Of a stretch of DNA of 64,000 nucleotides, positions 1 to 64,000 are shown piece after piece (position 1 is the stretch's first letter; each line of letters starts with the position of its first letter). The notes beneath the pieces are model-generated. The model saw only the letters and a list, made by a program, of their open reading frames with translations. It ran no database searches and was not told where the DNA came from. The translations under genes and the position numbers were made by a program. The stretch is from an uncultured Bacilli bacterium (GTDB lineage: Bacteria > Bacillota_I > Bacilli_A > RF39 > UBA660): contig CAKOOS010000001.1 in NCBI GenBank assembly GCA_934098735.1, forward strand, positions 157,541 through 221,540. The letters run 5' to 3'.

Positions 1-1
1 A

Positions 2-685
2 ATCTATTTTATTACCAAGGGCGATACTTGTAGTGTTGTAACAAAAACTGCTTGTTTAAAAAGTAATATAATTAGTTATAGATCTAGTACCAATAAAGGA
101 AAAGAAAGAGGATTTTTGTCTTTTGAAGGTTCTGTGGCACCAGCATCAATATTTCTTAAATATTATTTAGATGAAAAAAATATAAACTTAGATTTAAATC
201 TATTTGTTGAAAATAGTGTAAAATATTGGAATAGTTATTTTAAAAATTTTTTTGATAATAATAATTTTGCTAAAGATATTTGTAAATTTGGAATGATCAA
301 TATTTTTGGTGGAGATTATACTTGGTCAGCTTGCTGTGATTTAGAAAGTAAGATTATTGAATCAGGTATAATAAATTGTATTGTTCATGAAAAGAAAAAT
401 TTTTCTCATGGCAGATTTATTAATTATGAAAATTTGAATAATATATATTCAATATATTTTAAACAAAAAATAACCGACAATTATGAAAAAGAACTTTTAA
501 ATTATCTTAGAACTAATATTTTATTAGTTGAAAGTCAATTTGAAGGAATTTTAGCAGAATTTGATTTGTTAATTGCATCACAATATATAATATATTATTT
601 GGGCAAAACTTTGGATATTGATGTATCAAAACCAAAATATTCTGATGATGCAATGAAAATTTATTTTTATAAAAAAGGACTTTAA
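2..685 (+). CDS. hypothetical protein, 5-prime partial (frame stays open to window start; track start 116 is an internal TTG)
   Basis: No stop codon in this frame between base 2 and 116. No recognisable catalytic motif. Hairpin plus T-run downstream at ~700-745. Confidence 0.45.
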   Translation: MYFITKGDTCSVVTKTACLKSNIISYRSSTNKGKERGFLSFEGSVAPASIFLKYYLDEKNINLDLNLFVENSVKYWNSYFKNFFDNNNFAKDICKFGMINIFGGDYTWSACCDLESKIIESGIINCIVHEKKNFSHGRFINYENLNNIYSIYFKQKITDNYEKELLNYLRTNILLVESQFEGILAEFDLLIASQYIIYYLGKTLDIDVSKPKYSDDAMKIYFYKKGL

Positions 686-806
686 GTTCAAAAAAAATAA
701 TGTTGTAGACAAAATGCAACATTATTTTTATTTGGGATATGGTTTAATACGTTTCTAGAAAGGAGGAAAGGAATAAAATGGGGCTAGTTTGATAGAAAGG
801 AGAATA

Positions 807-1556
807 ATGAAAACAAAAAATACTTTTTATGAAAGATTTGTTAAAGACTCTTTAATAGAATGTTTTTGTCTTTCTAAATATCATAAAAATTTTGTTTTTA
901 AAAGTCTAGATGATCTTTTTATAAACGTAAAAAATATTAAACTTAATTCTTTTAATATTAATAGATTATTAAAGGAAATGTTTAAAAACTATAGCCATTT
1001 GCATTTTTCTATAAATAAAATAGAAACTATTATTTTAAATAGAAATTATTTAGTACAAATAATAGTAAATATAAATGGTGTATTGGTAACTAAGGATATT
1101 TTTTTAGAACAAGGTTCATTTTTATTTCCTTTAGGTAAAATAAGTGATTATGAAAGTGAAGTGCTAAATAAAAGCCTTAAGATAAGAGTATTTACAAATG
1201 AGGAAAATATAGCTCAGCTTTTTACGAATATAATTTATCGAAAAAATGTTTCTCTTAATGTTATGTGGAAGCTTTTAAAAATAATTAATGATAATGAAAT
1301 AGATTGGTTTTTATTTGTGAGACTTTTTCAAAATATTTGCACTTGTGAAGAAATAAAAATAGATACTAATAAAATACGGAAAAAAATAAATAAATATGAA
1401 AATAGTAAATCGTGGAAGGAAAGATGGACTTTATATGAAAACAAAAACAGTTTTGTTACAATTTCATTTGAAGATGTAATAGAAATGCTTATGAAAATTA
1501 CAAATATTATTGAAGTATGGATTGGGGGAAAATTAAATGAAAAAATTAATTTTTAG
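807..1556 (+). CDS. hypothetical protein
   Basis: ATG at 807 preceded by AAAGGAG RBS. Track start 789 is an upstream TTG. No recognisable domain. The 3-prime end overlaps the next gene by 20 nt. Confidence 0.5.
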   Translation: MKTKNTFYERFVKDSLIECFCLSKYHKNFVFKSLDDLFINVKNIKLNSFNINRLLKEMFKNYSHLHFSINKIETIILNRNYLVQIIVNINGVLVTKDIFLEQGSFLFPLGKISDYESEVLNKSLKIRVFTNEENIAQLFTNIIYRKNVSLNVMWKLLKIINDNEIDWFLFVRLFQNICTCEEIKIDTNKIRKKINKYENSKSWKERWTLYENKNSFVTISFEDVIEMLMKITNIIEVWIGGKLNEKINF

Positions 1557-2979
1557 TATGGCACTTGTTTTATTTTTTATTAATAATTGTAGAGCTTTAT
1601 CTTATCAAGGGACATTTAAAGGAGGATTAGTTATTGATGGTGTTTATGTTAAAAAAATAGATAAAAATGGTAATGTTGAAGATAAAAAGGCTCAGTTTAT
1701 TGTAAATAGTGAAAATGAATTTGTTTATTGTCTTGAGCCTTTTGTGAAAGTAAAGTTAAATACGCAGTATGATATTTATGAAGAAGATTATTTAAAAGTT
1801 TTAAATATGAGTGAAGAGATGTGGAAAAGAATTAATTTACTAGCTTATTATGGCTATTTATATAAAGACAATTTATATGATCATACTGATTATAAATGGT
1901 ACTATATAACGCAAATGTTAATATGGCGATCAATAGATAATGAAGGAAAATTTTATTTTACAACTTCTTTTAAAGGAAATATAGATGAAAATTTATTTGC
2001 TAGGGAAATATTAGAAATAGAAAATTTAGTCAGAAATCATGATGCTATTCCAGAATTTCAAATTCCTAGTCTTTATGTTGGAGATGATGTTACTCTTTTA
2101 GATAAAAAAGGAGTTTTAAATAATTTTGAAGTTACTTCCAAGAATGCTATTATAGAAAATAATAATATTAGTTTTAAAGTTCTTTCTGAAGAAATGATTA
2201 TTTCTCTTTCTAAAAAAGAACAAGAAAGTAAACCATTAGTTTATATTAGTGAAGATAGTCAAAATATATTAATTGGCAGAGCATCATTTCCAGTTCAAGC
2301 AAATTATTTAATAAAAGCGACATTACCTGTTGGTAGTATTAAAATTATAAAATATGGTGAAAAAGTTAAGATCGACAAGGAAGAGTTTTATTACTACTAT
2401 GATCTTATTGCTAATATTAAATTTAATTTATATGATCAAAATAATGCTTTAATAGAATCAAAATATACTGATCAAAATGGAGAAGTTATATTTGATAATT
2501 TACCAGCTGGGAAGTATATTATAAAAGAAGAAAATAGTAATAGTAATTATGTTATTAATGATGAAGCTTATGAAGTAGAGCTTAGTAAAGATGATAATAA
2601 TAAAATAATATCTAAAGAATTAAAAATTAAAAATCATTTAAAAAAGGGACAAATAATAATATTAAAAAAAGATTTTAATACAAATAAACCACTTGCTAAT
2701 ACTAAGTTTGGACTTTATAAAGATGATACTTTAATATATTCTGGATATACAAATGAAGAGGGATATTTAAAAATTGATAACTTACCATTTGGACATTATA
2801 AAATTGTAGAATTAGAGGCAAATGAAGGATATATTTTAAATGAAGAAGTTCAAGATATTACTTTGGATGATTCAGTATGGGAAAAGAAAATAGAAATATT
2901 TAATATTCCTGATACTGAGATTATATTTAATATAGAAATTTTATATGCTGATTTTAAAAAGAAATTAAGAATGATCTAA
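1537..2979 (+). CDS. secreted protein with N-terminal signal peptide and two C-terminal Cna B-type (SpaA/SdrD-B-like) beta-sandwich repeats; putative adhesin, no LPXTG
   Basis: Signal peptide MKKLIFSMALVLFFINNC. Two repeats of the pattern ...Y-x-DxNGEV/GYLKIDNLPxGxYxIxEexaxxGY... typical of Cna B domains. N-terminal domain with a single Cys (VYCLEP) and a TQMLIW motif. No sortase motif at the C-terminus. Confidence 0.6.
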   Translation: MKKLIFSMALVLFFINNCRALSYQGTFKGGLVIDGVYVKKIDKNGNVEDKKAQFIVNSENEFVYCLEPFVKVKLNTQYDIYEEDYLKVLNMSEEMWKRINLLAYYGYLYKDNLYDHTDYKWYYITQMLIWRSIDNEGKFYFTTSFKGNIDENLFAREILEIENLVRNHDAIPEFQIPSLYVGDDVTLLDKKGVLNNFEVTSKNAIIENNNISFKVLSEEMIISLSKKEQESKPLVYISEDSQNILIGRASFPVQANYLIKATLPVGSIKIIKYGEKVKIDKEEFYYYYDLIANIKFNLYDQNNALIESKYTDQNGEVIFDNLPAGKYIIKEENSNSNYVINDEAYEVELSKDDNNKIISKELKIKNHLKKGQIIILKKDFNTNKPLANTKFGLYKDDTLIYSGYTNEEGYLKIDNLPFGHYKIVELEANEGYILNEEVQDITLDDSVWEKKIEIFNIPDTEIIFNIEILYADFKKKLRMI

Positions 2980-3041
2980 TTAAAGAATTAGCATTCTTTT
3001 TTATTTGTCTTTGTGGTATAATGTTTTTTGAGGTTTTGTTT

Positions 3042-5591
3042 ATGTTACGTAGTGAAGTAGATAGAAATAAATTAAGTCCAATGATGGCTCAGTATATGGA
3101 AATAAAAGATAAGTATCCAGATGAGCTAGTTTTTTATCGTTTAGGGGACTTTTATGAAATGTTTTTTGATGATGCATTAATTGCTTCAAGAGAACTTGAA
3201 CTTACTTTAACAGGAAGAGTGGCTGGTTTAGAAGAAAGAGTACCAATGTGTGGTGTGCCTCACAATAATGTTAAGTCATATATAGAAAAGCTAGTAAATA
3301 AGGGCTATAGAGTAGCTATTTGTGAACAACTTGAGGATCCTAAAACAACTAAAGGAATGGTTAAAAGAGGAATAATTGATGTAATTAGTAAAGGGACTAT
3401 AGCAGATAATGATTTATTAAGTGAAAGAGATTCTTCTTATATTGCTGGAATACTTTTTTTTACTGATAGTATACTTTTCACTATTTTAGATATATCGACT
3501 GGTTATTTAGCTACTTTAAGTATTCCTAATGATGAAGAAAAGTTAGTTAATCAAATTTTAGAATTAAATTTAAAAGAAATCGTTTTAGTAGATAATCTAA
3601 AAACTAATTTAATTAGTTTACTTAAAAATACTTATGGTATTGAGGTAACTATAAATTCAGAATTTTTATGGGATAAATATACAAAGTTATTAGATACAAT
3701 ATCTGATGCTAGAGTTAAAAGTGGGGTTGCACATTTATTTTATTACTTGGATGTTCGTCAGTTAAAAGATTTAAGTCATATAATGAATATTAATTATTTA
3801 CATAAAAATGATTATTTGGAAATGGACGTACATAGTATAAGAAATCTTGAATTAGTAGAAACATTAAGATTAAAAGAAAGAACCTATTCTTTAATATGGC
3901 TTTTAGATAAATGTAAAACAGCGATGGGAAGTAGAAAACTTAAAAATTGGCTTTTAAATCCACTTAAAGATGTAAAAAAAATAAATGATAGATATAATAG
4001 AATTGAAAAATTAAATAATGAGTTTATTTTAAAAGATGAATTAAGACTAGCACTTTATGAAGTGTATGATATTGAAAGATTAGCAGGAAAAGTCATAAAC
4101 GGTTCTTTAAACGCAAGAGATTTATTACAATTAAAAAATAGTTTAGCAGTTTTACCTAAAATTAAAGAAATAGTTGGAAAACTCGGATTTGATTATGAAA
4201 TTAATACTCATGATGAAATTTATAATTTATTAGATAAAGCTATTGTTGATGATCCTCCATTAAGCATTAAAGATGGATATATGATAAAAGAAGGGTATAG
4301 TGCTAAACTAGATGAATTAAAAGAAATTAGAAGTGGTGGAAAAAACTTTGTAGCTTCTTTTGAGGCTAAAATAAAAGAAGAAACTGGTATAAAAAGTTTA
4401 AAAGTTGGATTTAACAAAGTATTTGGTTATTATATTGAAGTTCCTAATGGAAGTAAAAATCTAGTTAAAGATGAATTTAATTGGTTTAGAAAGCAAACTT
4501 TAACTAATTGTGAAAGATATATTTCTCCGGATTTAAAAGAAAAAGAAAGTATGATTTTGAATGCTGAAGAAAACATAATAAATTTAGAATATGATTTATT
4601 TTGTGAAATTAGGAAAATAATTAAAGCTGAAGTACCTAAGTTAAATGAAACAGCTAATATTTTAAGTGATATTGATGCTATAACTTCTTTAGCAGTATGT
4701 AGTGAAGAATATAATTTAGTAAGACCTGTTTTAACTTGTGAGCATACTATTAATATTAAAGATGGAAGACATCCAGTTGTGGAAGTAGTTAGTAAAGAAG
4801 AGTATGTTCCAAATGATTGCTTGATGGATAATGGAATAAATACTCTTTTGATAACGGGGCCTAATATGAGTGGTAAATCTACTTATATGAGACAGCTTGC
4901 TATTATTATAATTATGGCTCAAATGGGATCATTTGTGCCAGCTAAAAGTGCAGTTTTACCTATTGTAGATAAAATTTTTACGAGAATTGGAGCTAGTGAT
5001 GATCTAGTAAGTGGTGAGTCAACATTCATGGTAGAAATGAAGGAAGCTTGTAATGCAATTCATAATGCTACTAATAATAGTTTAATTTTGTTTGATGAGC
5101 TTGGAAGAGGTACTGCAACTTATGATGGAATGAGTTTAGCTCAAGCAATCTTGGAATACATTAGTGAAAATATTGGCTCATTTACTTTATTTTCTACTCA
5201 TTATCATGAACTAACTAAACTTGATAAAAAGTTTAAAAATATTAAAAATGTTCATGTTTCAGCAATAGAAAATGGGAATCAAATAACATTTTTACATAAA
5301 ATCAAAAATGGAGCAGTTGATAAAAGTTATGGTATTCATGTTGCTAGACTTGCTAAGATGCCAGATTTGTTACTTGATAGAGCTGAAGAAATATTAGCAG
5401 AATATGAAACTAATGCTAAAAAGAAAAATCCAGAAGAAAAAATTCAATTAGCTATGGATTTTGATCCAGTTGTTAAAAAAGATGATATAATAAAAGAAAC
5501 AATAGATAAAATAGATGTTTTAAATACTACACCAATGGAAGCACTTAATATACTATTTGAATTAAAGCAAAAAATAAAAAAGAGTGAGTAA
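3042..5591 (+). CDS. mutS: DNA mismatch repair protein MutS
   Basis: N-terminal PMMAQYMEIKDKYPDELVFYRLGDFYEMFFDDA. Walker A GPNMSGKSTYMRQ. Extended -10 (TGgTATAAT) at ~3013-3022, so the start is taken at ATG 3042 rather than 3021. Confidence 0.9.
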   Translation: MLRSEVDRNKLSPMMAQYMEIKDKYPDELVFYRLGDFYEMFFDDALIASRELELTLTGRVAGLEERVPMCGVPHNNVKSYIEKLVNKGYRVAICEQLEDPKTTKGMVKRGIIDVISKGTIADNDLLSERDSSYIAGILFFTDSILFTILDISTGYLATLSIPNDEEKLVNQILELNLKEIVLVDNLKTNLISLLKNTYGIEVTINSEFLWDKYTKLLDTISDARVKSGVAHLFYYLDVRQLKDLSHIMNINYLHKNDYLEMDVHSIRNLELVETLRLKERTYSLIWLLDKCKTAMGSRKLKNWLLNPLKDVKKINDRYNRIEKLNNEFILKDELRLALYEVYDIERLAGKVINGSLNARDLLQLKNSLAVLPKIKEIVGKLGFDYEINTHDEIYNLLDKAIVDDPPLSIKDGYMIKEGYSAKLDELKEIRSGGKNFVASFEAKIKEETGIKSLKVGFNKVFGYYIEVPNGSKNLVKDEFNWFRKQTLTNCERYISPDLKEKESMILNAEENIINLEYDLFCEIRKIIKAEVPKLNETANILSDIDAITSLAVCSEEYNLVRPVLTCEHTINIKDGRHPVVEVVSKEEYVPNDCLMDNGINTLLITGPNMSGKSTYMRQLAIIIIMAQMGSFVPAKSAVLPIVDKIFTRIGASDDLVSGESTFMVEMKEACNAIHNATNNSLILFDELGRGTATYDGMSLAQAILEYISENIGSFTLFSTHYHELTKLDKKFKNIKNVHVSAIENGNQITFLHKIKNGAVDKSYGIHVARLAKMPDLLLDRAEEILAEYETNAKKKNPEEKIQLAMDFDPVVKKDDIIKETIDKIDVLNTTPMEALNILFELKQKIKKSE

Positions 5592-5592
5592 T

Positions 5593-7317
5593 ATGAAGTT
5601 AAAAGATGTAATATTGTTTTTTAAGAATTATTTTAGTGATGAGAAAAAAATGGCTGTTAAAGCTTTTTTCCTTCTTTTACTAACTTCATTGTTTGGTATG
5701 TTATATGGTTTTTTAATAGGAACTGCCATTGATAAAACTAGATTAAATGAATTTAATTTGGCTATTATATTACTACTTGCATTAGCTCTTTTAAATATCT
5801 TAGACAGTCTTATATTTGCTAAATATAGTGAAATATATATGGAAAAATGTGCTAATAATATGATGGAGAAAATAGGCATTTCAATTTATGAAAAGGTTGG
5901 TATGTTACCATCTAAAGCTTTTGAAGAAAAATCAAGTGGTGAATTTATAAATCGAATAATAAATGATTCTTCCACAATTACTGGATCTTTTAGGGGAATT
6001 TTAAATATCATTGTATCTTTATTTACTTCTCTTGTTGTATTTATCTATATATGTTTTAATTCATTTGTTGTAGCTATAGAAATAATAATATATTTAGTAG
6101 TATTTTATTTTGTTTCTCACAAATTTTTACCTATTGTTAAAGAAAACCAAAAAGAAATAAATAAAGAAAAAGATATTGCTGTAGCAAATATATCTGAAAG
6201 TGTAAGAGGAATAAGAGAAATTAGAGCTTTGGGGATTAGAAAAAGTATGAATGATCATTTTGAAAAGCTAGTTAAAAATGTTTATGCTAAAATAAATAAA
6301 CAAATGCTTGTTGAAAAAAATTATTATGCTTTAGTAAATGTAATAAATATTTCTTTAGAACTTGTAGTATTTATAACTTGTATTTTACTTATTATGAATG
6401 AGAAAGTATCTTTTGCATTTTTTATGGCAATGACTTATTATATTTATAAATTTATGAATACCATAGAACTTATGTCGAGTCTTTCAACTAATTATCAAAA
6501 AATAAAAGTTTCTATGGAAAGAATAAGTGAGATTTTAGATAATAAATTATATAAAGATGAAACATTTGGAGATGTTTCTAAATCTAATATAGAAGGTAAT
6601 ATAGAATTTAGAAATGTTACATTTAAGTATCCTAATGAACATAAAGAAATTTTTAAAGATTTTAATATAAAAATACCTACAAATAAAAAAGTTGCTATTG
6701 TTGGTAAAAGTGGGCAAGGTAAATCGACAATTTTTAATTTACTTCTTAGATATTTTGATATTGATGATGGTGCTATTTTAATAGATAATATACCAATTCA
6801 AAATTTTACTGAGAATGCGTTAAGAAAAAATATAGCTATTATTCGGCAAGAACCTTTTATATTTAATAAGACATTAATAGAAAATTTACAAATGGTTGAT
6901 AGAGATGCGAGTTTAGAAAAAATAAGAAATGTTTGTAAACTTGCAGAAATAGATGATTATATTATGAATCTTCCTAAAAAATATGACACTATGATTGGAG
7001 AAGGTGGTATTAATTTATCTGGGGGACAAAAACAAAGACTTGCTATTGCTAGAGCTTTACTTAAAAATAGTAAGATAATTTTATTTGATGAAGCAACGAG
7101 TGCTTTAGATAATGAAAATCAAGCTAAGATTAAAAAAATAATTGATAAGTTAGTTGAAAATCATACTATTGTTATAGTTGCACATAGATTGTCTACAATA
7201 ATAGATGCAGATATTATTTATTTAATTGATAATGGAAAAGTTGTTGATAAAGGAACACATGCTAAGTTATTAAAAGAAAATCCGTTATATAGAAATTTAT
7301 ATATCAATGAAAAATAA
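5593..7317 (+). CDS. ABC transporter, fused permease/ATP-binding exporter (MsbA/bacteriocin-exporter-like)
   Basis: Six predicted N-terminal TM helices. Walker A GKSGQGKST. ABC signature LSGGQKQRLAIARAL. Walker B ILFDEATSALD. The start lies 1-2 nt after the mutS stop. Confidence 0.85.
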   Translation: MKLKDVILFFKNYFSDEKKMAVKAFFLLLLTSLFGMLYGFLIGTAIDKTRLNEFNLAIILLLALALLNILDSLIFAKYSEIYMEKCANNMMEKIGISIYEKVGMLPSKAFEEKSSGEFINRIINDSSTITGSFRGILNIIVSLFTSLVVFIYICFNSFVVAIEIIIYLVVFYFVSHKFLPIVKENQKEINKEKDIAVANISESVRGIREIRALGIRKSMNDHFEKLVKNVYAKINKQMLVEKNYYALVNVINISLELVVFITCILLIMNEKVSFAFFMAMTYYIYKFMNTIELMSSLSTNYQKIKVSMERISEILDNKLYKDETFGDVSKSNIEGNIEFRNVTFKYPNEHKEIFKDFNIKIPTNKKVAIVGKSGQGKSTIFNLLLRYFDIDDGAILIDNIPIQNFTENALRKNIAIIRQEPFIFNKTLIENLQMVDRDASLEKIRNVCKLAEIDDYIMNLPKKYDTMIGEGGINLSGGQKQRLAIARALLKNSKIILFDEATSALDNENQAKIKKIIDKLVENHTIVIVAHRLSTIIDADIIYLIDNGKVVDKGTHAKLLKENPLYRNLYINEK

Positions 7318-7339
7318 TATAAAAAAAGAATAGCTTTTG

Positions 7340-8134
7340 CTATCCTAAGGCAACATCAAATATCATCATTAAAATAAAACCAAATATTGTAAATAAGGCC
7401 ATAAGGTCTTTTTTTTCATTAGTTTGACTTTCTGGTATTAATTCTTGAACAATTACATAAATCATAGCTCCCCCGGCAAATGCAAGTAGTATTGGTAGTA
7501 AAGCATTTATTTTTATAACTAGAATTGCTCCGATAATAGCAGCAATTGGCTCAACAACACCACTTAAAGCCCCCCATAAAAATGCTTTTTTGGCACTCAT
7601 TCCTTCTCTTCTAAGAGGAAGCGATACTGCTGATCCTTCTGGAAAATTTTGAATACCAATTCCAATTGCAAGTATGATAGCAGCAGAAATTTTTGCTCCA
7701 GACAAATGATAGCCGATAGCTCCAAAAGCAACACCAATTGCCATTCCTTCTGGAATATTATGAAGTGTTATAGAAAAGATAAGCATTAAACTCCTTTTTA
7801 TACTATGAGCATTTGTTTTTTTTATAGTCATTTTGTCAAATATCTTATCTCCAATAAATAATAGTAGTCCTCCTAAAAGTATTCCTAAAGCAACAACAAG
7901 CCAAGCTATCATATTTAAATTATTTGCCATTTCTATAGCTGGTGAAAGTAAACTCCAAAATGTTGCTGCTAACATAACTCCTGCAGATAGTCCAAGCATA
8001 GCATCTAACATTGTTTTATTTACTTTTTTAAATAAAAAAACAACTGCTGCTCCTAGAGATGTTATACCCCACGTTAAAAGGGCTGCCAATAGAGCTTGAA
8101 GGGGATGAGCTAGATTTATAAACCAATTAAACAT
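7340..8134 (-). CDS. zupT: ZIP family metal (zinc) transporter, ZupT-like
   Basis: HNIPEGMAIGVAFG and FPEGSAVS ZIP signature motifs. Polytopic membrane protein. Confidence 0.8.
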   Translation of the reverse strand: MFNWFINLAHPLQALLAALLTWGITSLGAAVVFLFKKVNKTMLDAMLGLSAGVMLAATFWSLLSPAIEMANNLNMIAWLVVALGILLGGLLLFIGDKIFDKMTIKKTNAHSIKRSLMLIFSITLHNIPEGMAIGVAFGAIGYHLSGAKISAAIILAIGIGIQNFPEGSAVSLPLRREGMSAKKAFLWGALSGVVEPIAAIIGAILVIKINALLPILLAFAGGAMIYVIVQELIPESQTNEKKDLMALFTIFGFILMMIFDVALG

Positions 8135-8264
8135 AATTCCTCCTTATACATTAATAGGTTATGCACTTATATTTTTATTGTGATTTTTAATTAAAACTAC
8201 TTTTTATACTTTACAAACTTTAATATTATAGATATAATATTTTTTATGTTCAGGAGGTGTTTTT

Positions 8265-10532
8265 ATGTATTTTAATGTTCCAGTTATAATACTTAAAAAC
8301 TTAGTAATCCTCCCTAATCAAGAAATAAAATTAGAATTAAATAATATCATAAGTGGTAAAACTATAAACGAGGCAACTGCTAATTATAAAGGTGAAGTTT
8401 TGATTGTGGCACCAATGGATGCTTTAGAAGAGGATCCAAGTGTTGATGATTTACCTAAAGTAGGTGTTATCGCTAAAATTAAAAATAAAATTGATAATAA
8501 TGGTATTGTAGAAGTAAAACTTAGAGGCATTAAAAGAGTTGCTGTTGAAAAATATTATCAAGTTAAAAATAAGGACATTCTATTTAGTGAAGTAATGTAT
8601 ATAGATTTACCAGCTTTAGTGGAAGAAGAAGAAAATGCAATCAATAAAAAATTAGTTAAAGTTTTAAAAAAATACATTGATATATCTTCTTGTGTATCTA
8701 ATGATATATTGACGTTTGTAAATAATGGAAAGAATTTAAATAAAATTACGGACGCTATTGCTTCTTTTTTGCCCTTTAATACATTAAAAAAACTTGAATA
8801 TATGCAAGAGATAAATCCTATTAAAAGAGCTAAAAATCTTATTAAAGATATGAATGAGGAAATTAAAAGTGTAGAACTAGATAATGAATTAGAGGAAAAA
8901 ATGGATTCATCTTTACAAAAAGATCAAAGAGAATTTATTTTAAAAGAAAAATTAAAAGTTTTGAAAAAAGAACTTGGAGATGAATCTTGGAAAGATGCTG
9001 AAGTTAAAGAATATACAGATATTTTAAGTAAATTAAAAATTAATAAAAAAACTAAGGAACATTTCGCTCATGAAATAAGTAAGTACGAAATTATGAATGA
9101 GTCTTCTCCAGAAGTAAGTGTAATGCATAATTATCTTGATTGGGTTTTACATTTACCATGGAATAAGTCTTCTAAAGAAGAAAGTAACTTTGATCAAGTT
9201 TATAAGCTATTAAATAAAACTCATTATGGAATGAAAGAAGTTAAGGAAAGAATAAGTGAATATATAGCTATTAAAAATTTAAATAAAAATATACCTAGCC
9301 CAATTATTTGTTTGGTTGGTCCTCCAGGTGTAGGTAAAACAAGTATAGCTATGTCAATTGCTTCAGCTTTAAATAGAAGTTTTTATAAGATTAGTGTAGG
9401 TGGTCTAAATGATTCAACTGAACTTATTGGAACTAGAAGAACTTATTTAGCATCAAGTCCGGGAAAAATTATTCAAGGAATAAGTAAGTCTGGGACAAAT
9501 AATCCTTTGATTTTAATTGATGAAGTTGATAAAATGGTAAAAGATTATAAAGGAGATCCAGCATCTACACTTTTAGAAATTCTTGATCCCGTTCAAAATA
9601 AGTTGTTTGTTGATAATTATATTGAAGAACCGTTTGATTTAAGTAATGTTTTATTTGTTTTAACTGCTAATAATATTAATGATATACCAAATACTTTAAT
9701 TGATAGAGTAGAGGTAATAGAATTAAATAGTTATACTATTTTTGAAAAAAAAGATATAGCTAAAGATTATATTTTACCAAAAGTTTTATTGGAAAATATG
9801 GTATATGACTCAAAGATTAAATTTACAGATGAATTATTATATTTTATAATTAGAAATTATACAGAAGAATCAGGTGTTAGAGATTTAGAAAGAGTTCTAT
9901 CTGCTTTAGCTCGTAAAATAACTTTAAATAATGTTAAAGTTTTAAATGAAGAAAGAGTTGTAAAATTACTTGGAAATCCTAAGTTTAAAGAACAAGAAAT
10001 ACTCGAAAAGGAACTAGGAGTAACAAATTTACTTGCTTATACACAAATGGGAGGAATTGTTACTAAATTAGAAGTTGTTGATTGCAAAGGCAATGAAAAA
10101 ATTACTGTTACAGGTAATGTAGGTAATATTATGAAAGAGAGTATTTCAGTAGTAATAACAATGCTAAAAAATAAATATAAGTATAATTTTCATAACTTAG
10201 ATTTACATTTTCATTTTTTAGATGCAAGTACTAAAAAGGATGGACCTAGCGCTGGGATGAGTATCGCTGTAAGTCTTTGTAGTATTTTTGAGAAAAAAGT
10301 TGTTAGTGATGATATTGCTTTTACAGGTGAACTTTCTTTAAATGGAAATGTTTTAAAAATTGGAGGACTCAAAGAAAAGCTTATTGGTGCATATAATAAA
10401 AATATCAAAGTAGTGTATGTGCCTATAAGTAATACTGATGATTTAAAGAATGTGCCAGATTTAATTTTAAATAATATGGAAATTATTCCTGTTAGTAATT
10501 TTAATGAAGTATATACAAATATTTTTAAATAA
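8265..10532 (+). CDS. lon: ATP-dependent Lon protease
   Basis: Lon N-terminal domain. Walker A GPPGVGKTS. Protease catalytic-Ser motif DGPSAGMSIA. AGGAGGTG RBS. Confidence 0.9.
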   Translation: MYFNVPVIILKNLVILPNQEIKLELNNIISGKTINEATANYKGEVLIVAPMDALEEDPSVDDLPKVGVIAKIKNKIDNNGIVEVKLRGIKRVAVEKYYQVKNKDILFSEVMYIDLPALVEEEENAINKKLVKVLKKYIDISSCVSNDILTFVNNGKNLNKITDAIASFLPFNTLKKLEYMQEINPIKRAKNLIKDMNEEIKSVELDNELEEKMDSSLQKDQREFILKEKLKVLKKELGDESWKDAEVKEYTDILSKLKINKKTKEHFAHEISKYEIMNESSPEVSVMHNYLDWVLHLPWNKSSKEESNFDQVYKLLNKTHYGMKEVKERISEYIAIKNLNKNIPSPIICLVGPPGVGKTSIAMSIASALNRSFYKISVGGLNDSTELIGTRRTYLASSPGKIIQGISKSGTNNPLILIDEVDKMVKDYKGDPASTLLEILDPVQNKLFVDNYIEEPFDLSNVLFVLTANNINDIPNTLIDRVEVIELNSYTIFEKKDIAKDYILPKVLLENMVYDSKIKFTDELLYFIIRNYTEESGVRDLERVLSALARKITLNNVKVLNEERVVKLLGNPKFKEQEILEKELGVTNLLAYTQMGGIVTKLEVVDCKGNEKITVTGNVGNIMKESISVVITMLKNKYKYNFHNLDLHFHFLDASTKKDGPSAGMSIAVSLCSIFEKKVVSDDIAFTGELSLNGNVLKIGGLKEKLIGAYNKNIKVVYVPISNTDDLKNVPDLILNNMEIIPVSNFNEVYTNIFK

Positions 10533-10561
10533 TTTATAATTAAAATAAGGAGTTGAGAGGT

Positions 10562-11947
10562 ATGAATTGTAAAGATATTTATGAAAATGTTAAATATCTT
10601 GAGCTTTTTAATGCTATAAACTTAGAAATAAACAATGTTACAATAGATACTCGTAAAGTTGTTAGTGGAGATTGTTATATTGGCATTAAAGGTGAAAATT
10701 TTGATGGTAATCTTTTGTATGAAGAGGCTTTTGAAAAGGGAGCTACTTTAGCAATTTTAGAAAATATTACTGTTACAGACAGCTTACGAGAGTATTTAAT
10801 TAAAAACAACAAAAGTATAGTTTTGGTAGAAAATACCATTGAAGCTTTGGGACAAATAGCAAAATATAAACGTAGTTTATTTACTAATCCAGTCGTAGCA
10901 ATCACTGGTAGTGCAGGTAAAACCAGTACTAAAGATATGGTTTATAGTGTTTTAAAACAAAAACTTAATGTAAAAAAAACTATTGGTAATCAAAATAATC
11001 ATATTGGTCTTCCTTTAACAATGATGAAGCTAGATAAAAGCTATGATGCTCTTGTACTTGAGATGGGAATGAATCATCGGAATGAAATAAGTTATTTAAC
11101 TAAAATTGCAAGACCAAATATTGCAATTATAACAAATGTTGGAACAGCTCATATTGGAAACCTTGGAAGTAGAGAAAATATTTTAAAGGCTAAATTAGAA
11201 ATTCTAGAGGGCTTAGAGCCTAATGGAATACTAATAATAAATAATGATAATGATTTATTACATGAATGGTATTTAAATAATAATCATGATTTTAAAGTAA
11301 TTACCGTTGGTATTAAAAATAAAAGTGATTATATGGCTTTAAATATTAAAGAACTAGAAAATGGAAGTTACTTTACTTGCAATGATAATAATTATTTTGT
11401 TCCAGCTCCAGGAGAACATTTTATTTATAATTCTTTAGTAGCAATTGCAGTTGCAAATATTTTTAATGTTTCTTATGAACTGGTTAAAAATGGTATAAAA
11501 GATTTTGAACTTAGTAGTAATAGAATGCATTTAATTAATTTAAATGGGATAATGGTAATTGACGATTCTTATAATGCTAATTATGATTCTATGAGTTATG
11601 CTATAAAATATTTAGGAACATTATCAGGAAGAAATATTGCTGTTCTTGGAACAATGAAAGAACTTGGAGATTATTCTTCAAAAATTCATTTAGATATTGG
11701 TGCATTAATTAGTAAAGAAGAAATTGATATATTAGTTACTGTGGGAGATGAAGCTAAATATATTAATGAAGGAGCTATTCAAAATGGTTTTTCTAAAAGT
11801 AACAGTTATCATTTTGATAGTAACGATGATGTTATAAAATTTTTAAATGAAATTAAGAAAAATGATGATAATATCCTTATTAAAGCAAGTAATTCTTTGA
11901 AATTTAAAGAAATTGTGGAAGGAATTACAAAAAACCAACTTTCTTAA
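10562..11947 (+). CDS. murF: UDP-N-acetylmuramoyl-tripeptide--D-alanyl-D-alanine ligase MurF
   Basis: Mur ligase P-loop ITGSAGKTSTKDM. Mur ligase central and C-terminal domains. AAGGAG RBS before ATG 10562 (track start 10553 is an upstream TTG). Confidence 0.85.
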   Translation: MNCKDIYENVKYLELFNAINLEINNVTIDTRKVVSGDCYIGIKGENFDGNLLYEEAFEKGATLAILENITVTDSLREYLIKNNKSIVLVENTIEALGQIAKYKRSLFTNPVVAITGSAGKTSTKDMVYSVLKQKLNVKKTIGNQNNHIGLPLTMMKLDKSYDALVLEMGMNHRNEISYLTKIARPNIAIITNVGTAHIGNLGSRENILKAKLEILEGLEPNGILIINNDNDLLHEWYLNNNHDFKVITVGIKNKSDYMALNIKELENGSYFTCNDNNYFVPAPGEHFIYNSLVAIAVANIFNVSYELVKNGIKDFELSSNRMHLINLNGIMVIDDSYNANYDSMSYAIKYLGTLSGRNIAVLGTMKELGDYSSKIHLDIGALISKEEIDILVTVGDEAKYINEGAIQNGFSKSNSYHFDSNDDVIKFLNEIKKNDDNILIKASNSLKFKEIVEGITKNQLS

Positions 11948-11960
11948 GTGAAGTTGGTTT

Positions 11961-12356
11961 TTAAATGGATAAAAGAAATGGTATAATCAAACAAATAATT
12001 GATATAGTGAAAAATGTTTTACAATAAAATAGTTCGAGAGGATCAACAATATCTTTTGGGTTATCTGGAGTTATATATATTTTGATTTCACTATTTATTT
12101 TGGGATTAAAAAGAATATTATGATATTTAATTGTATTTTTTATATAATATTCTTCTTTATTTACTATATAGGTGAAATAGTAAGTGTAAATATTTCTCTG
12201 ATATGTTGTGTTTAATGATTTATTGGTGCATAAGCATTTTCCTGGTATTTTATTTTTTGTTTTTTTATATATAAGGAAACTTTTATAAAAGCTTAAAATA
12301 GAAATAGAGAAAAATATTATAAATATTAGTTTTAGATTTTGACTCAATCGTATCAC
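11961..12356 (-). CDS. hypothetical small membrane protein
   Basis: N-terminal and C-terminal hydrophobic helices. No catalytic motif. Confidence 0.4.
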   Translation of the reverse strand: MIRLSQNLKLIFIIFFSISILSFYKSFLIYKKTKNKIPGKCLCTNKSLNTTYQRNIYTYYFTYIVNKEEYYIKNTIKYHNILFNPKINSEIKIYITPDNPKDIVDPLELFYCKTFFTISIICLIIPFLLSI

Positions 12357-12410
12357 CTTAGTTAAAGTTTACGATATTAATTATTTTTTGTCTATTATTT
12401 TCTTTAATAA

Positions 12411-13878
<1,468 letters not shown>

Positions 13879-13884
13879 AAAGAT

Positions 13885-14253
13885 TCATTTTGAAGAATCT
13901 TTTTTGTTTATTCCAAGCATGCCACCAAAGATACTACATAGCAATAAAATCAAATAATAAATAAATGTTGAAAGACTAAAAATATTTTTATTAGTAAAAA
14001 GGTTAATTATAATAAGTATTAAAAGAAATAAACAACCATTTTTTAAACCAGCTATGTAACCTTTAGAAGTAACCTTTTTACCACTTTTTAAGCCAAATAT
14101 GAAAAATGTTAAAAGATTAAATATAAATATTAAAAGATTTGTTATTGTGGAATTTACACCGATTAAGTTTAAAAGACTGCAAATAAATATTAATAAAATT
14201 AGAAAAATAGCATAATATCCTACATATTTAAGTAAATGTTTCAAATAAATCAC
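13885..14253 (-). CDS. hypothetical polytopic membrane protein
   Basis: Three to four hydrophobic helices. Confidence 0.4.
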   Translation of the reverse strand: MIYLKHLLKYVGYYAIFLILLIFICSLLNLIGVNSTITNLLIFIFNLLTFFIFGLKSGKKVTSKGYIAGLKNGCLFLLILIIINLFTNKNIFSLSTFIYYLILLLCSIFGGMLGINKKDSSK

Positions 14254-14316
14254 CTAATAAATAATATGTAGTGATTAAAAAGATATTCTTTTAACCATAA
14301 TAAAAATGGTGATAAA

Positions 14317-14964
14317 ATGGTTCTTTTTACAGTATTATTTAGGACAATATTTTTTTATTTCTTTGTTCTTATATCTTATCGTATAATGGGAAAGAGGGAA
14401 ATAGGGCAACTTGGAGTAATAGATTTAATTGTATCAATATTAATTGCAGAACTTGTTGCTATAAGTATTGAAGAATATAAACAATCTATAGTACTTACAA
14501 TTATTCCTATTTTAGCTTTAGTAATTTTAGAAGTAGTATTTGCTTTTGTTTCAATTAAGTGTCGTAGATTTAGAACTTTATTTGATGGTAAACCTTCATT
14601 AATAATATGTAATGGCAAAATTAATTATAGAGAAATGGTTAAGCAACGTTATTCTTTAGATGATTTATTAGTCAGTTTAAGGCAAAAAGAAATTAGAGAC
14701 ATTGATATGGTTGAATATGCATTTTTAGAACCAAATGGAGAATTATCTGTTTTTAAATACAATTTCTTTAAGATGAAAAGTCCTTATCCGGTGGCTTTGA
14801 TATTAGATGGTAACTTACAAACTAATGTCCTTAAACATATAAGAAAAACTAAAGATTGGGTAGAAAGTGAACTTGCTAAAAAGAATTTAAATGTAAAAGA
14901 TATTTTTTATGCTTTTTATAAAAATAAGAAAATATATATTATCAAAAAAAGTGACGTAGGATAA
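14317..14964 (+). CDS. DUF421 (YetF-like) membrane protein
   Basis: YRIMGKREIGQLGVIDLIVSILIAELVA matches the conserved DUF421 N-terminal region. Confidence 0.6.
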   Translation: MVLFTVLFRTIFFYFFVLISYRIMGKREIGQLGVIDLIVSILIAELVAISIEEYKQSIVLTIIPILALVILEVVFAFVSIKCRRFRTLFDGKPSLIICNGKINYREMVKQRYSLDDLLVSLRQKEIRDIDMVEYAFLEPNGELSVFKYNFFKMKSPYPVALILDGNLQTNVLKHIRKTKDWVESELAKKNLNVKDIFYAFYKNKKIYIIKKSDVG

Positions 14965-15025
14965 AAAATAATACTATGTCTTTTTTTATTTTTATGATAT
15001 ACTTTTTATAGTAGGGTGATTAATT

Positions 15026-16606
15026 GTGAAGAAAGCAATAGATAAAATTAAAAATAATAAAGTTTTATATTTTTTAAGTATATTAATTATTGGTCTTTTG
15101 ATTATATTAGTTTTTAGAATAACTTATGCTTATCTAGCTCCGAGAATATCAAGTGCTTTAGGAAATGTAACTATTGATAGTGATACTGTTGATGATTTAG
15201 ATTTTATTATAGGAGATCCATTAAATATTGATGCAACATCAACTACACTTCCTGAAAATGGAACTAATATTGTTTCTTCTTCAGTTTCAAGTGCATCATT
15301 GACTGCTAATAGTACTAGAAATACTGCTGAGTATAATTATTATTTGTATTTTCAAATTCTTTCCAATAATTTTACTTATTCAAATGGAAGCACTCCAGAA
15401 ATTATTTTAACTATTACAGATCCAAATGGAGATGAAGTAACTAATGTAAGTGGGCTTAATTATGGAACTTTTAGTGGTGTTTCTGGTTTTGATGTGACTA
15501 CTAAAAAAGGACTTTTTACTATTGCTGATAGTTATGCAATTACATCTAATTCAAGTACAAGTGCTACGATTCAAAATTGGACGTTTACTTTAACTTATTT
15601 AAATTTATCTTTTGATCAATCTGCGAATTATGGTCATAATTTGACAACAAAGGTTATAATGTCCCGAAACGAAAGATCAATGGTTTTAGCAAGTTATATT
15701 AAGAAGTTATATACTGGAACTCAAGGAAAAAATTCTATTTATTATCATGATTCTTCACTTGCAAATGGGGCTGGAGATAACTCATATCGCTATGCTGGGA
15801 CAAGTGATAGTGTAAATAATTTTGTTTGTTTTGGATCTAATGCTGATACTTGTCCAAACAATAATTTGTACCGAATTATAGGAGTTTTTGATGATCAAGT
15901 TAAATTAATAAAATATGATTATGCAACAAAAGATATGCTTGGAACGGATGGCGGATATTATTTTTCTGAAGACGATGCTAGCAATGAAGATTTTTATGGA
16001 AAAAGTAAGGGAAATAATTCTTTAAATGATGTGCTTGGCTATCAACGAAAAAATACCACTTCTTGGAGTTCTAGTACATTAAATACAATTAATTTAAATA
16101 CTAATTATGTAAGTTATTTAGGAACAGATTGGGCAAGTAAAATAGCAACCCATACTTGGGTGGTTGGAGGTAATACTTCTAACAATATTTATGATGTTCC
16201 TGTTGCAACCACATACAAAAATGAAATTGTTAATCCGGCATCAAATATTACTTATGATGCTAAAATTGGTCTAATGTATGTTAGCGATTTTGGTTTTGCT
16301 GCATCACAAAATATGTGGACTTCTAATTTAATAAATTATATTATATCAAATAATAGTGATTTAAATTGGATGTATATGGGATTAAACGAAAATACAATTA
16401 CTTTTTATTATGATGAATTAAGACCTTTCTCTTTAACTATTTTGCCAGTAAATAGTACCTTGAAATATGATGAATTTATTAAATTGATTAAGGAGTTAGG
16501 AGGCGATGTTAGTACACCAATACGACCAGTATTTTATTTAAATAATGATGTAAAGCTTGCAAGTGGAACTGGGACAAAACAAGATCCATATCGTCTAGAG
16601 ATTTAA
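15026..16606 (+). CDS. type II membrane-anchored Ser/Thr/Asn-rich surface protein, hypothetical
   Basis: GTG start with AGGGTGA RBS. Single N-terminal TM (VLYFLSILIIGLLIILVF). Long extracytoplasmic S/T/N-rich domain. Confidence 0.5.
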   Translation: MKKAIDKIKNNKVLYFLSILIIGLLIILVFRITYAYLAPRISSALGNVTIDSDTVDDLDFIIGDPLNIDATSTTLPENGTNIVSSSVSSASLTANSTRNTAEYNYYLYFQILSNNFTYSNGSTPEIILTITDPNGDEVTNVSGLNYGTFSGVSGFDVTTKKGLFTIADSYAITSNSSTSATIQNWTFTLTYLNLSFDQSANYGHNLTTKVIMSRNERSMVLASYIKKLYTGTQGKNSIYYHDSSLANGAGDNSYRYAGTSDSVNNFVCFGSNADTCPNNNLYRIIGVFDDQVKLIKYDYATKDMLGTDGGYYFSEDDASNEDFYGKSKGNNSLNDVLGYQRKNTTSWSSSTLNTINLNTNYVSYLGTDWASKIATHTWVVGGNTSNNIYDVPVATTYKNEIVNPASNITYDAKIGLMYVSDFGFAASQNMWTSNLINYIISNNSDLNWMYMGLNENTITFYYDELRPFSLTILPVNSTLKYDEFIKLIKELGGDVSTPIRPVFYLNNDVKLASGTGTKQDPYRLEI

Positions 16607-16627
16607 TGTTAGAAAGGAAATGATTAA

Positions 16628-17575
16628 ATGAAAATATTATGTATAGGTCATTCAAGCTGGGATATGACTGTTCCTGTTGATGAATACCCTGTTGAAAATA
16701 CTAAATATAGATACAATGAAAAACATTCTTCTGGAGGTGGTCCTGCATCTAATGCGGCTTATTTACTTGGAAAATGGGGAATGGATACTGTTATAGCTAC
16801 TTCAATTGGATCTGATGATTTTGGAACTAAAATTAAAAAAGAATTTCAAGAGATAAATGTGAATACTGACTATATTGAAACAAGTTATGATAAAGATACA
16901 TCATTTTCTTTTATTCTTATTAATAAAAAGAATGGTTACCGAACTGTATTTAATGTAGCAACAGAACATCCGCCATTAAAGAAATTAAGTTATGACTTTA
17001 CTCCTGATATAATTCTTACTGATGGTCATGATTATGGTGCTAGTCAAAATGCTATTAGTACATATCAAAATGCTATTACAATTATTGATGCTGGGCGTGT
17101 TACCCCAGAGTTGTTGGAATTATGTAAGTATATTAAATATATTGTGTGTAGTAAAGGATTTGCAGAAACTGTAACAGGTATGAAATTTGATTTTAATAAT
17201 CCTCAAAGCTTGGTTGAAATTTATAATAGACTTCAAAATAAATATCCTAATGCTAATATAGTTATAACTTTGGAAGAACATGGATGTTTATATCAAAATA
17301 ATAATGAAATAAAAATAATGCCTGGATTAAAAGCTCAAGCTGTAGATACTACTGGAGCTGGAGATATTTTTCATGGAGCTTTTACTTATGGAATAGCTAA
17401 TGGATTTGATATGGAAAAAACAATTACTATATCTAATATAGCTGCTGGGCTTTCAGTTACAAAGATAGGTGCTAGAAAGGCAATCCCTAATCTTTCTGAA
17501 GTTTTAGATTATTATGCTGGTAAAGTAAATGGAAATATTCAAAACCCTGCCAATCAAAATGGAAATGTTCAATGA
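16628..17575 (+). CDS. PfkB-family carbohydrate (ribokinase-like) kinase
   Basis: PfkB signature DTTGAGDIFHGAF. N-terminal GG dipeptide region. Confidence 0.8.
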   Translation: MKILCIGHSSWDMTVPVDEYPVENTKYRYNEKHSSGGGPASNAAYLLGKWGMDTVIATSIGSDDFGTKIKKEFQEINVNTDYIETSYDKDTSFSFILINKKNGYRTVFNVATEHPPLKKLSYDFTPDIILTDGHDYGASQNAISTYQNAITIIDAGRVTPELLELCKYIKYIVCSKGFAETVTGMKFDFNNPQSLVEIYNRLQNKYPNANIVITLEEHGCLYQNNNEIKIMPGLKAQAVDTTGAGDIFHGAFTYGIANGFDMEKTITISNIAAGLSVTKIGARKAIPNLSEVLDYYAGKVNGNIQNPANQNGNVQ

Positions 17576-17820
17576 TTACAAGTAATACGCCAAGATTAGA
17601 TCTTCATGGTGAAGTAGTGGCAATGGTAGAGGTTTTGGTAAATCAGTTTATTGAAGATAATAGATTACTAAAAAATGAATATATAATTATTATTCATGGC
17701 AAAAGTACAAATATTTTAACTGAAGAAGTACATAATGTTCTTAAAAAAAATAAGTTTGTTTTAAAATATTATAAAAATAATTGGAATTTAGGTGAAACGA
17801 TTGTGCAAATTAAAGCCTAA
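17572..17820 (+). CDS. Smr-domain small protein
   Basis: LDLHG motif and Smr-like fold pattern. 4-nt ATGA overlap with the upstream kinase gene. Confidence 0.6.
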   Translation: MITSNTPRLDLHGEVVAMVEVLVNQFIEDNRLLKNEYIIIIHGKSTNILTEEVHNVLKKNKFVLKYYKNNWNLGETIVQIKA

Positions 17821-17844
17821 ATTTTTTTTAGTAGAGTAGGAAAT

Positions 17845-17873
17845 TTGACAAATTACTAAATATTTGTTATAAT
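17845..17873 (+). promoter_or_regulatory. consensus sigma-A promoter P1 (TTGACA-17 nt-TATAAT)
   Basis: Exact TTGACA at 17845-17850 and TATAAT at 17868-17873 with a 17-nt spacer. Confidence 0.55.
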
Positions 17874-17923
17874 TTAGCTCCAATGTGGAAATACTATGAA
17901 TGATATGATAAATTTACGCAAAT

Positions 17924-17952
17924 TTGACAAAAAGTGTAGTTTGTGGTATAAT
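17924..17952 (+). promoter_or_regulatory. consensus sigma-A promoter P2 with extended -10 (TTGACA-17 nt-TGgTATAAT)
   Basis: Exact TTGACA at 17924-17929 and TATAAT at 17947-17952, with a TG motif upstream. Confidence 0.55.
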
Positions 17953-17985
17953 GATATTGTTCGAGTAATTAGGGGGTATGGAAAA

Positions 17986-18405
17986 ATGAAAGGATATGTT
18001 TTAGAATACGTCTGTGAAAATGAGTTTAAGAAATTAGAAAGAGCATTAAAAAAATATAATATGCTTGCTTTTAAAAAATTAAACTTTGATTATTATCCAG
18101 CACTTAGAAATGGTAAGTTTGTTGGTGAACTTGTTTCTGTAAATAAGAAAAATGGAACAGAAACTTATGAATTAAAACTTCCAAGTGATAAAATGTTTGC
18201 ACAAATTCATGGTGAAGTTAAACTTGTTTATACTGTTCATAAAAAAGATGAAGTGGTTGTATTAGAAACTATTACTCCTTCAGAAATTTTACTTGAAGGA
18301 CATAGATCTGAACTTACAACTTATAAAGGTATAATGATTTCTAAAGCAAATGCTTCAAAAGATATGTTTAAAATTGATTTGTTAAATATGTTACAAGATA
18401 AATAA
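17986..18405 (+). CDS. hypothetical small protein with RelE/ParE-fold-like C-terminal region (alternative in-frame start at 17896)
   Basis: AGGGGGT RBS 8 nt before ATG 17986. Pattern TYELKL...KLVYTVHKKDEVVVLETI...EGHRSELTTY resembles RelE/ParE core motifs. No adjacent antitoxin-like gene. Confidence 0.45.
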   Translation: MKGYVLEYVCENEFKKLERALKKYNMLAFKKLNFDYYPALRNGKFVGELVSVNKKNGTETYELKLPSDKMFAQIHGEVKLVYTVHKKDEVVVLETITPSEILLEGHRSELTTYKGIMISKANASKDMFKIDLLNMLQDK

Positions 18406-18412
18406 TTGAAAT

Positions 18413-18450
18413 TACTTAAGCTTCGGGGGGTGCTTAAGTTTTTTTATTTT
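18413..18450 (+). terminator. rho-independent terminator
   Basis: CTTAAGC...GCTTAAG hairpin followed by TTTTTTTATTTT. Confidence 0.6.
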
Positions 18451-18464
18451 ATTTTAAAAAAATG

Positions 18465-18493
18465 TTGCACCTGGCTAGTTTTTGTGATAGAAT
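18465..18493 (+). promoter_or_regulatory. sigma-A-like promoter for the tRNA pair (TTGCAC-17 nt-TAGAAT)
   Basis: The -35 and -10 hexamers are spaced 17 nt apart, 13 nt upstream of the tRNA 5-prime end. Confidence 0.45.
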
Positions 18494-18505
18494 TAATATT
18501 GTCAT

Positions 18506-18582
18506 GGACCTCTAGCTCAGTTGGTTAGAGCCCCCGGCTCATAACCGGGTTGTCGAAGGTTCGAGTCCTCCGAGGTCCACCA
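18506..18582 (+). tRNA. tRNA with CAU anticodon, elongator type; resembles Bacillus tRNA-Ile2 (lysidine) more than tRNA-Met
   Basis: Cloverleaf GGACCTC...GAGGTCCACCA. Anticodon loop CUCAUAA. G1-C72 paired, so not an initiator. Encoded CCA. Confidence 0.8.
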
Positions 18583-18589
18583 TTTTTTT

Positions 18590-18674
18590 GCAGGCGTGGC
18601 GGAACTGGCAGACGCGCTAGACTTAGGATCTAGTGGATTAATCCGTGGGGGTTCAAGTCCCTTCGCCTGCACCA
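18590..18674 (+). tRNA. tRNA-Leu (anticodon UAG), class II with long variable arm
   Basis: GCAGGCG acceptor stem. Anticodon loop CUUAGGA. Long variable arm. GGTTCAAGTCC T-arm. Encoded CCA. Confidence 0.85.
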
Positions 18675-18686
18675 ATAAAGAAATAT

Positions 18687-18713
18687 CAATTCTAGAGATG
18701 GAATTGTTTTTTT
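18687..18713 (+). terminator. rho-independent terminator after the tRNA genes
   Basis: CAATTC-N8-GAATTG hairpin followed by a 7-T run. Confidence 0.6.
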
Positions 18714-18744
18714 ATGTGAAAATATTTGACTTTAAATTCATCTA

Positions 18745-19503
18745 GTGTTAGTATATGCCTTGATTGGTGGGAGTTTTATGAGATTAATAATAATATGGTT
18801 TTTATCATACATAACAAGTTTAGGAATGAATTTGGCAAATAATTTAATGATTTATAAAGATGCTGCAGATAATGGATATAAATTTAAAAACACTTTAGAT
18901 AATGATGCTAAAGAAGAATTAGATAATTTAAATAGAAATCCACTTGCATTTATTCCAGGACTTAATATATTAAATGAATTTTTTAGGTTGTTTGCTTATT
19001 CTTATAATAAAAGTGAAGTTTTAAATGATTTATATTATTTTAATGCTTTTGAAGAAATGAATGATGCAGAAAAGAAAATGTATTCATTAAAACCAACTGG
19101 TTTGAATGCTTTTTGTGTTCCTTTTGTTTACAAAAATAGATTGGCTAATGCTTATAAAGTTGAAATTTTAGATGATGTGGGAACAAGTTACATATATTTT
19201 GATTTTTTCTATGATGATAATGAAATTGAAATATTAAAAGCCGAAGGGATAGCAAGCAAATTTTCTAATGAGATGCAAATAAAGATTGTTAAAGATACTT
19301 TAGATGCACTAGAAAAAATAAATAGTAAGAACAATTCTTCGAATGAAATGAAACCAAAAGAAGAAAAGAAAAAAGAACCTAAATGTGAGCTTGCTATAGT
19401 TAAAGAATATCAAATACTTGAAGAACTAAAAAAAATGCTTCTTGATCAAAAAACAATTGAAAATAGCCCTGAAGAAAGCACTAAATTGAAGAGAAAAAGA
19501 TAA
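18745..19503 (+). CDS. hypothetical membrane-anchored protein with Lys/Glu-rich C-terminus
   Basis: One N-terminal TM helix. No recognisable domain. Confidence 0.4.
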   Translation: MLVYALIGGSFMRLIIIWFLSYITSLGMNLANNLMIYKDAADNGYKFKNTLDNDAKEELDNLNRNPLAFIPGLNILNEFFRLFAYSYNKSEVLNDLYYFNAFEEMNDAEKKMYSLKPTGLNAFCVPFVYKNRLANAYKVEILDDVGTSYIYFDFFYDDNEIEILKAEGIASKFSNEMQIKIVKDTLDALEKINSKNNSSNEMKPKEEKKKEPKCELAIVKEYQILEELKKMLLDQKTIENSPEESTKLKRKR

Positions 19504-19745
19504 AAAGCGACAAAAAAATGCACTTTTCACAAAACCAACACTTTTCTTTCACAATAGATTAGTAATATTATTTTCGGAGGCTTGATTAAATTCACTTACT
19601 TGTTTATTGATCATTAACTCTTTTACAAACCTTTCTATAATATAAATTATAGTCTTATAGTTCCTACAATATTAAGTATTAAAGTTTTCTTTTAATATAG
19701 GCAGGTTAGTGATACAGTATATTGCTGTGGATAGCACTCCTTAGA

Positions 19746-19772
19746 TAGAGATCAAAAGATCTCTATCTTTTT
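19746..19772 (+). terminator. perfect 8-bp palindrome hairpin plus T-tract (terminator or attenuator-like)
   Basis: TAGAGATC-AAAA-GATCTCTA followed by TCTTTTTCTTTTCTT. Lies upstream of the putative ireB promoter (TTGCAA-17-TATCAT at ~19783-19811). Confidence 0.45.
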
Positions 19773-19830
19773 CTTTTCTTGCAATTATCGTTGTTTTTTG
19801 CTATCATTAACATGAACTATTCGTGAGCAG

Positions 19831-20082
19831 GTGGTAATAATGAATAAAACTAGTATTTTTAATGTTAAAGAATTAAGACAAGAATTGATTTTAATGACAT
19901 TAAATGAAGTTCTAGAGGCATTGGAATTTAAGGGCTATAATGCTACAAATCAACTAGTTGGTTATTTAATAACGGGAGATTCTAAATACATTACAACATT
20001 TAATTCTTCTAGACAAAAAATTTGTGAGTTTGATCGTAGTGAAGTATTAATGGCAATCATTAATGCTTATTTGGGAAAATAA
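19831..20082 (+). CDS. UPF0297/IreB-family protein (YrzL-like)
   Basis: About 83 aa with the conserved EVLEALEFKGYNATNQLVGYLITGD region. Sits immediately upstream of ruvX, as in B. subtilis. Confidence 0.7.
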   Translation: MVIMNKTSIFNVKELRQELILMTLNEVLEALEFKGYNATNQLVGYLITGDSKYITTFNSSRQKICEFDRSEVLMAIINAYLGK

Positions 20083-20504
20083 TGAGATATATTGGCTTAG
20101 ATTTAGGGACTAGTTCGTTAGGTGTAGCTATAACTGATAAAACAAATACTATTGTTAGTCCTTTAAAATTAATTTCATTTTCTCATGAAGATTATGATAA
20201 TGCTGTTTTAGAAATAACAAAATTAGCCAACTTGTATAATGTAACTAATTTAGTGCTTGGGTTACCTAAAAACATGGATAATTCGCTTGGCTTTGCTGCA
20301 TCACGAAGTCTTAATTTTAAAAAGATGCTTGAAGATAAAGGTTTTAAAGTTTTTTTAGAAGATGAAAGACTTACAACAATGCAAGCAATAAATATTATGA
20401 AAAATAATGGTATGAAAAGAATAAATCAGAAGAAAAAGACAGATGTTTTGTCTGCGGTATTAATACTAGAATCTTTTTTAAAAAGGATTAAATATGAAGA
20501 ATAA
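20082..20504 (+). CDS. ruvX: putative pre-16S rRNA nuclease / Holliday junction resolvase-like YqgF
   Basis: N-terminal RYIGLDLGTSSLGVAITD RNase H-like motif. Confidence 0.85.
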   Translation: MRYIGLDLGTSSLGVAITDKTNTIVSPLKLISFSHEDYDNAVLEITKLANLYNVTNLVLGLPKNMDNSLGFAASRSLNFKKMLEDKGFKVFLEDERLTTMQAINIMKNNGMKRINQKKKTDVLSAVLILESFLKRIKYEE

Positions 20505-20787
20505 ATTGATAATAGAAAATGATGATGATAAAATAGTTTGTAAGCCTTTGCTTAAAATTACGACGGAGGAAGAAGAATATTTTATATATACTAAAAATGA
20601 AAAAAATAATTGTGGTGATACGGTTTGTTATGTTGCTAGTTATAATTTTTTAAATGGCAAACAAACTCTTACACCAATAGAAAATATTGAAACTGTAGAG
20701 TTTTTAGATAGTATTTTATTACAAGTCCAAAGTTTAATAAATAAAAAAGAAAGAGTTGAAAAAAATGGCAAAAAAGAAAAAGAATAA
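20494..20787 (+). CDS. DUF1292 (YrzB-like) small acidic protein
   Basis: Size, acidic composition, and position between ruvX and mltG. Confidence 0.5.
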   Translation: MKNKLIIENDDDKIVCKPLLKITTEEEEYFIYTKNEKNNCGDTVCYVASYNFLNGKQTLTPIENIETVEFLDSILLQVQSLINKKERVEKNGKKEKE

Positions 20788-21829
20788 AAAGAAATTAATA
20801 ATTATTTTGGGTATTGTTGGTGCTTTTATACTTGTTATGGTGGCTACATTTGTGATATTATTATCTCCGGCTGGAAAAAGTAATGAAAGTATGACATTTA
20901 ACATTAAATCAGGTGATGGAAAGAAACAAATTGTTGAAGATTTAAAAGATGCTGGTTTAATAAAAAGTAAATATGCAACACTTTTATATGTTATTTTGGC
21001 AAATAAGAAAAATTTTCAAGCTGGAAGTTATGAGTTAAGCCGAGATATGTCAACACAAGAAATAATAAATGCATTTAATAGTGGTAAAATTAAAGATACA
21101 AAAAAGCCATCAATTAGTGTTACTTTTAAAGAAGGTTTGACAGTTAAACAATATCTAAAAATAATTAGTGAAAATACTGATTTAGAATATGATAATATAA
21201 TAAAAGAAATAAATGATAAATCTTTTATTAAAGGTTTAATTGCGGATTATTGGTTTTTAACTGATGAATTACTTAATGATGATCTTTATTATCCTTTGGA
21301 AGGGTATTTATATCCGAATACTTATCAAATATATAAAGATTCTAGTTTAAATGTAATTGTTAGAAAAATGCTAGATGAAACTGACAAAAAATTGACTCCA
21401 TATAAAGATGTGATAGAAAAAAGTAGTTATTCAGTTCATGATTTAATTACTATTGCATCTATCACGGAAAAAGAAGCTAATGCTAGTTCAGATAGAAAAA
21501 TGGTAGCTCAAGTTATTTATACAAGACTTTCTAAAAACATGAGCTTAGGAATGGATGTAACTAGTTATTATGGCGTTCAAAAGGATATGAGTGAGACCAT
21601 TACTTCAGCTGATTTAGCTGATAAAAATCCATATAATACTAGAGTAGTAACCTTTACTGGTTTGCCTGCTGGGCCAATTTGCAATCCATCAATTGATAGT
21701 GTTTTGGCTGCTCTTGATCCTGCTGATACAGATTATGTCTATTTTGTTGCAGATATAGTTACTGGAAAAGTTTATTTTGCTAAAAGTGAAGAAGAATTTA
21801 TAAAATTAAAGGAAAAATATATAGGTTAG
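20756..21829 (+). CDS. mltG: endolytic murein transglycosylase MltG (YceG family)
   Basis: N-terminal TM helix, then YceG-like domain with the ITIASITEKEA catalytic region. Confidence 0.8.
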   Translation: MKKMAKKKKNKKKLIIILGIVGAFILVMVATFVILLSPAGKSNESMTFNIKSGDGKKQIVEDLKDAGLIKSKYATLLYVILANKKNFQAGSYELSRDMSTQEIINAFNSGKIKDTKKPSISVTFKEGLTVKQYLKIISENTDLEYDNIIKEINDKSFIKGLIADYWFLTDELLNDDLYYPLEGYLYPNTYQIYKDSSLNVIVRKMLDETDKKLTPYKDVIEKSSYSVHDLITIASITEKEANASSDRKMVAQVIYTRLSKNMSLGMDVTSYYGVQKDMSETITSADLADKNPYNTRVVTFTGLPAGPICNPSIDSVLAALDPADTDYVYFVADIVTGKVYFAKSEEEFIKLKEKYIG

Positions 21830-22432
21830 GTGATTAAAATGAAAGAACAAATAATGGAAATGGAAAAGTATGCTGTATTAAATAACGTTCCAATTATTGA
21901 AAAAAAATCAATTGCATTTATTATGAAATACATTAAAAATAATAATATTAAAAATGTTTTGGAAATTGGTAGTGCAATTGGATATTCTGCGATACTTATG
22001 GCATCAAGTACTCAAGACTGTGTTGTAACCACGATTGAAAGAGATGAAGTGAGATACATGGAATGTCTTAAAAATGTTAAAAAATGTGGTATGGAAAAGA
22101 AAATAAATGTTGTTTATCAAGATGCTTTAGAATTAAATTTGTCTGAAGATTTAAGATATGATTTAATTTTTATCGATGCAGCGAAAGGACAATATACTAA
22201 ATTTTTTGAAAAATATAAAAATTTTTTGAATCCAGGAGGTACAATTATTACCGATAATATAAAATTTCATGGTTATGTTGGTGAGTCTAGTAAACTTGAT
22301 AAGGGAAATTTAAAAAGTTTGGTAGAAAAAATAGAAAGTTATATTGAATTTTTAAAAAATAATACAGAATTTGATACTAAATTCTATGATATTGGTGATG
22401 GACTTTCAGTAAGTACGTGGAAAAATGAATAA
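21830..22432 (+). CDS. class I SAM-dependent O-methyltransferase (YrrM/TrmR-like)
   Basis: SAM motif VLEIGSAIGYSA and acidic loop DIFIDA. Syntenic position. Confidence 0.7.
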   Translation: MIKMKEQIMEMEKYAVLNNVPIIEKKSIAFIMKYIKNNNIKNVLEIGSAIGYSAILMASSTQDCVVTTIERDEVRYMECLKNVKKCGMEKKINVVYQDALELNLSEDLRYDLIFIDAAKGQYTKFFEKYKNFLNPGGTIITDNIKFHGYVGESSKLDKGNLKSLVEKIESYIEFLKNNTEFDTKFYDIGDGLSVSTWKNE

Positions 22433-23189
22433 AATTGTTACGGTTACGAATAAATCATTAGCTTTAAAATTAAAAGAAAAAGAGGTAACATTGCTTTATC
22501 CTCTTTCTTCATATTGTACTGGATATGAAGAATATTTTGATATTAATGAAGTAGATGATTTTTGTTTAGTAAATAGAATACTTAATGATGATGATTTAGA
22601 TAATTTAGAAAAGATATTAAAAAATAGCAATATTAAAGGAATTGTTTTTGATGACCTAGGCTTAATTCAAATTATCAAGGATATGCCAATAGTTAAAATA
22701 TTGCTTTTGGATCATATTGCTTGTAGTACTAGTTCCATTAATTATTATTTAGATTATGTAGATAGTGTTGTTGTTTCTAATGACTTAACTAAAAAAGAAA
22801 TTCAAAATATAACTTTAAATGCTAAGAAGAAAGTTGTAATTAATGTCTTTGGATTAAAAACACTAATGTATTCTAGAAGAACGCTAGTTTCTAATTATGA
22901 AATATATCATGACTTACCTTTTAAAAATGTAATTAATGCTTCAATTGATTCAAAAAAATTTAAAATAATAGAAAATAAATTTGGAACAAAATTTTATGCT
23001 TACCCATATTATAATGCTTTAGAGCTATTGGATCTTTCTAATGTTTTGTATTTTTGGTATGATCCAATTTTACTTGATGATGACAAAATAATGGATATTG
23101 TTTTTAATAATAATATTAAAAATATTGAAACTGATGAAATATTTTTAAATAAGAAAACAGTTTACAAGGTGGGTGATTTAGATGCCTGA
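22425..23189 (+). CDS. U32-peptidase-family protein (YrrN-like)
   Basis: Syntenic partner just upstream of the U32 peptidase. Weak family resemblance only. Confidence 0.45.
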   Translation: MNKIVTVTNKSLALKLKEKEVTLLYPLSSYCTGYEEYFDINEVDDFCLVNRILNDDDLDNLEKILKNSNIKGIVFDDLGLIQIIKDMPIVKILLLDHIACSTSSINYYLDYVDSVVVSNDLTKKEIQNITLNAKKKVVINVFGLKTLMYSRRTLVSNYEIYHDLPFKNVINASIDSKKFKIIENKFGTKFYAYPYYNALELLDLSNVLYFWYDPILLDDDKIMDIVFNNNIKNIETDEIFLNKKTVYKVGDLDA

Positions 23190-24369
23190 GTTACTAGCAC
23201 CAGCTGGTGATTTTGAAAAAATGAAGTTTGCTTTTTTATATGGTGCTGATGCGGTATATTGCGGTGGACAAAATTTTAGTTTAAGAGCTAATGCTAAGAA
23301 TTTTAATTTAGATGAACTAAAACAAGCTACATTGTATACTCATAGTTTAAATAAAAAAATATATGTTACTGTTAACATTGTCTTTCACGATGATGATTTT
23401 GAAGGCCTAGATACTTATTTGCAGTATTTAGATCAAATTAAAATTGATGGAATTATTGCTAGCGATATTTCAGTAATTAAAAGAGTTAAGGAATTAAATT
23501 TAAGTTTGAATATTTGTTTATCTACTCAAGCTAGTACTTTAAATAGTAGAGCTATAGCTTTTTGGAAGAATTTAGGTGTTACTAGAGTTGTTCCTGCAAG
23601 AGAAGCATCAAAGAATGATCTTAAAAGATTAAAACAAACTGGAATTGAAATAGAAACATTTATTCATGGTGCTATGTGCACTTCTTTTAGTGGTAAATGT
23701 GTGTTATCTAATTATATGTGTTTACGAGATTCTAATCGTGGAGGATGTGCGCAAGTGTGCCGTTGGATTTTCAAAACTGATGAAAATGTTGATTTAACGA
23801 TAATGCCTAAAGATTTAAATATGATTCCCTTTATTAAAGAAGAAATTGAAATGGGAATTGATTCTTTTAAAATTGAAGGAAGAATGCGATCTATATATTA
23901 TGTTTCCACAATTTTATTAGCTTACAGAAGAATGATTGATGCTGCTTTAAATAATACTTTAACATTAAAATGCGAAAACTATTATCTAAATGTTTTAAAT
24001 AGATGTGCAAATAGAGAATCTAGTCCACAGTTTTTTGATAAAATTCCAGGAGTAAATGAAGAATACTGGAATGGAAGAAATGAGGTATCTAATCAAGATT
24101 TTTTGGGATTAGTACTAGATTATGATGAAAAAAATAAAATGGTAACTTTAGAAGTACGTAATTATTTTGAAGTAGGATATGATGTTCAGTTTTTTGGGCC
24201 AAATATGGAAACATTTAATTTTAAAATTAATAAAATGTATAATGATTTTGATGAAGAAATTAATGTTGCTAGACATCCAAAAAGTATAGTTAAAATTCCA
24301 ATTTCTGTACCTTTGGAAAAATACGCAATGATGAGAATAAAAGTGTTTGACAAAAATGAACTTTTATAG
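23182..24369 (+). CDS. peptidase U32 (PrtC/YrrO-like)
   Basis: N-terminal PELLAPAGDFEKMKFAFLYGADAVY and the conserved Cys cluster. Confidence 0.8.
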   Translation: MPELLAPAGDFEKMKFAFLYGADAVYCGGQNFSLRANAKNFNLDELKQATLYTHSLNKKIYVTVNIVFHDDDFEGLDTYLQYLDQIKIDGIIASDISVIKRVKELNLSLNICLSTQASTLNSRAIAFWKNLGVTRVVPAREASKNDLKRLKQTGIEIETFIHGAMCTSFSGKCVLSNYMCLRDSNRGGCAQVCRWIFKTDENVDLTIMPKDLNMIPFIKEEIEMGIDSFKIEGRMRSIYYVSTILLAYRRMIDAALNNTLTLKCENYYLNVLNRCANRESSPQFFDKIPGVNEEYWNGRNEVSNQDFLGLVLDYDEKNKMVTLEVRNYFEVGYDVQFFGPNMETFNFKINKMYNDFDEEINVARHPKSIVKIPISVPLEKYAMMRIKVFDKNELL

Positions 24370-24413
24370 TAATATTATGAACTGTAAATTGAAATTAAAA
24401 AGGAGATATAAAA

Positions 24414-24881
24414 ATGAAGAAGGAAAGTAAATTTATTATGACTGCTGAAGGTTTTTTAGAAGCGGAAACAGAATTAAATGAGCTTAAAAATGTTCGTCGT
24501 CCTGAAGTTATAAAAGCCTTAAAAGAAGCAAGAGCTTTAGGTGACTTATCTGAAAATGCTGATTATGATGCTGCTAGAAATGAACAAGCTATAATTGAAG
24601 CTAAAATACAAGAATTAGAATTTAAACTTGAACATGCTGAAATTATTGACAATAAAAATAAAAATGAAGTAAATCTTGGTTCAATGGTTACAATAAGTTA
24701 TGACGATGGAGAAGAAGAAGAATATAAAATTGTAGGTTCTATGGAAGCTGATCCATTTGAAAATAAAATATCTAATGAATCTCCTTTAGGAATAGCTTTA
24801 TTAAAACATAAAATTGGTGATACAGTAAAAGTTGATAGTCCTAATGGTGGATATAATATAAAAATAGAAAAAATTGCTTAA
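24414..24881 (+). CDS. greA: transcription elongation factor GreA
   Basis: Coiled-coil N-terminus with LSENADYDAARNEQ and a FKBP-like C-terminal domain. Confidence 0.9.
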   Translation: MKKESKFIMTAEGFLEAETELNELKNVRRPEVIKALKEARALGDLSENADYDAARNEQAIIEAKIQELEFKLEHAEIIDNKNKNEVNLGSMVTISYDDGEEEEYKIVGSMEADPFENKISNESPLGIALLKHKIGDTVKVDSPNGGYNIKIEKIA

Positions 24882-24925
24882 TTATGGAGAATGTATTATA
24901 ATAAGTAATCAAGGAAGGAAAATTT

Positions 24926-26170
24926 ATGAAGAACGTACATGAAGTAGAAATTAAATTGGAAAAGGAATGGGTATCAGCTCTTGATGCTACATTTAAAAAG
25001 AAAAATAAGGAAGTTAAAATTGATGGCTTTCGTAAAGGCATGGCACCAAAGGATATGTATATAAAGAAATTTGGTATTGAATCTTTATATATGGATGCTG
25101 TTGATACTTGTATTGGTATCGCTTATAAGAAAGCTTTAGAAGAACAAAAATTAGTACCAGTAATTGAACCTAGCGTAGATGTTACAGGAATTAGTGATAC
25201 AAATGTAATATTTAAGTTTACAATTATTACTAAACCTGAAATAACTCTTGGGGAATATAAAAATTTAAAAGTAAAAAAAGAAAAAGTAACTGTTAGTGAT
25301 GAAGAAGTTAATCATGAAATTGAACACATGAGATCTCACATGGCTGATGTAGTTGTTAAAGAAAATGGAGAAGTAGCAATTGGCGATACTGCTGTAATTA
25401 GCTTTACTGGTATTGTTGATGGTAAAGAAGTTGAAGGAGCAAAAGGAGAAAATTATCCTCTTGAAATAGGAAGTCATTCTTTTATACCTGGATTTGAAGA
25501 AGGTTTAGTGGGCCTTAAAACTGGAGAAGAAAAAACATTAGAATTAAAATTTCCTGAAAACTATGTAGAAGATTTAAAAGGAAAAGATGTTACTTTTAAG
25601 GTTACTGTTAATGAAATTAAAACAAAGGTTTTACCTGAAATAAATAAAGAATTTTTTGAAGATTTAGGATATGAAGATGTTAAAACTGAAGAAGAATTGA
25701 AAGCTAAAGTAAAAGAAGAACTTACTCATGAAAAAGAACATCAAAATGAAGATGCTTTTATGGATAAAGTTTTAGAAAAGGCTGCAGCAAATATGAAAAT
25801 TGAACTTAATCCAGAAATAGTGGATGAAGAAGTTCATAGAATGATTAATCAATATGCAGAACAATTAAGAATGCAAGGAATGAATATTGATGAATTTTAT
25901 AAAATGACTGGTACAAAAGAAGAAGATTTACATAAACAAATGGCACCAGAAGCTGAAAAAAGAGTAAAATATCGTTATTTACTTGAAGAAATAGCTGAAA
26001 AAGAAAACTTAGATTTTACTGATGAAGAAGTAAATACTAGAGCTGAAGAAATAGCTAAATCTTATGGCATTGATAAAGCTGAACTTATTAAAAGTTTTGG
26101 ATCAATGGATGTTGTAAAATATGATATGAAAATGCATAAAGCATTAGAAATTCTAAAAGAAAATAATTAA
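24926..26170 (+). CDS. tig: trigger factor
   Basis: N-terminal ribosome-binding region FRKGMAPKD, central PPIase domain, acidic C-terminus. Confidence 0.85.
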   Translation: MKNVHEVEIKLEKEWVSALDATFKKKNKEVKIDGFRKGMAPKDMYIKKFGIESLYMDAVDTCIGIAYKKALEEQKLVPVIEPSVDVTGISDTNVIFKFTIITKPEITLGEYKNLKVKKEKVTVSDEEVNHEIEHMRSHMADVVVKENGEVAIGDTAVISFTGIVDGKEVEGAKGENYPLEIGSHSFIPGFEEGLVGLKTGEEKTLELKFPENYVEDLKGKDVTFKVTVNEIKTKVLPEINKEFFEDLGYEDVKTEEELKAKVKEELTHEKEHQNEDAFMDKVLEKAAANMKIELNPEIVDEEVHRMINQYAEQLRMQGMNIDEFYKMTGTKEEDLHKQMAPEAEKRVKYRYLLEEIAEKENLDFTDEEVNTRAEEIAKSYGIDKAELIKSFGSMDVVKYDMKMHKALEILKENN

Positions 26171-27480
26171 GAAAGTCGATAATGACTTTCTTTTATTGTG
26201 CTTTTTAAAGTTTTTGTGCTTATAAGAACAACAAATAAAATATTAATAATTTCGGCGAAAACCAGACTGTAAATGCCTATTTTGCAAAGTGATAATATAG
26301 TTAAAACGATAAGCTTAATAATAACACCCCATAATGTTATATTCATAGATTTTTTGGCTTTTCCTAAGGCTTGAAGAGAAGATGTTAAAACTCCTTCTAG
26401 ATAGAATAATACGAAAAATGGAGCTAATATTTTAATATAATCACTACCTGTTGTGGTATTGTATAAGGCAAATAATATTTTATCTCGAAATGTATAAATT
26501 AAAAATGATGAAATAAAGCCAATAGAAAAAGCAAATAATAAAGCTTGATGTATTCTTCTTTTTACCATTTTAATGTTTTTCTCTCCATAATATTTACTAA
26601 TTTCAGGTAGTAACGATGTTGCGATAGATGCAATAAAGAATCCGGGAGCTGTAAGAAGAGCTAAAGAGTAAGCATTGTAGGCTCCATATTCTTCTAAAAT
26701 ATATGAACTTGAATATCCCTTTAATAAAAGTAAATTAGTTAAAATTATTGGCTCAAAAAAGTAACCAATATTACCAATTATGCGACTTGAAACAGTTGGC
26801 AAGGAAATATCTAAAATATCTTTTGTAATGGGTATACTTGGTTTTATGTTTGTGTTAAAATTAATCTTTTTAGGAATGAAAAACAAAAAAACAATGATAC
26901 TGCTTATTTCTGAAATTATCGTAAGAAGTATTAAACCAATAACTGCTGCCATAGTACTTATTTTCATTAGCTTTGGTAAAGCAATAACAATAATTATTAA
27001 ACGAACTATTTGTTCTATAATATTACTTGTGGCATGAGGAACCATGTTTTGCTTTCCAGCAAAATACCCTTTTATAACACTTGATATAGAAACAAATGGT
27101 AAAGTTAGTGAAAAAGCAATTAAAATTGGGCTTGCTAAAGAGTTTTTTAACAGTGTATTTGCTATAAAGTCATGAGTTAAAAAAATTATAATAATTAAAA
27201 TAAAGTTTATAATTAGTATTAAAACGGTGGCTGACGTTAAGATTCTTATACTTCGGCCCTTATTTTCACTGACTAATTTTGATATGGATATTGGTATAGC
27301 TAGCGTTGCTATTGTAAGAAGAAGAGAATAGGTCGGAGTTGCAATAGTATACAAACTTATACCATATTCCCCGATAATTCTGGTATAAGCTATTTTTATG
27401 ATAAAACCTAGTATTTTAGTTAGAAAGCCACTGCAAATTAAAATTAAGGTTGATTTTATAAATAAGTTTTTTTCTTTCAC
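26167..27480 (-). CDS. MOP-superfamily polysaccharide/lipid-II flippase (Wzx/MurJ/SpoVB-like)
   Basis: About 12-14 TM helices and the N-terminal pattern typical of polysaccharide biosynthesis protein family flippases. Confidence 0.7.
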   Translation of the reverse strand: MKEKNLFIKSTLILICSGFLTKILGFIIKIAYTRIIGEYGISLYTIATPTYSLLLTIATLAIPISISKLVSENKGRSIRILTSATVLILIINFILIIIIFLTHDFIANTLLKNSLASPILIAFSLTLPFVSISSVIKGYFAGKQNMVPHATSNIIEQIVRLIIIVIALPKLMKISTMAAVIGLILLTIISEISSIIVFLFFIPKKINFNTNIKPSIPITKDILDISLPTVSSRIIGNIGYFFEPIILTNLLLLKGYSSSYILEEYGAYNAYSLALLTAPGFFIASIATSLLPEISKYYGEKNIKMVKRRIHQALLFAFSIGFISSFLIYTFRDKILFALYNTTTGSDYIKILAPFFVLFYLEGVLTSSLQALGKAKKSMNITLWGVIIKLIVLTILSLCKIGIYSLVFAEIINILFVVLISTKTLKSTIKESHYRLS

Positions 27481-27527
27481 AATAGATTTCTCCCTTAAAA
27501 TGTTATATAATAAATATATGTTGGAAG

Positions 27528-29663
27528 GTGGTTAATTTGCCAGATACAATTACATTTGTTGAATTAAAACCTCGCTTGGAAAAACGAGGACGTTTTAAAG
27601 ATATAGAAAAAGCTTATAATTATGCTTTAGAAGAACATAAAGATATGAAAAGGCTTACAGGTGATCCTTTTATAACTCATCCATTAGAAGTTACAAAGAT
27701 ATTGATGGATTTAAATGTTGATGATGTAACTATTATTGCAGCATTAATTCATGAAGTTATAAATAATGGAACAAAAACTTATGAAGATATTGTAAATGAT
27801 TTTGATGAAGAAATAGCTAAAATAGTTCTTAGTGTATCTAAAATAAATAAGTTAGAACTTCCTGATAATAATGAATCATCTGTTATTTACTTAAGAAAAA
27901 TATTAGTTGGCCTTGCAGAAGATGTTAGGGTTCTTTATATAAAGCTTGCTGATAGATTACATAACATGAGAACAAACTGGGCAATCAATCCAGCTAAACA
28001 AAAAGATAAAGCTAATGAAACAATGTCAGTACTTGTTCCAATAGCTCATCGTCTTGGAATAAATTCTATTAAAAGCGAGCTGGAAAATCTATCTTTATAT
28101 TATTTAAAACCTGATGTTTATAACGATATACTGGAAAAACTAAATGATACAGTTGAAGAATTAAATGAGTACTTACTTGAAATGAAAGAAAGTATTATTG
28201 AACTTTTAACAGATGCTGGTATTAAGTTTGAAATTAAGGGACGAGTTAAAAGTGTATATAGTATATATAATAAACTATCTAATGGTAAAGAATGGAATAA
28301 GATATACGATATTTTAGCTTTGCGGGTGTTTGTTGAAGAAGAAAATGAATGTTATCAAGTAATTGGCCTTATTCATTCACGTTTTAGACCGATGCCTAAG
28401 AGATTTAAAGATTATATTGCAAGTCCGAAAGAAAATATGTACCAATCCTTGCATACAACTGTTTTTGGAGTAGAAGGCCATGTATTTGAGGTCCAAGTTC
28501 GTACTTACGAAATGGATGAAATAGCTGAAAAAGGTATAGCAAGTCATTGGTCATACAAAGAAAAGGGAACTAAAAAGATTCAAAATATGATGGAACAAAA
28601 ATTGGAAATGTTTAGAAATGTTATTGAATCTAGTAATAATGAAAACGATGATGATTTTGAAAAAGCTATTAATAGTGATATTTTTAGCGATTTAATTTAT
28701 ACATATACTCCGAAAGGAGATGTGGTAGAACTTCCTGCTGGAGCAACACCAATAGATTTTGCTTATCGTATTCATTCGAGAGTTGGAGATACCACTGTTG
28801 GGGCAATTGTAAATGATCAGATAGTTCCTCTTTCTTATGAACTTAAAAATGATGATGTGGTTAATATTAAAACTAATCCGAATGGGACTCCAAATAAAGA
28901 TTGGCTAAATATAGTTAAAACGCCACAAGCAAAAAATAAAATTAAGTCTTTTTTTAGTAAGCAAGATAAAGAAGAGTATATTTTAAAAGGAAAAAATATA
29001 TTAGAACAAGAACTTAGAAAGAGAAAAATGGCTTTTAATGAAGTTTTAACTAATGAAGCTATTAATAAAATTTTAAAAGATTTAAAAATGAAAGATATAG
29101 ATGATATATATCTTAGTATAGGTTCTTTACGTTTTACTGCTGGGTATATAATTAATTTAACTAAAAACGATCGTCATCAAGTTGAAGATGCATTATTTGA
29201 AAGAAAGAGAGTTTTACCTAAAATTGATTACAAAAGTGATATTTTGGTAGAAGGAACCGGAGATATTATGGTTAATATTGCTAAATGTTGTATGCCAATT
29301 AAAGGTGATGATATTGTTGGATATATTACAAAAGGACAAGGTATAAGTGTTCATAAGGCGAGTTGTAATAATATACCGCAGAATAAAGATCGGATTGTAA
29401 ACGTAAGCTGGAATATGGAAGCTACTAATTATTACTATACTAATATTTATGTTATAGTTAAAAGCGGTGTAGATATGTTAGTTAATATAATCACTCAGAT
29501 TGGTAAAAATGATAGTTTAGTTAAATCTTGTAATACAAAAGAAGTGGATAATAATACAATTTATGAAATTAATGTTAGAATTAAGGATAAAGATGATTTA
29601 GAAAGAGTTAAAAAAGAAGTAAGAAAATTATCTAATGTTTTAGATGTTGTAGATTATATATAG
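27528..29663 (+). CDS. relA: bifunctional (p)ppGpp synthetase/hydrolase Rel
   Basis: HD hydrolase domain (HDVIED-like), synthetase domain, TGS and ACT regions. Exact start uncertain (GTG 27528 or TTG 27537 after GGAAGGTGG). Confidence 0.9.
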   Translation: MVNLPDTITFVELKPRLEKRGRFKDIEKAYNYALEEHKDMKRLTGDPFITHPLEVTKILMDLNVDDVTIIAALIHEVINNGTKTYEDIVNDFDEEIAKIVLSVSKINKLELPDNNESSVIYLRKILVGLAEDVRVLYIKLADRLHNMRTNWAINPAKQKDKANETMSVLVPIAHRLGINSIKSELENLSLYYLKPDVYNDILEKLNDTVEELNEYLLEMKESIIELLTDAGIKFEIKGRVKSVYSIYNKLSNGKEWNKIYDILALRVFVEEENECYQVIGLIHSRFRPMPKRFKDYIASPKENMYQSLHTTVFGVEGHVFEVQVRTYEMDEIAEKGIASHWSYKEKGTKKIQNMMEQKLEMFRNVIESSNNENDDDFEKAINSDIFSDLIYTYTPKGDVVELPAGATPIDFAYRIHSRVGDTTVGAIVNDQIVPLSYELKNDDVVNIKTNPNGTPNKDWLNIVKTPQAKNKIKSFFSKQDKEEYILKGKNILEQELRKRKMAFNEVLTNEAINKILKDLKMKDIDDIYLSIGSLRFTAGYIINLTKNDRHQVEDALFERKRVLPKIDYKSDILVEGTGDIMVNIAKCCMPIKGDDIVGYITKGQGISVHKASCNNIPQNKDRIVNVSWNMEATNYYYTNIYVIVKSGVDMLVNIITQIGKNDSLVKSCNTKEVDNNTIYEINVRIKDKDDLERVKKEVRKLSNVLDVVDYI

Positions 29664-29671
29664 AGGAAGAT

Positions 29672-30124
29672 ATGAAGGTAGTTATACAAAGAAGTAAATA
29701 TTCAAAAGTTGTTGTTGATGACAAGATAATAAATGAAATTGATTTTGGATATGTTTTACTTGTATCTTTTACAGAAACAGATTCTTTGGAAGATATTTTG
29801 AAAATGACGAAAAAAATTGCAAATCTTAGAATTTTTGATGATGAAAATGGTATCATGAATAAATCTATATTAGAAGTTCAAGGAAAAGTACTTTCAATCT
29901 CTCAATTTACTTTATATGCAAATGCTTATGATGGCAATAGACCTTCTTATATTAAAGCATTAAAAGCAGATGAAGCAATAAAATTATATGAAAAGTTTAA
30001 TGAAGAGTTAAATAAATATGTACCTACATTTCCTGGCATTTTTGGGGCAGATATGAAAGTTTCCATTTTAAATGATGGACCAGTTACAATTTTGCTGGAG
30101 ACTAAAAATGGTAGATTTATTTAA
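29672..30124 (+). CDS. dtd: D-aminoacyl-tRNA deacylase
   Basis: SQFTL motif and conserved N-terminal MKVVIQR. Confidence 0.9.
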   Translation: MKVVIQRSKYSKVVVDDKIINEIDFGYVLLVSFTETDSLEDILKMTKKIANLRIFDDENGIMNKSILEVQGKVLSISQFTLYANAYDGNRPSYIKALKADEAIKLYEKFNEELNKYVPTFPGIFGADMKVSILNDGPVTILLETKNGRFI

Positions 30125-30500
30125 AAAGTATCAAACTTTTATTAAATATATATTTTTTGCAATAACTTCTTTTTTACTAGATATTTGTTTATTTAAAATA
30201 ATTTATATAGTAAGTAACAATATAATTATTGCTTCTTATTTAGCTAGATTGGTATCAAGTATATATAATTATTTAGTAAATAAAAAAATAGTTTTTAGCT
30301 ATAATAAAAAGAAGGATAATTCCTTTATTAAGTATTTTAGCCTTGCTGTTTTAAATGTAACTTTATCCGGAGTTTTAGTTACTTTTGTATATGATAAAAT
30401 GAGTTTTGATGTAACACTTATTAAGATAAGTATAGATACTTTAATATTTGTAATAAATTATTTTATCCAAAAAATACTTATATTTAAAAATGAAACTTGA
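30108..30500 (+). CDS. GtrA-family membrane protein
   Basis: Four TM helices at GtrA size. GGAG RBS before ATG 30108 (track start 30072 is upstream). Confidence 0.5.
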   Translation: MVDLFKKYQTFIKYIFFAITSFLLDICLFKIIYIVSNNIIIASYLARLVSSIYNYLVNKKIVFSYNKKKDNSFIKYFSLAVLNVTLSGVLVTFVYDKMSFDVTLIKISIDTLIFVINYFIQKILIFKNET

Positions 30501-30570
30501 AAAATAATAGAAAATATAGTATATTCATAGTGTAATTTATTTGATTTAATTAGTAAAATTTAGGATTTTT

Positions 30571-30734
30571 GAAGAGAGCTAGTGAACGGTGAAAACTAGT
30601 AAAGGAATAAATTTGAAGATAGTAAATCGGAAAAATAAACGCATGGTTTGCGATAAAAACAAAAGAGCATAGATTCTATGAATTAAGGTGGTACCGCGGA
30701 AAATGTCCGTCCTTATGATTCATGGGATTTTTAT
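30571..30734 (+). promoter_or_regulatory. T-box riboswitch leader upstream of aspS
   Basis: AGAGAG stem-I element at 30571. Canonical T-box sequence AATTAAGGTGGTACCGCGG at 30681-30699, then a terminator-like hairpin and T-tract. Promoter-like TTGAAA-17-TATATT at 30497-30525. Specifier not assigned; GAU at 30618-30620 is a candidate. Confidence 0.7.
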
Positions 30735-30752
30735 TTGAAAGGAAGTTTAGAA

Positions 30753-32492
30753 ATGAATACAGATTATACTTTAAAAAATATTGGAGAACAAATAAAACTA
30801 GATGGTTGGGTTTCAAAAGTTAGAAATCTTGGCGGAGTAATTTTTATTGACTTAAGAGATAGATCTGGAATAATACAATTAGTAGTAAGACCAGAGTCTT
30901 CATGTTATGATTTAGCTTGTACTTTGGGAAAAGAATATGTAATTGAAGTAGAAGGAGTAGTATCTAAAAGAGAGAGCATTAATAAGAATTTAGCTACTGG
31001 CGAAATAGAAGTAATTGTAGATAAAATATTATTACTTAATAAGTCTTTAGAAATTCCTTTTGAAATAAGTGATACCACAACTGCTTTAGAAGATACAAGA
31101 CTTAAATATCGTTATCTAGATTTAAGAAGAAGTACTTTAGCTAATAATCTTCTTGTAAGACATAAAATAACGATGGCTATTAGAAACTTTTTAGATAAAG
31201 AAAGATTTATTGAAGTTGAAACACCAGTATTGTGTAAGAGTACTCCGGAAGGTGCTAGAGATTATTTAGTTCCATCTAGAGTTAATAAAGGAAAATTTTA
31301 TGCGTTACCTCAATCTCCTCAGTTGTTTAAACAATTGCTGATGGTTGGAGGTATCATGAGATATTTTCAAATAGCTAAATGTTTTCGTGATGAAGACTTA
31401 AGGGCTGATCGTCAACCAGAATTCACACAAGTTGATATAGAAATGAGCTTTGTTCAAGAAGATGATGTAATGAATATGGCAGAAAAATTAATAGCTCATG
31501 TTTTTAAAGAAGTAAAAAATATAGATATAACTTTACCTCTTCAAAGAATGAAATACGATGATGCTATTAAATATTATGGATCTGACAAACCAGATTTAAG
31601 ATACGATATGAAAATCAATGATATAACTAATATATTTAAAGAAACTAGTGTTGAATTTATAGCAAATTCAATTAAAAATGGCGGAATTGTTAATGCAATT
31701 ATAGTTAAAAATAGTGCAGATAAATATTCAAGAAAAGATATAGATAAACTTACACTTTATGTTAAAAATTATAAAGCAAGTGGACTTGCGTTTTTGAAGT
31801 ATGAAGATGAGCTTACTGGATCTATTGCTAAAGTGTTAAGTGATGCTGAAAAAAATTCTATAATTTTTGAACTTAATTTAGAAAAAAATGACTTATTATT
31901 AATTGTTACAGATAAAGAAAAAATTGTAAAAACTGCCCTTGGTGCTTTAAGAATTAAAATAGCTCATGATTTAGGTTTAGTAAATAATAATGAATATAAA
32001 ATGTTATGGGTTACAGATTTTCCATCTTTTGAGTGGAGTGATGAAGAAAATAGATATATGGCTATGCATCATCCGTTTACAGCTCCGAAAGATGAAGATA
32101 TAGATAAACTTCTTACAGATAAAGCCCATTGCTATTCAAAAGCCTATGATATTGTTATAAATGGATATGAAGCTGGTGGCGGATCTATAAGAATTCATGA
32201 TGAAAAAGTTCAAGAAAAGATGTTTGCAGCTTTGGAACTTACACCTAAGCAAGTTAGAGAAAAATTTGGATTCTTTGTTGATGCTTTAAAATATGGGACA
32301 CCTCCCCATGGTGGACTTGCTTTTGGACTTGATCGTTTAACAATGCTTTTACTTGGAACAGATAATATTAGAGATGTTATTGCATTTCCAAAAACAGCTA
32401 GTGCAAGTGATCTAATGAGTGAAGCACCGAATGTTGTAACAGAAAGCCAGTTAAAAGAATTAGGAATAAAAATTGATGTTAAAGAAAACTAA
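30753..32492 (+). CDS. aspS: aspartate--tRNA ligase
   Basis: Class IIb motifs [16 protein letters not shown] and [19 protein letters not shown] before ATG 30753. Confidence 0.9.
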
Positions 32493-33201
32493 ATTTGAAA
32501 ATATATCAGATAAATGTACTTTTTTTCACTTTACTGAAAGATGTAATTTAGAATCAATTTCTAAAAATGGTTTAATTTCTCAGATTGGTAAGCATTCTGT
32601 ATCAATTGAAGAAAATCCTAAAATCTTTTTTGCAGAAGGCTGTGCAAACGTTTTAAAATTAAACGATGTATGGTTAAAATGGCTAATGAATAGAATGTTT
32701 GGCTTTTATAGTCTTAGTAGATCTTTAGAAGGCAATTCTTTAAAATTTAATCTTTTAAAATGGCAAAACGAATATCTTTCTAAAGCTTATAAAACCGATG
32801 AAAAAAAGAAAAAGATTCTTTTTGAAAAAATGTATAAACAAATGGATAAAAAAGTATTCTTGGTTTTAAATTTAACTGTTAATGAAGATTATGATTTAAA
32901 TGATACGGATGAAGTTAAGGCGAGATTTTTTCCAAATAAGAATTCTTTAGATTATCTGTTTTTTAAGGAAATGTATGGAAACTATAGTGATATGGATACA
33001 ATAGTTATGGAAAGATGGAATATGCATACCTTAAAAAATATAAATATAAAACCGCAAAATATTACTATATTGGAGGTTAATGGTAGTGATAATGCATTAG
33101 ATATTTTGATTTTCTTTTATGATAAGTTTAAAGATCAAAAATATGATTTATTAGATGATTTTATAAAATATGCCAAAGAATATAAGATAAATAGCAATTA
33201 G
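32473..33201 (+). CDS. hypothetical protein inserted between aspS and hisS
   Basis: No recognisable motif. Overlaps the aspS 3-prime end by 20 nt. Confidence 0.45.
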
Positions 33202-33260
33202 CTATTTTCTTTTTATAATATTTTATGATAAAATAGATAAGAAAAAAGGAAAGTGATTTT

Positions 33261-34511
33261 ATGATAACAAAACCAAAAGGAACGTATGATTTACTTGGTG
33301 ATGATGCTAAAATTTATACTTATTTAAGTAATTTTGCTAGTGAATTTTTTAGTTTTTATAATTATGATTTTATAAGAACTCCGATTTTTGAAGCAACTGA
33401 TTTATATCATAGAAGTGTTGGCGAACAAACTGACATAGTAAGTAAAGAAACTTATGATTTTAAAGATCGCGGTGATAGATCTATTACTTTAAGACCAGAA
33501 GGTACGGCAGGAGTTGTAAGAAGCTTTATTGAAAATAAACTTTATGGTAATAGAAATGATGCAATTAAGCTTTATTATAATGGCACAATGTATAGATATG
33601 AACGCCCTCAATCAGGAAGAAATAGAGAATTTACTCAAATTGGTGCTGAAGTATTTAATTCTAATGAAGTTATACTTGATGCTGAAGTAATCAGTATGGG
33701 ATATTATTACTTAAAAAATGTGGGCATTGACGATGTTACTGTAGTTATTAATAGCTTGGGTGATAAAGAAAGCCGATTAAACTATACTAAAGCTTTAGTA
33801 GATTATTTAAAACCTAATATTAATTTACTTTGTGAAGATTGTCAAAGAAGACTAAATACAAATCCACTTAGAATACTTGATTGTAAAGTTGATGCCGATT
33901 CAGATATTTTAAAAAATGCTCCTAAAATAGGTGATTATCTAAGTGAAAGTAGTACTAAGAGATTTAACAGCGTAAAACAAATGCTAACTATTTTAGATGT
34001 TGATTTTGAAATAGATAATAATGTTGTTAGAGGACTTGATTATTATGATGAAAATGTTTGGGAATATAAAACAAGTGAAGGAATTACTTTAGGTGGTGGA
34101 GGTAGATACAACGGATTAGTTAGTAGTTTAAATGGACCTGATACGCCAGCTATAGGATTTGCGCTTGGGGTTGAAAGAATTATTTTAGAACTAAAGAAAA
34201 GCTTAAAAGAAAATATTCTTAATAAGGTAATAGATGCTTATATTTTATGTGTTTCAGAAGAAGAAAAATTACAAGCTTTGAAATTAGCACAAGAATTACG
34301 TCTTAATAATATAATTGTTGATATTAATTCAAATAATTTAAGTTTGAAATCACAATTTAAAATAGCGGATAATCTTAAAGCAAAATTTTTAATTATATTA
34401 AATGAAGAAGATTTGAAAAAAGGATTAATTAATATAAAAGACAATGCAACTAAAGAAGAATTTAAAATAGATGAATATGAAATAGTTGATTGGCTTTTAG
34501 GAAATATATAA
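33261..34511 (+). CDS. hisS: histidine--tRNA ligase
   Basis: Class IIa motifs and HisRS-specific GGGGRYNGL. C-terminal anticodon-binding domain. Confidence 0.9.
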   Translation: MITKPKGTYDLLGDDAKIYTYLSNFASEFFSFYNYDFIRTPIFEATDLYHRSVGEQTDIVSKETYDFKDRGDRSITLRPEGTAGVVRSFIENKLYGNRNDAIKLYYNGTMYRYERPQSGRNREFTQIGAEVFNSNEVILDAEVISMGYYYLKNVGIDDVTVVINSLGDKESRLNYTKALVDYLKPNINLLCEDCQRRLNTNPLRILDCKVDADSDILKNAPKIGDYLSESSTKRFNSVKQMLTILDVDFEIDNNVVRGLDYYDENVWEYKTSEGITLGGGGRYNGLVSSLNGPDTPAIGFALGVERIILELKKSLKENILNKVIDAYILCVSEEEKLQALKLAQELRLNNIIVDINSNNLSLKSQFKIADNLKAKFLIILNEEDLKKGLINIKDNATKEEFKIDEYEIVDWLLGNI

Positions 34512-34524
34512 AGGGAAGGTAATT

Positions 34525-35889
34525 ATGACAATAGAAGAAGTATTAAAAAATGCAGATAAATATGTAAATAAGGAAATAAAGATAAATGGTTGGATTAGAA
34601 ATCATAGATCTCAAAAAGAATTTGGGTTTATAGATTTTAGTGATGGAACATGTTTTAAACACATTCAAGTTGTTTATGATAATTTATTAGATAATTTTTC
34701 TGAAGTTTCTAAATATTTAGTAGGTACTACACTTGAAGTTACTGGATTGTTAGTACCATCAAATGGAAATCAAGATTACGAATTAAAAGCAAGCAAAATT
34801 ATATTGCTTGGAAATTGTCCTGAAGATTACCCAATACAACCAAAAAGACATACAAGAGAATTTTTAAGAGAACAGGCTTATTTAAGACCTAGAACTAATG
34901 TTTTTCAAGCAGTTTTTAAAATTCGTTCGTTAGCAGCACAAGCTATACATCGTTATTTTGGCGATAATGGTTATGTATATGTAAATACTCCAATACTTAC
35001 TGCAAGTGATTGTGAAGGAGCTGGAGAAATGTTTCAGGTTACAACTCTTGATTTAGATAATATGAAGGGAAAAGCTGATTATAGTAAAGATTTTTTTGGA
35101 AAGAAAACTGGACTTACTGTATCTGGACAATTAGAAGCTGAAACTTTTGCAATGGCTTTTTCTAAAGTATATACTTTTGGGCCAACTTTTAGAGCAGAAA
35201 ATTCTAATACAAAGACTCATATGTCTGAATTTTGGATGATTGAGCCAGAAATTGCATTTTGTGATTTAGAAGGTTTAATGGATATTGAAGAGAATATGCT
35301 AAAATATATAATAAAATATTGCTTAGAAAAGGGTAAAGATGAACTAGAGTTTTTAGATAAATTTGTTGAGGCTGGATTATTAGAGAAATTACAAAAATTA
35401 GTTAGTAGTAAATTTACTAGAATTAGTCATGAAGAAGTTATTAAAATATTAAAAGAAGCTCCAGTTGATTTTGAATTTACGCCCGAATATGGTGAAGATA
35501 TTGCTAAAGAACATGAAAAATATATAACAGAATATTTTAATGGTCCTGTATTTATAACAAACTGGCCAAAAGATATCAAAGCATTTTATATGAAACAAAA
35601 TGATGATGGTAAAACAGTAGCTGCTGTTGATCTTGAAATACCTGGAGTTGGTGAACTAATGGGTGGATCTCAAAGAGAAGAATCATACGAAAAATTGGTA
35701 GCTAGAATGAAAGAACTTGATATGGATGAATCAGAATTATACTGGTATGTTAATTTAAGAAAATATGGTTCTTGCATTCATTCTGGATTTGGTTTGGGAT
35801 TTGAAAGATTGATTATGTATATAACAGGAATGGAAAATATAAGGGATGTTATTCCTTACTATAGAACACCTGGTAACTGTGAATTTTAA
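34525..35889 (+). CDS. asnS: asparagine--tRNA ligase
   Basis: N-terminal OB fold. Class IIb FRAENSNTKTHMSEFWMIEPE and GSCIHSGFGLGFERL. Confidence 0.9.
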   Translation: MTIEEVLKNADKYVNKEIKINGWIRNHRSQKEFGFIDFSDGTCFKHIQVVYDNLLDNFSEVSKYLVGTTLEVTGLLVPSNGNQDYELKASKIILLGNCPEDYPIQPKRHTREFLREQAYLRPRTNVFQAVFKIRSLAAQAIHRYFGDNGYVYVNTPILTASDCEGAGEMFQVTTLDLDNMKGKADYSKDFFGKKTGLTVSGQLEAETFAMAFSKVYTFGPTFRAENSNTKTHMSEFWMIEPEIAFCDLEGLMDIEENMLKYIIKYCLEKGKDELEFLDKFVEAGLLEKLQKLVSSKFTRISHEEVIKILKEAPVDFEFTPEYGEDIAKEHEKYITEYFNGPVFITNWPKDIKAFYMKQNDDGKTVAAVDLEIPGVGELMGGSQREESYEKLVARMKELDMDESELYWYVNLRKYGSCIHSGFGLGFERLIMYITGMENIRDVIPYYRTPGNCEF

Positions 35890-35898
35890 GGAGATAAT

Positions 35899-36444
35899 AT
35901 GGGTAGAATAATAGCGATTGTTGGCATGTGTGGTAGTGGAAAGTCTATTGCAAGTGAAAAATTAGAAAAACTAGGATTTAAAAAAGTTTATTTTGGTGGA
36001 GTTACTTTTGATAAACTCAAAGAAGCTGGAATCGAAGCTAATCCTCAAAGCGAAAAAATGATGAGAGAAAAACTTAGAAGTGAATTAGGAATGGGAGCCT
36101 ATGCAATAATACTTACTCCAAAAATTAAAGAGCTTGCTTTAAATAATGATGTTGTTTTAGATGGCCTTTATTCTTGGGATGAACTTAAGCTTCTAAAAGA
36201 TGCTTTTCCTAATCTTGTCGTTATTTCTATTGTAGCTGATAAAAAATTAAGATATTCAAGATTAGGTTTAAGAAGTGTTAGACCATTTACGAAAGAAGAA
36301 GCTGTTGCTAGAGATATTGCAGAAATAGAAAATGTTGCTAAAGCTGGACCTATTGCCTTTGCAGATTACTTTATTTTTAATAATTCTACCGTGGAAGACT
36401 TTTATGATAGATTGGATGAAATATTAAAAGCAATTGAAGCCTAG
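35899..36444 (+). CDS. P-loop NTPase, dephospho-CoA-kinase-like/UPF0200-like small kinase
   Basis: N-terminal Walker A IVGMCGSGKS and a nucleoside-monophosphate-kinase-like layout. Confidence 0.5.
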   Translation: MGRIIAIVGMCGSGKSIASEKLEKLGFKKVYFGGVTFDKLKEAGIEANPQSEKMMREKLRSELGMGAYAIILTPKIKELALNNDVVLDGLYSWDELKLLKDAFPNLVVISIVADKKLRYSRLGLRSVRPFTKEEAVARDIAEIENVAKAGPIAFADYFIFNNSTVEDFYDRLDEILKAIEA

Positions 36445-36506
36445 AATACTAGGTTTTTTTACTTAAATTTGCAATATGAATTAAAATAAAAAAGGAGATT
36501 TTGATT

Positions 36507-36803
36507 ATGAATAAATTTACAAAAGAAATGGTTGATGACTATGCTGACAAGTTACTTATTGGGTTAACTAAAGAAGAAAATGAACTTGTTTTAAAAGAAT
36601 TTGATGTAATAGAAAAAAATATGGAAATAATTGCTAATTATCCTGACATAGATAAAGTAGAACCAATGGTTCATGCTTTAGATGATTTTGATTATGAATT
36701 AAGAGAAGATGAAGCTCTTGAAAGCGTTGAAATTGATGAGTTACTAAAAAATTGTGATCGATATGATGGCAGAGAAATTGAAGTTCCAAAGGTGGTAGGA
36801 TAA
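36507..36803 (+). CDS. gatC: Asp/Glu-tRNA amidotransferase subunit C
   Basis: Size and conserved GatC pattern. Directly precedes gatA. AAGGAG RBS. Confidence 0.8.
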   Translation: MNKFTKEMVDDYADKLLIGLTKEENELVLKEFDVIEKNMEIIANYPDIDKVEPMVHALDDFDYELREDEALESVEIDELLKNCDRYDGREIEVPKVVG

Positions 36804-38260
36804 TGACAGAATTAAATATTGTTAAATTACATGAAATGTTAAAAAATGGAGAAATTACTAGTAATGAATTAATAAAAGAATCTTTAGAAAAATCTCATGA
36901 AATACAAAAAAAATGCAATGCTTTTGTAACAATAATAGATAATGCTAAAGAAAAAGAAATAACTGATGATTTGCTTTCTGGTATACCTTATGGAATTAAA
37001 GACAATTATTCTACGAAAGATATTTTATCTACTGGATCATCAAATACTTTAAAAGATTATGTACCTTTTTTTGATGCTACTGCTGTTAGGAATTTAAAAA
37101 ATCATGGAGCTGTAGCTGTAAATAAAACAGCTTTAGATGAATTTGGAATGGGAGGAACTGGAACTACTGCTCATACTGGCGTAATAAAAAATCCTTGGGA
37201 TACTGCAAGGATGTGTGCTGGATCATCTTCTGGTTCTGCTGCTGCTGTTGCAAGTGGTGTTTATCCCTTTGCTCTTGGAAGTGATACTGGTGATTCAATT
37301 CGTAAACCGGCAGCCTTTTGCGGAATTGTTGGCTATAAACCTACGTATGGTATGATTTCAAGATATGGCCTTTTTCCTTTTGCGTCAAGTTTGGATCATT
37401 GTGGTGTGCTAACTAGATGTGTCGAAGATGCTGCGATTGTAGTAGATGCTATGAAAGGAATTGATGAAAACGATCAAACTAGCTGGGATTCTAGTGATAT
37501 TAATCTTTATAAAAGCTTAGATAAAAATGTTAAGGGTAAAAAAGTTTTTTACATTAAAGAAATAACTGATATTAATAATTATCCGAATGCTTCTGATGAG
37601 TTAAAAAAACATTTAAATATTTTTTATGAAACTTTGGAAAAATTAAAAAGTATAGGAGTTACAGTAGAGGAAGTATCAATTGATAAAAATTTATTAAAAA
37701 CAATACCAAGTGTTTATGTTTGTTTGTCTTGTGCAGAAGCTACTAGTAATATGTCGAACTTAACTGGAATTATTTTTGGCCCACGTGGTGAAGGTGATAA
37801 TGTTATGGAAATGATGAAAGATCATAGAACTAAAGGTTTTTCACCTCTTATAAAAAGAAGATTTGTTATTGGATCTTATGTACTTCAAAAAGAAAATCAA
37901 GAAAGATACTTTTTAAATGCTGCTAGAGTTAGAAGACTTATTGTAGATAAATTTAAAGAATTATTTAATGAGTATGATGCTTTTATATTACCTGTTTCAA
38001 CTGGGGTTGCTCCGTATTTAGATGGATCTAAAGATCAGTTAGAAATAAGTGATACTGATTTATTAGAAGAACATTTACAAATTGGTAATTTTGGTGGTTT
38101 TCCATCCATAACTTTGCCAAATGGTTTTATTGATAATTTGCCAGTTGGAGTAAATATAACAGGAAATTGTTTTAATGATGTTACAGTTTTAAATTTAGCT
38201 TATGCTTTGGAAAGTGAAATGAAGTATAAAAACATTATTGCTGGAGGTAAATATGAATAA
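36803..38260 (+). CDS. gatA: Asp/Glu-tRNA amidotransferase subunit A (amidase)
   Basis: Amidase signature GSSSGSAAAVASG and the catalytic Ser-cisSer-Lys pattern. Confidence 0.9.
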   Translation: MTELNIVKLHEMLKNGEITSNELIKESLEKSHEIQKKCNAFVTIIDNAKEKEITDDLLSGIPYGIKDNYSTKDILSTGSSNTLKDYVPFFDATAVRNLKNHGAVAVNKTALDEFGMGGTGTTAHTGVIKNPWDTARMCAGSSSGSAAAVASGVYPFALGSDTGDSIRKPAAFCGIVGYKPTYGMISRYGLFPFASSLDHCGVLTRCVEDAAIVVDAMKGIDENDQTSWDSSDINLYKSLDKNVKGKKVFYIKEITDINNYPNASDELKKHLNIFYETLEKLKSIGVTVEEVSIDKNLLKTIPSVYVCLSCAEATSNMSNLTGIIFGPRGEGDNVMEMMKDHRTKGFSPLIKRRFVIGSYVLQKENQERYFLNAARVRRLIVDKFKELFNEYDAFILPVSTGVAPYLDGSKDQLEISDTDLLEEHLQIGNFGGFPSITLPNGFIDNLPVGVNITGNCFNDVTVLNLAYALESEMKYKNIIAGGKYE

Positions 38261-39683
38261 ATATAAAGCAGTTATTGGCTTAGAGATGCATTGTGAAATT
38301 AAAAGTAATTCTAAAGTTTTCTCAAGTGCAAGAAATTCTTATAATGAACTTGCTAATGACAATGTTAGACCCCTTGATATGGCATTTCCTGGTACTTTAC
38401 CTGTTATTAATAAAGAATGTGTTAGAAAAGCTTTGATGATGTCACTTGTACTTGATTGCACGCAACCTGAATATATGTATTTTGATCGAAAAAATTATTA
38501 TTATCCAGATTTACCAAAGGGATATCAAATTACTCAAATGCATGATCCGGTTGGTGTAAATGGAAAAATTATGATTGAATGTGATGGATATTCTAAAGAA
38601 GTTTTAATTCATGATATTCATTTAGAAGAAGATTCTGCATCTTTAGATCATTATTCAGATGTGTCTTTAATTGATTATAATAGAGCTGGTGTTCCTTTAC
38701 TTGAACTTGTTACAGAACCTTGTTTAAATTCAGCAGCTGAAGCTGTAGCATTTCTAGAAAATATACGAAGAATTTACCAATATTGTGATATTTCTGAAGC
38801 TGATACGAAAAAAGGCCAAATACGTTGTGATGTAAATGTTTCTATAATGGATTATGATAGTGATATTTTGGGAACTAAAGTAGAAATTAAAAATGTTAAT
38901 TCATTTGCTAATGTTTCCGAAGCAATAGAGTATGAAATTAAAAGACAAAGTGAATTAAAAGCTGCTGGTCGTTATGATGAAGTTGTTCAAGAAACACGTC
39001 GTTTTGATGAAGAAACTGGAACAACAATTCACATGAGAAACAAAGTTGATGCAATAGATTATAAATATTTTGTAGAACCAAATATTCCTAAATATAAAAT
39101 TAATAAAGAATGGTTAGAAGAAATAAGAAAAACTATACCAATGCTTCCTAGAGAAAGAAAATATAAATATATTAATGAATATAATTTAAGCGAATATGAT
39201 ACAAATATAATAATTAAAGAAAAGGATTATGCTGATTATTTTGAAGAATGCCTAAAACTAGGTATTGATAAAAAACTAGCTGCAAACTGGCTTACAGTAC
39301 AAATTATCGCTTATTTAAATAAAAATGATATAACTTTAGAAGAATTTTTTCTAAAACCAAACTTGTTAAAACAAATTTTAGAGCCTTTAGAAAAAAATAT
39401 TATTTCTAGTAAACAAGCTAAAGACATTTTCTTAAAGGCACTTGAAGAAGAAAAAGAACCTAGAACGTATATAAATGAAGATAATTTACAAATGTCTGAT
39501 AAAGAAAAGCTAAATGATATAATTGATAATATAATAAATAGAAATGAAAAACAAGTTGAAGAATATAGAAATGGAAAAAGTAATTTATTTGACTTTTTTG
39601 TAGGCCAAGTAATGAAAGAAACAAAAGGCAAAGCTAATCCAGTTTTAACAAAAGAAATATTAAGAAACAAGCTTGATAATTAA
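38253..39683 (+). CDS. gatB: Asp/Glu-tRNA amidotransferase subunit B
   Basis: N-terminal YKAVIGLEMHCEIKSNSKVFS. GGAGGT RBS. The start overlaps the gatA stop. Confidence 0.9.
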   Translation: MNKYKAVIGLEMHCEIKSNSKVFSSARNSYNELANDNVRPLDMAFPGTLPVINKECVRKALMMSLVLDCTQPEYMYFDRKNYYYPDLPKGYQITQMHDPVGVNGKIMIECDGYSKEVLIHDIHLEEDSASLDHYSDVSLIDYNRAGVPLLELVTEPCLNSAAEAVAFLENIRRIYQYCDISEADTKKGQIRCDVNVSIMDYDSDILGTKVEIKNVNSFANVSEAIEYEIKRQSELKAAGRYDEVVQETRRFDEETGTTIHMRNKVDAIDYKYFVEPNIPKYKINKEWLEEIRKTIPMLPRERKYKYINEYNLSEYDTNIIIKEKDYADYFEECLKLGIDKKLAANWLTVQIIAYLNKNDITLEEFFLKPNLLKQILEPLEKNIISSKQAKDIFLKALEEEKEPRTYINEDNLQMSDKEKLNDIIDNIINRNEKQVEEYRNGKSNLFDFFVGQVMKETKGKANPVLTKEILRNKLDN

Positions 39684-39718
39684 GCTTGTTTTTTGTATAC
39701 TTATGATAGGTGATTTTG

Positions 39719-40171
39719 ATGAAAAAAAACATATTTTTAGCATTTGCTGTTATAGTCGTAGTTGTTGCTGCTGGCCTTTTAGGTCTTGCTGTGGGTGGCT
39801 TTTTTAATGAGCCAAAAGTAGTTGCTAATGGTATTATTATTTCTAAAAAGCCTTCGACAGATGATAAAAAACTTATATCTTCTTATGAAGAATATGATGA
39901 ACTTTTAAAAAAATATGGAGCAAATGATGTGGTTCTTTTAACTAATAACGATTTTTCAAATATGGATTATATAGTAGACTTTATAAATTATGAAAAAAAT
40001 TTGAATATTAAAAATATTTCTTTAGATATAACTGATGATGGTGTTAATATAACTTATGAAGTTAATAAAAAGCCGGGATCTAATAAAAAATATTTAATGT
40101 ATTTTATTCCGGTTGAAAAAGGGATGCTTAGTGAAGTAAAAGTTAATTCTCAAAAATTTGATGTAAAATAA
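39719..40171 (+). CDS. hypothetical TM-anchored protein with a ~120-aa extracytoplasmic domain
   Basis: AGGTGA RBS. Single N-terminal TM. 16-nt gap to the HerA-like gene. Confidence 0.4.
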   Translation: MKKNIFLAFAVIVVVVAAGLLGLAVGGFFNEPKVVANGIIISKKPSTDDKKLISSYEEYDELLKKYGANDVVLLTNNDFSNMDYIVDFINYEKNLNIKNISLDITDDGVNITYEVNKKPGSNKKYLMYFIPVEKGMLSEVKVNSQKFDVK

Positions 40172-40226
40172 CTTTTACTTTTTTTTTATGTTTGATATAA
40201 TTAATATGATAATAAGGAGTGGTAAC

Positions 40227-42098
40227 ATGTTTGGAAAGATAGTTTATATAGGAGAAAGTGAAGCTCATGTTGAAAATTTACAAAAAGATATGAGTAGTGC
40301 AGACTTAATGAATATGAATGTTATATTTGAAGAACAGAATCAAAGAATACTAGGTGAAGTACAGGAACTTGGAAACGATATAATAAAAATAAGATTTTTA
40401 GGGGAATATATTAATGGAAAGTATGTAAATGGGGTTTTAAGAAAGCCACTTCTTACTTCTAAAATAAGAATGATAAATTCTGAAGAACTTACAGAATTAG
40501 TTGGAGTATATGATGCGTCTAGTTTTGTTTTAGGAGAAAGTGCGATTTATAAAGGCTTTATGATTAATCCAAATATTAATAGTTTATTTTCTAACCATTT
40601 AGCTATATTTGGTAACTCTGGATCTGGTAAGTCATGTGGAGTAGCAAGAATAGTTCAAAATATCTTTTCTAGTAAATTTCAAGTTCAATATAATGCTAAT
40701 ATTTTTATTTTTGATTCTTTTGGAGAATACAAAAATGCTTTTGGCAAATTAAATGAAATAAATAATAATTATTCTTATAAGTTTATAACAACTAATCCAA
40801 CTGATCCATCCGATAAGCTATTACAAATTCCAGTTGGACTTCTTACCTTAGATGATTTTGCTTTATTATTACAAGCTGCAAATCATGCACAACTTCCTAT
40901 TATAGAAAATACAATTAAATTAGCTAAAATATTTTCAACAAATAGTGAAGAAGCTAATAATTACAAAAATCATTTAATAGCTAAAGCTTTACTTGCTGTT
41001 TTATTTAGTAATGAAACTGTATCAAGTAAAAAAAATGAAATATTTACAATTATAGAAGTTTGTAATACTCCAGAATTTAATTTTGATTCGGTTATACCTG
41101 GTTTAGGTTATACAAGAACCTTTAGTGAATGCTTTGAAATCGATTCAAATGGTAACTTTGGAGAATCTGTTTTAATAACAAATTACATTTTAAGTAAAAT
41201 AAATGATAATTTAGATAGCATTAAGGCTCCGGAAGAAGCAAGTTATTCTTTAGTAGATTTTGCTCGAGCAATGGAGTTTACCCTTATTAGTGAAGGCTTT
41301 CAACATAATCAAAATTTGCATGATGATGCTGTTATATTAAGAGTCAGACTTAATTCAATTATAAATAGTAAAATTGGTAATTATTTTACTAAAGAGTATG
41401 TTCCTATTTCTAAATATATTGCTTCACTTTTAGATAATAATGGTAAAAAAGCACAGATTATTAATATTAATTTGGAAGATGTTGATGATATTTTTGCTAA
41501 AGTATTTGTTAAAATATATTCTAGACTAATATTTGATTTTTCTAAATCTAGTGTCAAAAGAGCTCAAGTACCTTTTCATCTTTTTCTTGAAGAAGCTCAC
41601 CGTTATATTCAAAAAGACAATGATACATTCTTGCTTGGTTACAACATATTTGATCGAATTGCTAAAGAAGGACGTAAATATGGCGTTATTTTAGATATAA
41701 TTAGTCAAAGACCTGTAGAAATAAGCGATACTGTTATTGCTCAGTGCAATAATTTCTTGATTTTTAAAATGACACACCCACTTGATATTAAATATATCGG
41801 GGAAATGCTTCCAAATATTTCTCAAGATATTCTTGATAAACAAAAAGTATTACAACCTGGTACTTGTGTATGTTTTGGTGGGGCTTTCAAAATACCTATG
41901 ATTGTTAAAATGCAAATGCCTAATCCAATGCCTTATTCAAGCAACTGTGATGTTTCATCTTGCTGGAAAATGGGAGAACCTAGTGTAAGCAATAATCCAG
42001 TAGATACATTTGCAAATGCTACTATAAATACTAGCACAGAAGCTCCAAATCTATTTGCAGAAGATTTTAAAATAAGTGATGTAGAACATATGATATAA
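40227..42098 (+). CDS. HerA/FtsK-superfamily (DUF87-like) ATPase with HAS-barrel-like N-terminal domain
   Basis: AAGGAGTGG RBS before ATG 40227. Walker A GNSGSGKS. Walker B hhhhEEAH (FHLFLEEAHRY). Arg-finger-like ISQRP. A beta-rich region of ~100 aa precedes the P-loop. Confidence 0.6.
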   Translation: MFGKIVYIGESEAHVENLQKDMSSADLMNMNVIFEEQNQRILGEVQELGNDIIKIRFLGEYINGKYVNGVLRKPLLTSKIRMINSEELTELVGVYDASSFVLGESAIYKGFMINPNINSLFSNHLAIFGNSGSGKSCGVARIVQNIFSSKFQVQYNANIFIFDSFGEYKNAFGKLNEINNNYSYKFITTNPTDPSDKLLQIPVGLLTLDDFALLLQAANHAQLPIIENTIKLAKIFSTNSEEANNYKNHLIAKALLAVLFSNETVSSKKNEIFTIIEVCNTPEFNFDSVIPGLGYTRTFSECFEIDSNGNFGESVLITNYILSKINDNLDSIKAPEEASYSLVDFARAMEFTLISEGFQHNQNLHDDAVILRVRLNSIINSKIGNYFTKEYVPISKYIASLLDNNGKKAQIININLEDVDDIFAKVFVKIYSRLIFDFSKSSVKRAQVPFHLFLEEAHRYIQKDNDTFLLGYNIFDRIAKEGRKYGVILDIISQRPVEISDTVIAQCNNFLIFKMTHPLDIKYIGEMLPNISQDILDKQKVLQPGTCVCFGGAFKIPMIVKMQMPNPMPYSSNCDVSSCWKMGEPSVSNNPVDTFANATINTSTEAPNLFAEDFKISDVEHMI

Positions 42099-42194
42099 TT
42101 TACTTTAAGTAAATTCAGAGTCTAAAATTTGATTTCTAGAGTATATTATGATATAATAGTATCCATATTAATTAAGGAGAGATTATATTAATAT

Positions 42195-42995
42195 ATGATA
42201 AAATTTTTTAAAACCAATAAAATAATTACTATATTATTTATTGGCGGTATAATTGGAGTAATTTTGTTGGTTATTCCAAAGAATAAAAAGGAAAGAAACT
42301 TTCAAAGAATAAATATAGAGAGTGTTGTTAAAGTTGATGCTCAAAAAGAATTAAGTGATGAAGAAAAACTAACTATTTTATTAGAGAATAATAAGAATAA
42401 TATAGATTTTTATAGTAATACTTTTCAAATTAGTAGTGAAATACTTACTAATAAAATTAAGGAAAATTATTTAAATTTGAATTTGCTAGATAGTGAAAAT
42501 AATTTTGATCGAATTTTACTAGACTATTTACTCATTCTTGAAAGTGATGAAAAAGAATTATTTGATAGAACTAAAATGCCTTGTAATTATAGTAAAGAGT
42601 ATATAGTTGCTTTAATTAATTATTTTAGTAATTTATATGACAATGTTGATTATAGTATAGCTGCTGGTATTGCTCAGGTAGAATCTGGCTTTACTGCACA
42701 ATATATGCTTTATAATAATAATGTATTTGGAGGTATGGCTGGTGGTCGTTTAATCAGCTATCGAAATATTGAATATGGTATATTAAATTATATTAAACTT
42801 CTTAGTGAAGGATATTTTAGTAAAGGTTTAAATACGATTGAAAGTATTGGTAGCGTTTATAATCCAACATATAATGAATATGGAGTTAAAGTAGCTAAAC
42901 CAAGTTGGGTAAATAATGTTACTAAAGCATCTTTAGAATATTTAAACAGAGAATATGTTGACATTAATGTATTAAATTCTCTAAAAAGTTATTAG
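42195..42995 (+). CDS. TM-anchored peptidoglycan hydrolase, glucosaminidase (FlgJ-C/LYZ2-like) domain
   Basis: N-terminal TM helix. IAAGIAQVESGFTAQYMLYNNNVFGG resembles the conserved ExSG motif of the mannosyl-glycoprotein endo-beta-N-acetylglucosaminidase domain. Confidence 0.5.
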   Translation: MIKFFKTNKIITILFIGGIIGVILLVIPKNKKERNFQRINIESVVKVDAQKELSDEEKLTILLENNKNNIDFYSNTFQISSEILTNKIKENYLNLNLLDSENNFDRILLDYLLILESDEKELFDRTKMPCNYSKEYIVALINYFSNLYDNVDYSIAAGIAQVESGFTAQYMLYNNNVFGGMAGGRLISYRNIEYGILNYIKLLSEGYFSKGLNTIESIGSVYNPTYNEYGVKVAKPSWVNNVTKASLEYLNREYVDINVLNSLKSY

Positions 42996-43218
42996 AAGGT
43001 ATTGGCAAATATAATCTTATTTGTTATAATTAAGTTGCCTAGAAGGAATCTATGTCTATTTAAAACCGACTAGATATGATATACGGGAATCTAATTGAAT
43101 TATGGTGTAGAAGACTTATCCATTAAGTGAATAAGGATCCTAAAGTAGTTCATGTGATGCCCACCTCGCGAGAGCGGGTTTTTATCAAAGCAAGATTTCT
43201 TCTGGGTTTTATTATGGA

Positions 43219-43899
43219 GTGATTTTAATGTTTGAAAGGTTAGAAAGATTGGTTGGAAAAGAAGCAGTTGAAAAAATAAATCAAAAGAATATTTTATTAG
43301 TTGGAGTAGGTGGTGTCGGAGGTACAGTTTTAGAAGCTTTGGTTCGATCTGGTATTAAAAACATAACTATTGCAGATGGTGATGTTTTTGATGAATCAAA
43401 TTTGAATAGACAAATATTATCTACTCAGGAAGTAATTGGTCAAAAAAAGGTTGATGTGGCAAAAAAAAGAGTTCTTGATATTAATAGAGATGCTAATATT
43501 CAAACAATAGATTATAATTTAACTGAAGAAAGTATAAGTAACTTAGATAAAAATTATGATTTTATTATCGACGCTTGTGATGATGTTAAAGCTAAATTAA
43601 AATTAATGAAATTTGCAGAATTTAATAATATTTCCATAATTTGTTCAATGGGAACTGGAAAAAGACTAAATCCTAGTATGGTTAAAATTAGTACGTTAAA
43701 TAAAACTTATAATGATCCGCTTTCTAAAAAAATTAGATATGAAGCTAAAAAAATGGGTATTAATACTAATATACCCGTTGTATTTTCTGAAGAACTTCCT
43801 TACAATAGTGATAATGTTGTTGCTTCAAGTATATTTGTTCCTAGTTGTGCAGCTTTAAATATAGCTTATTATGTTATAAAAAAAATAATTAAACCTTGA
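43219..43899 (+). CDS. ThiF/MoeB/HesA-family E1-like protein (TcdA/YrvM-like tRNA t6A dehydratase)
   Basis: Rossmann motif VGVGGVGG and the DGDVFDESNLNRQ motif. Confidence 0.75.
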   Translation: MILMFERLERLVGKEAVEKINQKNILLVGVGGVGGTVLEALVRSGIKNITIADGDVFDESNLNRQILSTQEVIGQKKVDVAKKRVLDINRDANIQTIDYNLTEESISNLDKNYDFIIDACDDVKAKLKLMKFAEFNNISIICSMGTGKRLNPSMVKISTLNKTYNDPLSKKIRYEAKKMGINTNIPVVFSEELPYNSDNVVASSIFVPSCAALNIAYYVIKKIIKP

Positions 43900-43908
43900 T
43901 TGATTTAA

Positions 43909-44883
43909 TTATTTTTTTGTTATAAGGAAACTTACAAGGGTATTGGGATTTTCTCCATTATAAACAATGTTATAAATGATTGTTATGAGGTCTATTTGTA
44001 CATTTTTTCTATTTAAAATACGATATACGGTGTCTAAAGTGTAATATCCTTCAACAGTATTGTGAGCTAAATAATCATTTATTTTTTGAACATTATTAGT
44101 ACTTCCAATTACATAGCCAAAACTAAAGTTTCTACTTTTTGTGCTTGTACATGTTAACATTAAATCTCCAATGCCAGCGAATGATAAAACTGTTTTAGGC
44201 TTTCCACCAAAATAATAAATTATATCTTTGATATCATGCATAGCTTCATTTATTAAAAATGCTTGTGTTGAGTCATTATAACCTAATCCTTTTAATATAC
44301 CAGATGCAATAGCTATAATATTCTTAATAGCTCCACAAATTTGTATACCAATAATATCATTTGTTGGTCTTAATTTTAGGGTATTACTCGAAAGAGTTTT
44401 TAAAACTAAGTTACGAGCTTTTTTGCTTATAGATCCTAGAGCTAAAGCAACCGGTTCATTATTTAAAATATCTACTGCAAAGGTAGGTCCAGATATAACT
44501 GCAATATGTTTTGTTTTTAAGTTTTTTCTAACTATATCACTTAAAAAACACTCGCTTGTTTCTTCAATTCCTTTAGAAGCGATGCAAACAGGTGCATTTT
44601 TATGATAAAATGGTTTTATTTTTTGAACAACACTATCGACGTATTTACTTGCAGTTATGATATAAATTATTTGGGTATCTTTTAGGACTTCTTCCATGTT
44701 TGTACTTATTTTTATATTTTTAGAAAGTGTGGCATCTATTATTGAAGATACTTTCTTTGTTTTTTTGTATTCTTCATATTTTTCTTGACTTTCTGTCCAA
44801 ATACAAATTTTATTATCATTTTTTGCTAAGAGACTACTTATGGCTATACTATAAATTCCTAATCCAATAACACTTATTTTCAT
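43909..44883 (-). CDS. gpsA: NAD(P)H-dependent glycerol-3-phosphate dehydrogenase
   Basis: N-terminal Rossmann motif and ICGAIKNIIAIASGI (GALKNVIAIAAG-like). Confidence 0.75.
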   Translation of the reverse strand: MKISVIGLGIYSIAISSLLAKNDNKICIWTESQEKYEEYKKTKKVSSIIDATLSKNIKISTNMEEVLKDTQIIYIITASKYVDSVVQKIKPFYHKNAPVCIASKGIEETSECFLSDIVRKNLKTKHIAVISGPTFAVDILNNEPVALALGSISKKARNLVLKTLSSNTLKLRPTNDIIGIQICGAIKNIIAIASGILKGLGYNDSTQAFLINEAMHDIKDIIYYFGGKPKTVLSFAGIGDLMLTCTSTKSRNFSFGYVIGSTNNVQKINDYLAHNTVEGYYTLDTVYRILNRKNVQIDLITIIYNIVYNGENPNTLVSFLITKK

Positions 44884-46080
44884 TTAATTCTTCCTCATTT
44901 CTTCATGTAATTTATTTAAATTCATTTCTATTTTATTATTTTTAGGCTGATAATATTTTCTTCCTTGAAGCTGTTTTGGCATATATTCTTGTTTTACCCA
45001 ATCGTTTGGATAGTTGTGAGGATAAAGGTAATTTGGACTGGATGTTTTTATGTTATCAGGAACATTTCCAGTATTTCCTTTATGGATGTCATTAATTGCT
45101 GCATCTAAAGCTAAGTGAGAACTATTACTTTTTGGCGATAATGCCATTTCTACAACTATTTGTCCTAAAGGAATGCGAGCTTCCGGAAGTCCAACTAATT
45201 CCGCAGCACTAATCGCAGCCATTACACGAGGTCCAATTCCTGGGTTAGCCATGCCTATATCTTCATAAGCAATTACACTTAGACGTCTATATATACTATC
45301 TAAATCTTCAGCTTCAATAAGCCTTGCTAAATAATGTAAAGAAGCATCAACGTCGCTTCCTCTAATGGACTTTTGAAATGCACTTAGTACATCATAATGC
45401 CCATCTTCATTTTTATCATGAAAAAATACTGGTTTGCTATTTATTTTTTTGATATTTTCTATAGATATATTTCCGTCTGAAGTAGAGTAGTAGGCTACTT
45501 CTAATAAATTAAATGCATATCGCATGTCGCCACTTGCTAAAGAGGCAATATAGTTTAATGTTTCATCTTCTACTTTTATATTATCAAAATTTTTTAAACT
45601 TTTTTTAAGTCCTTTAAATATATCTTCTGAATTTAATTCATGAAGTTCAAAAATTTGACATCTACTTCGGATTGCTGGATTTATTTTATGATAGGGATTA
45701 GATGTTGTAAGTCCTATTAAAATTATAGTTCCATTTTCTATATATGGTAGTAATATGTCTTGTTTATCTTTATTCATTCTATGAATTTCATCAATGATTA
45801 AAACTAATTCTCCATAAAATTTAGCTTCTTCAATAGCAGAATCAAAATCACTTTTGTTATTTATTGTGGCATTCATAAACTTATAATGTAAATTAAGTTC
45901 TCCGACAATTGCAGTTGCTAAACTTGTTTTTCCTATTCCTGGTTTGCCATATAAAATCATTGAAAAAATTTTCTTGTTTTTAACAAGATTAGTAATTATT
46001 TTATCATCACCAATTAAATGTTCTTGACCAATAATATCATCTAATTTTTTTGGCCTTAATTTATCTGCTAAAATTTCCAT
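44884..46080 (-). CDS. rarA: replication-associated recombination protein RarA/MgsA (AAA ATPase)
   Basis: Walker A LYGKPGIGKTS, Walker B IIDEIHRMNK, MgsA C-terminal domain. Confidence 0.85.
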   Translation of the reverse strand: MEILADKLRPKKLDDIIGQEHLIGDDKIITNLVKNKKIFSMILYGKPGIGKTSLATAIVGELNLHYKFMNATINNKSDFDSAIEEAKFYGELVLIIDEIHRMNKDKQDILLPYIENGTIILIGLTTSNPYHKINPAIRSRCQIFELHELNSEDIFKGLKKSLKNFDNIKVEDETLNYIASLASGDMRYAFNLLEVAYYSTSDGNISIENIKKINSKPVFFHDKNEDGHYDVLSAFQKSIRGSDVDASLHYLARLIEAEDLDSIYRRLSVIAYEDIGMANPGIGPRVMAAISAAELVGLPEARIPLGQIVVEMALSPKSNSSHLALDAAINDIHKGNTGNVPDNIKTSSPNYLYPHNYPNDWVKQEYMPKQLQGRKYYQPKNNKIEMNLNKLHEEMRKN

Positions 46081-46150
46081 AATATCACGATATAATTATA
46101 GCACAATTGTTTTAAAAGCGATATAATGAATATAGAAATAGGTGAAACTA

Positions 46151-47047
46151 ATGAGAAATATTATTAATGAAGTAAATGATAAAGATGCAATTGATTTTTT
46201 AGAATATTTAAAATATGAAAGAAGAGTTTCTGCAAATACAATTGATTCTTATGGAGAAAATTTAAAATTATTAAATGATACTTTAAATAAACCTTTAATT
46301 ACTTTAAATTCGGATGATATACGAGAATTTCTTACAAATAGTACGGCGACACATAGAACTAAAGCTCATTATTTAACTGTATTTAATTCTTTTTATAAGT
46401 ATTTACTTTTTATGGAAAAAATAAATAAAAATCCTTGTGATGGAATTAAAAGTCCTAAAGTTGCTAAGAAGTTGCCTAATTATTTAACAACTGAAGAAAT
46501 TGATAAACTATTTGATATTCGGCTATATAAACCGTTAGATTATAGAAATAAGGCTATGTTAGAGTTATTATTTGCAACGGGAACAAGAATAAGTGAACTT
46601 ATAAATTTAAAACTTTATCAAATCGACTTTGAAGAATGCATAATAAGAGTTGAAGGAAAAGGAAAGAAAGAAAGAATAGTTCCTGTTGGAAATAGGGCGT
46701 TAAATGCCTTAAATGATTATATTAATATTTATAGACCTTTTTTATTGAAAAAAGAAAATACAGATTTTGTTTTTATAAATAAAGATGGTAAGCCAATAAG
46801 TAGACAAGGATTTTTCAAAATTTTAAAAAAAATAGCTAAAAATGCTGGTATAACAAAAGAAATATCTCCTCATGTTTTGCGACATTCTTTTGCAACACAT
46901 TTACTTAATAATGGGGCTGATCTAAGAGTAATACAAGAACTACTAGGACATGAAAATCTTGAAACTACTCAAATTTATTCTCATTTAAATAACAAAAAAA
47001 TAGAGGATGATTATAATAATCATCCCCATGCACATCTTGAAAACTAA
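46151..47047 (+). CDS. site-specific tyrosine recombinase, XerC/XerD family
   Basis: R...HxxR...Y catalytic pattern HVLRHSFATHLL...LLGHENLETTQIYSHL. AGGTGA RBS before ATG 46151. Confidence 0.8.
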   Translation: MRNIINEVNDKDAIDFLEYLKYERRVSANTIDSYGENLKLLNDTLNKPLITLNSDDIREFLTNSTATHRTKAHYLTVFNSFYKYLLFMEKINKNPCDGIKSPKVAKKLPNYLTTEEIDKLFDIRLYKPLDYRNKAMLELLFATGTRISELINLKLYQIDFEECIIRVEGKGKKERIVPVGNRALNALNDYINIYRPFLLKKENTDFVFINKDGKPISRQGFFKILKKIAKNAGITKEISPHVLRHSFATHLLNNGADLRVIQELLGHENLETTQIYSHLNNKKIEDDYNNHPHAHLEN

Positions 47048-47164
47048 TTAGTCACAGTTTTCAGTACGAGCATTGTTACGTGCTTTAGAATTATTTCTTG
47101 CACTATTAGAAGATTTAGCATTATTTCTTGCTTTGCTTCTAGCGTTTTCTCTAGCTTTGCTCAT
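47048..47164 (-). CDS. unannotated 38-aa basic repetitive small protein (MSKARENARSKARNNAKSSNSARNNSKARNNARTENCD)
   Basis: GGAGGT RBS 11 nt upstream of ATG (rc of 47162-47164). Three A-R-N-N-[AS]-[KR]-[AST] repeats. Convergent with the recombinase gene. Confidence 0.4.
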   Translation of the reverse strand: MSKARENARSKARNNAKSSNSARNNSKARNNARTENCD

Positions 47165-47248
47165 TATTTAATTTACCTCCCATTATTATTATGTATAAGT
47201 TTAATTCTTTTAGTCATATATTTAATGGAAATATAAGGAAGTGAAATT

Positions 47249-47878
47249 ATGAAAATTATCGGAATTACAACGCGTATTTTAACTAATGAAATAGACCAGA
47301 AAATTGAAAAAGTTCCTCATTCACTTATAAATAAAATTACTAATTGTGGTGCTATACCTATAATTATTCCATTTACAGATAAAGAAAAATTAATAGAAAT
47401 AGTGAATCTTTGCGATGGTTTTGTTATTCCTGGAGGGAATACTTGGCATGTTTTGGATGAAATAATTATTAATTATGCTATTAAAAATGATAAACCTCTT
47501 CTTGGAATTTGTGCTGGAATGCAAGCTCTAGGAAATATTCATAATTTTTGTGGAACTAATGATAGTGATCAAAGTGTTTTAATTAATAGCAAAATAAATC
47601 ATTATGATAGTAAGCATGAATATGTTCATGATGTAAATATTACTGGTTCACTTATGAAAAAAATATTGCATAAAGATAGTATTCAAGTTAATAGTAGACA
47701 TCATTATAAAATAGAAAAATATCCGTATTATAATGTGGAAGCTTTAAGTTCAGATGGAATAATTGAAGCTATAAGTTTTCCAAACAAAAAGTTTATTTTA
47801 GGTGTTCAGTGGCATCCAGAAGATTTAAATGATGAAAATAGTGAAAGACTTTTTGAATATTTTATTAATAGTTTATAA
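47249..47878 (+). CDS. class I glutamine amidotransferase-like (peptidase C26 / gamma-glutamyl hydrolase family)
   Basis: Catalytic-Cys motif LLGICAGMQAL and GVQWHPE. Confidence 0.75.
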   Translation: MKIIGITTRILTNEIDQKIEKVPHSLINKITNCGAIPIIIPFTDKEKLIEIVNLCDGFVIPGGNTWHVLDEIIINYAIKNDKPLLGICAGMQALGNIHNFCGTNDSDQSVLINSKINHYDSKHEYVHDVNITGSLMKKILHKDSIQVNSRHHYKIEKYPYYNVEALSSDGIIEAISFPNKKFILGVQWHPEDLNDENSERLFEYFINSL

Positions 47879-48285
47879 TAATTATATCTAAAAAAAATTA
47901 TCCATGGTAAATCTTGGATAGTTTTAATTGTTATTTTCTATTAGCAGTTTTTTTCAATTTTGTCATCATCTTTGGCTTTATTTCTTTTTTTTAATATTTT
48001 AATAAATTCTTCTTTATAGTTTCGATTGCTTAATTCTCTTATATTGTCATTATATATAGCATCACCGTTATTATTTACTAAATCATTAAAATTTTTGTAT
48101 TTGTATGTATTTTTAACTTTTGTTTTTAAATATTCCTTGTTATCACTTAGTTTTTCAAAGATAATTATAACATTAAAATGAGATTTTTAAATAATTTAAA
48201 TTAAAAATGGAGAAGGGGAGAATATTAATATTTTGATAATAATATTATTTAGAAAAAATTTTCATATAAATTAATAAGGTGATTT

Positions 48286-49038
48286 ATGAAAACATTTATT
48301 CCTTTTTTAATATCTACAATTGCAGGTCTTTCAACAATTATTGGGGCTTTATTAATTTTTTTAAAAATCAAAGAAGAAAGATTAAACAAATTTATTAGTT
48401 TTTGTTTAGCTTTTTCGGTAGCAATAATGATAGGAATTAGTGTATTTGATTTAATTCCTACATCTTTTTTTAAAGTTATAAGTTTATATGGTTTTACTAA
48501 AACAAGTTTGCTTTTAATAGTTTCATTTTTATTAAGTTATATAATAATTACAATTCTTATTACTTTAATTAATAAAGATGAAAAAAAAGAAGAATTATAT
48601 CAATTAGGAATTTTGAATATGGTTGTATTGATGCTTCATAATTTGCCAGAAGGTGTTGCAACTTTTTTGAGTAGTTATCATGATATTAATTTAGGAATAA
48701 AACTTAGTATTGCTATTATGCTACATAATATACCAGAGGGTATTGCTATAGCTGTTCCAATATATTATTCAACCCATAGTAAGAAAAAAGCTTTTAATGC
48801 AACAATTATATCTGGACTTTCTGAACCCTTGGGAGCTTTACTTGCTTATTTATTTTTAAAGGACTTTGTAAATGACTTTATTATTAGTATTATTTTAATT
48901 ATTGTAGCAGGCCTTATGATTACATTATCTATTCAAGAGATGTATCCAAAGGCTTTAAAATACCATGAGAAAAGAAGCTTAAAATTGGGATTGTTATTGG
49001 GTTTTATATTAGTCATTTTAAATATTTTCCTTAGTTAA
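48286..49038 (+). CDS. ZIP family metal transporter (second copy in window)
   Basis: HNLPEGVATF and HNIPEGIAIAVP motifs. Polytopic membrane protein. Confidence 0.8.
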   Translation: MKTFIPFLISTIAGLSTIIGALLIFLKIKEERLNKFISFCLAFSVAIMIGISVFDLIPTSFFKVISLYGFTKTSLLLIVSFLLSYIIITILITLINKDEKKEELYQLGILNMVVLMLHNLPEGVATFLSSYHDINLGIKLSIAIMLHNIPEGIAIAVPIYYSTHSKKKAFNATIISGLSEPLGALLAYLFLKDFVNDFIISIILIIVAGLMITLSIQEMYPKALKYHEKRSLKLGLLLGFILVILNIFLS

Positions 49039-49539
49039 ATATAGATAGAGTAGGGATAATAATAAATATTTAAATATTACTTAATTATTAAGAATTATAG
49101 CTTTTTGCAACTTGAAATAAATTCTAAAAAAAAGAATTATTTATTAAACATGTAGTTAAAATTGGTTATTTGGACGTCCTTAGACGTTCAAGTTTTCTTA
49201 TATTACGGTATTTAGATGACCATAATAACCAATATTATTTGCATAATTAAGTTAACATAATATATATTATTTTAAGAATATAATTAATTAATTTTTGGGT
49301 TTTTTAGGTTGTTTTAAAATTAATTTATTATAAGTTTTTTTATCATGCTATTGTACTTTATTTGAAAATTTTAAGAATTTGTATTGATATGAATTACGAA
49401 TTCAATTTATAAATTTATGTTTATATAAATTTAAATTAAAAAATTGTTTTAAATTTAATATTCATGCATCTGTGCTTATAACCTTATTATTATATATAAA
49501 TAAGGTTATATATATATGTAATAACTTTTTGCAAAAGGT

Positions 49540-49583
49540 AAAAAAACTCCCTACTACTTTAAAAAAATTAAGTAGGGGGAGTG
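49540..49583 (-). terminator. rho-independent terminator for the minus-strand operon ending at 49584
   Basis: CTCCCTACT...AGTAGGGGGAG inverted repeat with a T-run on the minus strand. Confidence 0.5.
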
Positions 49584-50537
49584 TTAGTTAATTTTTCTAA
49601 ATATAATTGTTAAAATAGATGCTAAGATAATATCTATTAGTATCTTACTAATTAGTAAATTAATATTTAAAAGATTATAAAGGACATAAATAAAGAAGCT
49701 TGCTAAAACTAATCTAAATATTTTTCTTAATATTAGCTTTAAGTTGTTTTTTATTAAATTGTTTTTATATATCATTTGATAGTTCATAATTATATGTAAC
49801 ACTATCCCTACTACTTCAGATATAGTGTTTGCTATGATAATTCCTTTTAAATCATTAATATCGTTGCGTAAATAAAATATTATTATAAATAATATTAAAG
49901 AAATTAAATAAGGAATAACGGCTTTTAAAACAAAAGGAATTAGACTTTTTAGGTAGGGGATAACTCTTTTGCTACTTTCCCCCACTCTTTTTTCATTTTT
50001 TCGCCAAACTGTCTTTATATTTGTTTCTTTTATTTTAATATTTTGAGACAAAGCTGTAATTAAATAATTACTACTATTTTCTTGAATACTTTTTTCTAAT
50101 TCATTAAACAAATTAGCATTTATTACTTTTAATTCTGGTAATACACTTTTAAAATTAGTGTTAAATAAATTGTTAAATAAAGTATTTACTAAAACTTCAT
50201 TTATAGATACGTTTTCATTTGTACCTAATATTATTTTTTGAGGATTTTTATTTGACTCTTCGCAACATTTTATAATGTCATCGCATACTACATCCACAAT
50301 ATTATCAATAAATACCAGTGTTTGAATATCAGATTTACTATCTAAATAACTGTTTATTTTTGCTAAAGCTGTTTTTTCATTTCCATCAATAATAGAAAAA
50401 TTAGTATCTAAAGCATCTTTACTTTTATTAAATATTATAATATTTTCAAAATAAAGATTTAATTCCTTTAAAGTTTTTTGAAAACGATTAAAATCTCCTT
50501 GATACCAATTTGCAATAATTAAAATACCTTTATTCAT
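49584..50537 (-). CDS. hypothetical protein: ~195-aa cytoplasmic N-terminal domain plus C-terminal 3-4 TM helices
   Basis: Hydrophobic C-terminal third. No catalytic motif recognised. Confidence 0.45.
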   Translation of the reverse strand: MNKGILIIANWYQGDFNRFQKTLKELNLYFENIIIFNKSKDALDTNFSIIDGNEKTALAKINSYLDSKSDIQTLVFIDNIVDVVCDDIIKCCEESNKNPQKIILGTNENVSINEVLVNTLFNNLFNTNFKSVLPELKVINANLFNELEKSIQENSSNYLITALSQNIKIKETNIKTVWRKNEKRVGESSKRVIPYLKSLIPFVLKAVIPYLISLILFIIIFYLRNDINDLKGIIIANTISEVVGIVLHIIMNYQMIYKNNLIKNNLKLILRKIFRLVLASFFIYVLYNLLNINLLISKILIDIILASILTIIFRKIN

Positions 50538-50606
50538 TTAATACACCTTTTCCATTTTAACACTTTTTAAAAAAATATACTAGTTTATTTATAGTATATT
50601 TTTATT

Positions 50607-51389
50607 CTATATCGGTTCACTTTTAGTCCAATAATAGTTTTTACCATCTTTCTTAAATGTATGCTTATAAAGAGTTCCATATTTCTTTAAATATTTATAG
50701 TCTATTTTATTGTCTTTTTCGTAAGCTTTACTACATTTTTCGTTTTTGGTATCATCAATATAATTTTCATAGCATTCATTATTTACTATTTTTAAAAAAT
50801 GATCATAAATAATAATTTCATCTTTATTTTTAATGGCCTTTTCTATTGATCTATAAGTATGTGGTTCAGCTCCGACAGTATAGGTATATGTTTCAGCTAG
50901 ACCACAATAATAGTTGCCATCATAATAATAACAAATTGTAGTATCATCATATTGAAATTTTGCATAATCTGCTATTTTTTCACCATACATTTTTTCATAT
51001 TGCTTGTTTACTTTTTCTGCATCTACCTTAGTAATTGTACAAATATCATCTTCGTAATTATCTGTTGCAAATTTAAAATCATCACTTACACTACAGATGT
51101 TATTTTTCTTTGTTTTATCAATTTTCATTGTTGTTAATTCATCTTCATTTAACAAACTATAAGCAATACATATTTTATTTTCAATAGATAAATCTTTATA
51201 AGATACTGATTTAGAATCATAATTTACTAAACCGTTACATACCTGTAAATCATTATTTCCTAAATAGCTATATATTTCTTGTACTAAATTACTTTCTGTA
51301 TTTAAATTTCTTTGTTTTATAAATATGATAATAATAATTAATAAAATAATTGCTATTATAGATATAATTACATTTTTTTTGTTTTTCAT
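50607..51389 (-). CDS. hypothetical TM-anchored extracytoplasmic Cys-rich protein
   Basis: N-terminal TM (IISIIAIILLIIIIIF) followed by a domain with ~10 Cys. The ATG lies 3 nt after the stop of the upstream regulator gene. Confidence 0.45.
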   Translation of the reverse strand: MKNKKNVIISIIAIILLIIIIIFIKQRNLNTESNLVQEIYSYLGNNDLQVCNGLVNYDSKSVSYKDLSIENKICIAYSLLNEDELTTMKIDKTKKNNICSVSDDFKFATDNYEDDICTITKVDAEKVNKQYEKMYGEKIADYAKFQYDDTTICYYYDGNYYCGLAETYTYTVGAEPHTYRSIEKAIKNKDEIIIYDHFLKIVNNECYENYIDDTKNEKCSKAYEKDNKIDYKYLKKYGTLYKHTFKKDGKNYYWTKSEPI

Positions 51390-51391
51390 AA

Positions 51392-52162
51392 TTATACCTT
51401 TCTTGTTTGAATTTCAGCCATTTTTTCAAATACTTCAGCAGCATTTTCAGGATTTATATCATTATATCCTAGTTCTCTTAAAGCTTGAATCTTTACAGTA
51501 CTTAATTGTTGAGTTCTTGTAAGCTTTTCTTCATTTTTTTGTTCAATTTCTTGAATGAATCTTTTATGACTTTCTGCTAATCTGCTTTTACTAGCTCCAC
51601 CATTATTATATAGGGTTAAAGCAGTATATAATATTCCTTCAAATATAAATTGTTTTTCTTCATCAAAAGCATATTCATCAGGTTTAATAAAACCATTTGA
51701 TTTTGCCATATAACCCATTATATATTTAATTTCAGGTATATTATCCATTGATTGTAACATGAAATACATATACTTTATTGCAGCGCTAGCAGTATTATCA
51801 CCATCTTCTAATTTTTCTTTAAGTAAAAATATAAAATCATTTAACAAAGTTTTATTTTCTTTGGTTAAACCATTAAAATCTATTATTGAATCCATATTGT
51901 TTGATGATTTAATGGCGTTATTTAATCTTTTTTCTACTCCCATTAAATATTCAGTGTCGACCTTTATATTTTGAATACTTTCATTACTACCATCTTTAAT
52001 GTCTAAAAGTTGAAGTAATAAAACTTTTTTTTCTTTTGGCCACTTATCTAAACTATCTAGTACAAGATAGTTGTATACCATTTGACGAGATACCCCTAAA
52101 TATTTAGCAAGTTTTACTTTAGATAAGCCTAATTCTTGTAATAATTCATTTAATCTATCCAT
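51392..52162 (-). CDS. XRE-family HTH transcriptional regulator with ~190-aa C-terminal domain of unknown function
   Basis: N-terminal HTH LSKVKLAKYLGVSRQMVYNY. C-terminal helical domain unassigned. Confidence 0.6.
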   Translation of the reverse strand: MDRLNELLQELGLSKVKLAKYLGVSRQMVYNYLVLDSLDKWPKEKKVLLLQLLDIKDGSNESIQNIKVDTEYLMGVEKRLNNAIKSSNNMDSIIDFNGLTKENKTLLNDFIFLLKEKLEDGDNTASAAIKYMYFMLQSMDNIPEIKYIMGYMAKSNGFIKPDEYAFDEEKQFIFEGILYTALTLYNNGGASKSRLAESHKRFIQEIEQKNEEKLTRTQQLSTVKIQALRELGYNDINPENAAEVFEKMAEIQTRKV

Positions 52163-52222
52163 ACATTCACTACCTTTTTTATTTACACTTCAATTATACA
52201 TAACTTAACACTTAAAATCAAG

Positions 52223-53359
52223 TTAGTTTTGTAAATACCATAAAAATTCATTATCATTTTTAACTTTATCTATAAAGCCACAGCCAAGACATTCTTCTCC
52301 TAGATATAAAACACAAGCTTGTCCTGGTGTAACGGCCTTAACTTTTTCTTGAAATTTAACTCTAACTTTATTATTTTCTAAATATTCTAATTCAACAGGA
52401 TGATCTTTATCTCGATAACGAAATTTAGCTGTACAAAAAGTTGGCCTTAAACTAGATATAAAGTTACAATTATCAATTATACATTCATCACTAAGTAAAT
52501 ATTTATTATCTTCACCAAAGGCTACATATAAAATATTTTTTTCAACATTTTTTCCACAAACGTAATGTCTTTTAGAATTTCCAGATATTCCGACATTTCT
52601 TCTTTGACCTATTGTATAATTCATTAATCCAGTATGTCTTCCAATTACTTTTTTAGTGTCAACATCAACAATATCACCAGGATTTGGTTTTAGATAATTT
52701 TCAATGAATTTTTGGTAATTTCTTTCACCGATAAAACAAATACCAGTTGAATCTTTCTTATGAGCAACATTAAGATCATTTTCTTCAGCAATTTTTCTTA
52801 TTTCAGGTTTAGTATAGTCTCCGACTGGAAATAAAACATTTGCAAATTGTTCTTTTTTAACATCAGCTAAAAAGTATGTTTGATCTTTATTTAAATCGAC
52901 ACTTCTTTTTAGTTTTCCATCTTCCAATTTAGCATAGTGACCTGTTGCTACAAAATCTGCTCCAAGCTTTTTGGCTTCTTTTATAAATAAATCAAATTTG
53001 ATAAATTTATTACACAATAAATCTGGATTAGGTGTTCTACCTTTTTTTAATTCTTCTAAAAAATAAGTAAAAACATAATCCCAGTATTCCTTTATAAAAT
53101 CAATACGATGAAGCTTTATTCCTAATTTATTACATAAATTTACTGCATCGTTATAATCTTTTTCTTGAGGACATATATCAGTAAAATCATTTGGATTACC
53201 AAGATAATCACCATTTATATTACTATCCCAGTTTCTCATAAATAATCCTTCAACTTCATATCCTGCATTTTTTAAAAGTAATGCAGCAACAGCAGAATCT
53301 ACTCCACCTGATATTCCAACTATAACTTTTTCCATAAACATCACATACTTAGTATACAT
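52223..53359 (-). CDS. mnmA: tRNA-specific 2-thiouridylase MnmA
   Basis: PP-loop VIVGISGGVDSAVAA and catalytic Cys residues. The start overlaps the upstream stop (TAATG). Confidence 0.85.
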   Translation of the reverse strand: MYTKYVMFMEKVIVGISGGVDSAVAALLLKNAGYEVEGLFMRNWDSNINGDYLGNPNDFTDICPQEKDYNDAVNLCNKLGIKLHRIDFIKEYWDYVFTYFLEELKKGRTPNPDLLCNKFIKFDLFIKEAKKLGADFVATGHYAKLEDGKLKRSVDLNKDQTYFLADVKKEQFANVLFPVGDYTKPEIRKIAEENDLNVAHKKDSTGICFIGERNYQKFIENYLKPNPGDIVDVDTKKVIGRHTGLMNYTIGQRRNVGISGNSKRHYVCGKNVEKNILYVAFGEDNKYLLSDECIIDNCNFISSLRPTFCTAKFRYRDKDHPVELEYLENNKVRVKFQEKVKAVTPGQACVLYLGEECLGCGFIDKVKNDNEFLWYLQN

Positions 53360-53928
53360 TAATTTATTAGAAAATTAAAGATATTAATTATTTTAGCCCC
53401 AGTAAAATATAAAATTACGTCAAAAATAACTATTAAAGCTATAAATATTAGTGCTTTTTTAAATAACAGTATAATTGTTTCTTTATTACTCTTTTTATAA
53501 ATAAAGTAATCAATTATACTTTTAACAATTTTAAATAAAGTTACTAAGAAAAACATTAGTAATATTATAAATATTAATTTGCTAATTATTACATAAATAA
53601 CACCATATAATAAACCCTTTATACCAAATATTATAGTTAAAGAACTAATAATAAATCCTATACTAAATCCATTATAAAATATAAAAAATATATCTAATGG
53701 TGCGCCAATTACAAAAATACTTAAAATAAATAAACTAGCTAAACTTATAAAATGAAGTAATATATTATTAAGTTTTATATTACTTTGTATCATTTCATTA
53801 ATGTTCAAAAAAAGTATTTCTTTTGTAGACTCATCTAATGTTACAACAAATACTATACCAACAACTACACCAATGAATAATAATATACTCATAAATATAT
53901 ACAATCTTTTATTAATGCTTGTCCACAT
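53359..53928 (-). CDS. polytopic membrane protein, SpoIIM/DUF95-like (tentative)
   Basis: Five predicted TM helices at SpoIIM-family size. Translationally coupled to mnmA. Confidence 0.35.
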   Translation of the reverse strand: MWTSINKRLYIFMSILLFIGVVVGIVFVVTLDESTKEILFLNINEMIQSNIKLNNILLHFISLASLFILSIFVIGAPLDIFFIFYNGFSIGFIISSLTIIFGIKGLLYGVIYVIISKLIFIILLMFFLVTLFKIVKSIIDYFIYKKSNKETIILLFKKALIFIALIVIFDVILYFTGAKIINIFNFLIN

Positions 53929-54135
53929 AATATCACCAATTAATTATATTGCAAATTAAATTTTTTTATGATAAATTATTGTTATGATATTTAGAAAAGC
54001 GGTGATAATGTGAATAAAAAAGCTCAAAAAATTATGGTTTGGGTTATGCTAATTGCAATGGTAGCTAGTGTTGTCGTAGGAATTCTTGCTTATATATTAT
54101 AAAAGATAAAAATAACGTAGAAGAAATTCTACGTT

Positions 54136-54891
54136 TTAATATGGAAATAAAAATGATATTAAATTGCTAAATTTATCTATATGAAAATACACAATAAATA
54201 AAGCTCCGACTAGAAATGGTCCATAAGGGAATTCATGCCTATTTTTTAAATGCAAACTTGCAAAAGCATAAGGAAGAGCTAAGAAACTTGAAAGAACTAA
54301 GGCAACTAATGCTAACTTTATATCAAGACATAAACCAATTATAAAACATAGTTTTATATCACCTCCACCTAATGATTCCTTTTTCAAAATAAATGATCCA
54401 ATTTCTTCAATTAAAAGCATAATAAGAAACATTGATATGCCTGATAAAATACTAAAAATACCAGTTTTAAATCCACTATATATTATTTTTATTATTATGA
54501 TTAAAACACCAGATATAATTAGAGATGAATCTAATATTATCATATATTTAAAATCACTTACGAAGATAATAACCATTAATGAAACAATAATGAGAGATAT
54601 TAAAAATTCTTCACCAAAAGGAAAATATAAATAAGATAATAAAAATAAAAACCCTGTGATTAATTCTACCCAAAAATGTTCACTATTTATTTTACTTTTA
54701 CAATTAGAACATTTACCTTTTTGGATTATATACGAAATTAAAGGAATTAAATTATACCACTTTAATTCCTTTTTACATGTATCACATCTGCTTCGAGAAA
54801 ATATAATATCTTCGTTTAATGGAAGTCTTGTTCCTACTACTAAATAAAATGAACCTAAAATTGTTCCTAATATAAACATAAATATTGCCAT
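54136..54891 (-). CDS. type IV prepilin peptidase (A24 family, PilD/ComC-like)
   Basis: N-terminal zinc-binding CxxC...CxxC (CDTCKKELKWYNLIPLISYIIQKGKCSNCKS). Polytopic membrane region with conserved Asp residues. Confidence 0.8.
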   Translation of the reverse strand: MAIFMFILGTILGSFYLVVGTRLPLNEDIIFSRSRCDTCKKELKWYNLIPLISYIIQKGKCSNCKSKINSEHFWVELITGFLFLLSYLYFPFGEEFLISLIIVSLMVIIFVSDFKYMIILDSSLIISGVLIIIIKIIYSGFKTGIFSILSGISMFLIMLLIEEIGSFILKKESLGGGDIKLCFIIGLCLDIKLALVALVLSSFLALPYAFASLHLKNRHEFPYGPFLVGALFIVYFHIDKFSNLISFLFPY

Positions 54892-54898
54892 ACTTCAC

Positions 54899-56464
54899 CT
54901 ATCCATTTTGTATTTGGGCGTACATATCAAACATTGGTACTATAACAGCTATAATAATTGCACCTACAACAAGAGCTAAAATAGATATCATAATAGGTTC
55001 TATAAATGATTTTAAACTATTGATAATATTTTTATGTAATAGTTGATAATATTCACTAACCTTTTGCATCATGTTTGCTAAATCTCCAGTTGATTCGCCA
55101 GTGACAATCATATAATATGCAACATCAGGTACTGCCCAATGATCCTTAAATGCTTCACTAATTTTTTCCCCTTTTACTATATTATTAATTGTTTTATATA
55201 AAATTGCTTTGTAAATTTCGTTATTTGTTATTCGGCTTAAGATATCCATACTATCAGTAATAAATACATTATTTCTTAATAATGAAGCAAATGTCTTAGA
55301 AAATATTGTAAGTTCATTATAAATGATAACATTTTTAACTATTGGTAAATGCATAAGAAAAATTTGCATACTTGTTCTAAACGCTTTGACGGTTTTATAG
55401 AGAACAACAATTATTAAAATTATTAAGATTATTACTAATAAAAATGTTAACCAGTTATTTTTCAAAAAAGTACTTATATCAATAACAAGTTTTGTCATAC
55501 CTGTTATTTTTGTACCATTTGCATCGTAAATTTCTATAAATTTTGGAACTACATATAGCAAAATAAAAGTTATTACGCCAATTGAAAAAACAGTTATTAT
55601 AGCTGGGTAAGTCATGGCACTTACCATTTGTTTATGAGTTTCATTTATTTCCGTATAATATGCAGCCATATCATCAAGAGTCTCAACTAAAGTACCACTA
55701 GCTTCAGCTGCTTTAATCATATTTACAAGCAATGCAGGAAACATATTTCCTTGTTTTTCTAAAGCTTTAGAAAATGATTCTCCTAAAGTTAGTTCATAAG
55801 AAATAGCTTTAAATGCCGTAGTTCGAGATTTATTTCCTTTCATTTGAGTTGTAAGAATTTTTATTGATTCATTTAATGTAAGACCTGCCTTAATATAAGT
55901 TGATAACTGAGTTAACCAAAATATAAGATCTTTTGTTGACATCTTTTTTCCAAAAAAACTTGTATCTTTATACAATAAATCAATCATTGGAGAGGTTTTT
56001 ATAGAGTAAACAATATATCCTTCATTTAATAAATAAGAATTTATATCTAATTTACTTAAACCATTCATAGTACCAGTTATTATTTTCCCAGTTGTATCTT
56101 TTACTTTATAATAATATACATGTGGTTCTTTAGTTCGTGTTGCCCCAGAAGTTTGTAAATCAATAAGAAGCATTTTTCTTTCTTCTTCTAATTTAGCTAG
56201 TAATTTGGGACTGTATTTATAAACTTTTTCTTTTTTTGGCTTTTTCTTTGTTCTTTCATATATTTTTTCTTCATCTGCCATGAAGGCCTGCTTAGTTGCT
56301 TCATAAGTTCTGCTTACACGATAACTTGTTCCATTGTATAAGTCAGCCCAAAAATCAAACCCTAAAAACTTTATTCCAACTAAAGCATAGGTAACTATAT
56401 TATAGAGAATAACAAATGGACTTTTTAATATGTCTATGAATTTTTTGGAATTAGTTGCTTCCAT
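54899..56464 (-). CDS. type II secretion system F-family platform protein (PilC/GspF-like)
   Basis: Two T2SSF-domain repeats, each with 3 TM segments. Extended N-terminus, so the true start may be internal. Confidence 0.75.
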   Translation of the reverse strand: MEATNSKKFIDILKSPFVILYNIVTYALVGIKFLGFDFWADLYNGTSYRVSRTYEATKQAFMADEEKIYERTKKKPKKEKVYKYSPKLLAKLEEERKMLLIDLQTSGATRTKEPHVYYYKVKDTTGKIITGTMNGLSKLDINSYLLNEGYIVYSIKTSPMIDLLYKDTSFFGKKMSTKDLIFWLTQLSTYIKAGLTLNESIKILTTQMKGNKSRTTAFKAISYELTLGESFSKALEKQGNMFPALLVNMIKAAEASGTLVETLDDMAAYYTEINETHKQMVSAMTYPAIITVFSIGVITFILLYVVPKFIEIYDANGTKITGMTKLVIDISTFLKNNWLTFLLVIILIILIIVVLYKTVKAFRTSMQIFLMHLPIVKNVIIYNELTIFSKTFASLLRNNVFITDSMDILSRITNNEIYKAILYKTINNIVKGEKISEAFKDHWAVPDVAYYMIVTGESTGDLANMMQKVSEYYQLLHKNIINSLKSFIEPIMISILALVVGAIIIAVIVPMFDMYAQIQNG

Positions 56465-56562
56465 AATAACCCATCCTTTACTCTATTTAAGTATATCAAA
56501 TAAATCTTTTTAATACAATCAATAATTTTTATTTTTTTCATATAATTATATAGGTGGTTATA

Positions 56563-56835
56563 ATGTTTGGCTCAAATATAACTGGCAGCTCTTTAAGCCT
56601 TTCTAAAATTTTAAGTGGTATTTCTAAAGCTTTAAATATAGCTAATCAGGCCATACCTATTTATAAAGAGATTAAACCAATTGCTCAGAATGCTCGAAAG
56701 ATTATGGGTGTATTAAAAGAATTTAATTCAAGTAGTGATTCTAAGCCTCAAAAAAATATAAAAGAAAATAAAAGCATAGAAAAAAAAGAAGTAAAAATGA
56801 TTTCTACTTCTTCTAAGCCAGTTTTTTTTCAATAA
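56563..56835 (+). CDS. hypothetical 90-aa protein divergent from pilC
   Basis: AGGTGG RBS before ATG 56563. The 3-prime end overlaps the trmK stop region. Could be spurious. Confidence 0.3.
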   Translation: MFGSNITGSSLSLSKILSGISKALNIANQAIPIYKEIKPIAQNARKIMGVLKEFNSSSDSKPQKNIKENKSIEKKEVKMISTSSKPVFFQ

Positions 56836-57418
56836 CATTAATATATTTTAGATACTTTAAATTCTTTGATTTACTAAATAATATTTTGTATTTATTTAAT
56901 AAATAATTTAAGTATTCTAAATTATTACTTTTTCCTAGTAGTATATCTTCTTCAGTTAAATTTTCTTTTCCTTTGGTATATTTTATAATGTCATAATAAA
57001 TCTCTTTTTCTTTTACAATTATTTCTTTTTCAACTTTATAACCAATACTATTTATAAATATTCTTAAGTCTGGTATGTTATTATGACTACATACAATTAT
57101 TTTTTTAGGTAAATTTTTTACACTAAGAATTTTTTTTATTGTTGATGATCCCATTCCTGTAATTATAGCAATATCATATTTTCCTGATAAATTTTTAAAT
57201 CCATCACTTTCTATTAATTCTATCTTATCTTCTAAATTATTTTTAATTAAATTCTTAGCACTATATTTTAGTACTTCTTTAGATATATCACTTGCTGTTA
57301 TAAACTTAGTTATATTATTTTGATATAAATATATTGGTAAATAAGCATGATCTGTTCCAATATCTACTACTTTAGAATTTGCATCTACTAAAGATGCAAT
57401 AGCTTGTATTCTTTTCAT
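56813..57418 (-). CDS. trmK: tRNA (adenine22-N1)-methyltransferase TrmK (YqfN-like)
   Basis: SAM motif VVDIGTDHAYLPIYL. Position directly downstream of sigA, as in B. subtilis. Confidence 0.75.
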   Translation of the reverse strand: MKRIQAIASLVDANSKVVDIGTDHAYLPIYLYQNNITKFITASDISKEVLKYSAKNLIKNNLEDKIELIESDGFKNLSGKYDIAIITGMGSSTIKKILSVKNLPKKIIVCSHNNIPDLRIFINSIGYKVEKEIIVKEKEIYYDIIKYTKGKENLTEEDILLGKSNNLEYLNYLLNKYKILFSKSKNLKYLKYINVIEKKLA

Positions 57419-58524
57419 TATTCTTCTAAGAAGTCTTTAAGCTTTTTAGCACGAGATGGATGACGAAGTTTTCGTAAAGCTTTGGCTTCAATTTGTCTTA
57501 TTCTTTCTCTGGTTACATTAAACTTTTTACCAACTTCTTCAAGAGTATGACATGTTCCATCAATCAAACCAAAACGTAATTCTAAAACTTCTTGTTCACG
57601 AGCTTGAAGAGACATTAATACTTCCTTTATTTCTTCTTTTAAAATCTCATTTTCTGTATATTCTTCAGGTGATAAACTTGATTCATCTTTAAGAAAATCC
57701 CCTAAATGTGAATCTTCTTCTTCACCAATCGGAGTTTCAAGAGATACTGGTTCTTGGCTTATTTTCATTACTTCTCTTACCTTTTCTACTCCTACTCCCA
57801 TTTTCTTGGCAATTTCTTCTTCGCTAGGTTCACGATTTAATTCTAGAGTAAGTTGTCTTTGAACTCTAGACATTTTATTAATTGTTTCAACCATGTGAAC
57901 TGGAACACGAATTGTTCTTGCTTGATCAGCTAAAGCTCTAGTTATAGCTTGTCTAATCCACCATGTTGCATAAGTTGAAAATTTATATCCTTTATCGTAG
58001 TCAAATTTTTCAACTGCTTTCATTAATCCAATGTTTCCTTCTTGAATTAAATCTAAAAATAGTAGCCCACGTCCAACATATCTCTTAGCAATAGAAACTA
58101 CTAAACGTAAATTAGATTCTGCTAAGATTCTTTTTGCTTCAGGATCATCGTCTGCAACCCTTTTAGATATTTCCATTTCTTCTTCACTTGAAAGTAGTGA
58201 AATTCTTCCTATTTCTTTTAAATACATTCTAACTGGATCATTGATATTTATATCTTTTGTAATATCTTCATCACTAAGTATAACTGTTTCTTCTTCTAAT
58301 TTTTCTTTTATTTTTGCTTCCCCGGTTGATTCATCAATATCAGCTTCTGCCACAACAGAAATACTATTATCTACAAGTTTATTATATAGATTATCTAAAG
58401 CATCATTGTCAATATCTAATCCTTTTAATTCTAAGGCTAATTCTTCATAGGTTATAAAGCCTTTTTCTTTTCCTTTTTGTATTAAAGTATTTTCTCTTTC
58501 TTCTAATGTTTTAATTTGTTCCAT
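57418..58524 (-). CDS. sigA: RNA polymerase primary sigma factor
   Basis: Regions 1.2 to 4.2, including the [20 protein letters not shown] region and the region 4 HTH. Confidence 0.9.
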
Positions 58525-58527
58525 TAT

Positions 58528-60261
58528 TCACACTTCCTTTTTAATTTCTGTCAACTTTTCCATCAACGCTATTTTCTTATTTATATCCATTTCCATTTTA
58601 ATTTTAGCTTTAAGATTCGTAATTTCTTCCTGCTTATAAATTTTTAATATCGCTTCTAGACATGAATTAAACTCATCATCGCTAATGACAGTATTTCCAT
58701 TTTCACTCATAATTATTTGCAAAAATGCAAGCACTTCTTCATTATTTCTTACAAATGTCAAAAAATCAGCAATATCGATATTTCCATGTACACTTTCATA
58801 ATATACTATTTCACTAGCTAAAATTCTCTCTATTTTTTCTTTAAAATATCCCAAGCGTTTTTTGTAAATTGCAATGTATTTATTACTAAAAAGCATATAG
58901 TATAATACTTTATGACTTGCCTTTTGATATTTTGTAACTTTATCTTGGCTACTTAAATTCATTTTTCTTTGGGGAGAAACATTATCTCTTTTTAAGCCAG
59001 ATTTTAAAGTTTCTATATCAACGGCATAATCTTTGCTTATTTTAGATATAACTAAGTCTTTTGTCAAGTCATCTTGATCATTTAAACTATTTATTACTTC
59101 TTTTACATAAATTATTAAATCTTCTAGATTATTAAGATTCTTGTTTTGTTTTAAGTATTCTATCTTAAAATCAATGTATTTTATAGCATGATCAATATTA
59201 TCTTGCATAGCTTTAATACCATTTGCTTCAATATATTCATCAGGATCTTTTTCTCCGCTTAATCTAACTACTTTAACTATTACACCAGCACTTTGAAGTA
59301 TTTCACCATTTTTAACCGTAGCTTCAAGACCAGCATTATCATTATCAAGCATCAATATGACAGGCATCTTCAATTTTTTTAAAATTTCAACATGTTCTTT
59401 AGATAAAGCTACTCCCATCAAGGCTACGACATTTTTAATTCCTTTAGCACTTAATTTTATAGCATCCATATTTCCTTCGACAACTATAACACTTTTAGCA
59501 TCTCTAATGTATTTTTTGGCATTATGATAATTAAATAAGATACTTCCTTTTTTAAATATTTCTGTTTCTTTCGTATTTAAGTACTTAGCTGTATTGTTTT
59601 CGCCATTAAATATTCTTCCAGTAAATCCTACCACTGATCCTTTTACATCTTCAATTGGGATTACTATTCTATTTATAAATGTATCATATATGTTAGCTCC
59701 CACTTTGTTTATTAAACCTAATTTATCTAAAATTTCAATATTCCATTTTTTATTTTGACATAATTTAAAAAATGTATCAGGACTGTTATTGGCAAGCCCT
59801 ATATTAAATTCTTTAATTATATCTTCTGTAATGCCTCTTTTTCTTAGATATTCGCGAGCTTTTATACCATCATCTGTAAACATATTATTTAAGTAGTATT
59901 TTGTGGCAAAATCATATATTTGATAATCTTCATCATATTTACTTTTTTCTATATTAACAAAATTATTAATATTTAAATTATACCCAATTTTGTTAGCTAC
60001 AATTTTTAAGGCTTCAGGAAAACTAACATTTTCATATTTCATTACAAATGTAAATACATTACCACCAGTTCGGCATGTAAAACAATTAAATATTTGTCTT
60101 TCTCTAGAAATTACTAATGAAGGAGAATGATCATCGTGAAATGGACATACTGCAACAAAATTTTTTCCTTTAGAAGTAACATTTAAATAACTAGAAACAA
60201 TGTCAACAATGTCAGCACGGCTTCTTATTTCGTTTATTTCTTCGTCTTTAATATACGCCAT
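58528..60261 (-). CDS. dnaG: DNA primase
   Basis: Zinc ribbon CPFHDDHSPS, TOPRIM domain, C-terminal DnaB-binding region. GAGGGGA RBS before ATG (rc of 60259-60261); the track start 60297 is likely an upstream extension. Confidence 0.9.
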   Translation of the reverse strand: MAYIKDEEINEIRSRADIVDIVSSYLNVTSKGKNFVAVCPFHDDHSPSLVISRERQIFNCFTCRTGGNVFTFVMKYENVSFPEALKIVANKIGYNLNINNFVNIEKSKYDEDYQIYDFATKYYLNNMFTDDGIKAREYLRKRGITEDIIKEFNIGLANNSPDTFFKLCQNKKWNIEILDKLGLINKVGANIYDTFINRIVIPIEDVKGSVVGFTGRIFNGENNTAKYLNTKETEIFKKGSILFNYHNAKKYIRDAKSVIVVEGNMDAIKLSAKGIKNVVALMGVALSKEHVEILKKLKMPVILMLDNDNAGLEATVKNGEILQSAGVIVKVVRLSGEKDPDEYIEANGIKAMQDNIDHAIKYIDFKIEYLKQNKNLNNLEDLIIYVKEVINSLNDQDDLTKDLVISKISKDYAVDIETLKSGLKRDNVSPQRKMNLSSQDKVTKYQKASHKVLYYMLFSNKYIAIYKKRLGYFKEKIERILASEIVYYESVHGNIDIADFLTFVRNNEEVLAFLQIIMSENGNTVISDDEFNSCLEAILKIYKQEEITNLKAKIKMEMDINKKIALMEKLTEIKKEV

Positions 60262-60355
60262 AATCTTCCCCTCAAAATGATAAATCAGTTGTCCCAAAAA
60301 TCGAAGTTATTATACCACTTTTTTAATCAATTTGCAAACAAAAAAAGTCTATATT

Positions 60356-61216
60356 TTACATTTTAAGACTTTTTTTGATAAAGATATTATTTAATAGTGC
60401 ATAAATCAAGCTAAATATTGTTACACTTATAATCATTCCCGTATAAAAGCTTATATATTTGGTTAAGAAAAAACCTACTGTAGAAGTAATTAGACCGTAT
60501 ATTATCCTATTTTTTTTAAGTAGTGGACTAGTACTGTTCCAAGGCATTATTATAATTAAAGCAAATATAGCATTTCCATTATATAAAAAATTTAAATCAT
60601 GAAAAAGGATTGCTAAAACCACATATATAATAAGGCCACTTACACTAATGCTAGTTTTATAACAAGTTTTTATTGATAATAATATAGTTAAAATAATGCC
60701 ATAAATAATTAATGTTGATCCTAGTCCTCCAATATTTCTTCCAAATAATAAATCTAGCGAGTTAAAAGCATAAATATTTAAACTTTCAGCTGGGTTTAAA
60801 AAACTTAAATGAGAAAATAAATGTAAAACTAATGTTATGAAGGAAATAGTTAGGGCTATATTAGGTAAATCTATATTTTTAAGGCTTAAATAAATTATGC
60901 TTCCTATTATAATTGCTATTATATACAGAATAAAATTTATACTATATGGCATGAAAAGTGGAATAATAAATAAAGACAATAAATAGAAATCTATTTGCAT
61001 TTTTTTTCTAAATACTTTGCAACATAAAAAATAAGCTATTATTCCTATTAAAGCTAAAAAAGGAAGCTTAAAAATACTTATAAAATTAATTAAATTTTTT
61101 GTATATAATAATACTCCATTTTTATAAATACCATATAGATATAAAGGAATTAAGGCTAAAATGTAAATTATAACATTTTCTTTAATTTCTTTTTTAGCAT
61201 GCATATAGACATTCAT
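60356..61216 (-). CDS. polytopic membrane protein, RnfD/NqrB-like (tentative)
   Basis: About 8 TM helices. GGLGSTL segment reminiscent of the RnfD YGGLG region and NSTSPLL reminiscent of the S-x-A-T-P-L flavin-site loop. 2-nt gap to the upstream RnfC-like gene. Confidence 0.35.
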   Translation of the reverse strand: MNVYMHAKKEIKENVIIYILALIPLYLYGIYKNGVLLYTKNLINFISIFKLPFLALIGIIAYFLCCKVFRKKMQIDFYLLSLFIIPLFMPYSINFILYIIAIIIGSIIYLSLKNIDLPNIALTISFITLVLHLFSHLSFLNPAESLNIYAFNSLDLLFGRNIGGLGSTLIIYGIILTILLSIKTCYKTSISVSGLIIYVVLAILFHDLNFLYNGNAIFALIIIMPWNSTSPLLKKNRIIYGLITSTVGFFLTKYISFYTGMIISVTIFSLIYALLNNIFIKKSLKM

Positions 61217-61218
61217 TT

Positions 61219-62322
61219 CTATCTTCCTTTCAACCTATTTCTAAAACAAATTCTAGCTGGACAAATATAGCTACATAATCCACAATCGAGGCATTTCTTT
61301 TTATTTTTTAATGTAAGTGGATTAACATTTTCTGGGCATATCTCTATACATTTTCCACAATTTATGCATTTATTTGAAATTACATTTGTCTTTTTCATTA
61401 TATTGATACTTTTAATATCTTTTGTAATTACAAAATCATCCACTCCATTTAATTTAAACCCTGTCATTAACCCATTTATAATTACTTCATAATCATTTTC
61501 TGTAATTTCAATATACTTGGTTACAAGAGCACTTAAAAGCGTATTTTCCTTTAATCTAAAAACTTTATTTTCTTTTATAGCATTTCCTGAAACCGTAATG
61601 ATCATAGTTGTAGAAATATTTGCTTTAAGTAAATCATTTATTTCTAAAATATCTTCAACTGTTAAATATAAACAGTTATTTTTTAAAGAAAGTTTTTCTG
61701 TTAAGTACCTTTCGTTTTCAAGTAAATACTCATCATTAACAAGTGTTAGTTTAATCTTTGGATAAGTTCCAATTACTTTAAGACATTCATCTATTATGAA
61801 AGCTTCATTATTTTTAATTATAAGCAAATTATTATCACTTTTATATATAATACTTAAACTTTCTATAAGTTCTAAAATGTCATCTATATTTTCTTTTAGT
61901 AAAAATATTTTATTATATACGTATGGATTATCATTAATATTACTTACTATGATAGTATCAAATGTTTTACTACTTTTAAATTTGTTAAATAATCTAGGAT
62001 TTTCTTCTATTAATTTTAGTAAATTGGGAATATTTAATTTTATCTTTTTTTTATCTTTTTCTTTGTTCATTTCCCTAAAATCATTTTCTATAACTAAAGT
62101 ATTTTGTTTTTTATTAAGAACATTACACTTCTTAATTCCAAGTACTTTTCCAGATACTGGTGAATAAATATTTTCACTAACCATTTGCCATTTATATACA
62201 AGATCATTTTCTTTAACGATAATATTTTTAACTGGTATATAAACATAATCTGGATTTAAAAAATAAGTTATTGTTGTTGGTGGCAAAATACTTTTATCTT
62301 TTTCTAACTTAATTAGATGCAT
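61219..62322 (-). CDS. RnfC-like protein: N-terminal RnfC_N barrel plus two C-terminal 4Fe-4S ferredoxin motifs, Gly-rich NAD/FMN motif absent
   Basis: IPVKN...VKENDLVYKWQ...IYSPVSGKVLGI parallels RnfC N-terminus (IPLKQH..VGDKVLRGQ..HAPTSGTVTAI). DTIIVSNINDNPYVYNK parallels ETLIINAAECEPYITAD. Two CxxCxxCxxxCP motifs, CINCGKCIEICP and CLDCGLCSYICP. No GLGGAGFP-type motif. Confidence 0.5.
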   Translation of the reverse strand: MHLIKLEKDKSILPPTTITYFLNPDYVYIPVKNIIVKENDLVYKWQMVSENIYSPVSGKVLGIKKCNVLNKKQNTLVIENDFREMNKEKDKKKIKLNIPNLLKLIEENPRLFNKFKSSKTFDTIIVSNINDNPYVYNKIFLLKENIDDILELIESLSIIYKSDNNLLIIKNNEAFIIDECLKVIGTYPKIKLTLVNDEYLLENERYLTEKLSLKNNCLYLTVEDILEINDLLKANISTTMIITVSGNAIKENKVFRLKENTLLSALVTKYIEITENDYEVIINGLMTGFKLNGVDDFVITKDIKSINIMKKTNVISNKCINCGKCIEICPENVNPLTLKNKKKCLDCGLCSYICPARICFRNRLKGR

Positions 62323-64000
62323 CTTTCTTCCTTTCTTCTAAGTATCTTTGAAGACTTATAGCTACTTTTTCTGGTAACATTTCTTTTAACTCTTCTAAAC
62401 TTGCTTCACTAATTTTTTTAATGCTGCCATATTTTTTTATAAGTTCTTTTTTACGCATTTTACCAATGCCATCAATATTATCTAGAATACTTCCTATACT
62501 TCCTTTATCTCGCAAAGCTTTATGATAGGTTATTGTATATCTATGCACTTCATCTTGAATTCTAGTTAAATAATGAAAAACATCACTGGTGCGAGGTATA
62601 TCAATTACTTCTAGGGTATCTCCATCTACTAATTCATTAGTTCGGTGATGGTTATCTTTTCGAAGGCCACAAACTTTAATATTAAGTTTAAGTTCATCTA
62701 GAACACTTTTACAAGCATTAATTTGACTTACTCCCCCATCTACTAAAATTAAATCTGGAAGTTCTAATTTGTCAACAAGACATCTATAATATCTGCGATA
62801 TACAACTTCTTTCATCGTATTATAATCATCATTTTTGTCTACTGTAACTTTGTATTTTCGGTATTCATTTTTGGCTGGCCTTCCATTTTTAAATACTACC
62901 ATACCTGATACAGCAAATGTTCCAAAAAGATTGGAATTATCAAAGGATTCAATTCTATCTAAAACTTTTAATGAAAGTAAATTTTTTAATTCTTCATTAG
63001 CTAAAACACTTCTTTTTTCGTCATTTTTTATAATTTTTAACTCTTGTTCTAGACTAATTTTAGCGTTTACTTTGGCCATATCAAGTAAGTTTTTCTTTTT
63101 TCCTTTATAAGGAATATATACTTTAGTATTTAAAATGCTACTTATTATTTCAAAATTAAGATTCTCTTCAACTAATATTTCTTTAGGAATTTCATGTCTT
63201 TCATAAAATTTTAAAATATAAGAGTTAACTTCGTCTAAAACATCACTCATCAAATAAAATAAATCATTGTTACCGCCGACAATTTTACCATTTCTAACAA
63301 AAAGTATTTGCACAGATACTAATCCTTCATCATAATAATACGATATAACGTCTCGATTAACATAATCATGAAGTTCTACTTTTTGTTTATCTAAAATAAC
63401 TTTTATATAGTCTAACTCTTTTTTTAATTCCATGGCAGACTCAAAATTTAAGTTTGCACTAAAAACATTGATTTTTTCTAATATTTTATCAATTAGTATT
63501 TTATCATTTCCTTTTAAAAATTCTATTATATCTTTTTCCATTTTAGCAAGTTTTTCTTGATCAACATTTCTTTCACAATATCCTAAGCATTCATCTATAT
63601 GATAGTATAAGCAAACATGTTTTGGCATACCTTCACACTTCTTTAATGGATACAATCTATTAATTAAATTTACTATTTTGCGAGCTGCATAGGCATTCGG
63701 ATATGGTCCAAAAAGAAGTTTTTTATCTTTTTTACGAATATTTAAATACCTTGATACTTTTAATCTTGGATATGGCTTGGAAATATATTCGATATATGGA
63801 TACGATTTATCATCTTTAAGCAAAATATTGTATTTAGGATCATATTCTTTTATTAAATTTAGTTCTAAAATAAATGCTTCTTGTTCCGTTTGGGTAGTTA
63901 TATAAGTAAAATCTACTACTTCACTTACCATTTTAGCAGTTTTACCAGTTACATTTCCTTTAAAATAACTATTTACTCTTTTATATAAATCTTTGGCTTT
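62309..64000 (-). CDS. uvrC: excinuclease ABC subunit C, N-terminally truncated by window end
   Basis: GIY-YIG region (KAKDLYKRVNSYF, EAFILELNLIKEYDPKYN), UvrBC-interaction and RNase H-like/HhH C-terminal domains. Frame stays open to base 64000. Confidence 0.85.
   Translation of the reverse strand, partial: KAKDLYKRVNSYFKGNVTGKTAKMVSEVVDFTYITTQTEQEAFILELNLIKEYDPKYNILLKDDKSYPYIEYISKPYPRLKVSRYLNIRKKDKKLLFGPYPNAYAARKIVNLINRLYPLKKCEGMPKHVCLYYHIDECLGYCERNVDQEKLAKMEKDIIEFLKGNDKILIDKILEKINVFSANLNFESAMELKKELDYIKVILDKQKVELHDYVNRDVISYYYDEGLVSVQILFVRNGKIVGGNNDLFYLMSDVLDEVNSYILKFYERHEIPKEILVEENLNFEIISSILNTKVYIPYKGKKKNLLDMAKVNAKISLEQELKIIKNDEKRSVLANEELKNLLSLKVLDRIESFDNSNLFGTFAVSGMVVFKNGRPAKNEYRKYKVTVDKNDDYNTMKEVVYRRYYRCLVDKLELPDLILVDGGVSQINACKSVLDELKLNIKVCGLRKDNHHRTNELVDGDTLEVIDIPRTSDVFHYLTRIQDEVHRYTITYHKALRDKGSIGSILDNIDGIGKMRKKELIKKYGSIKKISEASLEELKEMLPEKVAISLQRYLEERKKDASN

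Follow-up and report, generated by a model that had tools for sequence, protein, structure and literature searches.

In the archaeal and Deinococcus systems that have been characterised, herA and nurA are operonic. Immune HerA proteins are paired with other partners, such as DUF4297 (9c1m, 8xau, 8ziq) or Sir2. In Sir2–HerA (Nezha) systems, which are found on plasmids and in defence islands, HerA consists of an N-terminal β-barrel, a RecA-like ATPase and a helical bundle (e.g. SaSir2-HerA, 8yho/8yhx), and its gene usually overlaps an upstream SIR2 gene. The S. aureus Sir2 docks on the N-terminal barrel of HerA and its β3–β4 hairpin (PMC11514289). Some immune HerA relatives have no helicase activity, or show nicking alone (PMC13434337).

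Here, we describe a HerA-family ATPase encoded in a 64,000-nt stretch of DNA (the window) from an uncultured Bacilli bacterium. The HerAs of Sir2–HerA and DUF4297–HerA systems are its closest characterised relatives. The original prediction, made from the sequence of the window, stated that the usual adjacent partner is absent, and indeed the genes next to the ATPase include no nuclease, SIR2 or DUF4297. We consider it probable that this protein is an 'orphan' HerA-family ring ATPase that stands alone and forms part of the core genome across a wide radiation of uncultured gut Bacilli with small, low-GC genomes, where it would serve as a housekeeping DNA translocase, a role read from genomic context and conservation. 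Because some immune HerA relatives are without helicase activity, the term 'DNA translocase' is not guaranteed to apply to the orphan protein.

The ATPase and its family

The ATPase gene is the second of three co-oriented, intact ORFs between gatB and a ThiF-family gene (Table 1), an arrangement confirmed here. Homologue alignment and the ribosome-binding site place its start at the ATG at 40227, as all homologues begin with MFGK, MFDR or MLGR and an AAGGAG lies 8 nt upstream. The protein is therefore 623 aa long, instead of the earlier 624 aa (or 636 aa, from a start at 40188), and is separated from the 153-aa gene by 55 nt instead of 16 nt. The 153-aa protein itself would measure 150 aa if translation started at the ATG at 39719. 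A 6S RNA gene that separates the block from the ThiF-like gene had been overlooked (Rfam RF00013, 52.9 bits; gathering score 46.4). It has its own promoter (43002-43030; 11/12 positions match, plus TG) and terminator (43165-43178), and occupies the same place in 7/8 related loci. This RNA is a conserved landmark in the synteny from HerA through 6S to tcdA, and lies outside any HerA system. The mutS and uvrC genes are also inside the window.

Table 1. Features of the ATPase locus, in window coordinates. The promoter-like sites and the hairpin are consensus matches only, in an AT-rich genome.
Feature	Position (nt)	Strand	Residues	Remarks
gatB	38238-39683			Left flank of the three-gene block
153-aa TM protein gene	39710..40171	+		Intact ORF, one N-terminal TM helix
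TM helix of 153-aa protein	39728-39805		7-32	Followed by an ectodomain of ~115 aa with no assigned fold
AT-rich hairpin and T8	40134-40180	+		Terminator-like, after the stop codon of the 153-aa gene
Promoter-like site TTTACT-16-TATAAT	40174-40201	+		TG extension; before the ATPase gene
HerA-family ATPase gene	40227..42098	+		Intact ORF, 623 aa
HAS β-barrel of ATPase	40227-40472		1-82	
RecA-like core of ATPase				Carries GNSGSGKS, LFLEEAH and ISQRP
GNSGSGKS (Walker A)	40611-40634		129-136	
LFLEEAH (Walker B)	41580-41600		452-458	
ISQRP	41700-41714		492-496	
Promoter-like site TTGATT-17-TATAAT	42129..42157	+		TG extension; 5' of the GH73-like gene
266-aa GH73-like protein gene	42195..42995	+		Intact ORF, one N-terminal TM helix
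TM helix of 266-aa protein	42222-42275		10-27	
Helical region of 266-aa protein			55-120	
Lysozyme-like domain of 266-aa protein			~134-247	
VESG	42678-42689		E163	Invariant Glu
NIEYG	42765-42779		E193	Invariant Glu
6S RNA gene	43033..43212	+		RF00013
ThiF-family gene	43219-43899			Right flank of the block

The ATPase is a genuine HerA-family protein, based on Pfam, PADLOC and PDB matches, its AF2 model and its three motifs. It matches Pfam DUF87 (PF01935) with 65.5 bits (cut-off 23.2), a domain that is also precomputed in all its homologues, and the PADLOC HerA model PDLC04102 at 9.5e-105. Among PDB sequences, 9c1m (8.5e-43) and 8xau are the best matches, with 8yho also found. The AF2 model (pLDDT 82.3, pTM 0.80) supports the predicted HerA layout of HAS barrel, RecA-like core and helical bundle within the HerA/FtsK superfamily: strands across residues 2-82 form the expected β-rich N-terminal barrel, followed by an α/β core, with helices across residues 208-400. 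Residues 580-623 form a disordered C-terminal tail that lacks conservation. All top 50 Foldseek matches of the model are HerA structures, the best being the Sir2–HerA structure 8yhx (TM-score 0.70 query-normalised, 0.77 target-normalised). The three predicted motifs are where they were expected, together with an EGRKYG motif. Over 18 ATPase sequences of 30-100% identity, G129, G132, G134, K135, A457, G482, K484 and G486 are invariant and R483 is nearly so, while E455, E456, R483, Q494 and R495 are invariant among nine closer orphan HerA sequences.

Two other ATPase identities were considered and rejected. The profile searches that had been proposed returned DUF87/HerA and no AAA_10, VirB4 or TrwB; VirD4 and TraG are likewise unmatched in Pfam, the TraB model NF041214 aligns over 27 residues of the P-loop only (E=0.051), and neither a relaxase nor a VirB6-like gene lies near the ATPase, so a T4SS ATPase is not indicated. 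As for FtsK/SpoIIIE, PF01580 reaches 14.5 bits (cut-off 24), again over the P-loop only, and the ATPase has no TM helix. FtsK, SpoIIIE and SftA do share the ring-ATPase superfamily with the orphan protein, which in deeper subclades also occurs in division-gene contexts. However, the orphan protein lacks their TM anchor, linker and γ (KOPS-reading) domain and has a HAS barrel in their place. It is comparable to them by functional analogy alone.

Conservation and synteny of orphan HerA

A relative of the ATPase is encoded in 481 species-level genomes. The best 80 of these 481 are 54-88% identical to it and all come from uncultured Bacilli metagenome-assembled genomes (MAGs). The hosts of orphan HerA are all uncultured, and include small-genome, low-GC gut lineages (Onthocola, CAG:460, CAG:605 and MAGs labelled 'Tenericutes'). 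A profile search with HerA retrieves at least 8000 clusters (90% identity) at E<=1e-50, with no names beyond 'ATP-binding', 'DUF87' or 'helicase HerA domain'.

The gene order gatCAB – HerA – 6S RNA – tcdA – gpsA – mgsA – xerC is kept in dozens of species, with HerA seen once per locus in this housekeeping synteny. One locus (L056) reads gatB-HerA-gpsA with no extra gene, leaving HerA flanked by housekeeping genes alone. The block had originally been described as an insertion after gatCAB, a description that does not hold: its GC content and skew match those of the flanks, no repeats flank it, and the ATPase gene keeps this position across these species. The block is conserved core synteny, not an insertion. 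Nor is the HerA gene mobile, given its normal composition, the lack of flanking repeats and the lack of any close homologue on phages or plasmids.

Sequence conservation was compared gene by gene within the same loci, as the mean difference in identity to HerA. HerA is on par with GatA (+0.1) and MgsA (+2.3), followed by GatB (-4.8) and AsnRS (-5.2), then XerC (-13) and ThiF (-20), and finally the GH73-like (-31) and 153-aa (-46) proteins. HerA identity also rises and falls with that of MgsA and XerC (r=0.82-0.83), a sign of vertical descent. HerA is probably a vertically inherited core gene, strongly conserved among a large number of uncultured gut Bacilli with small genomes.

As a housekeeping protein, orphan HerA would assemble into a hexameric ring like other HerA proteins, and hydrolyse ATP at its subunit interfaces, thereby threading or remodelling DNA through the central pore. 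It would serve a housekeeping process, not immunity or transport across the envelope; division-coupled chromosome handling (FtsK-like) or DNA-end processing is the most likely. The genes for the 153-aa TM protein and the GH73-like protein would then be independent, rapidly evolving envelope genes, placed in the variable slots that flank HerA.

Genes on either side of the ATPase

The 153-aa protein has no Pfam, NCBIfam or PADLOC match, and hhalign finds it unrelated to the other small TM neighbours of HerA. Among the 161 orphan-HerA loci (81 species-level and 80 metagenome loci), its homologues (28-41% identity) adjoin HerA in 6/81 and 0/80, respectively. It is a lineage-restricted, single-pass membrane protein that neighbours HerA, not a conserved partner.

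The 266-aa protein had been called a membrane-anchored glucosaminidase. The TM anchor, a GH73-like fold and the conserved Glu residues agree with this name, but its Pfam Glucosaminidase score is below threshold (15.6 bits, E=0.027; cut-off 30.2). A profile search returns one PDB entry, 8yxk (3.3e-7). Using its AF2 model (pLDDT 85.8), Foldseek finds 8yxk (a C. difficile endolysin glucosaminidase domain), 7pj3 (LytB), 4pi9 (AtlE), 3fi7 (Auto) and 4qdn (TM0633); these GH73 matches have probabilities of 0.8-1.0, E values of 1.6e-3 or weaker and a query TM-score of ~0.33, as the C-terminal half alone aligns. Like GH73 enzymes (the glucosaminidase domain of the C. difficile endolysin Ecd09610, LytB, AtlE and Auto), it has a predicted lysozyme-like fold (probability about 0.9-1.0), with a conserved Glu in (V/A)ESG and a second invariant Glu 30 residues on, both kept in 27 homologues. 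Unlike them, it has a TM anchor at its N terminus and a helical domain in place of cell-wall-binding repeats. Together, the fold and the conserved Glu support a membrane-anchored, putative GH73-like hydrolase. Its gene has its own TG-extended -10-like element (TGATATAAT) upstream, as had been noted. Homologues share only ~50% identity in cases where the HerAs share 84-88%, and in a near-identical strain the gene is frameshifted.

The original prediction also proposed that the inserted genes could form a minimal envelope-spanning translocation or DNA-handling module. In such a module the ATPase would be the motor, the hydrolase would open the wall and the TM protein would be the anchor. The three genes are indeed adjacent and co-oriented, and comparable neighbours recur elsewhere: a different wall hydrolase, a TM-anchored GH25 (Pfam 3.7e-29), follows HerA in L026 and L036, small TM proteins flank it in a subclade with ftsY and ylxM, and type VII secretion (T7SS) genes (EssC, YukD-like, WXG100) adjoin it in at least 12 loci. 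The neighbourhood comparison across relatives nevertheless finds the three genes rarely together. A GH73-like gene adjoins HerA in 14/161 loci, downstream in one subclade and upstream in another, and a 153-aa homologue in 6/161, while in L056, L022, L016 and L036 one or both of these neighbour types are missing. Among themselves, the small TM neighbours share no homology, both of the window's neighbours diverge faster than HerA by 31 and 46 identity points, and within the window the genes are set apart by individual promoter-like sites and by a terminator-like hairpin. Moreover, the frameshift leaves a near-identical strain without an intact hydrolase gene, HerA has no TM segment, and it matches no VirB4, VirD4 or TrwB model, with FtsK_SpoIIIE below its cut-off. 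The co-occurrence data largely refute such a module, which we regard as very improbable.

Relation to immune and repair HerA proteins

The ATPase is 31-37% identical to Sir2-linked HerAs over almost its full length. P0238 and P0240 (33-37%) belong to SIR2_2+HerA pairs in defence islands, and the best plasmid matches (31-33%) to SIR2+HerA pairs of Enterococcus and Listeria. In a neighbour-joining tree, which carries no bootstrap support, the orphan HerAs form a monophyletic clade that is sister to the Bacillota Sir2–HerA antiphage ATPases. The alignment sets the two groups apart, as the orphan protein is without three insertions in the barrel region, where Sir2 docks (PMC11514289), that are present in P0238 and P0240 (and also in P0239 and P0250, whose context is not known). 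It also differs from Sir2–HerA in having no overlapping upstream SIR2 gene, and in its fixed core-genome site and housekeeping-level conservation. The resemblance to the HerA of HerA–DUF4297 lies in the fold and in the Walker motifs and C-terminal half, which align well; the genomic context is another one, with no DUF4297/Cap4-like nuclease among the annotated neighbours. Against the NCBIfam antiphage HerA equivalogs NF042943 and NF042944, the ATPase scores 149.6 and 162.9 bits, compared with cut-offs of 800 and 850.

That all nearest characterised relatives of orphan HerA are immune ATPases is a point against the housekeeping reading. Orphan HerA could be part of a constitutive antiphage system, derived from Sir2–HerA and keeping HerA as sensor and motor, with an effector that is either encoded at another site or exchanged among the variable, often membrane-anchored neighbours, which would act as abortive-infection effectors. 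The strong PADLOC HerA match and the variable neighbour slots, as in defence islands, fit such a system, as does the kinship just described. Defence genes typically evolve fast and have a patchy distribution, whereas this HerA keeps a fixed housekeeping-synteny position across species in which it is 54-88% identical to that of the window, and equals GatA and MgsA in conservation. A tblastn search of 176 loci (2.0 Mb) with two SIR2 partners as queries gave hits only in the Sir2-linked outgroup loci L093 and L094, leaving no SIR2 homologue near any orphan. Nucleases are missing among the annotated neighbours of orphan HerA, and DUF4297/Cap4-like proteins are missing from the window's neighbours (PADLOC, Pfam) and from the Pfam lists of L001-L006 and L088-L092. 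Some genomes have only housekeeping neighbours. With the equivalog scores far under their cut-offs and the barrel insertions of Sir2-linked relatives absent, we judge a defence function to be quite unlikely.

A further candidate is a double-strand break repair helicase of the archaeal/Deinococcus HerA–NurA type, with its nuclease encoded elsewhere and offsetting a loss of AddAB/RecBCD in reduced genomes. Archaeal repair HerA models do match (NF040937, 3.6e-36; PDB 4d2i, 2.6e-29), and like 4d2i and 9x1l the orphan protein is chromosomal, has the fold with its defining HAS barrel and plausibly acts on DNA. In addition, mgsA and xerC are in the syntenic block, recA is within 8 kb of HerA in L088, and mutS and uvrC are in the window. 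However, these are housekeeping genes of a generic kind. In the annotated loci the 8-10 kb around HerA contain no NurA gene, with no NurA-like gene adjacent in any of them, and Mre11 and Rad50 are not adjacent either. The ATPase, from a bacterial Bacilli lineage, is more distant from these proteins (E=2.6e-29 and 5e-16) than from immune HerAs. We hold this repair role to be unlikely.

The housekeeping reading draws further on the deeper subclades. The immediate HerA neighbours vary from one subclade to the next. SepF lies directly downstream of HerA on the same strand in 25/75 loci, with DivIVA next; the gap between HerA and SepF is 36-125 nt in 24 of these loci and 605 nt in one. Other subclades have ftsY-x-ylxM-HerA, rpmH|HerA-dnaA-dnaN, yqeG-yqeH-HerA (13 loci) or a divergent gpsB-like/rodZ-like/pgsA group. 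One can speculate that the orphan clade is a domesticated immune-type HerA (or the cellular ancestor of the immune version) that is now an essential chromosome motor, coupled to division, in Bacilli with reduced genomes, replacing FtsK/SftA in this job. This is an unlikely scenario; if true, it would account for both the housekeeping-level conservation of HerA and its linkage, by subclade, to sepF-divIVA, gpsB-like, dnaA or the xerC block. The sepF/divIVA adjacency could reflect inherited gene order rather than functional coupling. The window's own subclade is without this adjacency, and its xerC lies ~4 kb from HerA. Immediate neighbours of HerA are often envelope or secreted proteins (GH73-like and GH25 hydrolases, small TM proteins, T7SS components), which could hint at an envelope-linked role for HerA that the housekeeping reading discounts.

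A HerA-family ATPase with intact catalytic motifs

What is known of bacterial HerA proteins comes almost wholly from antiphage pairs (Sir2-HerA, HerA-DUF4297), in which HerA is the motor or sensor, and from HerA-NurA repair operons. The ATPase encoded downstream of gatCAB in the window is a genuine HerA. It matches the Pfam DUF87/HerA central domain at 65.5 bits (cut-off 23.2), while the match to FtsK_SpoIIIE (14.5 bits) covers the P-loop only, and it is recognized by the PADLOC HerA models (best 9.5e-105). Matches to the NCBIfam HerA equivalogs for antiphage and for archaeal repair proteins have E-values of 1e-47 to 2e-23 and stay far under the cut-offs of these models. The top PDB sequence match (8.5e-43) is 9c1m, the HerA of HerA-DUF4297 (bioRxiv 10.1101/2024.10.24.620088), followed by 8xau, 8ziq, 4d2i (Sulfolobus HerA) and, from Sir2-HerA, 8wiv, 8yho and 8j4u. 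A confident AF2 model based on an 18-sequence alignment (pLDDT 82.3, pTM 0.80) folds residues 2-82 into a beta-barrel, combines a RecA-like core with a helical bundle, and leaves the tail disordered from residue 580. When the model is compared with the PDB by Foldseek, the best 50 matches are HerA chains without exception. These HMM and structure comparisons bear out the original prediction, which had placed the ATPase in the HerA/FtsK superfamily and whose Walker A, Walker B and arginine-finger-like motifs lie at residues 129-136, 452-458 and 492-496. Even in sequences only 30% identical, the glycines and the lysine of Walker A do not vary; the glutamates of Walker B and the QR of ISQRP are unchanged throughout the closer members of the partner-less clade around this ATPase (orphan HerA).

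The start of the ATPase is almost certainly ATG 40227, with a predicted product of 623 aa, because AAGGAG precedes this codon and all aligned homologues begin there with MFGK, MFDR or MLGR. The gap to TM153, the upstream gene for a 153-aa single-pass membrane protein, therefore measures 55 nt and not 16 nt, as had been stated. At the other end, the tails following the conserved Trp580 range from 0 to 157 aa across the HerA orthologues of L001-L086 (residues 580-623 in the window protein) and reach ~350 aa in the deeper relatives P0226 and P0232; they are of low complexity and rich in N, P, T and S (L001-L086; P0226, P0227, P0232). A conserved C-terminal docking peptide, hinted at by a few orthologues, was dropped, as the tails of 81 loci have no common motif.

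Conservation of HerA and of its neighbours

Close homologues of the window ATPase number in the thousands in gut metagenomes and MAGs. Contigs with 88-100% identical ATPases have the order aspS-...-asnS-gatCAB-(±150-aa gene)-HerA-264-aa gene-ThiF-gpsA-mgsA-xerC. When one genome of each GTDB species was scanned with a 9-sequence alignment as query, 481 species had a relative; the best 80 of these 481 are 54-88% identical, and their hosts are, without exception, uncultured Bacilli, 'Tenericutes', CAG:460, CAG:605, Onthocola, Ventrenecus or Coprovivens. The backbone gatCAB ... HerA ... 6S RNA-tcdA-gpsA-mgsA-xerC is kept in roughly half of the loci, and the genes directly flanking HerA differ between subclades. 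Expressed as the mean identity difference from HerA within the same loci, conservation is +2.3 points for MgsA, +0.1 for GatA, -4.8 for GatB, -5.2 for AsnRS, -13 for XerC, -20 for ThiF, -31 for the GH73-like protein encoded 3′ of HerA and -46 for TM153. HerA identity tracks that of MgsA and XerC (r=0.82-0.83), which points to vertical descent. Orphan HerA is vertically inherited, seen once per locus, partner-less and constrained at housekeeping level; the clade belongs to the core genome, under a constraint equal to that on tRNA-amidotransferase subunits.

Three intact ORFs in the same orientation do lie between gatB and the ThiF/TcdA-like gene, as first described (see table). The evidence does not support reading the three together as an envelope or defence module that was inserted after gatCAB. 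The GC content (0.21-0.31) and GC skew of the block are the same as in its flanks, a repeat search gave no meaningful flanking repeats, and HerA stands in conserved synteny; neither these profiles nor the phage and plasmid searches support an insertion or mobile element. In 81 loci analysed by ORF calling and BLAST, the GH73-like gene adjoins HerA in 14 (downstream in the closest subclade, upstream in L027, L028, L038 and L042) and TM153 in six, and neither gene is present in 80 further metagenomic loci of deeper subclades. L056 has gatB-HerA-gpsA with no extra gene, and in L028 and L046 HerA is followed directly by 6S and ThiF. Diverged kin were sought as well: from among the ~250-300-aa neighbours in other lineages, an iterated HMM adds nothing to the 15 obvious GH73-like members, and it finds none in the 80 further loci. 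The small membrane-protein clusters C17, C16, C43, C51, C12 and C19 give an hhalign probability of at most 6% with TM153. The small TM neighbours are assorted and mutually non-homologous. Both genes are non-conserved neighbours rather than partners of HerA, and their grouping with it is a chance adjacency, in which a stable core gene sits between variable slots.

The 55-nt gap between TM153 and the ATPase holds an AT-rich hairpin, then T8, plus a TG-extended promoter-like site. Similar sites precede TM153 and the GH73-like gene, the latter in agreement with the -10-like element noticed there originally. These are consensus matches alone in an AT-rich genome (38 found versus 27.6 expected); if anything, they would speak against an obligatory operon.

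For the TM153 protein, which has one TM helix and a ~115-aa ectodomain, Pfam, NCBIfam and PADLOC give no match. The 266-aa protein combines a single TM helix with a helical region of unassigned function and a C-terminal domain, which falls below the threshold of Pfam Glucosaminidase. A 27-sequence profile of this domain matches 8yxk, the glucosaminidase domain of the C. difficile endolysin Ecd09610 (3.3e-7), and with an AF2 model (pLDDT 85.8) Foldseek finds the GH73 enzymes 8yxk, LytB, AtlE, Auto and TM0633 (probability 0.8-1.0, with weak E-values). The homologues all keep Glu163 (in VESG) and Glu193 (in NIEYG). For the membrane-anchored glucosaminidase proposed earlier, 'GH73-like wall hydrolase', with predicted fold and activity, is a fair description. 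L005, a metagenome contig, encodes an ATPase 100% identical to that of the window, yet an 8-nt indel breaks its GH73-like gene in two. The asnS gene is also split there, and either strain-level pseudogenisation or assembly error may account for both.

Coordinates of the features discussed, in the window and in related loci (L numbers)
Feature	Locus	Position	Strand	Remark
gatB	window	38238-39683		5′ border of three-ORF block
TM153 ORF	window	39710-40171	+	intact, 153 aa
ATPase ORF, longest reading	window	40188-42098	+	intact; start revised to ATG 40227 (predicted)
GH73-like ORF	window	42195-42995	+	intact, 266 aa
6S (SsrS) RNA gene	window	43033-43212	+	near-consensus, TG-extended promoter 43002-43030; intrinsic terminator 43165-43178
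ThiF/TcdA-like gene	window	43219-43899		3′ border of three-ORF block
asnS	window	34525-35889		
GH73-like gene	L005	11969-12777		split
asnS	L005	4299-5663		split
GH25 muramidase gene	L036	3709-4908		directly after HerA
sepF-divIVA	L095	7800 onward		
sepF-divIVA	L089	10099-10988		
6S RNA	L001	12851-13033		
6S RNA	L007	10754-10936		
6S RNA	L011	10754-10937		
6S RNA	L013	10842-11022		
6S RNA	L018	10628-10811		
6S RNA	L028	9870-10056		
6S RNA	L046	9999-10180		
T-box leader	window	30537-30717	+	upstream of aspS; 96.6 bits
tRNA gene	window	18506-18579	+	
tRNA gene	window	18590-18671	+	
242-aa protein gene	window	32473-33201	+	between aspS and hisS
Competence- or type-IV-pilus-like genes and genes of large secreted proteins	window	54136-56464	-	judged by eye
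Competence- or type-IV-pilus-like genes and genes of large secreted proteins	window	15026-16606	+	judged by eye

Placement among HerAs and the missing partner

A search of 1.84 billion representatives returned 206 clusters below 1e-30, ~18 of them full-length relatives at 30-54% identity. P0226 (L088) is 51-52% identical to the window ATPase and lies in ftsY-x-ylxM-HerA; P0376 (L089; ~38-41%, cluster representative P0231) in asnS-PP2C-HerA-sepF-divIVA-...-ileS; P0378 (L092; ~40%, cluster representative P0233) next to rpmH-rnpA-yidC-jag, followed by divergent HerA-dnaA-dnaN-...-recF-gyrB-gyrA; and P0234 (L090; 38%) beside an LtaS-like gene. P0238 and P0240 (33-37%) have overlapping SIR2_2 genes upstream, in islands with restriction-modification, PLD nuclease and toxin genes. 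The top plasmid matches (31-33%) are SIR2 plus ATP-binding pairs on Enterococcus and Listeria plasmids, and a phage search gave nothing comparable to the window ATPase.

In a neighbour-joining tree of 82 sequences, all partner-less proteins fall into one clade, and its sister contains the Bacillota Sir2-linked HerAs. Since this tree has no bootstrap support, the sister relationship of the orphan clade to immune Sir2-HerA ATPases is indicative. The observation that the ATPase has no usual partner beside it held up for SIR2 across 176 loci (2.0 Mb), in which tblastn with the two SIR2 partners finds SIR2 only at the partners' own loci, those of the Sir2-linked outgroup. In the alignment, three insertions in the region of the N-terminal barrel set the Sir2-linked HerAs apart from the orphans, which lack them. 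Because in S. aureus Sir2-HerA the Sir2 docks on the N-terminal barrel and a protruding beta3-beta4 hairpin (PMC11514289), we infer that the orphans lost, or never had, the Sir2 docking surface. Defence with an unlinked or variable effector ranks third among the roles considered here.

In a profile search, at least 8000 clusters (90% identity) match at E<=1e-50. The matches listed are all from MAGs and are named only 'ATP-binding protein', 'DUF87 domain-containing protein' or 'helicase HerA domain-containing protein'; our literature searches turned up no account of a HerA clade that is partner-less and part of the core genome, and FtsK, SpoIIIE and HerA go unmentioned in a paper on the genomes of RFN20, RF39 and ML615J-28. 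The existence of so large a partner-less core clade suggests that a HerA can serve a housekeeping process on its own. The clade also offers a natural comparison for the partner-specific features of immune HerAs, with the N-barrel insertions as a candidate, and is relevant both to HerA-based immunity and to the cell biology of reduced Bacilli.

Gene contexts, possible roles and other features of the window

Contexts of the deeper subclades were drawn from 80 metagenomic loci, relatives of the P0231 subclade at 45-79% identity. Of the 75 loci with a downstream gene, 25 have sepF directly 3′ of HerA on the same strand, usually followed by divIVA; the HerA-sepF gap is 36-125 nt in 24 loci and 605 nt in one. 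This HerA-sepF-divIVA arrangement, found in a subclade within L095-L131, is the most consistent linkage observed for the family, and what lies upstream of HerA is variable (PP2C, lipoprotein-like, EssC and peptidase-like genes). Other subclades have yqeG-yqeH-HerA (13 loci), a divergent pgsA/RodZ-like/GpsB-like group (three loci), or hisS or LtaS downstream; the most divergent of the best 80 relatives (54-58% identical to the window ATPase) have ftsY-TM-ylxM-HerA-TM141-ackA. All are housekeeping contexts, and several are division- or replication-related.

Orphan HerA would act as a ring ATPase on DNA in a cellular process, and our preferred guess is division-coupled chromosome handling, because of the sepF-divIVA, gpsB-like, dnaA and xerC/mgsA contexts. 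HerA as a cellular chromosome pump is an old proposal, which a division or segregation link, if true, would revive, now in bacteria. Second to division-coupled chromosome handling we place DNA-end processing with an unlinked nuclease. Since some immune HerAs lack helicase activity (PMC13434337), calling orphan HerA a 'translocase' would be an assumption.

The envelope module first put forward comes a distant fourth. Type VIIb secretion genes, coding for an EssC-like ATPase of ~1530 aa, a YukD-like protein and WXG100/LXG-like proteins, lie directly beside orphan HerA in at least 12 loci of different subclades (L054, L059 and L063, upstream of HerA; L060 and L067; L097, L101, L107, L109, L124, L131 and L133), an adjacency that could be a variable-slot coincidence or a real link. 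In L026 and L036 a TM-anchored GH25 muramidase (Pfam 3.7e-29) directly follows HerA, so that a different wall hydrolase holds the slot of the GH73-like protein. Together with the small TM proteins, these neighbours could hint at an envelope link of orphan HerA; we read them as variable-slot occupants beside a stable gene.

Downstream of the block, a stretch first taken as plain intergenic sequence holds a 6S RNA gene, which lies directly upstream of the ThiF/TcdA-like gene in seven of eight related species examined. The T-box leader and the two tRNA genes are ordinary. A conserved 242-aa protein with no assigned function, for which related species give 44-49% identity and the L001 and L005 records list no Pfam hit, is encoded by a gene that overlaps the end of aspS by 20 nt. 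Wall genes within the window include murF, mltG and a MurJ-like flippase gene. Judged by eye from their translations, the competence- or type-IV-pilus-like genes encode a PilC/ComGB-like platform and a prepilin peptidase-like protein. Also by eye, large secreted proteins in the window have a pilin-like hydrophobic N-terminus and a common C-terminal motif (...DPY/F.L/I), and their relatives fill the variable slot beside HerA in some species (cluster C13: L011, L044 and others).

Follow-up and report, generated by a model that had tools for sequence, protein, structure and literature searches.

A probable replication terminus and dif site in an AT-rich spacer of an uncultured gut Bacilli genome

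An AT-rich intergenic spacer in the genome of an uncultured member of the class Bacilli, a low-GC gut bacterium, is very probably the terminus of chromosome replication and holds the dif site of the chromosome; the two are assigned jointly and with the same high confidence. The spacer (49039-49583, 545 nt, belonging to neither strand) lies in a 64-kb stretch of DNA, hereafter the window, between a ZIP transporter gene (48286-49038, plus strand) and three minus-strand ORFs, genes C, B and A, bounded on their far side by mnmA (52223-53359). It is the longest gap without an ORF in the window, as a first, sequence-only reading of this DNA had stated, and its GC content is 18.3%, compared with 26.1% in the window and 24.4% in the other gaps. 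The flanking genes are convergent and the ZIP gene ends at the spacer, which therefore is not simply the ZIP promoter, an explanation considered at the outset. The spacer features described in the sequence-only reading are real; what it missed is this convergence and the most conserved element, a 28-bp dif-like site.

The candidate dif, a Xer target on the minus strand (49250-49277), is identified by its 11-6-11 layout, its conservation and a switch in GC skew. It is composed of a XerC arm (TCTTAAAATAA, 49267-49277), a central region (TATATA, 49261-49266) and a XerD arm (TTATGTTAACT, 49250-49260), all read on the minus strand. When compared with the Bacillus subtilis dif, ACTTCCTAGAATATATATTATGTAAACT (PMC3025954), the centre matches at 6/6 positions and the XerD arm at 10/11 (together 16/17), and the XerC arm at 6/11. 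By contrast to B. subtilis, the XerC arm is degenerate in the window's subclade (TCTTAAAATAA vs. ACTTCCTAGAA), its conserved part being only the AATAA beside the centre. Farther relatives carry ACTTCGCATAA-TATATA-TTATGTTAACT, and a graded series across loci leads to the canonical ACTTCGCATAA arm, tying the degenerate arm of the window to canonical dif.

Of 83 non-redundant related loci, 67 have a dif-like site at this place and with unchanged orientation. It follows gene A at a distance of 32 to 4689 nt in 66 loci, each with one site and all with constant orientation. As counted in the 64-kb window and in partial contigs, the site is single: the 19-nt core of dif occurs once in the window, in non-coding DNA, with 0.06 copies expected, and each of the 27 metagenome contigs matching the core has a single copy, in the same context in 21 cases. 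Among the JGI metagenome contigs, none matches the exact 28-mer. GC skew is +0.27 over positions 1-43000 and -0.21 over 49251-64000, and the cumulative G-C maximum is a plateau at 49386-50095, 110-820 nt from the dif site. ORFs are on the plus strand in 42 of 48 cases to the left of the site and on the minus strand in 13 of 14 to its right. Among the related loci, the skew turns from positive to negative at the dif site in 38 of 52; in the remaining 14, the right-hand skew is about zero or weakly positive.

The working mode proposed here is that of established Xer/dif systems. The two replication arms would meet in the AT-rich spacer, where transcription from both flanks would also stop, and genes A, B and C would be the last genes of one replication arm. 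After replication, an Xer tyrosine recombinase would bind both dif arms and exchange strands across TATATA, a reaction that, by analogy, is predicted to turn chromosome dimers into monomers. Indirect support for Xer-dependent recombination at the candidate site comes from one related locus (L039), where a 4.66-kb element with genes for Rep_OBD and Zot-like proteins is integrated in tandem, bounded by dif-like sites. These elements are filamentous-phage-like, and tandem integration between dif sites is the behaviour of Xer-exploiting phages.

The enzyme acting at the site is probably the product of a XerC/D-family tyrosine recombinase gene (46142-47047, plus strand; Pfam Phage_integrase, E = 6e-57) 2.2 kb from dif, already spotted in the sequence-only reading. 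The protein scores 318 bits with the NCBIfam XerD model, 299 bits with XerC and 109 bits with XerS, and exceeds the cut-off of the PRK00283 tyrosine-recombinase model. At least one Xer subunit would thus be encoded close to the site; the 64-kb window has no second Xer gene. The site probably belongs to the known chromosomal Xer/dif kind: like the dif of B. subtilis, served by CodV/RipX, and that of E. coli, it is a non-coding 28-bp 11-6-11 element with a TATATA centre at the skew switch, and, as in chromosomal dif systems, a XerC/D-type recombinase is encoded in the genome. Unlike in those systems, the recombinase gene is linked to dif across the lineage (in 47 loci it lies 1.1-6.5 kb past dif and points toward it), and a conserved palindrome module lies 144-231 nt off the XerC side. 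Gene-site linkage is shared with XerS/difSL of streptococci and XerH/difH of epsilonproteobacteria, where a single recombinase is encoded beside its own site (PMC1914069). However, the enzyme here scores as XerD/XerC and not as XerS, its site is a classical 28-mer whereas difSL has 31 bp, and the ZIP gene separates site from recombinase gene, in contrast to both systems.

On the other side of the spacer, A, B and C are lineage-specific genes whose block position is kept in many related species. Gene A (51392-52162, minus strand, 256 aa) encodes an XRE-type HTH (~residues 1-55) and an all-helical C-terminal domain, in agreement with the sequence-only reading. The HTH is a Cro/C1-type five-helix domain, which places it in the XRE family, and the C-terminal domain is without a solved relative. 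Searches of Pfam, NCBIfam, PHROGs and PADLOC returned weak HTH matches only, and PDB profile searches with the three proteins of the block found nothing; weak matches of gene A to sliding-clamp-binding phage families (phrog_3664, E = 0.04; PF25696, E = 0.04) are judged to be noise. Gene A is a widely conserved predicted DNA-binding protein, with relatives in at least 579 species genomes, and has its own strongly conserved promoter, TTGATT-17-TATAAT (52193-52221, minus strand). The spacer element of this promoter, AAGTGTTAAGT (52203-52213), hardly varies upstream of gene A across ~80 species, and the gene keeps a fixed position by dif in the 80 related species examined. Tentatively, gene A might repress itself via AAGTGTTAAGT.

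Gene B (50607-51389, minus strand, 260 aa) follows the gene A stop after two intervening nucleotides, consistent with the start 3 nt past the stop recorded earlier. As predicted, its product is anchored in the membrane by its N-terminus and carries an extracytoplasmic domain; it has eight cysteines where about ten had been reported. Because all eight are invariant in 31 homologues, the protein could be disulfide-bonded and surface-exposed, an assignment in which we place rather less than even confidence. Searches of Pfam, NCBIfam, PHROGs, PADLOC and the PDB found no match for it.

Gene C (49584-50537, minus strand, 317 aa), the other membrane protein that the sequence-only reading had correctly foreseen, combines a GT-A-fold domain with a subsequent four-helix GtrA/DPMS-type membrane domain. 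Its AF2 model (pLDDT 76) finds DPMS (5mlz), ArnC and GtrB in the PDB with Foldseek (E 1e-6 to 3e-4; matches include 5mlz, 9bhe, 9nyf and 5eke), and hhalign aligns it over the full length to a bona fide GT2+GtrA_DPMS_TM protein of a related species (99.2% probability, E = 4e-19). The GT-A fold and four C-terminal membrane helices are common to gene C, Pyrococcus DPMS 5mlz, GtrB and ArnC. By contrast, the signature residues of these polyprenyl-phosphate glycosyltransferases are replaced: NDGS by NKSK, with N37-K in place of the template N-D and hence no Asp after strand 2; the DxD metal/nucleotide-sugar motif by D78-N-I (N/S-N-L in distant members); and D.Q.G.R by S.L.E.K. No member of the family reaches the threshold of Pfam GT2, and gene C itself has no match in Pfam, NCBIfam, PHROGs or PADLOC. 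Judged by its sequence, gene C is a degenerate paralogue of polyprenyl-phosphate glycosyltransferases and probably not catalytic. Its ancestor would be a membrane glycosyltransferase for the transfer of sugars to polyprenyl phosphate, and the residues binding nucleotide-sugar and metal would have been lost since; one possible present role is that of a lipid-carrier-binding or scaffolding membrane protein.

The three genes do not form the single tight operon proposed in the sequence-only reading. The 69-nt B-C gap (50538-50606, minus strand) contains an AT-only hairpin with a T-run, an extended -10 element, AGTGTTAAAAT, and the gene C RBS, and the promoter layout TTGACA..GTGATAAAAT is likewise present upstream of gene C in relatives, indicating that gene C has its own promoter. 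The idea that AAGTGTTAA, in front of gene C, is an operator for gene A was rejected: it is the extended -10 of C's promoter, as in relatives.

Gene C is followed directly by an intrinsic terminator (49540-49583, minus strand), recognised by sequence and folding as a hairpin, ACTCCCCCTACTT..AGTAGTAGGGAGT, followed by T7. This is the strong terminator noted earlier, and its stem, CCCCTAC/TAGGGG, recurs in relatives irrespective of the upstream gene. On the 3' side of the ZIP gene, a second terminator-like hairpin (49168-49193) with a T-run (49168-49203 in all, plus strand) is the sole terminator-pattern match in 48000-53500. The inverted repeats listed in the sequence-only reading fared unequally: GGACGTCC is part of this ZIP terminator hairpin, TATAACCTTAT..ATAAGGTTATA is conserved and unique in the window, and TGAATTACGAATTCA is not kept in relatives, so that its candidacy as an ARG-box-like site, ~110 nt from dif, was rejected. 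A Zur box near the ZIP gene was also dismissed as a chance-level match.

The conserved repeat is a palindrome, TATAACCTTAT-N12-ATAAGGTTATA (49477-49510, no strand; 0 expected by chance), which takes the form TATAACCTTAT-N10-12-ATAAGGTTATA across relatives. Its exact pattern matches once per locus in 17 fetched loci, a looser pattern is present in 43 of 68 dif-carrying loci, and in 61 of 62 loci 144-231 nt separate the palindrome end from dif. Between palindrome and dif, A/T tracts give no signal of helical phasing (z below 2), and 7-mer counts around dif return A/T-rich words only. In viral contigs, 42 scattered palindrome matches are compatible with chance for an AT-rich 18-mer.

Could the conserved elements of the spacer be something other than a recombination site and its surroundings? 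The 28-mer might be a promoter or operator, and the plus strand does offer a weak promoter-like match (TTAACA-16-AAGAAT, 9/12). However, because the flanking genes converge, no gene lies downstream on either strand; conservation coincides exactly with the XerD arm and the centre; a full canonical dif is present in relatives; and phage-like elements are integrated at the site in L039, leaving this reading hardly credible. Alternatively, the spacer may encode a small or structured RNA whose hairpins are the conserved elements. When folded, the minus-strand transcript of 49440-49600 forms two strong hairpins (z = -2.5), both kept in relatives, yet no Rfam family matches in the window or, at the gathering threshold, in seven relatives; on the spacer, Rfam matches are at chance level and that to tsr31 is just the terminator. 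Moreover, relatives do not share the sequence between palindrome and dif, and at the variable stem position of their palindromes compensated pairs and A·A or T·T mismatches are equally frequent, which suits two half-sites more than an RNA stem. With the 28-mer accounted for by dif, a structured RNA is quite unlikely.

Two further readings, both raised by the sequence-only reading, concern the genes rather than the spacer. In one, gene A is an RNPP/Rgg- or Xre-type signal sensor controlling a surface system made of B and C: gene A and the Firmicutes RNPP/Rgg regulators (PlcR, PrgX, Rgg2) have in common an N-terminal XRE-type HTH followed by a long helical domain, A and B are 2 nt apart, and B and C encode, respectively, an extracytoplasmic protein and an envelope-type membrane protein. 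Unlike RNPP/Rgg regulators, gene A has no TPR/RNPP fold match beyond the HTH, the check set beforehand for its C-terminal domain, and no adjacent peptide gene; B begins directly after A, and within the spacer, ORFs of at least 20 aa occur only across the terminator hairpins and the dif site. It is also a conserved single-copy gene at a fixed chromosomal position. Among the 83 non-redundant loci, A is found without detectable B in ~30 species and without C in most, and is ~89% identical between species where B and C are only 53-59% identical. In species lacking B and C, gene A retains an invariant recognition helix and an almost unchanged promoter; it is therefore not the dedicated regulator of B and C. 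Given also that C has its own promoter, the sensor module is unlikely.

In the other reading, 49039-52222 is a horizontally acquired island, perhaps brought in via the nearby recombinase or by Xer integration at dif. Indeed, the interval from A to dif differs between species in whether it contains B, X, C and a PAP2 gene; B and C are fast-evolving; and dif has captured mobile elements in the relatives L039, L032 and L043. Against this, the order mnmA-A-B-(X)-C-dif-ZIP-Xer-RarA is kept on both sides in other species, GC content and skew of the block match its neighbourhood, no second dif-like site or direct repeats flank it, mobility genes are absent from it, gene A lacks homologues in phages and plasmids, and an identical gene C protein is present on 41 contigs. 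Acquisition as an island is thus very unlikely. Rather than an integrase of such an island, the nearby recombinase is probably the chromosomal Xer enzyme that pairs with dif. B and C were added in the interval from gene A to dif in only part of the lineage. Conservation of the block in related species was confirmed and no housekeeping function came with it; its genes are still without assigned function, as the sequence-only reading had found.

The assignment of the spacer as terminus and dif locus gives a large gut Bacilli group, represented only by metagenomes, a position for its terminus and dimer-resolution site, with gene A as a neighbouring marker in those 579 or more species genomes. It can be used for orienting and finishing assemblies and for finding Xer-exploiting prophages such as the Rep/Zot element of L039. 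The lead of a quorum-sensing module or island is removed as false, and three uncharacterised families are flagged: an HTH protein with a new domain, an 8-Cys surface protein and a glycosyltransferase-derived membrane protein.

The palindrome module, at its constrained distance from dif, lies outside the terminus and dif account. The palindrome presumably resembles the Xer accessory sequences of the plasmid sites cer and psi, where, as here by analogy, DNA that looks like a protein site stands at a fixed distance off the XerC side. In contrast to cer and psi, the site is chromosomal, its palindrome is 144-231 nt away instead of directly adjacent, and there is neither a conserved ARG-box or ArcA-type site nor helical A-tract phasing. 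It would be a bold and improbable step to regard dif as part of a larger terminus module made up of a conserved hairpin, palindromes, the linked recombinase gene and the always-adjacent gene A, in which one or two CCTTAT..ATAAGG palindromes may lie 144-231 nt from the XerC arm. If true, this would be an accessory nucleoprotein complex controlling Xer recombination, a chromosomal counterpart of the cer/psi accessory systems, and might offset the degenerate XerC arm or limit filamentous phage integration. The recognition helix of gene A is invariant even in clades without the palindrome, which counts against gene A as the palindrome binder.

The 545-nt spacer at 49039-49583, the largest ORF-free gap of the window, is very likely a replication terminus carrying a dif site. 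It lies between convergent genes: A (an XRE-type HTH protein; 51392-52162, 256 aa), B (50607-51389, 260 aa) and C (49584-50537, 317 aa) follow mnmA (52223-53359) on the minus strand, and a ZIP/ZupT transporter gene (48286-49038) occupies the plus strand. The spacer has a GC content of 18.3%, lower than the other gaps of the window (mean 24.4%) and the window as a whole (~26%). The feature singled out by the sequence-only reading is real, with details corrected here, e.g., the cysteine count of gene B. The inverted repeats that it listed in the spacer all exist, with a different status from one to another: GGACGTCC is part of a plus-strand terminator-like hairpin 3' of the ZIP gene, TGAATTACGAATTCA shows no conservation in the spacers of relatives, and ATAACCTTA..TAAGGTTAT is conserved, with a single copy in the window.

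An alignment of the spacer with its counterparts in two other species, whose gene C shares only ~53% identity, shows a perfectly conserved block at 49250-49277 (minus strand), which reads TCTTAAAATAA-TATATA-TTATGTTAACT, i.e., a XerC arm, a centre and a XerD arm. Compared with B. subtilis dif, ACTTCCTAGAATATATATTATGTAAACT (PMC3025954), the block has an identical centre and agrees at 10/11 positions of the XerD arm; the 19-nt dif core has one copy in the 64-kb window versus 0.06 expected by chance. Published criteria for dif include similarity, position at the skew switch and single copy (PMC1914069, PMC3025954), and the window site agrees with those of similarity and skew-switch position. As to copy number, the 23-nt core is present once per contig in 27/27 metagenome contigs (contigs, not whole genomes), surrounded by the same gene context in 21 of them.

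GC skew falls from +0.27 (1-43000) through +0.09 (43001-49250) to -0.21 (49251-64000), and the cumulative G-C count reaches a peak plateau at 49386-50095. Gene orientation switches at the same place, with 42/48 ORFs on the plus strand to the left of the spacer and 13/14 on the minus strand to its right. Among related loci, skew changes from positive to negative at the dif-like site in 38/52, with mean values of +0.19 to the left of the site and -0.08 to its right.

These relatives come from a scan of species-representative genomes with a gene A alignment, which matched at least 579 genomes; the best 80 loci were retained, all from genome bins of uncultured gut Bacilli or "Tenericutes", including Clostridium sp. 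CAG:609 and Candidatus Onthocola. In 67 loci, nearly all of those with enough sequence, a position-weight scan places a single dif-like site 3' of gene A, always in the same orientation. The site lies 32-4689 nt from the end of the gene. More distant relatives carry ACTTCGCATAA-TATATA-TTATGTTAACT, so the odd left arm in the window stands at the degenerate end of a series that runs without a break from canonical dif. The site in the spacer, explained as dif, belongs to a familiar type of element whose position in this uncultured lineage is new.

The XerC/D-type recombinase gene at 46142-47047 (plus strand) scores 318 bits as XerD and 299 bits as XerC; in 47 loci the Xer gene lies 1.1-6.5 kb beyond dif and faces it. 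On an unrelated metagenome contig (L135:4940-5871), the same 23-nt dif core adjoins a distant Xer-like gene (32% identity) in what looks like a tight xer-dif module of another organism. In one relative (L039:9767-19116), a 4.66-kb element is repeated in tandem, bounded by three dif-like sites with a spacing of 4661 nt. The element encodes a Rep_OBD protein, a Zot-like ATPase, a 339-aa secreted protein and a 63-aa coat-like protein, and it resembles a filamentous phage that has entered dif through Xer recombination. A second dif-like site is found 4.5-4.8 kb from the first in L032 (11257/15781) and L043 (12479/17267).

Beside dif, 43/68 dif-carrying loci (related loci plus the window, where it spans 49477-49510) have a palindrome, TATAACCTTAT-N10-12-ATAAGGTTATA, located between the last gene and dif. 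Exact-pattern counts give one element per locus, the looser form CCTTAT-N-ATAAGG one or two; it is often duplicated, with ACGCGT separating the two copies, and a hairpin with a conserved stem CCCCTAC/TAGGGG precedes it. This module occurs regardless of which gene is upstream, and the palindrome end is 144-231 nt from dif, on the XerC side, in 61/62 loci. The intervening DNA is not conserved in relatives, and neither helical phasing between palindrome and dif nor a shared motif around dif was found in related loci. Uncompensated mismatches are common at the variable stem position, which points more to a pair of protein half-sites than to an RNA stem. Clades without gene B have no palindrome, with another conserved element in its place. 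The recognition helix of A does not vary between clades with and without the palindrome, which argues against its binding the palindrome. The replacing element (..ATCGAGAAATAAAAAGATGGGTAATTATGCATCTCGAT..), present in the gene A-dif interval of L044 (~11.55-11.62 kb), L084, L036, L032 and L039, forms a hairpin and matches no Rfam family at the gathering threshold.

Gene A itself had been read as part of an RNPP/Rgg-like sensor/regulator module or of an accessory island. Its AlphaFold model is all-helical (pLDDT 79); Foldseek returned no match below E = 0.4, and PDB and Pfam profile searches found no family for the C-terminal part. Furthermore, gene A is kept in loci that lack B and C, where it directly adjoins dif. 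The RNPP reading is thus not supported, nor is that of an island, as no homologue of gene A was found in phages or plasmids. Protein A shares 89% identity with its counterpart in the next species, falling to 65% at the margin of the 80 loci. Its σ70-like promoter (TTGATT-17-TATAAT; 52193-52221), directly after mnmA, is highly conserved well past the -35 and -10 boxes in ~80 species (L002-L087); two sequences are near-invariant, the spacer element AAGTGTTAAGT and TGTAAA immediately 3' of the -10 box, and the conserved element with AAGTGTTAAGT is plausibly an operator.

The proposed three-gene operon holds in part: A-B likely form one unit and C another, since an extended -10 element follows an AT hairpin and T-run in the B-C gap, a promoter layout that recurs upstream of gene C in relatives. 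Protein B is anchored in the membrane at its N-terminus; its cysteines, invariant across 31 homologues, number 8 instead of the "about ten" first counted. It matched no family in family and PDB searches. The model of protein C (pLDDT 76) matches DPMS (5mlz), ArnC and GtrB at E 1e-6 to 3e-4. A canonical GT2+GtrA_DPMS_TM fusion with intact NDGS and DCD is encoded by a related species without gene C (L045:4335-5390, plus strand) and served as the reference for calling gene C a degenerate paralogue: it aligns with the gene C family over 308 columns (99.2% probability, E = 4e-19), with NDGS replaced by NKSK, DCD by DNI and the D.Q.G.R segment by S.L.E.K, losses that hold family-wide. The last pair of membrane helices is the most conserved part. 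Gene C therefore encodes a membrane protein derived from a glycosyltransferase, with catalysis probably lost. For A and C, the fold is now placed.

Identity of the window proteins to those of the next species is 89% for A, 87% for MnmA, 78% for RarA, 70% for Xer, 69% for ZIP, 59% for B and 53% for C. Relatives have an additional membrane-anchored, Asn/Lys-rich surface protein of 486-604 aa between B and C (L002:9663-11123; L007:1041-2855), and some carry between C and dif a gene ending in a PAP2 phosphatase motif (..RIYLGVHYFSDI.GG), identified by eye only from this C-terminal motif; the gene 3' ends concerned, upstream of dif, are those in L009, L011, L014, L018, L025, L027 and L053. Elsewhere, the window contains a T-box leader (30537-30717) preceding a 585-aa ORF (30735-32492), a 6S RNA gene (43033-43212) and two tRNA genes (18506-18671). 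Upstream of mnmA (53359-56464) are genes for a SpoIIM-like membrane protein, a prepilin peptidase (A24) and a GspF/T2SSF-type platform protein; in CAG:609-like species (L002-L004), the SpoIIM-like gene and mnmA are preceded by different genes, for trigger factor, GreA and U32 peptidases.

Follow-up and report, generated by a model that had tools for sequence, protein, structure and literature searches.

Three described systems come closest to the gene pair analyzed here. The first is the Rnf complex, in whose solved structure RnfC is anchored by the N-terminal arm of RnfD, which lies buried within it (PMC9588780). The second is the Na+-NQR, which offers a precedent in that NqrA, a homologue of RnfC, has lost the NADH/FMN function yet stays on NqrB, a membrane subunit of the RnfD type. 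The third comprises the two-subunit Nqr/Rnf-like complexes (Huang et al. 2024, PMC11334425), which are reduced derivatives of Rnf/Nqr with an RnfD-like domain that lacks the flavinylation threonine. The last were also the nearest counterpart in the literature on Rnf in RF39 and Acholeplasma, on rnfCD, and on partial Rnf, where the pair reported below was not described. Among the Tenericutes-like lineages concerned, Rnf has been reported as preserved only in the Izemoplasmatales and in a wastewater group. For RF39 and RFN20, a ferredoxin-based metabolism with PFOR and [FeFe]-hydrogenase has been reported (PMC7301438).

Here, we analyzed a 64-kb stretch of DNA from an uncultured member of the Bacilli (the window), in which two adjacent genes, termed C' and D', encode relatives of RnfC and RnfD. 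The explanation that we favor, with moderate confidence, is that C'D' derives from the RnfC-RnfD sub-complex as a form particular to its lineage and reduced in cofactors, and that it would act as a membrane-anchored two-cluster electron relay or redox sensor.

Layout of the locus

Both ORFs were confirmed on the minus strand, with C' (367 aa) at 61219..62322 and D' (286 aa) at 60356..61216. Upstream is uvrC (62309..64000, minus strand), the 5' end of which lies beyond the window; the 540-aa ORF listed for it reflects an internal start, and the gene runs past the window end. A frameshift in uvrC or an alternative genetic code, raised by the short-looking ORF, was ruled out, the window edge being the only cause. 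With its stop codon ending at 62309, uvrC extends past the ATG of C' at 62322, while the C' stop codon (TAG, 61219-61221) is separated by 2 nt from the ATG of D' at 61216. The coordinates therefore agree with the first-pass annotation, which had described a 14-nt overlap of uvrC with C' and a D' start 2 nt after C'. Downstream of D', also on the minus strand, a housekeeping block starts with dnaG (58528..60261) and continues with sigA (57418-58524) and trmK (56813-57418).

An RnfC relative lacking the NADH/FMN site

C' is a genuine relative of RnfC, in which an N-terminal barrel precedes a NuoF-like core and the C-terminal part is a domain for two [4Fe-4S] clusters. The NCBIfam rnfC model (TIGR01945) matched it with an E-value of 1.2e-22, as did the RnfC chain 7zc6_C in the PDB (E 1.7e-20), and the best PDB fold matches of its AlphaFold (AF2) model (pLDDT 92) were the RnfC chains 9eri_C and 7zc6_C (TM 0.82). 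All whole-protein scores were below the curated cutoffs, at 80 bits for TIGR01945 (cutoff 245.95), 54.8 bits for the RsxC model NF003454 (cutoff 345), and 17.5 bits for the NqrA model TIGR01936 (cutoff 321), and the Complex1_51K domain reached only 19.6 bits (cutoff 31.2). Profile checks of the kind proposed at first pass gave Fer4 Pfam matches in the ferredoxin region of C' and a score just short of the threshold for PF13375 (25.3 bits, slightly below the 25.6 cutoff), and D' passed PF03116 (49.8 bits, cutoff 27.7). An alignment to RnfC made by eye, over the barrel, the TVSGNAI segment, and two CxxCxxCxxxCP motifs, was thus upheld by profile and fold matches, and TVSGNAI aligned with VTVTGDAI of Clostridium tetanomorphum RnfC. 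In total, 556 homologues of C' were found. One has been named 'electron transport complex protein RnfC' by JGI, and others bear the generic name '4Fe-4S binding protein'.

The two CxxCxxCxxxCP motifs (C319-P330, 61333..61368, and C344-P355, 61258..61293, both minus strand) were invariant in an alignment of 27 family members, which had 25 invariant columns, all eight cluster cysteines among them, and both were matched in every full-length related C'. C' is thus predicted to have kept both [4Fe-4S] cluster sites.

The NADH/FMN site has been lost, as alignments with E. coli RsxC and with the canonical RnfC proteins of related Bacilli show. Where RnfC has GxGGxGFPT, C' has a deletion of nine residues after E107 (region of residues 101-121, 61960..62022, minus strand). 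The initial reading was correct in that the Gly-rich NAD/FMN motif is missing, but not in its view that KFKSSKTF had taken its place, since the motif is deleted and KFKSSKTF aligns a few residues downstream. It had also placed NDNP where RnfC has ECEP, and here the alignments with RnfC concur: NDNPY (residues 130-134, 61921..61935, minus strand) replaces the ECEPY of RnfC/NuoF, at a position where the consensus across the C' family is DEPY. Neither the pattern G.GG..FP nor ECEP occurred at any of 72 window-type loci.

A membrane protein with the RnfD/NqrB fold

D', a polytopic membrane protein, keeps the 10-helix fold of RnfD/NqrB and the N-terminal arm region. PF03116 was the sole domain found in its 286 aa, and the best fold matches of its AF2 model (pLDDT 87.7) were RnfD/NqrB chains with TM 0.74-0.78 (9eri_D, 0.77; 8ad0_B, 0.78), so that the kinship to RnfD/NqrB suggested at first pass was confirmed by profile and by fold. 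The fold search decided homology, the phmmer match to RnfD in the PDB (E 0.38) being too weak alone, and D' scored 15.9 bits against the equivalog model NF041838 (cutoff 400). Homologues of D' with E <= 1e-30 formed about 175 clusters at 50% identity. GGLGSTL aligned with PGxxGETS and STSP with DPVTSP, in keeping with the earlier recognition of GGLGSTL and STSPL as RnfD/NqrB-like segments. The best-conserved part of the protein was the N-terminal arm region (K8, LIPL, YKNG).

Residues were mapped onto the structure of C. tetanomorphum RnfD using 64 aligned D' sequences. By this mapping, D' no longer has the loop for covalent FMN, GGxGxN, or Glu185, and the D' of the window lacks Asp248 as well. 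The extracytoplasmic linker that bears the covalent-FMN threonine in RnfD (Thr153 in C. tetanomorphum numbering, in the TATPL/SGAT loop) is deleted at D' residues 139-150 (FLNPAESLNIYA, 60767..60802, minus strand), and the Thr153 column was a gap in all 64 sequences. Glu185 was likewise replaced throughout (64/64), by Ser or Thr in 50 and never by Glu. Of the residues at the riboflavin/Na+ site, Asn124 was retained in 58 of the 64, and the strictly conserved Asp248 of RnfD in only 21; in the window, W226 (60539..60541, minus strand) stands at its position. No GGFGxN, FMN-Thr motif, or TDPVT was present in D' at the 72 loci. Because Asn124 persists in 58/64 and Asp248 in a third, some members may bind a non-covalent flavin and hence permit trans-subunit electron transfer.

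D' could instead have a role of its own, for instance as a channel. RnfD/NqrB shares its architecture of inverted five-helix repeats with transporters of urea and ammonium (PMC9588780), urea and Amt transporters came next after RnfD/NqrB in the fold search with D' (not significant, E about 1, TM 0.33-0.39), and D' has conserved polar residues that are peculiar to it (N94, N141, E144, D155, R160, K187). A reading in which D' is a channel, a transporter, or another non-redox membrane protein, with C' as a cytoplasmic Fe-S subunit that regulates or gates it, is nevertheless unlikely in our estimation, as the likeness to transporters is architectural only, D' does not conserve the residues that form the constriction and the Na+ site in RnfD, and the context suggests neither neighbors of transporter type nor substrates.

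Absence of the other Rnf subunits from the window and related loci

Searches with tblastn using E. coli RsxA, RsxB, RsxG, and RsxE gave no match in the window or at the C'D' loci L001-L072, and neither did RnfE, RnfA, a partial RnfB, and the RnfG domain of related Bacilli. Pfam scans of the window, in batches of ten ORFs over 116-53359 and for three ORFs over 53359-56835, returned housekeeping genes only. These results substantiate the original remark that the 64-kb window holds no RnfG/E/A/B genes. In addition, scans of the window's ORFs yielded no ApbE domain, there was no FMN_bind match near C'D' and there were no nqr genes beside it, and at 72 related pairs A, E, G, and B were never within 6 kb.

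With the NADH/FMN motifs lost in 72/72 C' sequences, the flavin motifs lost in 64/64 D' sequences, and no A/E/G/B genes nearby, the view of the first-pass annotation that this is not a canonical ion-pumping Rnf held up. A reading of C' and D' as the usual C and D subunits of a canonical Rnf, with the other genes elsewhere in the genome or lost during assembly or binning, could draw on the JGI name and on the fact that the partner searches covered the window and loci, so that the rest of the genome could hold Rnf genes. We regard it as highly improbable, given that the defining cofactor motifs are missing family-wide, that scores were far under the NCBIfam cutoffs (80 vs 246 for C' and 15.9 vs 400 for D'), that Rnf is reportedly kept in so few of these lineages, and that the two-gene layout, A/E/G/B never within 6 kb, recurs in at least 70 species on contigs of up to 377 kb.

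Spread, selection, and coupling of the pair

Intact C' and D' genes lay side by side in the genomes of more than 70 species of uncultured gut Bacilli ("Tenericutes", CAG:776-like). The distance between the two genes was at most 9 nt in all 66 loci measured, and C'-D' fusion proteins occurred in independent assemblies, namely P0217 (three cluster members, on 4+1+1 contigs), P0297 (two members), and P0313. Both genes are under purifying selection: relative to a strain with 98% identity, dN/dS was 0.15 for C' and 0.21 for D', and median values across species pairs were 0.19 for C' and 0.13 for D', compared with 0.15 for dnaG and 0.12 for uvrC. A pseudogene reading was rejected on dN/dS and conservation, and a misassembly reading on synteny repeated across genomes.

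The term 'degenerate', applied to the pair at first pass, is therefore apt for the cofactor motifs only and not for the genes, whereas the accompanying notion of a repurposed module is sustained by dN/dS of about 0.1-0.2, invariant cluster cysteines, tight coupling, and the natural fusions. It is true that several catalytic motifs have been lost and that the pair evolves faster than its neighbors, with identities of 30-58% for C' and 25-48% for D' against 56-84% for UvrC and 73-95% for SigA. Still, we give scarcely any credence to a non-functional relic made up of decaying genes, since the ORFs were intact at every full-length locus, dN/dS spanned only 0.04-0.27 overall, the 25 invariant columns of C' include the eight cluster cysteines, and the pair persists in small genomes over deep divergence.

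Gene neighborhood and a possible link to DNA repair

Directly upstream of C' was uvrC in 34 of 66 loci, no more than 73 nt separating the two genes in 33 of these 34, and this order held down to about 30% C' identity; UvrC Pfam domains were seen in homologous loci. An endonuclease-IV-like gene (AP_endonuc_2) occupied the position in 11 of the 66 loci, as a second, rearranged context. Downstream, dnaG lay within five genes of D' in 41 of 70 loci. Between D' and dnaG, the window contains a promoter-like site, TTGCAA-17-(TG)TATAAT (TTGCAA-17-TGgTATAAT, 60309..60337, minus strand), which is a consensus match only: such sites numbered 56 in the region against 45.4 ± 6.0 expected, not above chance, so that the dnaG-proximal site is not statistically supported. 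A terminator scan of the region found none. Co-transcription with both neighbors had been proposed at first pass. For uvrC, it is supported because the genes overlap and the order is kept in 34/66 loci; for dnaG, it appears doubtful because of the intervening promoter-like site.

The proximity to uvrC raises the possibility that C'D' is a redox partner or sensor for DNA-repair nucleases, for example keeping the UvrC [4Fe-4S] cluster reduced or coupling repair to redox state or oxidative stress. Besides the overlap of the uvrC stop with the C' start and the upstream genes, the UvrC encoded here bears a Cys-rich motif (C-x7-C-x3-H-x3-C-x3-C, 63575..63637, minus strand) that fits the published Fe-S consensus CX6-14CX3H/QX3CX3C (PMC10085695). 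There is also a parallel in E. coli, where rsxABCDGE is followed by nth and where Rsx reduces SoxR (PMC12174285). Against this stand the roughly one-third of loci that have no upstream repair gene, the independently degenerated pairs described below, which adjoin neither uvrC nor an endonuclease-IV-like gene, and the membrane anchor, the use of which in DNA repair is not obvious. Endonuclease IV, moreover, is a zinc enzyme and not an Fe-S protein. The adjacency may also have been inherited with old synteny blocks; trxA-uvrC and dnaG-sigA-trmK are both such blocks in Bacilli. On balance, we find a partnership with repair nucleases quite improbable, and very doubtful the specific proposal that the pair was recruited to DNA repair and sets or reads the redox state of the UvrC cluster, or couples repair nucleases to oxidative stress. 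Were it correct, the link of rsx with nth and of Rsx with SoxR in E. coli, itself unexplained, would have an equivalent in Gram-positive bacteria, and the presence of a repair nuclease gene immediately upstream of C' in 45 of the 66 loci would be accounted for.

Origin of the pair

In a distance (neighbor-joining) tree, all window-type C' sequences were placed in one clade, and its sister clade contained full operons (L074, L081), pairs of RnfC with an RnfD-G fusion, and two lineages that are degenerating separately. Neither type of repair gene found upstream of C' adjoins the pairs that degenerated independently (L075-L080). An insertion containing YKNG was common to D' and the canonical RnfD of these Bacilli, while clostridial RnfD lacks it. 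Because sister lineages retain a full Rnf operon or intermediate stages, C'D' would have arisen in uncultured low-GC gut Bacilli through reductive evolution that started from a complete Rnf operon.

The loci of this single group form a graded series, from full Rnf, through RnfC with an RnfD-G fusion and pairs with decaying NADH sites, to the stripped C'D', and at least two or three lineages have separately undergone comparable loss. Such a series shows which parts of Rnf/NQR are able to persist without the rest, and the way in which the cofactor-free NqrA arose is a parallel case.

Proposed function and comparison with known systems

Homology, gene coupling, and the fusions suggest that C' and D' pair up as a heterodimer bound to the membrane, with D' serving mainly to anchor C' at the cytoplasmic face. 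C' would then be a tethered two-cluster module, similar to ferredoxin, that trades electrons one at a time with a partner in solution and passes them to an acceptor at or in the membrane, or else reports the redox state. In these fermenting bacteria, the likeliest such partner would be ferredoxin reduced by PFOR. The 'electron-entry' role proposed at first pass is plausible. The pair presumably neither oxidizes NADH nor pumps ions, because the NADH and flavin sites are missing, as are the four other subunits at its loci. Its expression together with uvrC may simply follow from sitting in the uvrC transcription unit and would not necessarily serve DNA repair.

As annotation pipelines label these proteins RnfC/RnfD or '4Fe-4S binding protein', metabolic reconstructions of the RF39/RFN20 type could wrongly credit such genomes with a partial Rnf pump. 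A strongly conserved, membrane-tethered protein with two predicted clusters, occurring in gut genomes that are widespread and very reduced, also offers a defined target for biochemistry.

Compared with the RnfC-RnfD part of Rnf (7zc6, 9eri, 8ahx), C'D' has matching folds (TM 0.82 for C' and 0.74-0.77 for D'), the two CxxCxxCxxxCP motifs, the N-terminal arm region of RnfD, and the C-then-D gene order with translational coupling. Unlike RnfC, C' has no recognizable NADH/FMN site, and unlike RnfD, D' lacks the covalent-FMN threonine, GGxGxN, and Glu185, with Asp248 variable; the RnfG/E/A/B partners are likewise absent from the window and from L001-L072. Given these missing sites and partners, neither ferredoxin:NAD+ chemistry nor ion pumping would be expected.

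In relation to the Na+-NQR, the fold of C' resembles RnfC (TM 0.82) more closely than NqrA (about 0.61), and C' keeps the Fe-S motifs, whereas NqrA has lost both clusters. NqrB keeps covalent FMN and riboflavin, for which D' does not retain the sites, and NQR, unlike C'D', has four further subunits. The Nqr/Rnf-like complexes of Huang et al. (PMC11334425) resemble C'D' in being reduced, but their RnfD-like domain is fused to a C-terminal NAD-binding domain (PF00175), which D' lacks, and they have an RnfG/NqrC-like flavinylated extracytosolic subunit that has no counterpart in C'D', while C'D' has a separate RnfC-like Fe-S subunit that they do not. The closest relatives in sequence are the canonical Rnf operons with an RnfD-RnfG fusion from uncultured Bacilli (L074, 'UBA660', and L081), which have the YKNG insertion in common with C'D'. 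Unlike C'D', these operons retain every cofactor motif, their RnfD is fused to one or two FMN_bind domains of the RnfG type, and RnfE, RnfA, and RnfB follow downstream; an Rnf of this kind is the probable ancestor type of C'D'.

Locus organization and kinship of the pair

The window has a G+C content of ~25%, and on its minus strand uvrC (5′ end outside the window) is followed by the genes for C′, the 367-aa RnfC-like protein (61219-62322), and D′, the 286-aa RnfD/NqrB-like membrane protein (60356-61216), and then by dnaG, sigA, and trmK. Both tight junctions reported in the first-pass annotation, a 14-nt overlap of the uvrC stop with the C′ start and 2 nt between the C′ stop and the D′ start, were confirmed in the sequence. 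By eye, GGAAG-type ribosome-binding sequences precede both starts. A promoter-like TTGCAA-17-TGgTATAAT site, recognized by consensus match, lies between D′ and dnaG; most simply, C′D′ would thus close the transcription unit that contains uvrC, and dnaG-sigA would have a unit of its own. A small plus-strand YqfQ-like ORF (56554-56835) overlaps the trmK end in antisense, and its placement is conserved across many related loci (cluster c10).

C′ matched the RnfC model TIGR01945 (E 1.2e-22) and C. tetanomorphum RnfC (7zc6_C; E 1.7e-20). An AlphaFold model of C′ based on 27 family members (pLDDT 92) superposed best on RnfC chains (TM 0.82), followed by NqrA (~0.61) and then NuoF-type subunits. The proposed kinship of D′ with RnfD/NqrB also held: rather than being an unrelated membrane protein, D′ passed the Pfam threshold for PF03116 (49.8 bits versus 27.7), and the only significant fold matches of its model (pLDDT 87.7) were RnfD and NqrB chains (TM 0.74-0.78). 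Against curated equivalog models, both proteins scored far under threshold. Judged by sequence and predicted fold, both are Rnf relatives.

Cofactor sites and partner subunits

The pair was aligned with canonical RnfC and RnfD of related uncultured Bacilli and of E. coli. C′ has the Gly-rich GxGGxGFPT segment deleted (9-residue gap after E107) and NDNPY in place of ECEPY, with both CxxCxxCxxxCP motifs intact. D′ was mapped to the C. tetanomorphum structure through canonical RnfD of the same bacterial group; the extracytoplasmic linker bearing the FMN-carrying Thr153 was deleted in 64/64 sequences, the GGxGxN portion of the GGFGxNxFNPA motif was lost, and Glu185 was kept in none, being Ser or Thr in 50 of the 64. 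Asp248, a 'strictly conserved' residue of the RnfD riboflavin/Na+ site, is Trp226 in the window D′ and was retained in only 21/64 sequences. Since Asn124 was retained in 58/64, some members may bind a non-covalent flavin.

Neither E. coli RsxA/B/G/E nor RnfE, RnfA, a partial RnfB, and an RnfG domain from related Bacilli, used as queries, had a match anywhere in the window or among 72 related loci, in agreement with the earlier statement that the 64 kb hold no RnfG/E/A/B. Pfam scans of ORFs over most of the window returned only housekeeping genes (among them mutS, lon, tgt, relA, aminoacyl-tRNA synthetases, and gatCAB) and pilus-type genes, with no ApbE or ferredoxin. With the NADH/FMN and covalent-flavin sites gone and no A, E, G, or B beside the pair, the view that this is not a canonical ion-pumping Rnf stands, and from these missing sites and subunits we infer that NADH oxidation and ion pumping by C′D′ are excluded.

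Conservation, selection, and natural fusions

The protein database contained 556 C′ homologues, and scanning a single genome for each species gave at least 547 loci, the best 80 of which all came from uncultured gut 'Bacilli', 'Tenericutes', 'Mycoplasma sp. CAG:776', or Erysipelotrichales MAGs; several records bear the title Muribaculaceae, apparently through binning errors. Across the window-type loci, G.GG..FP and ECEP were missing from every C′, the two Cys motifs were present in every full-length C′, and every D′ lacked the three canonical motifs (GGFGxN, FMN-Thr, TDPVT). C′-D′ spacing was ≤9 nt in 66/66 measurable loci. Against a 98%-identical strain, dN/dS was 0.15 for C′ and 0.21 for D′ (small counts), and medians over species pairs (0.19 and 0.13) were comparable to those of dnaG (0.15) and uvrC (0.12). 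These values and motif patterns mark C′D′ as a conserved family under purifying selection, and no relic.

A D′ profile search of 1.84 billion representatives yielded ~175 clusters (50% identity) at E ≤ 1e-30, three of which join C′ and D′, in that order, in one chain: P0217 (612 aa), P0297 (689 aa), and P0313 (705 aa). The first two recur in several independent assemblies, and P0313 has partly lost the second Cys motif. RnfD has a cytoplasmic N-terminal arm that lies buried in RnfC (PMC9588780), so that linking the two proteins in one chain makes topological sense, and the natural fusions argue that C′ and D′ function as a single unit.

Probable origin from a complete Rnf

More distant loci formed a graded series from full operon to window type. 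L074 ('UBA660') and L081 carry RnfC, an RnfD-G fusion (RnfD with one or two RnfG-type FMN_bind domains), RnfE, RnfA, and RnfB. Only RnfC and the RnfD-G fusion were present in L079 (5995-9082; OW818670.1, a complete 1.49-Mb chromosome), L082 (5929-8701), and L073 (5953-8651), and L083 had RnfC and RnfD without a G domain; all four matched most or all cofactor motifs. In the L073, L079, and L082 modules RnfC is fully motif-intact, RnfD is fused to one or two FMN_bind domains, and RnfE/A/B were not found within ~4-6 kb. On paper, their chain would run from NADH to FMN, two [4Fe-4S] clusters, FMN (D), and FMN (outside), and they could be extracytosolic electron-transfer modules. Pilin-like genes follow the L079 module.

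L075 and L080 (GLSGSGQKT/GLSGNGFPT, ECEP retained) and L076-L078 (GMSGNDYPT, with ESEP/ESES in place of ECEP) combine a decaying NADH site with a short D (255-287 aa) without the flavin loop; they represent intermediate stages that Rnf decay has reached independently. The same 173-aa gene (cluster c72) lies upstream of the L076 pair and of the L074 full operon, which suggests decay in place. A neighbor-joining tree without support values placed all window-type C′ in one clade, sister to a clade with canonical and intermediate forms; this placement indicates that at least two or three separate lineages of the group have undergone comparable loss. A YKNG-containing insertion, common to D′ and canonical RnfD of these Bacilli and absent from clostridial RnfD, points to descent of D′ from the local Rnf. 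According to a published survey, Izemoplasmatales and a wastewater group have preserved Rnf, and RF39/RFN20 are described as fermenters with PFOR and [FeFe]-hydrogenase (PMC7301438).

Genomic neighborhood and a possible DNA-repair link

Adjacency of C′ and D′ held in essentially every locus reaching beyond C′, while the uvrC and dnaG links were each broken in many lineages. Directly upstream was uvrC in 34/66 loci (spacing ≤73 nt in 33 of those 34), and an AP_endonuc_2 (endonuclease-IV-like) gene in 11 of the 66, and a divergent PilB-type ATPase lay upstream in 5; dnaG-sigA-trmK lay downstream within five genes in 41/70. A functional tie to DNA repair is a minority hypothesis. It draws on the Fe-S Cys motif of published form (PMC10085695) in the window UvrC and on E. 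coli K-12 (L085, 1705767-1712158), where nth immediately follows rsxABCDGE. Inherited synteny accounts for the bulk of the pattern, and the pairs that degenerated independently do not adjoin repair genes. As nth encodes endonuclease III, an Fe-S repair enzyme, the E. coli locus gives a second example of an Rnf-type locus directly next to the gene of a DNA-repair nuclease.

Within a few genes of the pair are type IV pilus/competence-type genes, represented in the window by a prepilin peptidase (54136-54891) and a PilC-like T2SSF gene (54899-56464) and in relatives by clusters c12, c14, c18, and c25. Other arrangements (L022-type, L019-type, L079) have pilins or a PilB-type ATPase beside the pair. 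Either regional synteny or functional association could explain them.

Elsewhere in the window, GC skew and gene orientation both flip at ~44000-50500, with the cumulative skew peak near 48-50 kb, the lowest GC (0.21) at 48-50 kb, and a XerC/D-type recombinase gene at 46142-47047; this looks like the replication terminus (dif) region. The ORF at 1537-2979 encodes a surface protein that combines a thioester domain (TED) with folds of the SpaA/SdrD type and is likely a covalent adhesin; the two ORFs preceding it had no Pfam match. A HerA-like DUF87 ATPase gene (40188-42098) and its flanking ORFs (39710-40171, 42195-42995; no Pfam match) may form a small defence or DNA-translocation module.

Proposed function and comparison with known systems

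We consider it reasonably probable that the Rnf-derived C′D′ is a membrane-tethered two-cluster electron relay or redox sensor; the structural and evolutionary part of this reading, taken alone, is very highly probable. The N-terminal arm of D′ would tether C′ to the membrane, as RnfD anchors RnfC and NqrB anchors NqrA (PMC9588780, PMC12174285). C′, as a tethered two-[4Fe-4S] module, would exchange electrons with a soluble carrier of low potential, and would either pass them to some membrane-associated acceptor or serve as a redox sensor. Literature searches found no description of the pair. Among described systems, canonical RnfCD, NqrAB, and the two-subunit Nqr/Rnf-like complexes (PMC11334425) come closest, and C′D′ departs from each of them by a defining feature.
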